Source: a virus
Taxonomy: Duplodnaviria > Caudoviricetes
Strand: one strand, 5' to 3'
DNA: 42,512 nt
IMG/VR virus record: IMGVR_UViG_3300032219_001071
Span: 1 to 42,512 of that record
A program made the position numbers and the translations under genes. Position 1 is the first letter of the stretch. Each line of letters starts with the position of its first letter. Below are positions 1-42,512 of the stretch, one piece after another. The notes beneath the pieces were generated by a model that was given only the letters and a program-made list of their open reading frames with translations, searched no databases and had not been told where the DNA came from.

Positions 1-123
1 ACCGGCGCACTCAAGTACGCTCTGCTCACAGGGTTCCTGATCCCAACAGGCGATGACCCAGAGGCAGACGGCAAGACGGATGACGAGATCATTGCTGCTA
101 AGGCTAAGGATCTCTTCAACGGG
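1..123. repeat. Direct terminal repeat (copy 1), circular-assembly overlap
   Basis: 1-123 is identical to 42390-42512 and falls in the middle of the ERF reading frame. Confidence 0.95.
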
Positions 124-183
124 GTGGTTCAGCAGCCGACCAAGAAGAAGGCTGATGTAGTGGAAGAGGAGTTTGCATTCTGA
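1..183 (+). CDS. C-terminal part of ERF-family ssDNA annealing protein (starts at 42051, spans the junction)
   Basis: Frame 1 reads TGALKYALLTGFLIPTGDDPEAD...EEEFAF*, continuing the 42051 ORF; TGA overlaps the next ATG (TGATG). Confidence 0.85.
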   Translation, partial: TGALKYALLTGFLIPTGDDPEADGKTDDEIIAAKAKDLFNGVVQQPTKKKADVVEEEFAF

Positions 184-563
184 TGGCAAGACTAGACATC
201 TGGCTGAGCGACAAGAAGACGCCAGTCAACAAGGTATCCAAGAACGGTAACAACTATCTCGAAGTGTACGGCACCATGCAGACGGCAGCGTACGAGGAGT
301 GGGCAGACAGCGACCGCGCTAATGCCGCACCTGATCGGTACGCTTACGTGACGCTGCGGTTCTTTGACTCTGAGGCAGAGGACCATGTCGGCAAGGTGTA
401 TGAGTGGGCTGTCTCGCAGGAGAAGGACCCGCGTCCGAACGTGCACGTAGTAGGCAAGCTCAACGAGGACCGCGAGTACAACGGCAAGATGTACTACACC
501 ATGCTGGTGTCTGACATCTCACCGTTGCGCTATGGTCCACTACGGGGCAAGAAGAATGCGTAG
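183..563 (+). CDS. Putative single-stranded DNA-binding protein (OB-fold-like)
   Basis: Coupled to ERF; pattern VHVVGKL..DREYNGK.YY.MLV..I resembles SSB strands; no acidic tail. Confidence 0.5.
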   Translation: MARLDIWLSDKKTPVNKVSKNGNNYLEVYGTMQTAAYEEWADSDRANAAPDRYAYVTLRFFDSEAEDHVGKVYEWAVSQEKDPRPNVHVVGKLNEDREYNGKMYYTMLVSDISPLRYGPLRGKKNA

Positions 564-912
564 GCGAGAGCTTTCCATGAAGATCGTAGACAGCATCGAG
601 GCGTGGAAAGCTGACGGCTTTGACGATTGCATCGTCGGAGTTGGTCAGCAGTTCACCGAAGGTGGCCAGGTCTTCATCTTCATCTACAGCAAGAAGGCGA
701 TCATCGAGAGCATCGCCAATGACATCGTCGAAGAGATTGGCAACCGCGTCAACACGTCGGATGAAGAGCGAGCTGTGCTTGCTGGGTCAGCCTACGATGA
801 CGCAGTTGAGTTCTTCGACTACAACATCGCCGGTGCGTACATCGGGCGTGGCATGCCTGTGTTCTTGGAGGACACGTACGACAACATGGTGAGGGAGGTC
901 CTAGGTGAGTGA
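556..912 (+). CDS. Conserved phage hypothetical protein (ADGFDD.IVG...EFFDYNI.GAY.G..PVF type)
   Basis: Motif recalled from aquatic phage proteins; start uncertain (556 or 577). Confidence 0.7.
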   Translation: MRRRELSMKIVDSIEAWKADGFDDCIVGVGQQFTEGGQVFIFIYSKKAIIESIANDIVEEIGNRVNTSDEERAVLAGSAYDDAVEFFDYNIAGAYIGRGMPVFLEDTYDNMVREVLGE

Positions 913-1252
913 TGCCTCACGTAGGGGTAGACTCAACCGCTCGAGGGGTAATGCCTTCGAGCGGGAGGTCGCCAAGAAGTTTGGCGGCAAGCGAGTCGGG
1001 CAGTACGGTGGGCCTGAGGACGTAGCGGCAGGACAGTTCAACATCCAGGCTAAGTGTGGCCAGATGTTTAGCGAGAAGTACTGGCGCTGGTTGCAGGCGG
1101 TGCCACGCAAGGCGGATCAGGTTCCGCTCCTCGTAGTCGGTGATGCCCCTGGTTCAGGGGCTAAGCGGAGGGTAGTAGTTATCATTGAGGAGACTGACTT
1201 CCTCAATATGATTGGAGGCGACGATGCAGAGACCACGGAAGAAACTGAATAG
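905..1252 (+). CDS. Holliday junction resolvase-like PD-(D/E)xK nuclease (Hjc-like)
   Basis: RSRGNAFEREVAK ... PEDV ... IQAK pattern typical of phage Hjc-like resolvases. Confidence 0.7.
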   Translation: MSDASRRGRLNRSRGNAFEREVAKKFGGKRVGQYGGPEDVAAGQFNIQAKCGQMFSEKYWRWLQAVPRKADQVPLLVVGDAPGSGAKRRVVVIIEETDFLNMIGGDDAETTEETE

Positions 1253-1397
1253 CTTTGACCTGGCAGTGTCCTGGGCAAAGATCTTTGAGCTTATTCGCAA
1301 CCGGCTCAAGGAGTTGGAGGTACCAGATGCCGACAACATCGCAGCGGCTGCGGCAAACATTCTAGCTAAGGAGGGCGCCAATGGCGACAACACCTGA
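1224..1397 (+). CDS. Small hypothetical protein
   Basis: GGAGG upstream of ATG 1224; tight operon packing. Confidence 0.6.
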   Translation: MQRPRKKLNSFDLAVSWAKIFELIRNRLKELEVPDADNIAAAAANILAKEGANGDNT

Positions 1398-1578
1398 TGA
1401 CAAACAAGAAAGCGATAACGGATATCAGAAAGTACTACGAACGGCGAAAGCAGCAGTCCATGGAGTTGGGGAAAGAAGCCTACTCATTGCGGCGGCAGCG
1501 GGACTTGCAGTCGGACTTGATCACCCTGCGCAAGCAGCAAGCCTTGCAATCCTCATCTATGTCGTCACCAAGCGGTAG
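1381..1578 (+). CDS. Small putative membrane protein
   Basis: AAGGAGG RBS; two hydrophobic stretches (LLIAAAAGLAVGL, ASLAILIYVV). Confidence 0.55.
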   Translation: MATTPDDKQESDNGYQKVLRTAKAAVHGVGERSLLIAAAAGLAVGLDHPAQAASLAILIYVVTKR

Positions 1579-1918
1579 GGTACCGGAGGCATTCAGCCAC
1601 TACTTCAGGGACCTGTTCTCTGAGGCACACGGCATCATGGTTCTACGCCAGGCATCGTATGGTCCTGTCAACGTAGAGAACCTGGGCCCGGTTGGCGTAT
1701 TCTCCCGCATGGCAATGGACAAGGTAGGGCGTATCTCTAACGCGCTCAATGGGAAGATCGTCAACGGTCAGCTCATTGTCGATGAGGACTGGTACGGTCC
1801 AGAGGTACACGATGCGCTCATCGATACGATCAACTACGCTGCCATCCTCATTGCCCTTGGGCAGGAGAAGTGGAGCCAGGTATCACGGGAGGTAGACGAT
1901 GTCGCTTCCGGAGATTGA
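1559..1918 (+). CDS. DUF1599/Nmad1-like all-helical protein
   Basis: RQASYG..N....GV..RM..DK..RI ... DALIDTINYA pattern; start chosen at ATG 1559 rather than 1397. Confidence 0.65.
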   Translation: MSSPSGRVPEAFSHYFRDLFSEAHGIMVLRQASYGPVNVENLGPVGVFSRMAMDKVGRISNALNGKIVNGQLIVDEDWYGPEVHDALIDTINYAAILIALGQEKWSQVSREVDDVASGD

Positions 1919-2141
1919 AGTAATGCCCGTCTTGATCAACGGCAAGAGGGCTGCATCCATCACCGTCATCTACGATAATGGTGGATGGAAGGCACACGTT
2001 GCGCACCATGACAAGAGCACCCCATTGGCTTCTGTCTTGGCCGAAGGTACTGACTTACTTGGTCCGGAGTCAGCTCGTCAGATAGCATTGGAGCTAGCGG
2101 AGAAGTGGCGTGACCAAGAGACAAGATCAGGACGCATCTGA
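1899..2141 (+). CDS. Hypothetical protein
   Basis: GGAGGT RBS, overlaps neighbours. Confidence 0.6.
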   Translation: MSLPEIEVMPVLINGKRAASITVIYDNGGWKAHVAHHDKSTPLASVLAEGTDLLGPESARQIALELAEKWRDQETRSGRI

Positions 2142-2343
2142 CTTCTTTAAGGAGGATGCCAAGCGTATGGGTATTGGCATCCGCGAGTATTGCCGCAGGT
2201 TTGGCATTGAGTATGAGTCACTGGGTGGCCTCGAGAAAAAGGAACCCTTGACAAAGCACGAGCACATGGACTACCGTACTTGTGACGTATGCAGGATGAA
2301 CTCCATCCTCAACGGTCGAAGTACGGAGGACATAGATGATTAG
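2110..2343 (+). CDS. Hypothetical protein with HxH...CxxC motif
   Basis: ORF fills operon; HEHMDYRTCDVC. Confidence 0.55.
   Translation: MTKRQDQDASDFFKEDAKRMGIGIREYCRRFGIEYESLGGLEKKEPLTKHEHMDYRTCDVCRMNSILNGRSTEDIDD
2248..2277 (+). promoter_or_regulatory. Possible housekeeping-sigma promoter upstream of RlpA-like gene
   Basis: TTGACA-18 nt-TACCGT, inside the preceding CDS. Confidence 0.4.
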
Positions 2344-2755
2344 CTCACTACTCTTAACAGTGGCGCTGGCCTTTCAAACTACGGGAGTTCAGACTGGCTA
2401 CGCCACATGGTATGGCGATACCACACCGGGCGGTCCTAAGGGCTGTCACGGTGGGTATCGCAATACCTGTAGCCCCTACGTTCCGGTCTCTGAGGGCGGA
2501 CGTGGGGGCGAACTCGTTATGTACGCAGCTGTGCCCGGGTTTAAGTTCCGAGACAAGCCGTACCAGGTGAAGGTATGCCGGGTCAAGTACCCGGAGCGCT
2601 GCGTCATCGTGACGGTACGCGACTGCCTCTGCAGCAAGAAGACAAAGAATATGATAGACTTGTCTCCGGCGGCATTCATGCGACTGTCAACGTTGGGGAC
2701 AGGCAGGGTGCTAGTAACCATGGAGGCTTACTATGTACGATACGGAGGACGCTGA
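2336..2755 (+). CDS. Secreted RlpA-like double-psi beta-barrel protein (lytic transglycosylase/expansin-like)
   Basis: Hydrophobic N-terminus; TGYATWYG, YAAV, VIVTVRDC, IDLSPAAF..L motifs of DPBB_1. Confidence 0.8.
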   Translation: MISSLLLTVALAFQTTGVQTGYATWYGDTTPGGPKGCHGGYRNTCSPYVPVSEGGRGGELVMYAAVPGFKFRDKPYQVKVCRVKYPERCVIVTVRDCLCSKKTKNMIDLSPAAFMRLSTLGTGRVLVTMEAYYVRYGGR

Positions 2756-2876
2756 CATCGGGGTGGGCGAGTGCCCCATCTGCGGCAAGTACCGCAAGCA
2801 GATCGACGCGGGGACGATGAAGCCCTGCTACATGTGGGATAGAGTTAAGGAGGCGGACGATGAGCAAGAGGGATAA
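2733..2876 (+). CDS. 47-aa CxxC protein (not in ORF track)
   Basis: GGAGG RBS; MYDTEDADIGVGECPICGK...PCYMW...*. Confidence 0.6.
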   Translation: MYDTEDADIGVGECPICGKYRKQIDAGTMKPCYMWDRVKEADDEQEG

Positions 2877-3135
2877 GTACTTTAGGGAGAGGACAAGGAT
2901 CGGCAAGCTCGAGGCAGCTGCCATCAGGTTCGCCCTTACGCTTGGTCACGATCCCAAGCTGGTAGCCGATAGCCGGCAGGCCACGTCAGTTGGATGCCAC
3001 AGCTGTGACGCATGGGGCTGCGTTGAGATTGAGAGCAAGATAGAGATAGCGCACGGCGATATCTTTGAGGAGACATGCGGCACGACAGTACTAGACAAGG
3101 AGGTAATCTATGCATCAAACCCCGCACTCTATTGA
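2860..3135 (+). CDS. Hypothetical protein with H...CxxC...C putative Zn site
   Basis: AAGGAGG RBS; LGH...CHSC...TC. Confidence 0.6.
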   Translation: MSKRDKYFRERTRIGKLEAAAIRFALTLGHDPKLVADSRQATSVGCHSCDAWGCVEIESKIEIAHGDIFEETCGTTVLDKEVIYASNPALY

Positions 3136-4387
3136 GGCAGAGCGATCACTGCTAGGGTCGATCCTCATCGACCAGGCGGTGCTCTCTGACTTCGAGCTAA
3201 ACCCGGACGACTTCTACGAACCACGCCATGTAAAGATTGCGCGTGCCATCGTAGACGTACACACGTCCGGTGCTGCAGTCGACATCGTCACGGTATCGGA
3301 TGCGCTAGCTGGCAAGTCCGTGCCCATGCTGTACCTAGCTGAGCTATCAGACTCAGTGCCTACGTCCATCCATGCCAAGAGCTACTACGACATTGTCGAG
3401 CGCATGGCTGTGTTGCGTGGGCTGGTGAAGGCTGGCACTGAGATTGTTGAGAGCGCATACAAGATGCCGGAAGACCCAGCTACTGCCATCGACGAGGCGG
3501 AGAAGATCCTGTTCAGCATCGGCAACAAGCGCCGTGCTGCCAGGTGGAACGACGCACTCGACCTGATGAACATGACGAAGGGGCGAGTCAAGTCCATCGT
3601 CATCGACGGGCTACGCCCAGGCGTACGCTCCGGCATCAGCCAGATCGATGCCATCACTGGGGGCTGGCAGAAGTCAGACCTAGTCATCCTTGCTGCTCGC
3701 CCAAGCGTGGGCAAGACGGCACTCGCTACTAGCATGGCGCTATCTGCTGCCATCTCAGGCAAGAAGGTAGCCATCTTCTCCATCGAGATGAGCGCTGAGC
3801 AGGTAGGCGCACGCATCCTATCGTCAGCGTCAGGTATTCCGCTTGCTGCTATCCGCAATGGCGGCATCGATCTGGTGCAGATGAGCGAGCTAGAGGAGTG
3901 GGCCGATACAGTCGGCAAGCTTGGCATCTACGTCGACGACTCGCCAACTGCTAGCCCATCTGTGATGCGGTCTAAGTGCCGCAAGATTGCAGCTGAGCGT
4001 GGCATTGACCTGATCATCGTCGACTACCTGCAGCTCATGGTCCCTGACCGCAGCGGCAAGGATCAGAACAGGGTCAACGAGGTAGCCGACATCAGCCGCG
4101 CACTCAAGGGCATCGCTCGTGAGCTGGACGTGCCGATCATTGCGCTGTCCCAGCTCAGCCGCATGAGTGAGTACCGTGATACCGGCGAGCCCCGGCTATC
4201 CGACTTGCGTGACTCCGGTGCAATCGAGCAGGACGCAGACATGGTGCTCATGCTCTGGCGCAAGGAACAACCCGACTTCACCAAGCAGTCTGAGGTGGTC
4301 AGCTGCAAGATTGCCAAGCACCGCAATGGTCCGACCGGTGTGTGCGATCTCGAGTTCGTCAAGTCGACCGCAAGCTTTAGGGGGTGA
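3110..4387 (+). CDS. dnaB: Replicative DNA helicase DnaB
   Basis: PHSIEAE N-terminus, AARPSVGKT Walker A, IIVDYLQL, LSQLSR, DLRDSGAIEQDAD, KHRNGPTG. Confidence 0.97.
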   Translation: MHQTPHSIEAERSLLGSILIDQAVLSDFELNPDDFYEPRHVKIARAIVDVHTSGAAVDIVTVSDALAGKSVPMLYLAELSDSVPTSIHAKSYYDIVERMAVLRGLVKAGTEIVESAYKMPEDPATAIDEAEKILFSIGNKRRAARWNDALDLMNMTKGRVKSIVIDGLRPGVRSGISQIDAITGGWQKSDLVILAARPSVGKTALATSMALSAAISGKKVAIFSIEMSAEQVGARILSSASGIPLAAIRNGGIDLVQMSELEEWADTVGKLGIYVDDSPTASPSVMRSKCRKIAAERGIDLIIVDYLQLMVPDRSGKDQNRVNEVADISRALKGIARELDVPIIALSQLSRMSEYRDTGEPRLSDLRDSGAIEQDADMVLMLWRKEQPDFTKQSEVVSCKIAKHRNGPTGVCDLEFVKSTASFRG

Positions 4388-4388
4388 C

Positions 4389-4661
4389 ATGTCAGTAACT
4401 AAACCGTTGCAACTTTCCATCGACTGCGGATGCTTCGACCTTTGCGACCACGCAGTAGAGAGTATCTCCAAGCTTATACAGGATGCCTTCGACGCAGGCT
4501 ATGACGAGGGCTGGACAGAATCATTGGCTGGCCTACGCCGGATGATGATTAACGAAGGGGTACCAGGGGCAGAAGATTTAATCGTGCCGCCCCCGCCAGG
4601 TAAGAAGGCAGGCGCAGCGATAACAGAGCGCGGCTCGAAGAAGAAGGAGTACTCCAACTAG
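4389..4661 (+). CDS. Hypothetical protein
   Basis: Starts 1 nt after the dnaB stop (MSVTKPL...), CxC..C.H motif. Confidence 0.6.
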   Translation: MSVTKPLQLSIDCGCFDLCDHAVESISKLIQDAFDAGYDEGWTESLAGLRRMMINEGVPGAEDLIVPPPPGKKAGAAITERGSKKKEYSN

Positions 4662-4665
4662 CTTC

Positions 4666-4677
4666 GCCATCGTCAGG
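4666..4677. repeat. 12-bp box GCCATCGTCAGG, copy 1 of 3
   Basis: Exact copies at 8176-8187 and 9397-9408. Confidence 0.85.
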
Positions 4678-4700
4678 TCTGTGGCGTTCGGTGTTCCTCT

Positions 4701-4760
4701 AAAATAAAAAAAGTGCCATGGCAGATGGGAAGGAATCATCTGCCATGGCGTATCTATTTT
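4701..4760 (-). terminator. Intrinsic terminator ending the leftward block
   Basis: 13-bp inverted repeat GCCATGGCAGATG (4715-4727)/CATCTGCCATGGC (4737-4749) with an A-run at 4701-4712 (U-tract on minus strand). Confidence 0.85.
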
Positions 4761-5130
4761 AGCCGTAGACTATCTCACCGAATAGTCCCAGCTGTACTAC
4801 TGCGTCAGCTCCATCTGCATCCACATGGAACTCATTGTCGTTGATGATCTGATACATGTGAGGATACTTCTCGATGAGCAACTTGACACCAGCTCTAATC
4901 TTAGCTGGTGTTAGCTGCTCATCTTTGAAATCATCGTCTTCTGTATCTGATAGAACTACTAGTACTTGGTCTGGTTCAAGAGGATGAACGATGTCATTCT
5001 CCCAGTCATCGTACAAGTACTGCCACTTGTACTCGTCTGCGATAGCCCAGTATCCAATGCCACCTTCGAGTGCTGTGGTGTAGATGCTGACTACCTCTTT
5101 ATCGCTTAGCTCTATGTCTAGTATCTTCAT
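4759..5130 (-). CDS. Acidic phage hypothetical protein (TALEGGIGYW...D..VQLGLFGEIVYG type)
   Basis: AGGAGGT RBS; recognisable conserved terminal motifs. Confidence 0.8.
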   Translation of the reverse strand: MKILDIELSDKEVVSIYTTALEGGIGYWAIADEYKWQYLYDDWENDIVHPLEPDQVLVVLSDTEDDDFKDEQLTPAKIRAGVKLLIEKYPHMYQIINDNEFHVDADGADAVVQLGLFGEIVYG

Positions 5131-5138
5131 GATACCTC

Positions 5139-5417
5139 CTATCTAACTTGCAGCAACCTGCCTCCTTCGTTGCACTCATCATCTGCTGAGATGATGTAGT
5201 GCATCTCTAGCCCATCCTCTCGCTGAAATACCAGTACCGGGAATGGGTTGCTGAAGATCGGTTGACCATCCATGTCTTCTCGATCTATATATCCACGTAC
5301 TACCTTGCATCCAATGAGAGGATCGATCATCTCTTTCGTGATGTATGCTACCTCTGCATCTACATGCTTATCCTGCGCTTCCTTTTCAGCCTGTCGCATT
5401 GCATCAAAGTTTACCAT
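5139..5417 (-). CDS. Hypothetical protein
   Basis: GAGGAGG RBS; ends in D.E.N.GG.L motif. Confidence 0.7.
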   Translation of the reverse strand: MVNFDAMRQAEKEAQDKHVDAEVAYITKEMIDPLIGCKVVRGYIDREDMDGQPIFSNPFPVLVFQREDGLEMHYIISADDECNEGGRLLQVR

Positions 5418-5553
5418 CTTCTTCCTCCTCTAAGAAGCAGTCGTGGCCGTATGTCCACTCTTGCGACTGCTCTTCATCGAACATATCAAATACCCTATTG
5501 CAGTTAGGGCAAATGATTATTGTTGCAATAGCTACATCTCTACTATTAATCAT
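5404..5553 (-). CDS. 49-aa protein CxxCxRVFD...EWxYGHDC (not in ORF track)
   Basis: Translated by hand; fills the gap and overlaps both neighbours. Confidence 0.7.
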   Translation of the reverse strand: MINSRDVAIATIIICPNCNRVFDMFDEEQSQEWTYGHDCFLEEEEDGKL

Positions 5554-6148
5554 CTGACTTTACTCCTTTCTCTGCCTGGTGCTCAGCTTCAGCTAGCTTC
5601 TTCTCTGCCCACTCGATAGCTGGCAGTACTTCGTTCTTATAGAACGCAGCATATCCGTCTGGGTATACATACCCACCGACTCCATCTAGAGTTTCAGTGC
5701 TAGTGCATCCGCACTCTTTGCACTTGTTCTCTAGATAGATATCGAATCGGAATACCTCACCTCTTAACGCAGCATCAAAGTTTCTTACTCTGTCGCTAAG
5801 GAACTGTTCATACTCGTGAGGCAAGATGTTCCACTCAGTTGCATCATCGCGTGTGATGCATGCGAATCCACATTGGCCGCTATCCCATGGGTCATTGTAT
5901 CCGCCAAGGCTAACGCTGACACCGCTGTGTGCCAGCATGAACAGTGGCTGGTAGTACACGATAGTGTCTGACTTGAGCGCAGCATCGAACTCATCCATGC
6001 TGTCGCAAGTCTCGTCTACTTGTAGGTACCTTCCGGTACCTCTAGATGCAATGATCCAGAAGTCTTTCTCTACCTCATAGTCTGTGTCCATATGGGTTTC
6101 CCAATGGATACCTGACTCTGTTACTCCACCTTCAATAGCTGTGCTCAT
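5546..6148 (-). CDS. Acidic hypothetical protein with HSG...WDSGQ.G motif
   Basis: AGGAGG RBS; motif recalled from phage/plasmid early proteins. Confidence 0.75.
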   Translation of the reverse strand: MSTAIEGGVTESGIHWETHMDTDYEVEKDFWIIASRGTGRYLQVDETCDSMDEFDAALKSDTIVYYQPLFMLAHSGVSVSLGGYNDPWDSGQCGFACITRDDATEWNILPHEYEQFLSDRVRNFDAALRGEVFRFDIYLENKCKECGCTSTETLDGVGGYVYPDGYAAFYKNEVLPAIEWAEKKLAEAEHQAEKGVKSDD

Positions 6149-6480
6149 AGTCCCTCCTGTGCGTCATGAATATAATGTTTGGCAATCTGATACCAATCTA
6201 CCATCGGCAGGTAACCAATGAAGATCGCGTCTGATGCTGGGCCATGCAGTTCGTTTCGGTCAATGTGTCCGAAGAAAATCTCTTCTGTATAATCTTCAAG
6301 CCACTTAGCCAATGCATACTTAGCTTGATCTGTATCTACCTTCTCATCGTCTGTCGCATCTTCAAGTTCCTTTAGTGCTTGTTCATAGATGGCATCGCCC
6401 ATGCCGTCCACTTCTCCAATCCATAGTGCTGTGTTCCATGTTTCCCAGTTAGTCCATCCATTGTATGACCTGTCGCACAT
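6145..6480 (-). CDS. Acidic hypothetical protein with YNGWTN.ETW...LW motif
   Basis: AAGGAG RBS before ATG 6480. Confidence 0.75.
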   Translation of the reverse strand: MCDRSYNGWTNWETWNTALWIGEVDGMGDAIYEQALKELEDATDDEKVDTDQAKYALAKWLEDYTEEIFFGHIDRNELHGPASDAIFIGYLPMVDWYQIAKHYIHDAQEGL

Positions 6481-6502
6481 AACTACTCCTTCCGTAGCGT
6501 GT

Positions 6503-6541
6503 GCCGGATGGGTGGTGAACCACACCTCTAACCCATCCGGC
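6503..6541. other. Intergenic stem-loop without U-tract
   Basis: GCCGGATGGGT (6503-6513)/ACCCATCCGGC (6531-6541). Confidence 0.6.
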
Positions 6542-6558
6542 TGCACCCTACTTATCTA

Positions 6559-7005
6559 TTACTTGACACCCTTTGATGCCAAGAACTTCTTGTCCTTCAA
6601 CTTCTTGCTAAAGGTGATGTGGATCTCTGCTACTGTGGCTTCATACAAATCGGCAGTGTCTGCGCGCTCAGTAAAGTCACAGCCTGGCTTCTGAGTTCGC
6701 CACTCACGCAGCAATCCTTCATCGCTCAGAACTGTATTGAATCCATGGTAACCATCCCATGCATCATTGATCTCTGTGACCTTAATGTCAAGAGATGTAG
6801 CAATATTCAGTGCCTTGATATTCCCAGAGACACTGTTGCTATAACTATTACCCTTGGCAACACGCTTGGCTAGTTCAGGCAATGATGCTTGCATGATCAA
6901 GCCAATGATAGATGCGCTTGGTACTTCGATGCTAACCTGCTGGTTGAACTCAACTGGAAGTTCCTTAAGCTTTGGTGCACCGCACTCGTTAGTCTTCTTA
7001 ACCAT
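6559..7005 (-). CDS. Hypothetical protein
   Basis: AAGGAGGT RBS before ATG 7005. Confidence 0.7.
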   Translation of the reverse strand: MVKKTNECGAPKLKELPVEFNQQVSIEVPSASIIGLIMQASLPELAKRVAKGNSYSNSVSGNIKALNIATSLDIKVTEINDAWDGYHGFNTVLSDEGLLREWRTQKPGCDFTERADTADLYEATVAEIHITFSKKLKDKKFLASKGVK

Positions 7006-7441
7006 TTGAAACCTCCTTCTTAACTGTCTTATAACCATACTGGTTGTTCTCATAGAAAGACTCTAGATCGTAGGCTTCATCCCACACTAGCTGTCCGTCT
7101 ACTGATTTAAGCAACAGCTCAATGAATGAAACAAAGTTGCCGTACTTGTACCTGCTCTCAACTTGATTGCCATCAATAAGGTTCTCAAGTCGGTCGAGAT
7201 ACAATGCACGCACCTTGTCGATGTACTTCAGATGCCGAATAGCACTGTCTACATCATGCTTGCTATAGCCAATGATGCCATCGAGCATATCAATAGCTGA
7301 CGATACATACTCGATTGCCTGATCCGCATTGCGAACTGCATCACGTGCATTGTCAGCTGCTTGGTCAGCATCCCATGATGCAGACTCAAGGTTGCTTTGA
7401 GCAGACTCTAGCGTGTCTTTAAGATCGTTAATGTCAGCCAT
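6998..7441 (-). CDS. Hypothetical protein with N-terminal coiled coil
   Basis: GAGGAGG RBS before ATG 7441; heptad-like A/L/D-rich N-terminus. Confidence 0.7.
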   Translation of the reverse strand: MADINDLKDTLESAQSNLESASWDADQAADNARDAVRNADQAIEYVSSAIDMLDGIIGYSKHDVDSAIRHLKYIDKVRALYLDRLENLIDGNQVESRYKYGNFVSFIELLLKSVDGQLVWDEAYDLESFYENNQYGYKTVKKEVSNG

Positions 7442-7673
7442 TAGCTGCCTCCTCACATTGCTTGCAGCACCACGACACATACAATGATGTGCTTGGTGAT
7501 GCTGATTCCTTGAGCTTCTTGACTTCACTTACAACTTTGTCAATGTTACCATTGATATAAGTTGAGAAGTGACTGTCAGGAACCTCAGTAAATGTCACGA
7601 CTTCGATCATTGCACGGTGATCATCACCGCTGCAACTCACGTCGTCTGGTTCAAATACCATATCGTTTACCAT
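7434..7673 (-). CDS. Hypothetical protein with C-terminal CxxC
   Basis: AAGGAG RBS; WCCKQC. Confidence 0.65.
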   Translation of the reverse strand: MVNDMVFEPDDVSCSGDDHRAMIEVVTFTEVPDSHFSTYINGNIDKVVSEVKKLKESASPSTSLYVSWCCKQCEEAANG

Positions 7674-7683
7674 AATCACTCCT

Positions 7684-8094
7684 TTAGTTATTTGTATTCA
7701 TGATACGTTCTAGTTCATCCATCACCTCCTTCTTATTTAGGTCTGATACTGTGCGATTGCTAGTAAGATCTGGGTCTTCTGGGAATGGAGCTTCCATCTC
7801 TGTAGCTAGCTCATAGCCTAGCATGTATACCAGCTTGCTAAGCAAATCAAAGTATTGTTCGAGTGCTTGATAGGTAGCATCAACTGCTTCCTCTTCAGTT
7901 GCACCTAGCGCTACCATCTCTTCCTCACTTTTGGTAAATACTTCAGGAAATGCATCGCGGAATCGTACTCGGTCAGCTTGGAATGATTTAAGCATATAAA
8001 ATCCTGAGATCAGGATATTAAGTGCATCATTTGCATCCCCCTTACTGAACCCATAATGTAGGTCTACTGTGACCCTATTGCTACTTGCGTCCAT
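7684..8094 (-). CDS. Acidic helical hypothetical protein
   Basis: AAGGAGG RBS before ATG 8094 (MDASSNR...); the longer ORF-track start crosses a terminator. Confidence 0.7.
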   Translation of the reverse strand: MDASSNRVTVDLHYGFSKGDANDALNILISGFYMLKSFQADRVRFRDAFPEVFTKSEEEMVALGATEEEAVDATYQALEQYFDLLSKLVYMLGYELATEMEAPFPEDPDLTSNRTVSDLNKKEVMDELERIMNTNN

Positions 8095-8117
8095 AACGCC
8101 TCCTTGCTGGCTATATT

Positions 8118-8161
8118 CTTCGGGGGGCAGACCAGCGCCGCCTCCACGAAGAGAGCAGGGA
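8118..8161 (-). promoter_or_regulatory. Conserved leader element (GCTCTCTT...hairpin-CTGCCCCCCGAAG), copy A
   Basis: Related copies at 9251-9289, 9844-9883 and 9932-9960, each upstream of a leftward gene. Confidence 0.7.
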
Positions 8162-8175
8162 GGAGATATCAACTT

Positions 8176-8187
8176 GCCATCGTCAGG
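8176..8187. repeat. 12-bp box GCCATCGTCAGG, copy 2 of 3
   Basis: Exact match to 4666 and 9397. Confidence 0.85.
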
Positions 8188-8213
8188 CTGCCATCCCCGC
8201 TCTCTATTGCTAT

Positions 8214-8262
8214 AAAATGAGGGGCTGCGCTTGGCTTCACCTGCCTTGCGCAGCCCCTCATT
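8214..8262 (-). terminator. Intrinsic terminator
   Basis: AATGAGGGGCTGCGC/GCGCAGCCCCTCATT inverted repeat ending in TTTT on the minus strand, directly after the 8264 stop. Confidence 0.75.
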
Positions 8263-8263
8263 G

Positions 8264-8596
8264 TTACTCGTACTTACCTCCATCACTCCAATGTGATGGG
8301 GCATTGTCATTGTACCTAGTATGCCTGTAATACTCTAGCCTATCTTGTTCCGTCCATTCATTCTCTGCAATCCATACCTTGCGCAGGTCTACATTGCGCT
8401 TGCGAGTGTATCGAACTAGTTCATTGTACGATTCTTCGATGTCTACACATAAGCCGCATGCTCCATACCATTCTTCTCCGCATAGTTCATGATGCATGCA
8501 ATCGTATGGTTCGCAGCATGTACTCTTTCGAGTAGCTAGCATTGTGTACTCTATAGCCTTGCGAACTGCGTTGTTAAACACATGCTTACTTGGCAT
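8264..8596 (-). CDS. Cys/His-rich hypothetical protein
   Basis: AGGAGG RBS; CC...C.HH..C......CxxC cluster. Confidence 0.7.
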   Translation of the reverse strand: MPSKHVFNNAVRKAIEYTMLATRKSTCCEPYDCMHHELCGEEWYGACGLCVDIEESYNELVRYTRKRNVDLRKVWIAENEWTEQDRLEYYRHTRYNDNAPSHWSDGGKYE

Positions 8597-8604
8597 ATAT
8601 CCTC

Positions 8605-8712
8605 CTAGTTCCAGATGCTAAATGCTTTATCGGCTAGGATCATGAGCGTTAAGCCCATGACCGTGCCAATAATGGATGCAATGATAGTCCATAGGAATGC
8701 TGCAAAATCCAT
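8605..8712 (-). CDS. 35-aa single-pass membrane peptide (not in ORF track)
   Basis: MDFAAFLWTIIASIIGTVMGLTLMILADKAFSIWN*, AAGGAGGT RBS. Confidence 0.65.
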   Translation of the reverse strand: MDFAAFLWTIIASIIGTVMGLTLMILADKAFSIWN

Positions 8713-8816
8713 TATCGTACCTCCTTTCCGCCCACATACCATAGGGCAATGATAGTTGCAACTATGCCTGCTAGTGCACCTGATAGAAAGTGGAACTCAC
8801 CGAATGTTACGCACAT
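8712..8816 (-). CDS. 34-aa single-pass membrane peptide (not in ORF track)
   Basis: MCVTFGEFHFLSGALAGIVATIIALWYVGGKEVR*, TAATG coupling to the next gene. Confidence 0.55.
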   Translation of the reverse strand: MCVTFGEFHFLSGALAGIVATIIALWYVGGKEVR

Positions 8817-9033
8817 AATAGTCCTCATTCAGTCTATTGATGCGACTGCGCTCAGCTGCTGCTGACGCTCGGCGCTCAATCTCATAGGATAGTAGGCGCT
8901 TGGGCGCCCACTTGATCTGTTCACCCCTGTAATAGGTGTCTATATGTACAATACATAGCCTCTTATTACCCTTGACTGTACGGATACCATCATAGGTACA
9001 TAGCCGCTTACCTTCCATTGCTTGGCAGATCAT
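8797..9033 (-). CDS. Basic hypothetical protein with C...C...CxxH
   Basis: AAGGAGGAG RBS. Confidence 0.65.
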   Translation of the reverse strand: MICQAMEGKRLCTYDGIRTVKGNKRLCIVHIDTYYRGEQIKWAPKRLLSYEIERRASAAAERSRINRLNEDYYVRNIR

Positions 9034-9209
9034 TGCTCCTCCTTCTTCTTACGCTTGATCTTCTCGAATGTTACCGGATACCCTGCCATGTAATCGTTGA
9101 ACTTATCAAGGTACTTTTCATACTCAGCTCCTGCTTCATCTATACATTCCTTTGAGCAGAAGCCTTGCATTCCCATTACGCTAGGCTGATCACACCATGG
9201 GCAGTTCAC
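9030..9209 (-). CDS. 59-aa Zn-finger protein CxxC...FCSxxC (not in ORF track)
   Basis: GTG start after AAGGAG; MNCPWCDQ...GFCSKEC...; ATGA overlap with next gene. Confidence 0.65.
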   Translation of the reverse strand: MNCPWCDQPSVMGMQGFCSKECIDEAGAEYEKYLDKFNDYMAGYPVTFEKIKRKKKEEQ

Positions 9210-9250
9210 TTGTCATCTCCTTTTCAACTATGCTTGACCCTAACCTATTA

Positions 9251-9289
9251 GGGGGGCAGACCGAACGGCCTACCGCAAGAGAGCAGGGA
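9251..9289 (-). promoter_or_regulatory. Conserved leader element, copy B
   Basis: TCCCTGCTCTCTT-GC-GGTAGGCC-GTTC-GGTCTGCC-CCCC on the minus strand. Confidence 0.7.
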
Positions 9290-9396
9290 GAGGGGGTAAT
9301 ACACTGTCTCTCGTCCATACCCCTCAGCCCCTGCCTTATCACAATATCCACATTGTTACTGTGCATGCTATCGTATCCTTCCATTGTATATAAAAT

Positions 9397-9408
9397 GCCA
9401 TCGTCAGG
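9397..9408. repeat. 12-bp box GCCATCGTCAGG, copy 3 of 3
   Basis: Exact match to 4666 and 8176. Confidence 0.85.
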
Positions 9409-9430
9409 TTACCAGAATAGCCGTGCCCTG

Positions 9431-9470
9431 AAAAAGAGATGGAGGAGGATGACCGTAGCCATCCCCCTCC
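9431..9470 (-). terminator. Intrinsic terminator after first leftward gene
   Basis: Minus strand GGAGGGGGATGGC-TACG-GTCATCCTCCTCC-ATCTCTTTTT. Confidence 0.8.
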
Positions 9471-9490
9471 GTTGCGTGCTCGGCTGCCGC

Positions 9491-9808
9491 TTACTTGTCG
9501 GCTGCCGCTACCTCCACTACGCGTGGCTTAGTCCAGCGTCCGTCGCTCATGCGCTCGCTTGTGGCGAAGATGGTGACCTTCGTCCACTGCGCTGCTGCGA
9601 GTGCTGCCGCTGCATCACCGCGTGCGATGACTGGGTAGAAGTGCACCTTGCCCTCGTCGTTCACCTCTTCAATGACGACCTGAGCATAGGTGACATTACC
9701 ACCCTTGTCGTAGGTGATGTCTGCCGTGTCCAGTGCGCCAGTGCGTGGCGCTGCGCTTGGGTGATCGTGCTCGCCTTGCACGATACCCGTGATTTTGGTT
9801 AGAGCCAT
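9491..9808 (-). CDS. First leftward gene, possible OB-fold/SSB-like protein
   Basis: Strong RBS (AGGAAGGAGGAG), own terminator, beta-rich pattern ITG...FYPVIARGDAA...KVTIFA. Confidence 0.65.
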   Translation of the reverse strand: MALTKITGIVQGEHDHPSAAPRTGALDTADITYDKGGNVTYAQVVIEEVNDEGKVHFYPVIARGDAAAALAAAQWTKVTIFATSERMSDGRWTKPRVVEVAAADK

Positions 9809-9843
9809 CGGGCTCCTCCTTCCTGCGCGACTGACGCCGCGCT

Positions 9844-9960
9844 CTTCGGGGGGCAGTACATCCGCCCCCTCAACAAGGCGAGCCCCGCTCTACCCCCCGT
9901 GCTGCCAGCGTATACTGTGTTCCGCTGCTCGCTTCGGGGGGCAGACCCGCAGACTGCCCG
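9844..9960 (-). promoter_or_regulatory. Conserved leader element, copies C and D
   Basis: CTTCGGGGGGCAG at 9844-9856 and 9932-9944 (plus strand), each part of a hairpin. Confidence 0.65.
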
Positions 9961-10075
9961 ATTTTGGAGACGGGGTCTCCCTCGGGCTTTTCTGCGGTAT
10001 AGCCCGTTTGGTGGGGTTACCCAACCTCCGGACTGGACATACCCATCTGATAAGAAACCTTAATGTTGGTAAACC

Positions 10076-10104
10076 CTTGACATGATTGGATATAAATAGA
10101 GGGT
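10076..10104 (+). promoter_or_regulatory. Putative late promoter, copy 1
   Basis: CTTGACAtgatTGGATATAaATAGAGgGT; 24/29 identical to 17833-17861. Confidence 0.7.
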
Positions 10105-10182
10105 GATAGATATACCCTCTAATACGGTTTTACAGATATATAGAGAGTCTTACCCTCTTAGAGGGTGCAAACGAAAGGCAAC

Positions 10183-13100
10183 ATGGCAAAGATTCCAGAT
10201 CCAAAGGAGATCCAGGCCCAGATCGACCGCCTCGTCAACAAGACAGTTGACCAGCAGGTGGAAGGTAAGGCTGCTCCGGCTGCGCCCAAAGCAGGTGCGG
10301 CCAAGGATCCGTTTGCCGGAATGAAGAAAGAGACCCCTAGGGCAGAGGCCCCGACCCCTACACCCCCAGCTGCTGCCGCCCCCTCCGCTCCGGCAGCTGG
10401 GGGTACTTCTGCTCCCGCAGCCCCAGCCAAGCCAGCGCCGTACCAGACCTACATCGAGTACGAGTACGTAGGCGAACCAGACCCAGACTCCGCCTCCTCG
10501 ATGCCGTCGGAGGAGATGAACTACACCGCCGGACAAAGAACAGCGAGTGGCAAGCTTGCCATTGCGCCAGCCGTCAGAGGCGACAAGCGCTCCAACATTG
10601 AGAAGGTCATCGCTGGAGAGCGCACCTCGACCAGCCGCCAGTACGCACCCAAGAAGGGCGTAGTCCCTGGCGCTAACCTTCTCCTTACCGTCCGCGGCAA
10701 GCCAGCTGCGGTCGTCCGCATTACCGCGGTCTACAAGATCATGGGCTCGACCCAGGATGGGTTCGCCGTCCTACAGGATCTCGCCACTGGCACAGAGGTC
10801 AAGAAGCCGATTGAGCGCCTTGCTGCCTCAGAGGGCTACGACGCAGCCGAATACGCCAAGACAATCTACAACACCAAGATCACACCAGGCGAGGCAGTCG
10901 CCGCCGAATACGATGCAGACCTCAACGCCAAGGCCCAGGCAGGCATCGATGCCGCTCAGGGCGCCCCAGCCGAAGCCCCAGTTAGCCGAGCAACAAGCAT
11001 CGGTATGGCACCGGGGGATGTTCCGGTACCTCCTATGGGGGAAACTACGCCCTCCGTGGCTCCTACACCCCTCCCAGAGGCTTCTATTCCACCGGCCCAG
11101 ACCCCCGAAACGCAAGTAACGGCGACGACCCCCACAGATGCCACCGTAGCTCAGGGGACAGAGCAGGGGACTTCTAAGCCTTTGGCCGCAGGTTCGAATC
11201 CTGCCGGTGGCGCCAGCAGCGCGTTCGCATCCATGACGGCAACACCAGAACAAATCAAAGCAACGGCGGCGCCCGCCGACGGCGACTTCGGTATTGAGGG
11301 CGAGACACAGCCGTACACACTGCCAGAAACTGACGGCAGATACGTGGGCATCATCGGTACCGCAGGGCGGCGAGGGGATGGGGCACGACTAACAGAAGGC
11401 GACTACCGATTCCTTGTCAGGTACATCGGCGGGGCGGTCAAGCCAAACGACGTCCTAATCTCCGGCGGCGCAGCGTGGGCTGACCACGTAGCCGTCCAGT
11501 TGTTCCTTGACGGCAAGGTAGGTGGCCTCGTGCTGCACCTTCCGGCAGAGCTCATCGTCGGGCCAGACGGGAAGCTAACGTTTAGGAACGGTGGCTTTGG
11601 TACCGCAGGCAGCACCGCAAACTACTACCACTCACTATTCGACAAGGCCCTTAAGGTCGAGTCCGGGTTCTCGCTAAAGCAGATCCAGGAAGCCATTGAC
11701 CGTGGCGCTGTAGTAACGTTTGGTGATGGCACGCAGGGCAATGAGGGGATGAAAGAACGCAACAGCCTTGTTGCACGCGACGCACGCGACTTCCTGGTGG
11801 CCATGACGTTTGATCCGAACATGAAGACCCAGACCCCCAGGGACGGCGGCACAGCAGACACCTGGCGCAAGCACCGTAAGGGACACCCAGAAGCCAAGCG
11901 TAGATTGGTAGACATCCGCGCTCAGAATCCAGACCCATCAGAAGGTGAGCGACTACGTGCGTTCGACTCAAGGAAGGGCCAGTATGCGCTAGGCCGAGCA
12001 GAAACTGAACAGACTGCGGACATGCTGAACACGATGGCCAAGGCTGAGGGTGAGAAGGGATCGCTTCTGGACAAGGCAGCTCAGAATATTAGAGAACTTG
12101 CCATAACGGAGAGCACAGCGCAGGGGTATAACCTGCAGCAGGCGCTTAAGGCAATGCAAGCTGAGGAGGCAAAGGTCCTTACCAGGGCTAGTAGGATTGC
12201 ATTCCTGCCAACAGACAAGCTTGTTTCAGCCGCTCTCGTTATTGCGATGCTTGACGCACAGGCCCCAGTGAGCGAAGAAATCTATACTATGATCGACGAA
12301 GGGTTCCTACCGAACGTCGGCATGCTTAAACGAGCGCAAGGGCGCGAAATCGACGTGCAAGCTGCAATCCGATTCATGCGCGACCGCCTTCTGACTAAGA
12401 CAGTTGAGCTTGGAAAGGGTGAGAATGACGTCCTGATCACCAGAATCCTTGAAAATGCTGGTGTTCCGCTGAGCGCATTTGCCAAGACCGGCGCAGATGC
12501 CCCAGCATACACATACCCTGGTGCCGATGCGCAGGCTGCAGAGGTCAAAATCAAGCGTGTGAACAACGACCTGAAGCGCGTACTGGCCAGGATCCAGAAG
12601 AATGCCGCAGATCTTGGTCCGCTGATGAGCCACCCAGAAGTGGCGAAGCGTTTGTACCTTGTTACCAGCCTGCTTTCTGGCATCGAGCAGGACATTGACT
12701 CAGAGTTTGCTGGAGAGGCCCTGCCATCCAGGCTTAGAACCGACAGATACTCCGGACTTCCTTACCTGCGCGCACTCGAGCAGATTGATCCTATCTTCGA
12801 ATACATCCGAATGCGTGCCGACATCGATCCTAGCGAGGTCCTTCCGTCTGATCCTAACGACAGAGACCCATACAAGATTGCAGAGGCTGTGCTCGCAGCA
12901 GGTGCTCAGCCACCTCAGTCTCGCGGAAAGCGCGGTAGATACGTTTATGACGAGGCCCAGCTCCACGCTACCTACAAAGCCGGCACTCCATATCGCCGGT
13001 ATGCGTTTGACCTAAACGGAGAGGTGCACCCTCAGTACATGACGCTAGACGAGCTCGGCTTGGTGACCGATAAGTTCGATGGATTTGAGAATCCATACGC

Positions 13101-16100
13101 TGGCCTAGCCTCAGTCAACGAGTTAGTGACAGGCAGAACCAACACAAGCAGGGCTACAATCGGCATGCACATCAGCGCCGACTCTAGCGCACGAGTGGAG
13201 TGGGTATCTCGTATTCCTAAGAAGGAAGTTGAGGTCTTGCGAGCCATCAAGAAGCTCCTTGCCGACAAGCATCCGGCATATATCACCCCAGGAACACCTG
13301 ACGAGGTAGCAATCGTACCTGGTGCGTTCATTCAATACACAAGATATGCCTCACTTGTAGACGATGTTGCAGATTCGACGTACAACAATGTATCGAATGC
13401 CCTTGGCAAAGTCTACCTTGTGGACGTTACCGGCAAGGGAGAGTACCAGGTCACCATTGATGGTGTCACGTACTACATCGGCAAGGGCATGTACGCCTTT
13501 AAGGATGGCGACGAGACCGGCCTTAAGCTCGCACAAAAGGTATCAGAGCTTGAAGTCGACGATGTACCAAACTCACGTGTAAGCAAGCCGTTTAAGCTTG
13601 GTGATAAAGCTCAATACCCACAGCTTACTGGCCTAGGTAAGTTCTTTAGAATCGATATCGACCCTGTCGTGCACATGACCTTTGCGCACAACGACCATAC
13701 GCTGCTCAGCGAGAGAGATGCAGCCCGATTTGGCGAGTCATTTGACCCAGATCAGCAGATCAATGAGCCACTTAAGCCAGCAAAGGGCGGTAAGTTCCAG
13801 GGAATGTACCTGATCAGCCCTGAATACACTCGAGAGCCAGGATTTATCTACAAGACAGTACAGGAGCCGTACCTCCAGTCGTTAACTAACGAAGACGGAA
13901 CACCAATGCTCAGCCCCGAAACAGGAAAGCCTGTCACAATTCGGTTGTTTAGGACTGTCGTGGTTGGCGAACGAGTAAGAATGGCGCCAGGTGTCGAAGA
14001 CTTTGCAGACTACACAGACAACAGCCCAACCAACATCGAGTTTGACGAAGGTCTACGGTTTGTCATCGGCAACGACATTCAGATTGGTAGAACCCTGGAT
14101 GGCGTCGACCTCATCGAGGACAACTACGACGATGTTGTAGCTACGGAGATCCGCCAACAGCAGCCTGTGTTCTTGCAGGGCGCAGAACGCCGTGCAAGAG
14201 ACCGCCAGGAGCGCATCGAGCAGGGCCTTGACCCAGTTGATGATAGTATGTCTGAGTCTGACAAGGCGTATAGAAACTTCACTGAGGCCGGCGAGAGAGT
14301 AGACCACTTCGGTAGAGATTACTCGTTTGCTGACCACGAAGAGTACAACAGCGACTCACCGTTTGCCCCGTCAGTGGCAGAGGCACGTTCTACAGAGCGA
14401 ATGGCTGCGTTGATGCCTGGGGGGGGCGGTGTCGCCCCGGACGAAGCCGACGTAAGAGCCATGCCTGAGTTCACAATGGAAGACTTCATGAGTCCGGAGG
14501 GGCTTACCCCAGAGAGCCAGAAGATTCTAGATCAACTCGTAGCCGATTACTTCTACATCCTACGCGTGCGAGCCCGTGACGTTTCCCAAATGGTACCTAA
14601 CCCCAACTTTGTTGAGCGAGAAGGCCAGATTGGTTGGCGTGCCCTCAGGGGCGTCGTCAAGCTTAGGGGAGAGATGCTTAGGGATCTGGGATATAGAAGG
14701 GCGCTTGCTCTGCACAGGTACCAAACCCGTGAGCCTGCCATCCTAAACTCTGTACTATTTGACATCTTTGCAGTAACCGGCGACAGGGTTGACGTAGCAA
14801 ACGAGGTAACCAAGCAAGTCTACACTGATATTGAGGTAGAAGACAACTTTGTTTCTACCAGGAAGGGTAGGCTATCATTCAGGGATACGCCTATTGTTGA
14901 CGATTCCGACGCTCTAGCAAGGGAGTTTGCCTTTAGCGTAGCACGACGAATGCTACGCGAGCGAACGCCTAATGTCTACGAGACCAGCACCGAATCAATG
15001 GTTGCACGTGAAGAGTCAGCAGAGGAGCGTGCTATTGAGGCGGAAAGAGGCGGCGGATCGGCGGAGGCGGTCACAGACTACAATAGCGAGCTTGCACAAA
15101 TCGCTGCAGAAGCAAACTTGGCTGAAGGCAAGGCCAAACCATATCCATATACCGGAGTGGAGGTTGGAGAATCTCTGGAGCACACCCTTGGAGATGGCAG
15201 GAAGGTCTCCGGGTCGACCGAAGAGGGCAGAGACCTGGTTAAGGCCATCATGGATCAGGAGAGAAGCAACAACCAACTAGATGCAAAGTTTAATAAAGCG
15301 ATGGAATCCTTTACAGAGGAACAGAAAAAGAAAGCTTCTGCAAAGAAGAAGTCGCTAGACGAAGCCGGACAAAAGAGGCTTAATAACCTTATCAGCGCGC
15401 TTGAGAAAGTAGAAGAAGAAGCTGCTATTAAAGCCCTGCGTAGCAGGATTAAGGCCAAGGAAGCGCCTGCACCACAGCCTGTCGAGGCCACAGTGGCCAA
15501 GCAGCCTACACCGCGAGTTAACCGCGTGCTTGATCCTATGAGCGTCGACGAGCGCAGGGCATTTGCGTACAGGGCGTGGGCACTCTACTCTGAGCACGTT
15601 GCAGCAGACGGAGACGGAGACGCTTTCGTGAGGACTATCAATCGTGCACTTGCTGCCGCTACAACGGTGAAGGGCAAAGAGAATAAGTTCAACCAAGTCC
15701 TCAACTTTGTATTTGACAACAACGGTATAGTCATGGTGCCAGACGTTTATTTCACTGACGTCAATGGCAATAAGACCTACCCAGAGCCTAAGGTAAAGAA
15801 CCCACAATACAACTCAGCTGCTAGAAGAACTAGCGCATTTGACGCCACATTCACCGTCGAGGAGATGGAGAAGTTTGTGTCAGAACTGTCAACAATGAGA
15901 ACGAGCAGGTTGGCTGGTGGCCTGCGACAAATCATCAGATACGCCAAGACGCATAATAAGGCCGCAGGCAAGAAGAAACAGCTAAGATTCTACCTAACGA
16001 TTGACCGCGAAACCGGCATGCCAAAGTTCTCGCTGTCAGTATCCCCAACGCGGCCAGGCCAGAAGTTCGTACCTACACCTTATGCTCCGGGGGGAACCGA

Positions 16101-17442
16101 CAGAGAGGGCAAGGTTAAGGCCGGTGGCGAGGCGTTTGACGACCCATTTGCCACCATGCAAGGCGATGCAAACAGACTCCAGTTCCTGACTGCTGACGAC
16201 ATTGAGGCTGTTCTACGAAGCGCCGGAGCCGACTCAGCAATCAAGGTAGTCCGCAAGGAATCTGAAATCCTATCGCAGGCTGAGGGAGTTGCTAGCGCGG
16301 AAGACCTTGCCAGAGCTCAGCCATATGATCTTGTGTTCACCGAAGGATTCGACGCTGACGAAATCTCCGGGAGCCTGTTTGACGAGCTACCGGACCACGT
16401 CAAGGGAGACGACAGGTCTAAGGTTATGAAGATCATTCTTGACGCAGCAGTACGGGCAAGGTTCTTCCAGATCATGAAGACAGATCTAGACCAGCAAGGT
16501 ATCGACAGCAGCTTCATCACTGAGGACGACCTTGACCCAAGCGCGTTCAAGAAAGTGGAAACCCCAGATGGATCGAAGTATGTGCTGAAGCCAAGACTTG
16601 AGCAAGATGGCACGTTTGCTGGCCCATTCTCCAGAAGAGGTAAGGGCCCAGTTAGAACACTCAAGCTTCAAGATATTGATGGAGACGACAGGACTTCTCG
16701 AGCACTTAAGGCCGTGCTTGAGCGAATCAAGCAGGGCGGAACGTACGCTGAGCAGCTAGACATGGACGAGGCAGCACGACAAGCCGCTAACGTCCTGGAT
16801 TTCCGCAACAAGGCTCTTGGCCTTGATAGGGACTCTGCACGTCCAGCCAGCACAGAACCGATCGACATGGTGTCGAATAACGTTCTCGGACCATCAAGCA
16901 AGCTCCCAAGATTCTCACCTGGCGCAAAGGCTGGTATTGCTGGCGGTACGATTGCCGGCACTCTTGCGGCCTACCTGCAGTTCGGCGCTGACGAGCAGGC
17001 CAAGGAGATTGCCCTTGCCTCACTACCAAGCCAGGTTGCATTCGAAGCTCTTGGCGCAGTGCCTAAGGTCGGCGGTCCTGTAGCAGCTGCTACGGGCCTG
17101 GGCGTGGCATATGCGACTGGCGGGGACATGCTTCGGGCGCTTGCTGGCATTACAGGCTCCGTAGTCGGCGGTATCGCAGGCACTGGTGCCGGTCTCTTCA
17201 CTGGACCTGGTGCGTTCGTAAGCGGCCTTGCAGGCAGCACGGCTGGGTACATGATTGCAGACAACCTGTACTCAGCGGTCACTGGCAAGTCACCAGCCAG
17301 CCAGGTACCAAACAACATTGCAAGATCTAACTCGCTCATGGAGCAGAGGATGAGAACCCCGGGCGTGAGGGACTTCATGCCAGAGGCACCTATGCCTGTA
17401 GTTAATAGGGATATAGCTGCACTAGAGAGGATGGGCGGATAA
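10183..17442 (+). CDS. Giant (2419 aa) polyvalent, probably ejected virion protein with ASCH-like and SLOG-like domains
   Basis: GAAAGG RBS; ASCH-like IAGERTSTSR...VRITAV...LAASEGY (about 10600-10870); SLOG-like VGIIGTAGR...LISGGAAWADHVA...RNSLVA...GGTADTW (about 11340-11920); C-terminal Gly/Ala hydrophobic helices. Confidence 0.85.
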   Translation: MAKIPDPKEIQAQIDRLVNKTVDQQVEGKAAPAAPKAGAAKDPFAGMKKETPRAEAPTPTPPAAAAPSAPAAGGTSAPAAPAKPAPYQTYIEYEYVGEPDPDSASSMPSEEMNYTAGQRTASGKLAIAPAVRGDKRSNIEKVIAGERTSTSRQYAPKKGVVPGANLLLTVRGKPAAVVRITAVYKIMGSTQDGFAVLQDLATGTEVKKPIERLAASEGYDAAEYAKTIYNTKITPGEAVAAEYDADLNAKAQAGIDAAQGAPAEAPVSRATSIGMAPGDVPVPPMGETTPSVAPTPLPEASIPPAQTPETQVTATTPTDATVAQGTEQGTSKPLAAGSNPAGGASSAFASMTATPEQIKATAAPADGDFGIEGETQPYTLPETDGRYVGIIGTAGRRGDGARLTEGDYRFLVRYIGGAVKPNDVLISGGAAWADHVAVQLFLDGKVGGLVLHLPAELIVGPDGKLTFRNGGFGTAGSTANYYHSLFDKALKVESGFSLKQIQEAIDRGAVVTFGDGTQGNEGMKERNSLVARDARDFLVAMTFDPNMKTQTPRDGGTADTWRKHRKGHPEAKRRLVDIRAQNPDPSEGERLRAFDSRKGQYALGRAETEQTADMLNTMAKAEGEKGSLLDKAAQNIRELAITESTAQGYNLQQALKAMQAEEAKVLTRASRIAFLPTDKLVSAALVIAMLDAQAPVSEEIYTMIDEGFLPNVGMLKRAQGREIDVQAAIRFMRDRLLTKTVELGKGENDVLITRILENAGVPLSAFAKTGADAPAYTYPGADAQAAEVKIKRVNNDLKRVLARIQKNAADLGPLMSHPEVAKRLYLVTSLLSGIEQDIDSEFAGEALPSRLRTDRYSGLPYLRALEQIDPIFEYIRMRADIDPSEVLPSDPNDRDPYKIAEAVLAAGAQPPQSRGKRGRYVYDEAQLHATYKAGTPYRRYAFDLNGEVHPQYMTLDELGLVTDKFDGFENPYAGLASVNELVTGRTNTSRATIGMHISADSSARVEWVSRIPKKEVEVLRAIKKLLADKHPAYITPGTPDEVAIVPGAFIQYTRYASLVDDVADSTYNNVSNALGKVYLVDVTGKGEYQVTIDGVTYYIGKGMYAFKDGDETGLKLAQKVSELEVDDVPNSRVSKPFKLGDKAQYPQLTGLGKFFRIDIDPVVHMTFAHNDHTLLSERDAARFGESFDPDQQINEPLKPAKGGKFQGMYLISPEYTREPGFIYKTVQEPYLQSLTNEDGTPMLSPETGKPVTIRLFRTVVVGERVRMAPGVEDFADYTDNSPTNIEFDEGLRFVIGNDIQIGRTLDGVDLIEDNYDDVVATEIRQQQPVFLQGAERRARDRQERIEQGLDPVDDSMSESDKAYRNFTEAGERVDHFGRDYSFADHEEYNSDSPFAPSVAEARSTERMAALMPGGGGVAPDEADVRAMPEFTMEDFMSPEGLTPESQKILDQLVADYFYILRVRARDVSQMVPNPNFVEREGQIGWRALRGVVKLRGEMLRDLGYRRALALHRYQTREPAILNSVLFDIFAVTGDRVDVANEVTKQVYTDIEVEDNFVSTRKGRLSFRDTPIVDDSDALAREFAFSVARRMLRERTPNVYETSTESMVAREESAEERAIEAERGGGSAEAVTDYNSELAQIAAEANLAEGKAKPYPYTGVEVGESLEHTLGDGRKVSGSTEEGRDLVKAIMDQERSNNQLDAKFNKAMESFTEEQKKKASAKKKSLDEAGQKRLNNLISALEKVEEEAAIKALRSRIKAKEAPAPQPVEATVAKQPTPRVNRVLDPMSVDERRAFAYRAWALYSEHVAADGDGDAFVRTINRALAAATTVKGKENKFNQVLNFVFDNNGIVMVPDVYFTDVNGNKTYPEPKVKNPQYNSAARRTSAFDATFTVEEMEKFVSELSTMRTSRLAGGLRQIIRYAKTHNKAAGKKKQLRFYLTIDRETGMPKFSLSVSPTRPGQKFVPTPYAPGGTDREGKVKAGGEAFDDPFATMQGDANRLQFLTADDIEAVLRSAGADSAIKVVRKESEILSQAEGVASAEDLARAQPYDLVFTEGFDADEISGSLFDELPDHVKGDDRSKVMKIILDAAVRARFFQIMKTDLDQQGIDSSFITEDDLDPSAFKKVETPDGSKYVLKPRLEQDGTFAGPFSRRGKGPVRTLKLQDIDGDDRTSRALKAVLERIKQGGTYAEQLDMDEAARQAANVLDFRNKALGLDRDSARPASTEPIDMVSNNVLGPSSKLPRFSPGAKAGIAGGTIAGTLAAYLQFGADEQAKEIALASLPSQVAFEALGAVPKVGGPVAAATGLGVAYATGGDMLRALAGITGSVVGGIAGTGAGLFTGPGAFVSGLAGSTAGYMIADNLYSAVTGKSPASQVPNNIARSNSLMEQRMRTPGVRDFMPEAPMPVVNRDIAALERMGG
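11140..11215 (+). tRNA. tRNA-Arg(UCU) nested in the giant CDS
   Basis: Acceptor GCCACCG/CGGTGGC, D arm GCTC-AGGGGACA-GAGC, loop CT-TCT-AA, T arm GCAGG-TTCGAAT-CCTGC, G73, CCA; 76 nt. Anticodon stem is weak (two G-U, one A-G). Confidence 0.85.
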
Positions 17443-17837
17443 TGTACAACACGCAAGAGCTACAGGCATATGTTAACAGGTGCCTTCCGGTCTTTGGCCT
17501 TGCCAACTGGAAGGTAGACGTATCTCGGCACCCAACTGAGGAAGACAACTGGGCGGATATCGAGGTCTCAGACAACCTGTGGAACGCCACCCTGCGCGTA
17601 TCTAGCGATTTCTGGACTCTCGACGCTGAGGAGAAGCGCCGGATCGTAGCCCACGAGCTGCTCCACGTCCACTATGCTGGGCCAGAGCGTGCAGTAGAGT
17701 CCCTGTCCGGCGTGCTTGGGACTGAGGCTTATGCCCTACTCTCGGCCATCTTCGAGAAGGAGATCGAGCGCTCTGCCGACGCCCTGTCCTCTGTAGTGGC
17801 TAGATTGCTACCTCCGGTAGATGTGCACAGCTCTTGA
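17442..17837 (+). CDS. Zincin-like metallopeptidase (HExxH)
   Basis: RRIVAHELLHVH plus downstream E..IE; TAATG-coupled to the giant gene. Confidence 0.75.
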   Translation: MYNTQELQAYVNRCLPVFGLANWKVDVSRHPTEEDNWADIEVSDNLWNATLRVSSDFWTLDAEEKRRIVAHELLHVHYAGPERAVESLSGVLGTEAYALLSAIFEKEIERSADALSSVVARLLPPVDVHSS

Positions 17838-17861
17838 CAAGCCTGGATATATATAGAGAGT
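17833..17861 (+). promoter_or_regulatory. Putative late promoter, copy 2
   Basis: CTTGACAagccTGGATATAtATAGAGaGT directly before the AAGGAG RBS of the tail-fibre gene. Confidence 0.7.
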
Positions 17862-17875
17862 ATTAAGGAGTCTTA

Positions 17876-19492
17876 ATGGCACGATTCAAGTTCGGACGGC
17901 CAATCTCACTGCGGTGGAACGGGCTCCTCGTTGAGGGCCCGGCAGAGACCGTGTTCGAGATTCCTGACGAATACTACGAGGAGTTTAACGAGGACATCGG
18001 CCCCGTAGAGCCAACCCTGGTGTGGCTAGACTCGGACGAGGGGGCTACCCTTAGAGGCCGTGTAACAGCCCTTGAGGGGTCAACCGGGGTATCGCTAAGC
18101 AATGGGACGCCTGCTGCGCTTGGCACCGCAGCCCCTGGATCTGGCGCAACAGCTTCTCGATTTGACCACGTTCACCCGACCACAGGTCTGTCTCTCTCAA
18201 GCCACAACCACAGTGGCACCTATGACCCAGCCGGTACAGCTGCGTCAGCAGTGGCGTCCCACGTCGCGGCAGCAGATCCACACCCAACCTATCTAACTTC
18301 TACAGAGGGTAACGCAGCATACTCCGCCACAGGCCACACGCACACATCGTTTGCAAATAACCTGCAGATCAATAAGGCCGACTCTAAGCTGCAGCTTCTG
18401 AACACCACATCTGGATCTGGAGCCGAAGACGGCATGTACCTGCTTATGGCAGATACCGATGTTGGATATTTGTGGAACGCAGAGACCAACGGTGCTCTTG
18501 TGCTTGGCACAGGTGGCGCAGAACGAGCGCGCATTACTCCTGCTGGTAAGTTTGGTATCGGAACCAACTCACCATCCCATCAACTTGAGGTAGTTGGTCC
18601 AGCAAGCGTAACAGTTGGAGTTAGTGCTGGCGGGGCGGGATTTGCTGAACTAGAACTTGTTGGGCAAGCAGGCAAAAACTACATTACCTCTGACGACACG
18701 TTGTCATTTGATATTGGCGGAACAGAACGGGCAACTATTGCTACGACTGGTCTTAACGTAACATCTGGAACACTCTCACAGGGTGGCACAGCAGTAAGCC
18801 TTTCTGGACACGCTCACTCAGGAGTGTATGATCCGGCAGGGACAGCAGCATCAGCAATCTCGGCGCACGAAGCAGCTGCAGACCCACACCCAACCTACCT
18901 AACATCCACTGAGGGAAACGCAGCATACGCGACAACTGGCCACAGCCACTCGTATGTTACCTCTGCTACCGGGACGACCAACCAGGTCAACGTCAGTTCC
19001 AGCACCGGAGCTGTGACATTCAGCCTACCGCAGAGTATTGCCACTAGCAGCAGCCCTACGTTTACAAACCTTACCACAACTGGATACCTTACCAGCGCAA
19101 ATCCATACGACTCTGGTAACTCAACCTCATCAGTTGCTGTATCGTCTGTTGGAACTACCCCATTGAATACAACGATCAGCGCGACGGTTAGCCCATCCTT
19201 TGTCGGGCAGAAGTTCCTTGTTGCATATTTTGGGTCATCAGCAACAAACACTTCAACAGTTCAATACCTAATCCATAGCATTACTGACACTGGAGGAAAC
19301 TCTTTAGCACAATTCAGAAACTTCTCAAACGGCAGCGGCGTGACATTCACAAACGGATTCTTTGGGCAGGCGGTCTGGGTTGCCGACGCACTAGGGTCTA
19401 AAACATTCCAAGGTCGCGTACGAATGCAGAGCTCCACAGGAGTTACGGTGACCATCTACTCATACGGTATGTTCTTCATCCCATTCCCATAA
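17876..19492 (+). CDS. Tail fibre / receptor-binding protein
   Basis: G/S/T-rich; SR.DHVHP, HxH, AADPHPTYL repeats; ER.RIT..GKFGIGT.SP module. Confidence 0.85.
   Translation: MARFKFGRPISLRWNGLLVEGPAETVFEIPDEYYEEFNEDIGPVEPTLVWLDSDEGATLRGRVTALEGSTGVSLSNGTPAALGTAAPGSGATASRFDHVHPTTGLSLSSHNHSGTYDPAGTAASAVASHVAAADPHPTYLTSTEGNAAYSATGHTHTSFANNLQINKADSKLQLLNTTSGSGAEDGMYLLMADTDVGYLWNAETNGALVLGTGGAERARITPAGKFGIGTNSPSHQLEVVGPASVTVGVSAGGAGFAELELVGQAGKNYITSDDTLSFDIGGTERATIATTGLNVTSGTLSQGGTAVSLSGHAHSGVYDPAGTAASAISAHEAAADPHPTYLTSTEGNAAYATTGHSHSYVTSATGTTNQVNVSSSTGAVTFSLPQSIATSSSPTFTNLTTTGYLTSANPYDSGNSTSSVAVSSVGTTPLNTTISATVSPSFVGQKFLVAYFGSSATNTSTVQYLIHSITDTGGNSLAQFRNFSNGSGVTFTNGFFGQAVWVADALGSKTFQGRVRMQSSTGVTVTIYSYGMFFIPFP
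18203..18949 (+). repeat. Duplicated 47-codon fibre module (18203-18343 and 18809-18949)
   Basis: HNHSGTYDPAGTAASAVASHVAAADPHPTYLTSTEGNAAY vs HAHSGVYDPAGTAASAISAHEAAADPHPTYLTSTEGNAAY; mostly synonymous DNA differences. Confidence 0.9.
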
Positions 19493-19499
19493 GGAAAAT

Positions 19500-19652
19500 A
19501 TGATCTACAATATTATTGCAATCTGCAGAAACGAAACTTGCGAGGTCAACGGCGTTGAAAGCCGCTTTGAAAGCGAAGACCCGTCAAGCGTTAAAGTCAT
19601 TTGCGGCCCATGCCAAGTTATCATTACTGATATTTCTGTAAGCGAAGCATAG
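19500..19652 (+). CDS. 50-aa Cys protein after the fibre, possible fibre chaperone (not in ORF track)
   Basis: AAGGA RBS; CRNETC...VICGPC. Confidence 0.65.
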   Translation: MIYNIIAICRNETCEVNGVESRFESEDPSSVKVICGPCQVIITDISVSEA

Positions 19653-20111
19653 ATGAAACTGCTTAGTAAATGCGCAGTATGCTCAAGCCCACTCGTAGAC
19701 GTGATCAACCGAAAGATGACCGAAGGGATGTCAGACGTAAAGATCAGCGAATGGCTGAAGGCCGAGAACTCGTATATCAGTCGCATCACCCTAGGAAATC
19801 ACAAGCGCCATCACCTTACCGACGAGCACATGAATGCTCGTAAGGAAGTAGCCAAGAAGGTGCAGCAGGCAGTAAAGATTGAGGCTACAAACAGCGACTT
19901 GGCCAAGCTTGTAAGCGGATACGTCTTCAAGATGGTTGAAAACGGGGATCTGACTCCGACACTGTCGGAGGGACTCCGGGCCCAGGAAATGCTGGACCGA
20001 AGAAAGGAAAAGAACGCAGATCGAGGTCTCGCAGTCGCAATGGCTGGGATTCTCGGGGGCGGATCATATACTCTGATCGCAGAGGAGGTAGACAATGAAC
20101 AAGGAACTTAA
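19653..20111 (+). CDS. Putative terminase small subunit (CxxC...HxxxH, HTH-like)
   Basis: CAVC, ISRITLGNHKRHH, helical C-terminus, position upstream of TerL. Confidence 0.55.
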   Translation: MKLLSKCAVCSSPLVDVINRKMTEGMSDVKISEWLKAENSYISRITLGNHKRHHLTDEHMNARKEVAKKVQQAVKIEATNSDLAKLVSGYVFKMVENGDLTPTLSEGLRAQEMLDRRKEKNADRGLAVAMAGILGGGSYTLIAEEVDNEQGT

Positions 20112-20307
20112 GGCTGTACTGGCGTCCTGGGGGCGCTCGTTCCTAGCCGCAGTAGTCGCCCAGCTGATCGTGCTTGGGGACGGCGTTCTTGACCTTAACC
20201 GTGACGGCATTCGCTCGCTCGCGGCTGCGGGCCTTGCAGCTGTTCTCCCAGTAATCCTTCGCTGGCTTAATCCGGACGATGTTGCGTTCGGGAACAAAGG
20301 AGAATAA
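20095..20307 (+). CDS. Putative holin
   Basis: 70 aa, two TM segments, SWGRSFLAA...LRWLNP.D.AFG signature. Confidence 0.7.
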   Translation: MNKELKAVLASWGRSFLAAVVAQLIVLGDGVLDLNRDGIRSLAAAGLAAVLPVILRWLNPDDVAFGNKGE

Positions 20308-20309
20308 CT

Positions 20310-20969
20310 ATGGCGCCACCAAAGAAGGTAAACAGAAGCGTTGAAGGGTCAACTAAGGTCGAAAGCCGCGGCAACACAGGCAAGAGCACTCCTGGCAAGC
20401 GCTATTCCAGCGGAGCCCCCGCACGCGGGACCGAAGCTCGCAAGGACATGCTTGCCGATATGCAGCGACTTGTTAATTATGTAAAGACCGGCAAGTTCAA
20501 GAACTGGAAAGAGAAGAAGAAGATCTGGGCGCAGATCGACAACTATCGAGTAGCACTTGGAACCCTCAAGGAAGACAAGCGCAAGTCGAAGAGCAACGCC
20601 ACCGGCGTAAGCACTTATGCCGACGGTACAATCAAGGTGAGGAAGGAAGCCGGATTTGATCGAGACTCCGGTCGTGGCGGTGGCCGCAAGTCCTCGCAGA
20701 TGGCCGATGGCGGCGGTAAGCCTACTAAGCCGAAGGGCAAGCCAGGCAGTCCTAAGCCGCGTCCAGTATACGTACAGGCTGGGCAGGCGTTCGACTACAT
20801 GCCGTTTGACGGCGCTCATCCAGAGAAGTCAAAGCGAACTGCAGCCCAGGTTTACAAGGATAAGATTGTAATGCCAGCTGAGAAGGCCAAGCAAGGAGAG
20901 TCCCGAAAGGACTACATCCTGCGCAAGACTAAGGAAGGACTCGCCAAGGGCGGGACGCGTGGTCGATAA
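20310..20969 (+). CDS. Lys/Arg/Gly-rich protein
   Basis: AAGGAG RBS; strongly basic low-complexity sequence. Confidence 0.7.
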   Translation: MAPPKKVNRSVEGSTKVESRGNTGKSTPGKRYSSGAPARGTEARKDMLADMQRLVNYVKTGKFKNWKEKKKIWAQIDNYRVALGTLKEDKRKSKSNATGVSTYADGTIKVRKEAGFDRDSGRGGGRKSSQMADGGGKPTKPKGKPGSPKPRPVYVQAGQAFDYMPFDGAHPEKSKRTAAQVYKDKIVMPAEKAKQGESRKDYILRKTKEGLAKGGTRGR

Positions 20970-21124
20970 TGTTGGGGAAGAAGAAGGCTCCAAAGAGCCA
21001 GCCAAACCCGAAGCCAGATCGCTCAAAGATTACCTACAAGGTTAAGGAGAAGAGAGCTCCTGGGATTCCAGCTAGCTCAGCTCCTTATCGATATCGTACA
21101 GTTAAAACATCAAGGGGGCGATAA
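20969..21124 (+). CDS. 51-aa basic protein (not in ORF track)
   Basis: MLGKKKAPKSQPNPKP...TSRGR*, TAATG coupling on both sides. Confidence 0.65.
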   Translation: MLGKKKAPKSQPNPKPDRSKITYKVKEKRAPGIPASSAPYRYRTVKTSRGR

Positions 21125-21297
21125 TGCCAGGAAAGAAGATGCCAGCGTTCCTCATGGATATGTATGCCAAGAAGGGCGCTAAGGGAAAGGCCAAGCCTAA
21201 GGGCAAGGCAGCAAAGGGAAAGAAGCTTCCTAAGGGCGGCAAGAATCTCTTTGGCACTAACAAGGCCGGACAGCGTACTGTAGCCCAGCGTGGCTAA
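21124..21297 (+). CDS. 57-aa Lys/Gly-rich protein (not in ORF track)
   Basis: MPGKKMPAFLMDMYAKKGAKGKAKPKGK...QRG*. Confidence 0.7.
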   Translation: MPGKKMPAFLMDMYAKKGAKGKAKPKGKAAKGKKLPKGGKNLFGTNKAGQRTVAQRG

Positions 21298-21595
21298 GAC
21301 CCCAGCCTGGACCCGCAAGGAAGGTAAGAACCCTGCCGGCGGGCTGAATGCTAAGGGGCGTGCTTCCTACAAAGGTGGCACGCTCAAGGCGCCAGTTAAG
21401 TCTGGCGACAATCCGCGTCGAGCGTCGTTCCTGGCCCGCATGGGTAACATGCCTGGGCCGGAGCGAGACTCGAAGGGACGACCGACGCGTCTCCTGCTCT
21501 CTCTTCAAGCGTGGGGGGCTAGCAGCAAAGCAGATGCCAGGGCTAAGGCCAAGGCAATCAGCGCTCGAAACAAAGGAGCAAATCGTGCCAGCTAA
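21290..21595 (+). CDS. Conserved basic phage protein (DUF6321-like)
   Basis: PAWTRKEGKNP.GGLNAKGRAS...RRASF.ARM...SL.AW motif. Confidence 0.75.
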   Translation: MAKTPAWTRKEGKNPAGGLNAKGRASYKGGTLKAPVKSGDNPRRASFLARMGNMPGPERDSKGRPTRLLLSLQAWGASSKADARAKAKAISARNKGANRAS

Positions 21596-21743
21596 AAAGG
21601 GCCTTTACTACAACATCAACGCCAAGAAAAAGCGCATTGCCGCTGGATCTGGCGAGAAGATGCGTAAGCCAGGATCGAAGGGCGCACCTACAGCCAAGGC
21701 GTTTAAGGAGTCCGCAAAGACAGCTAGGCGCAGAACCGCTTGA
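21585..21743 (+). CDS. Conserved small basic phage protein
   Basis: GTG after AAGGAG; GLY.NINAKKKRIAAGSGEKMRKPGSKGAPTAKAFK.SAKTA. Confidence 0.75.
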   Translation: MPAKKGLYYNINAKKKRIAAGSGEKMRKPGSKGAPTAKAFKESAKTARRRTA

Positions 21744-23242
21744 ACATTAATGCTGAGATTGCCCAAGATCTCGCCAGAGGTCGAACCGACATCGGTTTCT
21801 TTGCCTCTCGCTGGCTAGGTGTCAATCTCAATCCGGGCCAGTTGGCCTGGTTAGAAGGTATGGTTGCCCGTGATGAGACAGGGTTCAGGCCTAAATACCT
21901 GACCACTGTGTGCAGCGCTGGTAACCGGGCCGGTAAGACTTTGGGGATGGCGGTTGGAGTCCTGCACTCTGCCACCTACAAGCTGGGACTTCGTCCCCCG
22001 ACCGCTGGGTCCATTGAGGATGCCGAACGTTGGACTACCGAGCCTTACGAATGGTATCACATTGGTATCCAGCAGGAAACTGCCGAGTTGGTGCATAGGG
22101 AACTATCGATGCTTCTTCAAGGAAGCCATCCGGCCCAACGCGGCAGGGGATGCCCAATCGTGAAAGAGATCGGTCCAGTATATAACTTAGAGAAGAAGTA
22201 CCGCGGTGAGTACCTGTGGATCAAGGTTGACCCCATCTTCGGCGGGGCAAACATCCACTTCCGCACCACTCAGGACAAGGCCAAAGCTCTCCTGGGCAAG
22301 GACATGAATGGCATCTCGTTCGACGAGGCAGCCTTCGAGCCACATCTTCTCATGATCTACCAAGAGGTTTTGAACCTCCGACGGCTCTCGACGGGTGGAC
22401 AGCTGCACTTCATTGGCACACCGACTGAGGGCATCAACGACTACGCAGACCTGTGGGAGCTGGGAAACCCAATCAACCCAGACCGCGATGACCAGTTCAT
22501 GAGCTTCCGGCTCTCGACTAGGGACAACGTAGGGTTCGGTCTCGACGCCGCAACGTTCGACTCAATCGTACGCCAGCAGGCAGAGTACTTGGTACCGCAG
22601 AACATTGACGGTTACTTCATCGAGGCTAGAGATGCGTACTTCAACTCAGACATGATCGACAAGTGCTTTGTGGACTTCGAAGAGGAGATTGCTCCGACCA
22701 AGGGCCGCAGGTACTCCCAGGGCGTAGACCCTGGCATTTCATCCGACGCGACGTGGGCAATCACGATTGACTACACGGAGCGCGACATGATGGTAGGTGT
22801 CCGGTGCCGACGCAAGGTTGGCAAGCAGACAATCCCATCGGTGGTGAACATGGTGCGAGAGGGGCACCTGCTCTACAACCAGGATGGGGCTGCATGCACC
22901 AGTACCATTGACTCAACTGGCTTCGGTGGAAAGCTTTTCCGACAGGAGTTCAGCATCATCAAGCCGCTGAGGGACTATGACTTTGGTGGCACGAGAGCCA
23001 AGAAGCTGGAGCTTCTGGCAGATCTCAAGGCCGTGATTGATCGGCAACAGCTCAAGCTCCCACGCAAGGGTGCTTGGATGGAGCTCCGGCGCCAGCTGCT
23101 GGGCTACAAGCTAGATGACAAGAAGCTGGAGACTGATGCCGTAATGGCACTGGCGCTGTCGGTGAGGCACGCGACCAGAAACCCTTCGAACCCGGTGACG
23201 AAGCCTGTGTTCAGCTATTTTGGGGAGATTGCAAATGCCTAA
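21740..23242 (+). CDS. terL: Terminase large subunit
   Basis: Walker A AGNRAGKT, Walker B ISFDEAA, GTP coupling motif, nuclease GVDPG, IDSTG.G, D.VMALAL. Confidence 0.92.
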   Translation: MNINAEIAQDLARGRTDIGFFASRWLGVNLNPGQLAWLEGMVARDETGFRPKYLTTVCSAGNRAGKTLGMAVGVLHSATYKLGLRPPTAGSIEDAERWTTEPYEWYHIGIQQETAELVHRELSMLLQGSHPAQRGRGCPIVKEIGPVYNLEKKYRGEYLWIKVDPIFGGANIHFRTTQDKAKALLGKDMNGISFDEAAFEPHLLMIYQEVLNLRRLSTGGQLHFIGTPTEGINDYADLWELGNPINPDRDDQFMSFRLSTRDNVGFGLDAATFDSIVRQQAEYLVPQNIDGYFIEARDAYFNSDMIDKCFVDFEEEIAPTKGRRYSQGVDPGISSDATWAITIDYTERDMMVGVRCRRKVGKQTIPSVVNMVREGHLLYNQDGAACTSTIDSTGFGGKLFRQEFSIIKPLRDYDFGGTRAKKLELLADLKAVIDRQQLKLPRKGAWMELRRQLLGYKLDDKKLETDAVMALALSVRHATRNPSNPVTKPVFSYFGEIANA

Positions 23243-25499
23243 AGACAAACTAAAGATTTCGTCTGGGTCGTTTGTTGACGGGAAGGAAGTTCCTTCCATG
23301 ATTACAACCGATCCTAACGTCGTCACTCCGGGTAACATCCAGGGTATCAAGAAAGCTATCGAAACAGCCCGCAAGGAGATCCGCGGCCAGAAGACTACAG
23401 CAGTTGCTGCACCTGGCACGCCAATCAAGACAGAAGCAACGCCAGCTGCTACGAAAGGTCGCAAGGCACGCGCACTCCCCAGCGCTGTTGCTAATGGTCG
23501 CACGAAGAAGGCTGGCTCAGGACGCACAATCAATGACGCCATCATCTCCGGCGGCAAGATGCGCGTTGCCAAGATCAATCCAAAGTTCGACCGACTGCAG
23601 GCTCTCACCGCCGAGCAGAAAAAGGGCATGTCCCTGGAGCGCCAGCGCCTCAACCAGCTTGGCGAGGTGGCTGAGGAGAACGAAGATTACTTGCTCGCTC
23701 TCGAGGCGATGAACCGAAAGCAACTCGTCGAGCCTGAACAGAACCGCATGCGTGCAATCTACCGACGCTACGACCACTACTTCCATCCAAACACCTTTAC
23801 CCTTGGTGGCGCAGACCACTGGGCAGAAGACCCAAGCGCACGGCTCTCAGGCCGCTCGCACGTGTCGGTCAACCTGCACGCTTCCTACGTCCAGATCCCA
23901 GCTTCACTGCAGGCTGTAACCCCTGTCATTAACTACGTACCAACGGGCCCTACCGAAGGCGAGCGAAACCAGGCTTCACGCAGAGAGCGTCTCATGTACG
24001 CTTGGTGGGATGCCAATGACATGGACCTAAAGCTCGAAGAGGCAGCTCTTCTCAAGGCCCTGTACGGTAACACAGCTGCCAAGATCTTCTGGGATCCGAT
24101 CAAGAAGATGCCACGCATCCAGATCGTCGACACCCCAGAGAACCTCTACGTTGGCTACGGAAGCTCTGACTACACTCGTGTAGACTGGGCTCTTTACAGC
24201 TACGGTCAATCCCCTCAGGCTGTACTTGAGGACTACGGCGTTGACGTTATCCCGGTACGAGATGGCAACCAGTGGTTCCCATATACCTCGTCCAGCACGC
24301 ATGACGACCCAATCGCCAGCATCTACCTGAACAGCTACCACCGCGATCCGATCCGCTACCAGACGGCGTACGACCAGATGAAGATCGAGATCATGGACTA
24401 CTGGTACAAGCACCCTACTACCCCAGGAAAGCCACCGCTCGTGTGCAACGCTATCATCGTCGGCAACACCGTCGTGAAGCGCACTGAGCACCCTGAGCTT
24501 GAGGGTATTATCCCTTACATCATGCTTCGGAACAGCATGATCCCAGGCAGCCCATACGGCAAGCCTGAGCTGTACGACATCGAGCAGCTCCTACGGGAGA
24601 AGGACGAGAAGATCACGGCGCAAGCCCAGATGATCCACTCCGTCGTTGGCGGTCAGATGTGGCAGCTCACTGGCGCTGAGGCTCCCGATGAGGTACCGGC
24701 CAACGCCATTCCAAAGCCAAACCAGGTCGCTACCCCTGGGGCCGGTAACCGCATTGAATCCATCAACCCATTCATTCCTCAGTTCCAAGTAGAGGATTAC
24801 AACAAGCGTATCGACCGTGAACTTGCAGTCGCCTCTGGCTTGAACGATCTTCTACTTGGACTTGCTCCATCTAGCGTACTTGGATCGAGCCGTGCGATTG
24901 CGCAGCTCATGGCCAACTACGAAGCTCGTATCTCCCCGAAGCGCAAGCTCCTCTACAGCTGGATCCAGCAGGTATGGGAAGTATGCGCACGCGTGTGGGA
25001 GAACAAGGATAAGGCAGTTGCCAACGTCATCGATGGCGAATATTCCATCATGCTGACGCCTCCAGAGCTGACACCACGAGACACCATCGAGCTCGCTCAG
25101 ACCGCCATTAACCTGGTGCAAAACCGACTCTGGTCGGCAGAGCGTGCGATGGATCGCATGGGCGTAAGCGACCCAGAGGGCGAAAAGGACCTGATCCGCG
25201 ACGAGCAGACAGACGCCACGCTCAACCCAGCTGCGGTACAGACGATGGGTGCGCTCATCCAGATGTTCTCGCAGATGCAGCAGCAGGCTCCTGAGGCAGC
25301 TCAGCAGCAGGCAGAGGCAGGGCAGGCAAGCGCCATGGAGGCTATGGCCAGCATGAATCCACCGCAGGGTGGCATGCCAATGCTGAACGCTCCAACCGAT
25401 GGCGCCGTTCCGCCACAAGAAGCCCTTCCTCAGAACGCGCAAGAGGGCGGGGCAGATCTAATGTCAATGCTTCAATCAATGCAGGGAGGTAATGAATAA
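23235..25499 (+). CDS. Portal protein with basic N-terminal and Gln-rich C-terminal extensions
   Basis: Follows TerL; helical fold pattern, PYG.PEL.DI..L, SG....LLG..., S.ERAM..MG..DPE.E...IR.E. Confidence 0.85.
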   Translation: MPKDKLKISSGSFVDGKEVPSMITTDPNVVTPGNIQGIKKAIETARKEIRGQKTTAVAAPGTPIKTEATPAATKGRKARALPSAVANGRTKKAGSGRTINDAIISGGKMRVAKINPKFDRLQALTAEQKKGMSLERQRLNQLGEVAEENEDYLLALEAMNRKQLVEPEQNRMRAIYRRYDHYFHPNTFTLGGADHWAEDPSARLSGRSHVSVNLHASYVQIPASLQAVTPVINYVPTGPTEGERNQASRRERLMYAWWDANDMDLKLEEAALLKALYGNTAAKIFWDPIKKMPRIQIVDTPENLYVGYGSSDYTRVDWALYSYGQSPQAVLEDYGVDVIPVRDGNQWFPYTSSSTHDDPIASIYLNSYHRDPIRYQTAYDQMKIEIMDYWYKHPTTPGKPPLVCNAIIVGNTVVKRTEHPELEGIIPYIMLRNSMIPGSPYGKPELYDIEQLLREKDEKITAQAQMIHSVVGGQMWQLTGAEAPDEVPANAIPKPNQVATPGAGNRIESINPFIPQFQVEDYNKRIDRELAVASGLNDLLLGLAPSSVLGSSRAIAQLMANYEARISPKRKLLYSWIQQVWEVCARVWENKDKAVANVIDGEYSIMLTPPELTPRDTIELAQTAINLVQNRLWSAERAMDRMGVSDPEGEKDLIRDEQTDATLNPAAVQTMGALIQMFSQMQQQAPEAAQQQAEAGQASAMEAMASMNPPQGGMPMLNAPTDGAVPPQEALPQNAQEGGADLMSMLQSMQGGNE

Positions 25500-28300
25500 T
25501 GGCCCGACGTGGTAGCTTCGGCAGATCAGGCACAACGCAGAACCTTTCTGTACTCGTGTACCAGCTGGTCAAGGAGCAGATGAGCACAGAGCTTACGAAC
25601 ATCCTTAACGCCTACGAGACCAATATGAAGGATGGTAGATACACCACCCAGTTCAATGGTCAGAACGTAGACGGCGAGTACGTCATGACGTACATGTCTC
25701 AGATGCTTGCTGGGTTCCCACCCGGATCAACTGAGTACGAGACCCTTAACTCGCAGCTGTCAACATTCCGCTCACGGTACCAGCGCGATGTCCAGAACCT
25801 TGTTATTGACTCTATGAATAACGGAACCCAGATTGACTTCGGCCTTCTCGGGCCAGCGTTCTCCAATAAGGGGATTGCAGAGGTAGAGCTTTCCGACGTC
25901 CGTAACTGGGCAGATGGTGAGATCGCTTCCTTGCTCGAGAACGGTGATAGCGCCCAGGCGGACAAGATCAAGGGCGCAGTCTTCGTTGCCGGGTTTAACG
26001 TTGAGAACGATGGCAAGGTTGCCGCTGTCAACAATGAGTCTATGACCAGAGGGCAGTACAACAACTGGCTGAAGGGTCAGCTGCAAAGTGCTCTCGACGC
26101 TGGCTATACAAAGGACAGCGAGGCATATCGTGGCATCCTCAAGCTACAGGCTGAGGCCGCGAAGCAGGCCAAAGTTGAGGGTGAAGGTAAGGCTGCAGAG
26201 TCAGTTACCAAGCAGTTCAACTCCATTAAAACTGCTTTGAACGATAAGGCCAGAGACATGTTCCAGGCATACGCTGATGCCAACGGTATCAACATGGATG
26301 AGATCAACGCGCTCATCGGCCAGGCTAAGGGCGACTTTGTTTACTACGAAACGATGCAGACTCTTGCTGGCCAGATTGGCAAGGGTGGGGAGTACGATGG
26401 ATTCTACGGCGACGTAACAAGATTTGCTGGAGACCAGCTACTCTCAGAGTTCAACGCCCTGGTTGTAGGTAGCCAGGCTGAGCTCATTGACCTTAGAGAG
26501 AACGGCTTAGGCGGTCTTTCCGAGGAAGATAGGGTTAGAATCAAGGGTGACCTTGACGGTGAGATTGCCACTGGTAGAGCATACGTTTCACAAAGCGGCA
26601 TACCATTTAGCGCCGGTGGGAGCCTGAGCGCACTTGATTCTTTGTATACTGGCCTAAGCTCTGCTGGCGTGTACTTTAGAAATGATGGGTCAACAAAGGT
26701 TGGGCAAGGCGGTCATCCTGAAGCTGTGTTTGACGTCATGAAGCAGTTCGGTGATCAGCTTAAAGATGTTGAGGGGTATGCTCTTCTAAAGTCTCTTGCA
26801 CAAGGCAACATCCCAGTAACTCTAATCGAAGGATCTAGCGAGCTGATCCAAGATAACAACCCGCCAGACGGCGTGATTGGCGCAGCAGAATGGAAAACAG
26901 CTTTCGAGAATGGCCTTTCACGAGACACGTTTGCTGAGATTGAGGAAGCTGCCTCGACAAAGGCCGCTACACTTGTAATGCCATCTGTTGGTGGATCGGC
27001 AACGATATCACCAAAGAGTTTGGTATCGATTGTTCTCGGTGCCCACATGAGCAGCCACCTTCTTGCGACTGGTGGTCAGGTTGTGATGAACTCAACTGGC
27101 ATGGTCTCAATCACCGACAACGCAGCGCCTGGCGGCCCTCTTGCACGCCCTGCCCTCATCAAGGTAGGTGGCAAGACATATGGCGGTATCAGCGAGCCTA
27201 TGACCATTAGCCAAGTCACCGAAGGGTCTCAAGTCGCGTCAGACTGGGCGACAACAAATACTAACATGACAATTAATGTTTACAGAACTGGCGGCCCTGG
27301 CGACAAGAACGCAGGGATTTACGTTAGCATTGTTGGAGGTCTAGAGGGCCCGAACGGCAAGGCACCAAATGGCATTATCATTCCTTACGACAAGTTCAAG
27401 CGTTGGATGCGCGATGTCGGAGGTATCGATATTGACGATAGAACCTTCATGGTACCTAACTCGCAAGAGCCAGCCATGATTAGGGTTGCGTCTACCGATA
27501 GAATGACGGCAGAGGGCATCGACATCAACAAGGCCCTTGCAGGCATCACTAACCCAGACAGCGAGTACTTCATTGGTAGATCCACCACTGGCAAGGGAGC
27601 AGGCATCATGCAGCTCACCGAGGCTGGCGTTACCGGCCTGCAGGATCCTGGGTTTATTACTGATCCAGCCAACGTCAAGGGCGCTATCGACGAGGCGTTC
27701 AAGAATCCATCGGACATTCTCGCTAAGGCCACTGCGTATGCAGCTGCAAGAGGCGAGCAGGTAAGCCAGAAGGACTTGATCAAGGCCGTTTATGCCAGCA
27801 TCCCTGGTATTCCTACGACGTACAACATGGACCTTCAGGCTGAGCAGTTCGGGAAGTACGGCGACGTCGGTACGAGAATTCAGAATCTATTCCCCAACAT
27901 CAAGACTGGAGCGATCACCCCTCAGATCCCAGCTGGTGTGGGAACCGTCCCTGGCACAACGGCTCCAGCTCCAGCTATCCCAAGTGGTCCAGTGCCTGAA
28001 TGGCGCCAGCCTCAAGTCGGGCCAAACAGTGGGCGCAGGCCTGAGATCCCAACCAGCACGGGGCCTGGACCTTCGATTCCGAATATGGGTGGAGGCTCTG
28101 GCAAGAAGGACGACGGCGGTCCATTCGGGTTCCTTGGGGAAGTGTTCCGGAATATCCCAAATATTTTCGGAGCTCCAAAGGTCGGCACTACAAAGCCAGC
28201 CGAAACGAAGCCTGTTACCGCCAAGCCGAAGGAGACCAAGCCGGTATCGTACTCGCTTACTCCTAGAAATAGACCGCCTGGAACCGGGGGTGCCGTTTAA
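25499..28300 (+). CDS. Large structural protein, probable internal/ejection protein (933 aa)
   Basis: Coupled to portal; helical N-half, Pro-rich C-terminus; no catalytic motif seen. Confidence 0.7.
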   Translation: MARRGSFGRSGTTQNLSVLVYQLVKEQMSTELTNILNAYETNMKDGRYTTQFNGQNVDGEYVMTYMSQMLAGFPPGSTEYETLNSQLSTFRSRYQRDVQNLVIDSMNNGTQIDFGLLGPAFSNKGIAEVELSDVRNWADGEIASLLENGDSAQADKIKGAVFVAGFNVENDGKVAAVNNESMTRGQYNNWLKGQLQSALDAGYTKDSEAYRGILKLQAEAAKQAKVEGEGKAAESVTKQFNSIKTALNDKARDMFQAYADANGINMDEINALIGQAKGDFVYYETMQTLAGQIGKGGEYDGFYGDVTRFAGDQLLSEFNALVVGSQAELIDLRENGLGGLSEEDRVRIKGDLDGEIATGRAYVSQSGIPFSAGGSLSALDSLYTGLSSAGVYFRNDGSTKVGQGGHPEAVFDVMKQFGDQLKDVEGYALLKSLAQGNIPVTLIEGSSELIQDNNPPDGVIGAAEWKTAFENGLSRDTFAEIEEAASTKAATLVMPSVGGSATISPKSLVSIVLGAHMSSHLLATGGQVVMNSTGMVSITDNAAPGGPLARPALIKVGGKTYGGISEPMTISQVTEGSQVASDWATTNTNMTINVYRTGGPGDKNAGIYVSIVGGLEGPNGKAPNGIIIPYDKFKRWMRDVGGIDIDDRTFMVPNSQEPAMIRVASTDRMTAEGIDINKALAGITNPDSEYFIGRSTTGKGAGIMQLTEAGVTGLQDPGFITDPANVKGAIDEAFKNPSDILAKATAYAAARGEQVSQKDLIKAVYASIPGIPTTYNMDLQAEQFGKYGDVGTRIQNLFPNIKTGAITPQIPAGVGTVPGTTAPAPAIPSGPVPEWRQPQVGPNSGRRPEIPTSTGPGPSIPNMGGGSGKKDDGGPFGFLGEVFRNIPNIFGAPKVGTTKPAETKPVTAKPKETKPVSYSLTPRNRPPGTGGAV

Positions 28301-31300
28301 TGCCACTGTACTACGATGATCCGCCACGAAGACTACCTGGTACTGAGGTAAGTACCAGGGATCTTCGGATTAATCTTGACATTGGCGGAGACCAGAAGGT
28401 AAAGGATCTGCGACCAGACGAGCAGCTGTTCGCTGCAATGGGTGGCGCGGTAACCGATACAATCAAGACTGGTATCTCCATTGGCAGCAAGCTGCCTATC
28501 CTTCCTGAAGCGGTAAAGCTGGTTGCCGATAGCCCAGTTGGCTGGGTGGTTGGCAGGGGGCTTGAAGCCTTGCAGCTTGCGTCTAACGTCGTAAGCACTG
28601 GTGGGGCGTTCGTGCGCAAGGCAGTTACCCGCAAGGAAGATCTTCCAGCAGACATCCAAAGAATGATTAACTCCGGCGCTGACGAGATGGACATTCTTGC
28701 TTACATGGTCAAGACGCAGCGGGCATGGAGCGACTCTCCAGAGGCCAACCTAGTATTCAGCCTCCTTACAGATCCACTTACGTACACCCCTGCCGTGCTA
28801 GGCAAGGTTGGTATGCTTAAGCCCATTGTTGGCGTAGGCACCGGAGTTGCAGGCGGCGTAGCTGGCGGAGTTACAGCTGGACTCATGGGGCTTGGCCCTA
28901 TCGGCGCAGTTGGCGGCGGTATTATCGGTGGCGTTGTCGGCGCAAGAAAAGCTAGCCAGATTGCTGGACGTGCTATTGAGCGCGCAGGAAAGCTACAGAG
29001 AGTTGAGCAGAGGGCAGCCCTAGCTGAAAAAGCAATAGTTCCAGCCGCAGCCCGCGAGGCTGTTGAGGTTATTCCCGCCTCTATTGAGAAAGTACCTGAA
29101 GCTGTAAGTTTCCTAAAGACAGTATTCAAGAAACTTAAGACAGCTGAAGGTAAAGCAGACGCGGCAAAGCCTGGATTCATTGATCAGGTCTATGTGGATT
29201 CGATTATGGCCCAGATCACTAGGGCTGTACTTAGGACTGGCTCCGGTTATTCGGATGAGGTTAAAGAAGCAGTTATTTTCTTTTCCGGCGACAAGAACGC
29301 CGTAAATGCAGCTGAAGACGCCGCCAGAAAAGCCTTCGATGCCGGGAAGATTACGGCGGAAGAAAGGGTCCGAAGAGTCAAGGAAGCAACAGACGAGGCA
29401 GCAAAGCATCAAGCTGTACTGGACGCAGAGTTTGGGCCTATTAGGGAGCAGATCCGTAAGGCCATCGACGACGCACTTGTAACGCCAGAAGTTCCACAGG
29501 TTGTACCGAAGTCCCCTTCGTCATTTGGCAAGGAATCGGAGATCGCAGCATTTGGCGGTCCACTTACTTCTTCAGAAAAACTTGCCATTGCTCTTAGCAA
29601 GCCAAGAGGCATGAACCTTAGCGAGAGACTCGCTGTTGGGCGACAGGCCACTCAGGCTATTGCCAAGGCAGAGAAAGTTCTTGAGGGCGCAACAGACCCA
29701 GGGATTATCCAGGCGCAGAAGAAGATTATCTCTAACGCACAAGAGGCGATGAAGGACATCAACGCCATTGACGAAGGGATTATCTACGGAACATACAACG
29801 CACTTAGAGCGATGACTGAGGGCGCAAGCGGGCCGATGAAGTACCTAGCCTCTGCCTTCACTGTACCTGCCCACATGCTTATGCAGAGAGAACTAGGTGG
29901 AGTTAGACTAAATGAGCGCGTTGCTCGGTACGGCGCCGGCATCTTCGGAGACGGCATAACCTCTGCGTTCAACGAGCTTGTAGGTAGAGCTATTGCCAAC
30001 TTCGGCATGATTGGCATGCAGAACGTCTTCCTTGGTAAGAACACATTCAGAGCAGCTAACGTAGCTGAGCGCATTGCCAAGGCATATTTCGACGCCAAGC
30101 AGGACCTCCGTATCCTTAGCGGCTCCGGAGCAGATGTTAAGTTCACGCCACAAGAAATCATTGAGCAGATGCGCACGAACGTTTCTGCTGCGGCTGCTCA
30201 GGGCGGAGACGCTGGAATCGTTGGCATGTTTGACGCAACAAACCTTGAAGAGCTCACAAGGCGCATCGAGTTCCTATCCAGCGTAGACCAGCAGGCTGCC
30301 GCGCTAACTCCTGGACGAGGTACCATTCCGCAGATTAAGGCTCTTGCCAACTACATCGAAAGCGAAATGAACATCGGTGACATCCAGGCTATTAGACGTG
30401 CCAATCCGGATGCCCCTGCTGGCCAGATGTTTGAGAAGACGTTTGTGTCCCAGATTAAGGAGTCAGGAGTAGAAGCATTCCACCAAGCCGGCGTTGATCA
30501 AATCAAGAACCAGATGGTCAAGCTTACATTTGAGGTTCGCAACAAGCAAGTTGCTAGGGCCATGTTCGAACAGCACGCCAAGTCGGCCACCATTGCCCTT
30601 GGGCAGAAGTGGGACGAGGTCGCAGATGCATGGCGAAGGACGTTCGAAGAGAGATTTGGCAAGTTCTACGATGAGCGCGGTCTTCCAAAAAGTGAGAAGG
30701 CTATCGACGAAGCGGCAGAAGAGATGCTGTTTGTTCAGTCAATCGGCTACTCTGGTGCAAGCGAAGTCACCGGAACTGTTAACAGACTCTTCGATAGAGT
30801 ACAAGCAGCTGACCCAACGTTGATTGCAGAGATCGGGCAAGAGTCATTTGAGCAGCTACAGAACATCTTTGCAGAGATTGGCGGTAAGGTAAACGTAGTA
30901 TCCAAGTACCATCTGTTTAGCGACACGGCCACAGCGCTGCGTCATGCCTACATGCTCATTGAGAAGTCAACTCCAGAAGCTACTTCAAGGTATGCAGACG
31001 ATGAGGCCCGACTTGTAACGGTAAACATTGATGATAACGTTAGCTCCAGTGTAGCCCGTAGGGCGGGCTCTTACAGCGACGTAGCCACGATCAAGCGACA
31101 GCTTAAAAAGATGGCTAGCAATCCTAAGGCGCCAAGAGGATACGTTAAGATCCTCAACAAACTCATTGATGGGCTTGACAATACAGGCAACCTTGACGAT
31201 GTACGCGCCATGTGGGCTAAGACCGCGGCTGATGAGCTCGACGACGTTAGGGCTTTCGGCGGCACCAAGAACCACAAGGAGATCTACGAGTTCCTGCGCG

Positions 31301-33903
31301 AGGCTATTGACCAGGGTCTTACCTCTAAGAAGCTTTCAGATCGGCAGATCGCCAGACTGTCGACAGCGCTCCGCATTATCGGTTACGATGCAGACTTCAT
31401 TGCAGGTCTCAACAACGGTGCCTACAGGGTTGCCCTTGCGCCAACCAACAACATGATCTACAAGCCTTCCTTCCTAGAGACAGCTGCTGCGCAAGGCGGC
31501 AGGAGAACAGGCATGTTCTCCAACAAGATTGTCCCGTTCATCGACAACACCAGCGAAAGCGTAATCAAGGTGTCAAAGAGAATGGTGAAAAACCCAGAGT
31601 ACAAGTCCACATTCCTTCAGGAGTTTGGCACAAAGATGTTTAGCGACATCCCCCAGAAGTACATTACAGCGTCTATTAGACGGAGAATGGCTTCGTACCT
31701 AGCTCGCGGCGGCCTTGGCGAAGAGGCCGTAGATGCAGTACTCGACGATCTTGTTCAGAGAGGTATCGCAAACGGCGTGTCCGCAAGAGGGCTCGAGACA
31801 ACTGAACATTACACAGCGTTCAAGAATGCTATCGATAGGGTTGGCGGAGTCGGTGCTTATGAGACTTTTGTCCAGTCATACATGCGCAATACTATTGACG
31901 GGGCAACCAAGTTCGACCCAACCAAGGCAGTAATGTACGCCTTCCGTGGCGACAAGAGCACCATCGGTCTTACGCAGTACGCGACCGGTGGAGCAAAAGT
32001 ATGGATGCCAACTATTGCAGGGTTTACAGATAAGCTCTACCCGACCCTTAAGTTTAAGATGAACCCAATCTACTTTATTCAGGAGTGGCTTGAGAGCCCT
32101 ACCCTGAACGCCGCTCGAGGTGTCGACGTTGATACCTTAGCAAGCATCAGCCGCGATGGAGCTATTTCCAACGTGAGCGCTGGCCAGTTAAGGAACCTCA
32201 GCGATGTCGGACCGGAGACTCAGAACTATCTAGACAACGTCAACTTCCTAGCCGTGTTCCGCAACGACGCTATTGCCCAGGCAACCACTGGTCGATACGA
32301 TGACGTAGTCGCGGCGACTGGCCTGTGGCAGAATATCAAAACTGGTCGGTCACTCGGCAAGCTTGCTCAGAAGAAGGAGAAGTACCGAGACGCATTGGCA
32401 CTCGACCTTACTGCAAAGACGTTCTCTGAGACGCTAAGAAACAGAGACTTCAACACTTGGTCAGCCCTAGCTGCACACTACGGCACGACCGACGCCCGCG
32501 CAATCTTTACTAACTATGTGAACTACAGGCTTAGACTTGGCGACACGAAGCGTGTGCTCTCCGACATCGAAGCATCCAGGCCAGCAGGTGTTGGCTTCAA
32601 CCGCATCCCTGACCCAGAAGGTAACGTCCGGTTTGCCGCTAAGGTAGAACTAATCACTGGCAACAGCAGACTCCCTGAAGAGTTGGCCGGCCAGTTTGGC
32701 GGGCAGAACCTTGGCCCAGAGGAACTCTTTGAATACTACGTCCAGAACCCACACATCTGGAGAGCAGAGCTGGACAAGCACATGATCTCCCTGCAGGACG
32801 CTGGCTACGACATGACTGAGATCCTACCTGTTGCTGAGACCCTTCGCAAGAGGATCATCAGGCTGGAGGATGCCATTAAGGAGCAGGGCTACGTTCCAGA
32901 AGATATGCGTAGCTTCCTACCCACCGCCGGCCTTGCCGATGCGTCTGACAAGCTGGGAGAGATGCTTAGTAGGCTTGACATCCAGAGCATTGAGCTGATC
33001 CACAAGCAGTCTGCTCTTAGGACCTTGGCCAGTGCGTCTGGCATGATCAACCCCGAGGCTATGACCGACCTTGGCGACATGGTAGTACAGACCTTGCTAG
33101 TCGGCAAGGGATTCTCGACCGAGGCGCAGAACGTTATCGACGCTGTGAACAGATCGATTGACGCTGCCAAGAACAGTGGCGCCGACATGGTAGCGGAGGG
33201 TCGTGCGTTCTCTGAGGCTGTAAGCGACGCAATGCGCAAAGAGATTGCAGCTGATCCGAGCCTGATCAAGGTGTTCCAAGAGAACAGTCTGGAGATCATC
33301 TCCAACCGCAGCGCAGAAGAGACCGTGTACAATGCGTTCCAGTACGCATACACCAAGGCTCTCGAGCAGGCAAACAAGACGACATACTACGCGTCTCAAC
33401 GCTCGTTCTTCGAGAGGACCATCAACCACCCAATGCTTGGATTCTACCCATACAGCTACATGTTCAAGAAGATCCTGCCCGAGTTTATCCAGCTGCTCTT
33501 CAAGGGTGGCTTTGGTGTTAAGGCCCCAGGCGCTGGATACTCCGCATACATGAATGTCCGTGACTACGTAGAGGCCCAAATTGAGGAAGATCCATCGTTC
33601 CGTCGAGCACTAGAGGCAAAGGCAGATCTGATGTATATGACAACGATGCTTTTCCCAGGCGTTCCATGGGATCTGTCGGTTGTGCCGTCTCCTATTCTAA
33701 GAAACGTCTACAAGAGAATCATGACGGACAAAGACATTACTCTTCAGAACATCCTCATTGACGACACCATCAGTAAGTTCTCTGACTTCGGCCCATTCAC
33801 CTCGATCCCTATGGCACTTGAAGGTGGGCTGCAAGCATTTGAAGATGATAGCCCGAAGCCTATCAGACGGGTTCCGTCTGCATTCCCTTCGAGCTTGGAT
33901 TAA
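28300..33903 (+). CDS. Large probable ejection protein (1867 aa)
   Basis: TDPLTY motif then Gly-zipper hydrophobic segment; Ala-rich helices; C-terminal A.KTTYY...FYPYSY pattern of podovirus-like internal proteins. Confidence 0.7.
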   Translation: MPLYYDDPPRRLPGTEVSTRDLRINLDIGGDQKVKDLRPDEQLFAAMGGAVTDTIKTGISIGSKLPILPEAVKLVADSPVGWVVGRGLEALQLASNVVSTGGAFVRKAVTRKEDLPADIQRMINSGADEMDILAYMVKTQRAWSDSPEANLVFSLLTDPLTYTPAVLGKVGMLKPIVGVGTGVAGGVAGGVTAGLMGLGPIGAVGGGIIGGVVGARKASQIAGRAIERAGKLQRVEQRAALAEKAIVPAAAREAVEVIPASIEKVPEAVSFLKTVFKKLKTAEGKADAAKPGFIDQVYVDSIMAQITRAVLRTGSGYSDEVKEAVIFFSGDKNAVNAAEDAARKAFDAGKITAEERVRRVKEATDEAAKHQAVLDAEFGPIREQIRKAIDDALVTPEVPQVVPKSPSSFGKESEIAAFGGPLTSSEKLAIALSKPRGMNLSERLAVGRQATQAIAKAEKVLEGATDPGIIQAQKKIISNAQEAMKDINAIDEGIIYGTYNALRAMTEGASGPMKYLASAFTVPAHMLMQRELGGVRLNERVARYGAGIFGDGITSAFNELVGRAIANFGMIGMQNVFLGKNTFRAANVAERIAKAYFDAKQDLRILSGSGADVKFTPQEIIEQMRTNVSAAAAQGGDAGIVGMFDATNLEELTRRIEFLSSVDQQAAALTPGRGTIPQIKALANYIESEMNIGDIQAIRRANPDAPAGQMFEKTFVSQIKESGVEAFHQAGVDQIKNQMVKLTFEVRNKQVARAMFEQHAKSATIALGQKWDEVADAWRRTFEERFGKFYDERGLPKSEKAIDEAAEEMLFVQSIGYSGASEVTGTVNRLFDRVQAADPTLIAEIGQESFEQLQNIFAEIGGKVNVVSKYHLFSDTATALRHAYMLIEKSTPEATSRYADDEARLVTVNIDDNVSSSVARRAGSYSDVATIKRQLKKMASNPKAPRGYVKILNKLIDGLDNTGNLDDVRAMWAKTAADELDDVRAFGGTKNHKEIYEFLREAIDQGLTSKKLSDRQIARLSTALRIIGYDADFIAGLNNGAYRVALAPTNNMIYKPSFLETAAAQGGRRTGMFSNKIVPFIDNTSESVIKVSKRMVKNPEYKSTFLQEFGTKMFSDIPQKYITASIRRRMASYLARGGLGEEAVDAVLDDLVQRGIANGVSARGLETTEHYTAFKNAIDRVGGVGAYETFVQSYMRNTIDGATKFDPTKAVMYAFRGDKSTIGLTQYATGGAKVWMPTIAGFTDKLYPTLKFKMNPIYFIQEWLESPTLNAARGVDVDTLASISRDGAISNVSAGQLRNLSDVGPETQNYLDNVNFLAVFRNDAIAQATTGRYDDVVAATGLWQNIKTGRSLGKLAQKKEKYRDALALDLTAKTFSETLRNRDFNTWSALAAHYGTTDARAIFTNYVNYRLRLGDTKRVLSDIEASRPAGVGFNRIPDPEGNVRFAAKVELITGNSRLPEELAGQFGGQNLGPEELFEYYVQNPHIWRAELDKHMISLQDAGYDMTEILPVAETLRKRIIRLEDAIKEQGYVPEDMRSFLPTAGLADASDKLGEMLSRLDIQSIELIHKQSALRTLASASGMINPEAMTDLGDMVVQTLLVGKGFSTEAQNVIDAVNRSIDAAKNSGADMVAEGRAFSEAVSDAMRKEIAADPSLIKVFQENSLEIISNRSAEETVYNAFQYAYTKALEQANKTTYYASQRSFFERTINHPMLGFYPYSYMFKKILPEFIQLLFKGGFGVKAPGAGYSAYMNVRDYVEAQIEEDPSFRRALEAKADLMYMTTMLFPGVPWDLSVVPSPILRNVYKRIMTDKDITLQNILIDDTISKFSDFGPFTSIPMALEGGLQAFEDDSPKPIRRVPSAFPSSLD

Positions 33904-33915
33904 AAGGAGGTCAAA

Positions 33916-34434
33916 GTGACCGACGAAGTCGTGCTGAACGACCAGGACCAGTCGCAGGTAGAGCCTGCCACTGACCAGGATAACGACATCACCACTTGGA
34001 AGAAGCGTCTCGCTGGTAAGGACCAGGCTCTGACGGCTACCAAGAAGCAGCTGGATGAGATCAAGGCTGAATACGAAAAGGTTCAGACTTGGAAGCTCCA
34101 GATGGAAGAGGCAAGTCTCACAGAGTTTGAACGTGCGCAGCGACGCATCGCCACTTTGGAGAACGAACTTAAGGCTACTCGGGAGTCCGAGAAGCGTGAG
34201 CGACTAGCCAAGGAATATCCAACCTACGCTTCGTGGGTTTCGAAGGTGGATGCTCTCTCCGATGAGGAGCGTGCAGCTGAGTTCGAGGCACTCATGAAGA
34301 CGGGCGGAACTCCTAAGCAGGAGTTCACAGATCCAAACAAGCCGGCGAAGGCAGCGCCTTCGACCGGAAAGAAGCGCTCCTCTGAGGACATTGTCAAGGA
34401 CATCGCTGCCCTTGGTAATCCTTGGGGAGAGTAA
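33916..34434 (+). CDS. Capsid scaffolding protein
   Basis: AAGGAGGT RBS; acidic coiled coil, LTE.ERA, directly before MCP. Confidence 0.75.
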   Translation: MTDEVVLNDQDQSQVEPATDQDNDITTWKKRLAGKDQALTATKKQLDEIKAEYEKVQTWKLQMEEASLTEFERAQRRIATLENELKATRESEKRERLAKEYPTYASWVSKVDALSDEERAAEFEALMKTGGTPKQEFTDPNKPAKAAPSTGKKRSSEDIVKDIAALGNPWGE

Positions 34435-34448
34435 ATAAGGAGTAAATA

Positions 34449-35453
34449 ATGGCAACGAATACGCGTGCAGTTATTGACGGTAACTCGTCAAATGCATATT
34501 CAGCGCTCATTACGGAGCTCGTTTCGCAGCAGGCTCAGGAGAACCTGCGAGACCGTCTGGTCCATGCGATGCCGGGGAACTACACCTCGGGTCGCTTCCA
34601 GAAGGGCAGCAACGAGATCCGTTATGCACGATACCCAGACCTCACCCCGCTTGGCATTGCGGATACCCTTACTGAGGCAGGAGCCCCTGCTGAGTATGAC
34701 CTCACGGTTACGACCGAGTCGTTCATTCCTAAGCAGTACGGTAAGGTTCTTAAGATTTCAGATCTTGCTCAGCTCGACAGCCCGCATGACCTGATCGCAA
34801 TCGCTTCGGAGCGCCTCGCACGAGCCGCAACCGAGTCGATGGACCAGATCATCCGCGACGTTCTCAAGCAGGGCACGAATGTTCGCTACGCTGCAGGCCG
34901 AGCCGGTCGCTCGACACTTGCAACAACCGACAAGCTGACTGGTCTCGAGATCAAGCAGACTGTTGCGAAGCTTAAGGCAGCAAACGTACCAACGTTCGCT
35001 GACGGCTTCTACCGCGCAATCATCCATCCTTCGGTCGAGTTCGACCTTCTGACGGATACAAGCGCGAACGGCTTCCTTGAAGCCACGAAGTACACCAAGT
35101 CGCTCGATCTCCTCAATGGGGAAATCGGCGCCTATGCTGGTGTCCGCTTCATGGTTTCTCCTCAGGCTGCGACGTTCACTGGCGGCGTTGGTGGTGCTCT
35201 CACCATCCACTCGACGTTCGTGTTCGGGCCTGATGCCTACATCGTAGGCGACAGCCAGACGCTTCAGAGCTACTTCGTGGCTCCGGGCGGCGACCACAGC
35301 GATCCAATCGCCCAGGTTGCAACGCTTGGCTTCAAGATGCGCTTCGGCGCGATCCTCCGTGGCGAGGGCACGACCGGCGAGTTCGATGGTAGCAATACCT
35401 CGACTGGCCAGCCGCGATACCTCCGCGTGGAGTCGGTTGCTTCGACGCTCTAA
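34449..35453 (+). CDS. Major capsid protein (HK97 fold, N4-gp56-like)
   Basis: LTEAG.P, KQYG....ISD, AIIHP....DL, GEIG.Y.GVRF, DPI.Q..T.GFK. Confidence 0.9.
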   Translation: MATNTRAVIDGNSSNAYSALITELVSQQAQENLRDRLVHAMPGNYTSGRFQKGSNEIRYARYPDLTPLGIADTLTEAGAPAEYDLTVTTESFIPKQYGKVLKISDLAQLDSPHDLIAIASERLARAATESMDQIIRDVLKQGTNVRYAAGRAGRSTLATTDKLTGLEIKQTVAKLKAANVPTFADGFYRAIIHPSVEFDLLTDTSANGFLEATKYTKSLDLLNGEIGAYAGVRFMVSPQAATFTGGVGGALTIHSTFVFGPDAYIVGDSQTLQSYFVAPGGDHSDPIAQVATLGFKMRFGAILRGEGTTGEFDGSNTSTGQPRYLRVESVASTL

Positions 35454-35466
35454 TCGTAACTAGGGA

Positions 35467-35496
35467 GTGGGGGTCGGGCTTCGGCCCGGCCCCCGC
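35467..35496 (+). terminator. 13-bp cUUCGg hairpin after MCP, no U-tract
   Basis: GTGGGGGTCGGGC-TTCG-GCCCGGCCCCCGC. Confidence 0.65.
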
Positions 35497-35513
35497 AACC
35501 GCAAGGAGACCTT

Positions 35514-36149
35514 ATGGCTATTACACTATCAGCACTCAGGACTATAGTACGGCGAGACCTGCGTGACTCTGGTGCCACTAAGACATGGAGTGACGACGAA
35601 GTCAACGACATGATCAAGTGGGGCGTCCAGGAGGTCTCGCGCATCCGCCCACAGGAGATCTATGAAGAAGTTGCTTACACTGCTCCTGCCGTCGGAGCTT
35701 TCTTTACTATCAACACACTTACGCTCGACACTGTTTACCGTGTTGATGCGTATAAGAACAGCAAGCTTATCGCTTCGGTTCCGTTTGCCATCGATGCCCA
35801 GGCTACTGGTGGATGGGATTTCCTTAATGGAAAGCTGCACATGCCACCCTATCTCGTCCTGCCTGACGGGTCTACACTGCGGGTGTTTGGATACAAGCAC
35901 TATACGCAGCCCACGATTGACTCGTCCTCTATCGAGCTCGACGACGATGCTACTAACGCCGTGCGTGCCTGGGTCCAGAAGGAAGCGATGTTCATGCTGA
36001 TCTCTGACCGCGTCCGATTCCAGCAATGGCAGGTCGCAGCAGGAGCATCAGACACTAACAGCATTCAGTTGGCCCAGCTTTACAGTGCGGCAGAGCGACG
36101 CTGGTCTAGCATCTCTAAGGCTGTACGCCGCGTAAGGAAGACACCCTAA
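35514..36149 (+). CDS. Head-tail adaptor / tail tubular protein
   Basis: TLSALR..VRR.L.D....WSDDEVN..I N-terminus typical of adaptors; follows MCP. Confidence 0.7.
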   Translation: MAITLSALRTIVRRDLRDSGATKTWSDDEVNDMIKWGVQEVSRIRPQEIYEEVAYTAPAVGAFFTINTLTLDTVYRVDAYKNSKLIASVPFAIDAQATGGWDFLNGKLHMPPYLVLPDGSTLRVFGYKHYTQPTIDSSSIELDDDATNAVRAWVQKEAMFMLISDRVRFQQWQVAAGASDTNSIQLAQLYSAAERRWSSISKAVRRVRKTP

Positions 36150-37000
36150 TGGATCTTAGCGCAGCAGTAACTATCCAGCGTCCAGGGGCTGCGCCCTTGG
36201 ACATCAATAGCATCCGAGACCCCAATGCGATTGGGTCTTCGCCTGTTTCTGGATACATGATCGAGCAGGTAGACTTCTCGTCTGTACCGATTACTGCGTT
36301 CACAGAGGATACCCCGCTAGTGGACGGTGTCGACAGTTACGATGCGTACCTGTCAGCCCGCACGATTAACATTGCACTGTCCGTATACGGCAGCAGCTAC
36401 GGAGATTTCTGGGACAAGATCACTGCGCTAACCGCAGCTTTGCAAGCACAGCCTAAGGCGGCAGACACCGCAACGTACCCAGCGTTAGCGGCAGACGGAC
36501 AGCGAAAGCTATCGTTCACGCAGCCTAAGGCTGCTGGCACATACAGCCTTTACATGATGGTCAGGCCAATGGCTTTGCCTAGATTCCTTACGGATGCGGC
36601 ATCAGCCGCAGGTGATTCAAGCCGTGGCTACTCGGTCCGTTGCACAATCACCCTTATGGCAGAAGACCCATACAAGTACTTCGAGACAGCGTCTACCTTT
36701 AGCCGCACTGGCAGTGGGGCCCTGTCCGTTGTCAATAGCGGCACTACAATCGCTTGGCCTACTGTGACATGGAACGTCAATACATCTAGCACTGTGTCCG
36801 TTGAGCTAGGTAGCGATAAGGTCGAGCACACGGCGGTATCAGCCAACGTTACTGACACGTTCAAGAACGCTGGGTCGACCAACTCAGCCACCCTAACCAG
36901 CTACGAGTTCTTCAGCATCCCGCCGGGAACCTCTTCGGTTACCGTAGTAGGCCAGGCTGGACAGACCGTAAGCATTACTATCAGGGAGGCCATTCTTTAA
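36149..37000 (+). CDS. Distal tail (Dit)-like protein
   Basis: DG......L.ARTI, L.AEDPY.Y, V.NSGT..AWP, F..IPPG...V motifs. Confidence 0.65.
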   Translation: MDLSAAVTIQRPGAAPLDINSIRDPNAIGSSPVSGYMIEQVDFSSVPITAFTEDTPLVDGVDSYDAYLSARTINIALSVYGSSYGDFWDKITALTAALQAQPKAADTATYPALAADGQRKLSFTQPKAAGTYSLYMMVRPMALPRFLTDAASAAGDSSRGYSVRCTITLMAEDPYKYFETASTFSRTGSGALSVVNSGTTIAWPTVTWNVNTSSTVSVELGSDKVEHTAVSANVTDTFKNAGSTNSATLTSYEFFSIPPGTSSVTVVGQAGQTVSITIREAIL

Positions 37001-39375
37001 TGGCAGCTAAGAACATTGTGGTAATCCGTAGCCGCAATGCCTACAACGCAGCAGATGAGTTCTGGCAGGGTGCGCCCGTTGCCGTAATCACTGACGCTCG
37101 TGACATTGGCGTGCAGCTGTATGCCAACGATGGCGGATCAATGTTCTTCACCTTGCCAGTAGACCACCCAGTCCTTCCGCTCATCGACCCTCTCAACCAG
37201 CACTATGTTGTGCAGCGCTGGAATGGTAGCAGCTATGACACTATCCAGTCTGGGTTCATCACAGACTATGACGCTAGCGCCAATGAGGTAGTAATCAGTG
37301 GCGTGGACTACATGACCACGCTGAACAAGTACTACACCCCAATCCATGGCCCAGAGCTAGGCGCCAAGGCTATCCCTAATACGGACACCACGGCCATCCT
37401 GTCTACCACCCCAAGCGCGATCATCGCAGCAGCAGTGTCCAAGGATCGAGCAAAGGCCTCTGAAGGGTACGCTGTGTCCTCAACTGACTCCACCTATAAA
37501 AACGTAGGTAAGATCTCCGCCTACTCTGGCGCAGCGCAGTCATCCACAAACCCAGCAGGTACTAGAGATGCAATCACTGTAGAGTATGAAGAAGTTTCAG
37601 GAGTCAAGACTGGGACAGTTATTCTAAGCGGTGCACTGTATATCTGGAGAGACTCTGCTGCCAACAAGTTCCAGGAAGGTGAGACCGGCAAGCTTATCGA
37701 GGGTAACTTCTCTATTGGTACCAGCTCTTCTGCTAAGGGTAAGATTGGATTCATCATTAGCTCAAACCCAGGCGGACCACTTGCAAAGGTGGAGTTCGAC
37801 GTATACATTGCGGTAAGCACCCTCGACATTGGATATACGAGCGGTGGGTATGGTGCGCTAAACTTTAATGTCAAACTTAGACCTGTATCTAACTATGCCT
37901 CAGGTACAGAGGACCACACCGGCACAGATCTAAACAGAGTAATGTCAATCCTATCTGAAGGGGTAAGCTACGAGTTCTACATTACACCATATTACTACGG
38001 CAACCTGAGCCCATCAGACGCTACCGCAGACTTCGACCAGTACATCTGGGGCCCGACTACCAGAGCGCCTGAGTCCACCTTCACAGCAGGACTACAAACT
38101 AATACTATTAGGGATGCTTACGATGACCTGTTCGATCCAGCCGATCCAGCAAACGTACTAGACAGGTCTAAAGACTATCCACCACTCGTGGTAACGCCAG
38201 TAGAAGTGCAACACAATATCGGAGACCCGACGCAAACTGTCTATTCTGCAACTCCATTCTCTTCTAGATTCGCTGTCGGTGATCAGGTTGTTGTGTCTGG
38301 CGGTGGCTCTGGTAACGGTACGTTTACAATCGTAAGCTTTAGCGCTAACAGGCAGCTTATGTATATTGGTTTTACAGTGGACGATGACTACGTATACTCA
38401 ACAGCAACTCTAACAAAGAACTTTGACTGCAAACCATTGATTCAGTTTATGTCGATAGAGCATCTAGGGACAAACACAACAACCAAACACCCGTACGTAA
38501 CAGCAGGTCAAGGCACGGTAGACTTCATGCGTGACTTGGCAGATATCGAAATGGGTTCAAGGAGTACTGGTGAGAAGGTTGTATTTAACTTCTACGGGGT
38601 GCCCTCCGCGTCGCCTGACGGTAAGAAGCTGAGTGTACACCACTCTGTCTCGTCAAACCCACAGGCCACCATCATCTACCCTGGGCAAATCCTGGACTAC
38701 AACGTAACAAACAAGCGCAGCGCCAAGGTCACCTCAGCCAGGGTAATCCCTACCACGGACTTCCTCATCGGCTCAAGCACAGAAGGTTCCGGCGGGGCCA
38801 AGACCAAGGGCGCTGTGAAGGTAGCACCTGGGGTCACGAGCTCAAGCCCTGCCTTGCCAACTGTCACAAGCCAGGGCGGATTCCTTTCCGCCGATGCGGC
38901 AGGTAACTTTGCACAAGGTATCATCAATGACTTCGGAGAAGACGCTGACACTCAAATGATTAAGGTTTCTTTACGAACAGAGCAGTTCGGCCCTATCGGT
39001 GTGTCTGGTACGCCTAAGCTTGGCGAGACTGTTCGCGTGGTTGTTCGCCGTAAGAACGTTACGGTTGGTGGCGACGAGCTGTCCGGTCTGTACAATGTTG
39101 GCGGCATGCAGTGGCTAGCTAAGGTCGACGGCACAGAGCGCCTTGCCTTGGATCTAGTCAAGCCCAACAAGTTCAAGGGCGCAGCCATTACCTGGGATCG
39201 CAAGCCCAACCCAAAGCCTGAGCCATCGAATGATACTACACGACCGCCGGGCACTCCTCCACCGCCACCGCCAAAGCCACCAACGACACCAACGCCACCA
39301 AATCCTGGACCAAGCGGCACTGCTGTTCCAGGAGTACCGCGCTTTAACGGCAGGCCTGAGAGGTTCCAGCTATGA
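37000..39375 (+). CDS. Minor tail / baseplate hub (Tal/gp37-like) protein with large insertion and Pro-rich tail
   Basis: ANDGGS..FTLP...SGFI......V.ISG.DY...L N-terminus; LGETV.V C-terminal barrel. Confidence 0.65.
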   Translation: MAAKNIVVIRSRNAYNAADEFWQGAPVAVITDARDIGVQLYANDGGSMFFTLPVDHPVLPLIDPLNQHYVVQRWNGSSYDTIQSGFITDYDASANEVVISGVDYMTTLNKYYTPIHGPELGAKAIPNTDTTAILSTTPSAIIAAAVSKDRAKASEGYAVSSTDSTYKNVGKISAYSGAAQSSTNPAGTRDAITVEYEEVSGVKTGTVILSGALYIWRDSAANKFQEGETGKLIEGNFSIGTSSSAKGKIGFIISSNPGGPLAKVEFDVYIAVSTLDIGYTSGGYGALNFNVKLRPVSNYASGTEDHTGTDLNRVMSILSEGVSYEFYITPYYYGNLSPSDATADFDQYIWGPTTRAPESTFTAGLQTNTIRDAYDDLFDPADPANVLDRSKDYPPLVVTPVEVQHNIGDPTQTVYSATPFSSRFAVGDQVVVSGGGSGNGTFTIVSFSANRQLMYIGFTVDDDYVYSTATLTKNFDCKPLIQFMSIEHLGTNTTTKHPYVTAGQGTVDFMRDLADIEMGSRSTGEKVVFNFYGVPSASPDGKKLSVHHSVSSNPQATIIYPGQILDYNVTNKRSAKVTSARVIPTTDFLIGSSTEGSGGAKTKGAVKVAPGVTSSSPALPTVTSQGGFLSADAAGNFAQGIINDFGEDADTQMIKVSLRTEQFGPIGVSGTPKLGETVRVVVRRKNVTVGGDELSGLYNVGGMQWLAKVDGTERLALDLVKPNKFKGAAITWDRKPNPKPEPSNDTTRPPGTPPPPPPKPPTTPTPPNPGPSGTAVPGVPRFNGRPERFQL

Positions 39376-39596
39376 CACGAGGGCAGTTCGAGATCTTGCT
39401 TTCTAAGCTCGACGAGATTGACGTACGCATCCGCGCCTTGGAGATCGACGCTGCTGGCAGTAAAGCTGTGCGGAAGGCTAGACAAGCGGGAGATCTAGAG
39501 GCAAAATGGAAGGCAGGGATCGTGGCGTCCGTTGTGGGCGGGCTCGTAACCCTGGTAGCCAAGGTGTACGACGCCTTGACAAACGGAGGTAAGTAA
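39372..39596 (+). CDS. Small coiled-coil plus TM protein (holin/spanin-associated type)
   Basis: KLDEIDVRIRALE then GIVASVVGGLVTLV. Confidence 0.6.
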   Translation: MTRGQFEILLSKLDEIDVRIRALEIDAAGSKAVRKARQAGDLEAKWKAGIVASVVGGLVTLVAKVYDALTNGGK

Positions 39597-40312
39597 TGGC
39601 AAAGGCTAACCTAGTAGATCGCGTGGGCGAACTCAAGGAGCAGGGCCTGTCCTTCTCCAAGATTGGGGAGCTGCTCAACATGAGCAAGGACCAGGTCCAG
39701 AAGTTCCATAAGCGCTACGCTGAGGGGATCCCGGAAGATCTCTTGCCAGCGCAGAAGAAGGCTTCGAAGACTCCGCCGTTCGTGGGGATCGACATCGCTT
39801 ACTTCGACATCGAGACAACGTTCAGCAACTGGCGACGCATGCTGTGCGGTTCGATTGCCGACAGCCTTGGTAACGTCATCACGCTCAGTCACGACACGCA
39901 CCCTGGCAAGAACTGGCAGGACGACAGCGTGCTGGTGAAGGCATACTGCGAGGAGCTCGACAAGTACGACGTGATCGTCGGCTGGAACTCCAAGCTGTTC
40001 GACGTGCCAGTACTCAACTCGCGCATGCTGTACCACGGATTCAAGCCTTACAATCCACGCATGCACCTTGACCTTATGTACAAGGCGACTGGCTCATCCA
40101 TTGCGATTGGCCGTAAGTCTCTGGACAATGTGTCCAAGTATTTCGGTGTCCAGAACAAGAAGACTCCGCTTGACCCACGCACGTGGGACGATGCGGACCA
40201 TGGTGACCGTGCTTCCTATGAGAAGATCATCGAGCACTGCGAGGCGGACGTGCTGGTCCTCCGGGATGTGTACGCCAAGCTTAAGCCGATGGTGACCATC
40301 CTTCACCGATGA
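39596..40312 (+). CDS. HTH fused to DnaQ/RNase_H_2-like 3'-5' exonuclease
   Basis: GLSFSKIGELLNMSKDQV HTH; FDIET, VGWNSKLFD.P, HLDL, SLD.V, HC.ADV. Confidence 0.85.
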   Translation: MAKANLVDRVGELKEQGLSFSKIGELLNMSKDQVQKFHKRYAEGIPEDLLPAQKKASKTPPFVGIDIAYFDIETTFSNWRRMLCGSIADSLGNVITLSHDTHPGKNWQDDSVLVKAYCEELDKYDVIVGWNSKLFDVPVLNSRMLYHGFKPYNPRMHLDLMYKATGSSIAIGRKSLDNVSKYFGVQNKKTPLDPRTWDDADHGDRASYEKIIEHCEADVLVLRDVYAKLKPMVTILHR

Positions 40313-40677
40313 CCGAAGATCAGATCCAGGCACACTTCGATAAGACCATTGCCGTGGACTTTGACGACACTATTGTCGTCAGGGTCTTCGGCACTTTGGT
40401 TCCTGCCAAGGATTGCATCGAAGCCCTGCAGATACTGAGGGACCAAGGGTACAAGATCATCATCCACTCTGCTCGCTCATGGGAGCACTGGCAAGACAGG
40501 ATCGAGCGAGAGAATGAGATGACTAACCTGCTTAATAGCTGGGAGATCCCGTACGATGAGGTCTACGCTGGCAAAGGTAAGCCACCAGCCATGGCGTACA
40601 TCGACGACCGTGGGCTACGGTTCGCGGATAACTGGATGGACATCGCAAGAGTAATCATCGAAAAGGGGAAAGTATGA
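40309..40677 (+). CDS. Capless HAD-superfamily hydrolase
   Basis: IAVDFDDTI, IIHSAR, GKP.A..YIDDR. Confidence 0.85.
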   Translation: MTEDQIQAHFDKTIAVDFDDTIVVRVFGTLVPAKDCIEALQILRDQGYKIIIHSARSWEHWQDRIERENEMTNLLNSWEIPYDEVYAGKGKPPAMAYIDDRGLRFADNWMDIARVIIEKGKV

Positions 40678-41258
40678 GTAAGCTAAAGATCGTAACGCAG
40701 ACAGATAGCATCGAGGGCAAGGGCACTAAGACCTTTGCCGACAACTGGATGGACGATTGCGCGTGGGCTACGCTCGCGTGTGCGGCCAACCACCTCACCG
40801 GATCTAAGTTCAAGTCGGCAGACGCAATCAAGTGGGGCGAGAAAGTTGGGCGCAAGGACCGCGATGGTCTTCCTGACCCGACGTCGCTGTACCAGCTCGT
40901 AAAGGCTGGGCCACTGGCTGGGTTGAAGGTAACCCGTCCTAAGAACTGGTCGGCAGTGGAGGCCGCAATCGAGAAGGGCGCAGTCATCCTGATCAACGTT
41001 GAACAGGCGAAGAACTACCCTGACGTACGTATGAGCAAGTGGCACACCGACCACCAGAAGCGCAAACCAGGTAGTACCTATGGGCACATGACGTGCGCTG
41101 TCAAGACGGCAGATGGGTACGAATGGGCTGACCCTACGATGAGTGGCAAGGGCGACGAAGAGTATGCCGTTGTTACTACATGGGCAAACATCAAGCAGAT
41201 CGCTCGCTCGAAGGGAGACGCCCCTCACACGAGGTGCCTCATCGCAACTAAGAAGTAA
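40674..41258 (+). CDS. C39-like cysteine peptidase, candidate endolysin
   Basis: Q...DDCAWA.LA, YGHM, WADP giving a Cys-His-Asp triad. Confidence 0.7.
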   Translation: MSKLKIVTQTDSIEGKGTKTFADNWMDDCAWATLACAANHLTGSKFKSADAIKWGEKVGRKDRDGLPDPTSLYQLVKAGPLAGLKVTRPKNWSAVEAAIEKGAVILINVEQAKNYPDVRMSKWHTDHQKRKPGSTYGHMTCAVKTADGYEWADPTMSGKGDEEYAVVTTWANIKQIARSKGDAPHTRCLIATKK

Positions 41259-41261
41259 CGC

Positions 41262-41290
41262 TTGACATCCCTTGAGGGGTGTACTAAGAT
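41262..41290 (+). promoter_or_regulatory. Housekeeping-sigma promoter for the replication block
   Basis: TTGACA-17 nt-TAAGAT; AGGAGG RBS downstream. Confidence 0.8.
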
Positions 41291-41321
41291 CCCCAGTGGA
41301 CGGACCCACTGGGGGTCTTTT
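41288..41321 (+). terminator. Intrinsic terminator ending the virion/lysis block
   Basis: CCCCAGTGG-ACGGAC-CCACTGGGG followed by GTCTTTT. Confidence 0.75.
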
Positions 41322-41338
41322 AGTTTATAGGAGGAGCT

Positions 41339-42049
41339 ATGGAAACAATAGCTAAGGCGTTTGACCTAGGGTTAAAAGCCAACCGTAAGGATCGTCCTTC
41401 CGGTACGTTCTTCCGTGGCAGCAAGCTTGGCTCGTGCCTGCGACAGCAGTACTACGATGCCACAGGCGAGCCTGTCACTAACCCATTCGAGGATCGGTTG
41501 TACCGGATCTTTGAGCAGGGCCACGTCATCGCTGAGACCTTTGAGCGGAACCTCAAAGCATCTGGGCTATTCGACGAGTTTGAGTCTGAGGTACCTGTAG
41601 AGATGGAGAAGTACAACTTCTCTGGGAACATCGACCACCTTGTTCGGTGGAAGAATAGAGACCATATGTACGAGAACGGATGGGAAGTTATCGAGATGAA
41701 GTCGATGAACTCGAACGGCTTCAAGTACCTTAAGGGACCTAAGCCAGAGCATGCCATTCAGGCTGCTAGTTATGCGCTTGCGTTGGAGTATAACGGCTTC
41801 CTCCCCGAGGAGATCTACGATCAGCAGATCGCAGCTCGCGTTGTGTACGTCAGCAAGGATGACTTCCTGATTAGTGAGTATACTATTGACAGGTCCTGGT
41901 ATGATAAGGCTATGCGGGTCCTCAAGATCGGCAACACGTTTAAGGAGCAAGGACGGATTCCGTTTAGGCTCCCGGTGCCGGAGGGTAAGGATCCCAAGAA
42001 GATGTGGCCATGCGGCGGGTGCCAATGGCTGACTAAGTGCAGGGGGTAA
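41339..42049 (+). CDS. Cas4-like/AddB-like PD-(D/E)xK exonuclease
   Basis: SKLGSCLRQ.YY, GNID, IEMKS, Q...Y, CGGCQW...C (1+3 Cys arrangement). Confidence 0.85.
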   Translation: METIAKAFDLGLKANRKDRPSGTFFRGSKLGSCLRQQYYDATGEPVTNPFEDRLYRIFEQGHVIAETFERNLKASGLFDEFESEVPVEMEKYNFSGNIDHLVRWKNRDHMYENGWEVIEMKSMNSNGFKYLKGPKPEHAIQAASYALALEYNGFLPEEIYDQQIAARVVYVSKDDFLISEYTIDRSWYDKAMRVLKIGNTFKEQGRIPFRLPVPEGKDPKKMWPCGGCQWLTKCRG

Positions 42050-42050
42050 C

Positions 42051-42512
42051 ATGGCGGATAAGATCAGTCTAGCTACCAAGATCGCCAAGGTCATGGAGGC
42101 CGTTGGCTACGTGCAGAAGGGCGGCACGAACAGCGCCCAGGGGTACAAGTTCGTACAGGCATCTGCCGTTGCGGACAAGGTACGCGCTGAGCTGAGCAAG
42201 CTCAACGTGTCGATGACCCCGACCAACATTGACGTGATTAGCGAGGGTCTGACACCGTCTGGTAAGCAGGCGCTGCTCACTCTCCGCTTCACTTGGACGC
42301 TCACCGACGGCGACAGTGGCGAGACTATCTCGTTCCAGTCCATCGGTACGGGGGCGGACAGCGGCGACAAGGCTGCGTATAAGGCAGCTACCGGCGCACT
42401 CAAGTACGCTCTGCTCACAGGGTTCCTGATCCCAACAGGCGATGACCCAGAGGCAGACGGCAAGACGGATGACGAGATCATTGCTGCTAAGGCTAAGGAT
42501 CTCTTCAACGGG
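42051..42512 (+). CDS. ERF-family ssDNA annealing protein (173 aa across the junction, ends at 183)
   Basis: K.G.N..QGYKF, G.G.DSGDKA.YKA.TGA.KY.L...F.IPT.DDPE; missed by the ORF track. Confidence 0.88.
   Translation, partial: MADKISLATKIAKVMEAVGYVQKGGTNSAQGYKFVQASAVADKVRAELSKLNVSMTPTNIDVISEGLTPSGKQALLTLRFTWTLTDGDSGETISFQSIGTGADSGDKAAYKAATGALKYALLTGFLIPTGDDPEADGKTDDEIIAAKAKDLFNG
42390..42512. repeat. Direct terminal repeat (copy 2)
   Basis: Identical to 1-123. Confidence 0.95.

Follow-up and report, generated by a model that had tools for sequence, protein, structure and literature searches.

Can 76 nucleotides inside a large protein gene of a phage be read both as a segment of that protein and as a working tRNA? 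This question is raised by the window (the whole stretch of DNA analysed, 42,512 nucleotides), a complete virus genome of 42.5 kb with a single tRNA match, which also encodes a terminase, a portal, a capsid protein, DnaB and an exonuclease. The nearest cultured capsids are about 27% identical to its own. The features concerned are the following:

10183..17442, plus strand: 2419-aa polyvalent-like gene, first large gene of the plus-strand structural block (ORF, translation)
10173..10178, plus strand: Shine-Dalgarno-like GAAAGG preceding the giant gene's start codon (sequence)
11140..11215, plus strand: tRNA-Arg(UCU) with encoded CCA, covering codons 320-344 of the giant gene, with U at position -1 (11139) (ARAGORN, Rfam, ORF frame)

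Judging from sequence comparison, these nucleotides are likely expressed in two forms, as a segment of the protein and as a working tRNA, and the nested tRNA is a real and conserved gene, probably a functional one.

Regarding the RNA, ARAGORN called one tRNA in the window, tRNA-Arg(tct) at 11140-11215 on the plus strand, and the Rfam family RF00005 matched the same positions over its full length with a score of 62.9 bits (E = 1.9e-11; cut-off 29 bits). No other Rfam family exceeded its cut-off in 8600-11400. These results, the sequence and the tRNA count of the record bear out an earlier note on this DNA, which had described a 76-nt tRNA with perfect acceptor, D and T stems, G73 and CCA, had taken it to be the only one of the genome and had proposed scoring it with tRNA-finding programs. 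Arginine tRNAs are recognized by A20, C35, U or G at position 36, G or A at the discriminator position and CCA, and all of these are present in the sequence. The A20 named in that note holds under the conventional numbering (G18 G19 A20 C20a) and fails by plain counting, where base 20 is C.

The anticodon stem, on which the earlier note is silent, is weak, with the pairs G·U, G·U, G-C and G-C and an A31·G39 mismatch; through the mismatch and the two G·U pairs it falls short of the five pairs of an RF00005-type tRNA. The mismatch need not be decay, since intergenic phage tRNA-Arg(UCU) genes also have 31·39 mismatches. Four distinct ones from unrelated viral contigs carry A31·G39, although they were retrieved using a search pattern that itself contained the mismatch, and the tRNA-Arg(UCU) of the cultured Rhodococcus phage Peregrin is mismatched at 31·39 too. 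This tRNA and that of Pseudomonas phage ZC03, which has the two G·U pairs of the window tRNA, are 83-86% identical to it but intergenic. Phage tRNAs have been presented as counters to anticodon nucleases (PMC10264068), and this is a possible reason for the first gain of the tRNA-Arg(UCU). As for A31·G39 as an escape from such nucleases, the accessible part of that source contains nothing on tRNA-Arg stems.

Concerning the protein, the frame 10183-17442 is open from ATG to stop (2419 aa) and includes the tRNA in frame and on the same strand, as had been claimed, in the form of residues 320-344, ATVAQGTEQGTSKPLAAGSNPAGGA. The other two sense frames across the tRNA meet stops within 2 and 11 codons. 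The surroundings of the tRNA peptide are:

10447..10962, plus strand: N-terminal folded module, weakly ASCH-like, swapped for other modules in relatives (Pfam, model, relatives)
10960..11310, plus strand: predicted disordered Pro/Ala/Thr linker holding the tRNA, residues 260-376, pLDDT under 50 (AlphaFold model)
11341..11913, plus strand: SLOG (YpsA-like) domain (Foldseek match to 2nx2, E = 4.7e-4, probability 1.0; Atlas features)

In the AlphaFold model the tRNA peptide is in a low-confidence stretch flanked by two folded domains, which agrees with the linker that the earlier note had placed between ASCH-like and SLOG-like domains. The SLOG part of that description stands with the Foldseek match, and the ASCH part is weak (Pfam E = 0.023, under the cut-off). 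No family match was found in the C-terminal 1800 residues. The closest kind of protein is the polyvalent phage proteins of Iyer, Aravind and colleagues (PMC9503650). As far as the accessible part of that work goes, the giant protein resembles them in its size, its multidomain build with SLOG, its exchangeable N-terminal modules and its place at the head of the structural block, and differs in that one exchangeable module is an RNA gene; that it is packaged and injected as they are may be surmised from its gene position. Several conflict-related domains are joined in one large chain in this family, an assignment based on SLOG in the window, on circularly permuted YpsA and DUF7831 in relatives, and on the weak ASCH match.

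It should be noted that stop-free frames are common in tRNAs (47 of the 74 other distinct tRNAs of the loci examined have one), so an open frame by itself means little and the comparison with relatives decides. The same tRNA is in frame in all 16 contigs that carry it, namely the window, eight from IMG/VR and seven from metagenomes, with 12 distinct 196-nt haplotypes. This set was gathered by a protein-led search (seven viral loci, six of which reach the site, all six with the tRNA) and by pattern searches, including three DNA scans with the tRNA itself as the pattern, which decayed copies would escape. At least 208 codons are open upstream of the tRNA in 15 of the 16 contigs. In the exception, L136, a stop lies 35 codons upstream. 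The locus is thus a whole tRNA in a conserved open frame on the same strand, of the selB/selC type.

An assembly error could imitate such an arrangement, and so could two separate genes with the tRNA between them and the stop lost. The JGI calls that start giant proteins downstream of the tRNA would fit two genes, as would the stop in L136, but this stop is within 20 bases of the start of a contig of 1.3 kb, and the DNA frame is open upstream for five of the JGI proteins. Moreover, homologues without the tRNA hold the same domains in one frame, and pN is well below pS on both sides of the tRNA where the 5' modules are homologous (downstream, between the window and L006, pS is 0.66 and pN 0.20). 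The frame is also open in independent assemblies with unrelated flanks, which rules out the misassembly that the earlier note had named as a refutation. Hence, we give this explanation a negligible probability. One contig from four sequencing runs, which are probably DNA and come from relatives only, bridges 11104-11374 with 11 differences.

The tRNA occurs in two lineages. Giant proteins of lineage A are at least 64% identical to that of the window; those of lineage B can be aligned with it at the tRNA peptide alone, apart from a weak match at the C-terminus, and the peptide is present in all seven full-length lineage B proteins, down to 51% protein identity. Among 17 homologues, six have the tRNA peptide, two are JGI calls beginning downstream of it and nine are without it. 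These nine are at 31-37% identity, and in them the shared linker motifs continue uninterrupted, which indicates that the tRNA is a movable insert. Two complete relatives have no tRNA at all. The terminases of the tRNA-less phages are closer to that of the window (87-91% identity) than those of lineage B (70%), so the tRNA has been either transferred or repeatedly lost. Its site in the giant gene varies from codon 57 (P0177) to about codon 470 (L006) with different neighbouring modules, and its immediate 5' flank exists in several unrelated versions. A search for decayed copies in tRNA-less relatives, with 18 sequences compared, gave just two short matches of 14 and 16 nt, both in G001 and taken as chance.

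The N-terminal 500 residues of the giants (P0001-P0018, P0162-P0178) are made of freely exchanged modules common to both lineages, which are ASCH-like, DUF7831, circularly permuted YpsA, SLOG and several unnamed ones. The pattern searches also returned seven loci with ordinary intergenic tRNAs of unrelated viruses, used for comparison only, and the unrelated, GC-rich contig L008, excluded from the counts because it shares only the 3' 28 nt of the tRNA. Its tRNA-Arg(UCU) (L008:9953-10028) has the same 3' 28 nt and a C4·U69 mismatch, a combination that a hybrid att junction could show.

The 76 nucleotides themselves are held in a way that points to the RNA. The local DNA match between the window and lineage B is exactly 77 nt, from U-1 through the tRNA to the CCA. 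Inside the tRNA there are no synonymous differences at about 21 sites in any of seven pairs, with a downstream pS of 0.14-0.72. At the DNA level the tRNA varies solely at D-loop base 20a (C, A or T), through two changes that each alter the residue. Two further variants of the tRNA peptide among 18 proteins, deduced from protein, would affect base 4, where pairing would be kept, and T-loop base 59. The lack of synonymous change together with the residue-changing variation at 20a means that the RNA is kept, not the peptide. The stems are invariant in the 16 DNA copies, with no compensatory pair change, which makes a covariation analysis impossible. The dual coding proposed in the earlier note therefore finds support in the relatives, where the frame is open, both sides are under protein-level constraint and the 76 nt are held at the RNA level.

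Nevertheless, the same region could be read as a non-functional block of homology that has spread recently and gives domain shuffling a place for crossovers. The identity of the tRNA island between lineages is 99-100% against 72-74% in DnaB DNA, and the flanks switch exactly at the tRNA ends in many combinations, as in the hybrid L136, where a 5' flank like that of L012 from lineage B is fused to a lineage A 3' part. As a caveat to the invariance of the tRNA, recent recombination has also flattened synonymous change at another place in the giant gene, codons 1676-1750 between the window and L006. On the other hand, a homology block would not restrict changes to bases that a tRNA tolerates, with two different ones at 20a, would not keep the peptide throughout the diverged lineage B and would not raise AGA in other genes. 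As a full explanation we consider it improbable, and a crossover role may be a true side effect.

Codon usage gives indirect support for the use of the tRNA-Arg(UCU) in translation. In the three large late genes of the tRNA-bearing genomes G000, G006 and G007, AGA makes up 29.7, 27.5 and 30.7% of the arginine codons, against 8.2 and 12.2% in the complete tRNA-less genomes G001 and G013, a two- to threefold higher use of this rare codon. In the window, the giant gene has AGA at 40 of 159 arginine codons, 38 of them downstream of the tRNA, and the other two genes are the following:

25499..28300, plus strand: 933-aa late gene, AGA at 17 of 34 arginine codons, likely client of the tRNA (codon counts)
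28300..33903, plus strand: 1867-aa late gene, AGA at 34 of 113 arginine codons, likely client of the tRNA (codon counts)

In these two genes, which do not hold the tRNA, AGA accounts for 51 of 147 arginine codons versus 4 of 121 and 17 of 152 in the tRNA-less relatives, and it is the most shifted of 57 codons in both comparisons. Across giant genes, the AGA share is 13-35% in ten tRNA-bearing records and 6-13% in eight without the tRNA; ACA and AAA are unshifted, and GGA and CGA are lower. The capsid, portal and DnaB genes of the window avoid AGA (0/18, 1/41 and 0/28). The relative G015, with an intergenic tRNA-Ile(UAU), served as a control: ATA is raised to 36/208 versus 6/435, rank 1 of 57, and AGA ranks 25. 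There are exceptions, as the tRNA-bearing giant L137 has only 13% AGA, AGA ranks 3 of 57 in pooled lineage B, and three records assigned to neither tRNA group, with AT-richer third positions, reach 19-24%. Furthermore, the tRNA-bearing lineages in this test are only two, so its P values overstate independence.

The tRNA-Ile(UAU) genes of the relatives G019 and G015 (L190:1501-1576 and L191) are ordinary intergenic genes amid small genes, and in relatives with this tRNA ATA is raised even in DnaB (12/31). G027, where ATA reaches 44% in the large genes, may have such a tRNA-Ile(UAU) outside its record.

Considering these data, it is fairly probable that the nested tRNA works and is cut by host enzymes from a fraction of the late mRNA, supplying AGA decoding to the three large late genes. 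Copies of this mRNA that are translated would give the full-length giant protein. In ribosome-free copies the cloverleaf could fold and RNase P could cut between U-1 and G+1, after which the tRNA would be trimmed to its encoded CCA and charged by the host ArgRS. RNase P prefers U at -1, and U is found there in all 16 tRNA-bearing contigs; this and the encoded CCA make excision from the mRNA plausible. The folding predictions for the window are unfavourable. The isolated strand folds no better than its shuffles (z = -1.39), its minimum-energy structure is without the D and anticodon arms, and the predicted acceptor-stem pairing in a context of plus/minus 40 nt is 0.05 in the window and from 0 to 1.0 in seven relatives. 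This fits an occasional release, yet it also counts against excision. The tRNA would be a further swappable module in the variable N-terminal region, and it would be tolerated since one of its frames lacks stops and any residues can be accommodated in the linker. After its gain, AGA codons likely accumulated and would make its loss hard, and the destroyed mRNA copies are likely a cost rather than an evolved switch.

The tRNA could also be functional but transcribed from its own promoter inside the giant gene, with no mRNA sacrificed. All the evidence of function fits this equally; besides, an upstream linker motif shows conserved synonymous sites and a similar-looking A-rich motif lies upstream in lineage B. 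However, tRNA-less homologues have the upstream motif too, it lies at varying distances from the tRNA (in P0177 the tRNA precedes the box-2 motif), and the several unrelated 5' flanks argue against a dedicated adjacent promoter. No sigma-70-like plus-strand site was found in 8500-18000 by a promoter and terminator scan that misses the promoter of the giant gene too. An internal promoter is thus unlikely, although the likeliest of the alternatives.

An evolved feedback switch, which would limit the giant protein or free the tRNA when AGA decoding is slow, is still less probable than the homology block. It could draw on the 38 downstream AGA codons that depend on the tRNA and on the similar model proposed for selB/selC in the accessible part of PMC8124441, but in ten giants the nearest upstream AGA is 188 (the window), 201, 8, 95, 52, 201, 99, 88, 225 and 89 codons away, with no conserved cognate codon, and the position of the tRNA varies. 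Since homologues manage without the tRNA, the coupling or limiting role suggested in the earlier note is not sustained.

Attachment sites derived from tRNA genes are common, one example being a tRNA-like match at the integrase of Microbacterium phage Min1, so the tRNA might be an attachment site taken from a host tRNA gene, with integration splitting the gene. This is highly improbable given that the tRNA gene is complete and not a 3' fragment, and that there was no integrase among the 20 ORFs scanned and no other ORF of integrase size. The anticodon-arm 24-mer and the 3' 28-mer had no exact match in the GTDB collection, which may lack the host.

Returning to excision from the late mRNA, the nearest precedent is selC (tRNA-Sec), nested in the selB ORF of Alphaproteobacteria and described from bioinformatics as the first bacterial case (Mukai 2021, PMC8124441). 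As far as the accessible part of that paper goes, both cases have a whole tRNA read in frame on the same strand, and an either/or RNase processing was proposed there. In contrast, the bacterial selC forms a short extension at the C-terminus of the factor dedicated to it, and the window has an ordinary elongator tRNA in the N-terminal linker of an unrelated giant protein of a phage, with more than 1600 codons downstream, movement between lineages and a codon-usage signal elsewhere. In Armadillidium mitochondria, a 60-nt tRNA-Lys inside cox1, cited in the same source, is also fully within the coding region in direct orientation, although in a compact organelle genome. A literature search with little coverage of subscription journals found no case of a phage tRNA nested in an ORF. 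The arrangement is rarely described, and the comparative evidence of its use goes beyond the selC/selB precedent, itself without functional evidence.

We also lean, if only slightly, towards a broader proposal, that in this phage family a tRNA gene is handled like an exchangeable in-frame 'domain' of a polyvalent protein, which is excised from late mRNA, moves between lineages with the modules and has reshaped codon usage in other late genes, and which is one of a wider hidden class of linker-nested phage tRNAs. Gene callers would keep such tRNAs systematically hidden by masking either the tRNA itself or the gene's N-terminal part. tRNA and protein genes are usually assumed not to overlap, and JGI calls of the giants drop about 300 residues; tRNA masking likely hides nestings such as this one. 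The natural experiment with tRNA-Arg, tRNA-Ile or none ties a nested tRNA to the use of its codon in other genes and is relevant to the long-standing question of why tRNAs are carried by phages, and the giant gene offers a simple, testable system for the competition between the ribosome and RNase P on one transcript. The JGI calls of P0006, P0009, P0156, P0157, P0161, P0165-P0167 and P0172 begin just downstream of the tRNA position, and the ENA, NCBI and Logan calls of giants read through it.

Other elements were observed in or near the giant gene. The linker motifs at 11020-11139, adjoining the tRNA on its 5' side, mark module junctions, and their synonymous sites are conserved also where homologues lack the tRNA. 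A separate element is:

10362..10404, plus strand: in-frame 12-bp hairpin with a C-rich loop (base-level conservation, also in tRNA-less homologues)

In G001 and G002, with giant proteins of only about 31% identity, this hairpin is conserved at 100% over 42-43 nt; seven more records have it at 92-100% identity, one variant still pairing as G·U, and lineage B gave no match. As a guess, the hairpin may act as a signal in DNA or RNA, for instance for packaging or processing. Finally, a near-perfect, operator-like palindrome at 10152-10166 lies directly ahead of the ribosome-binding site and has a match in 9 of 18 related sequences.
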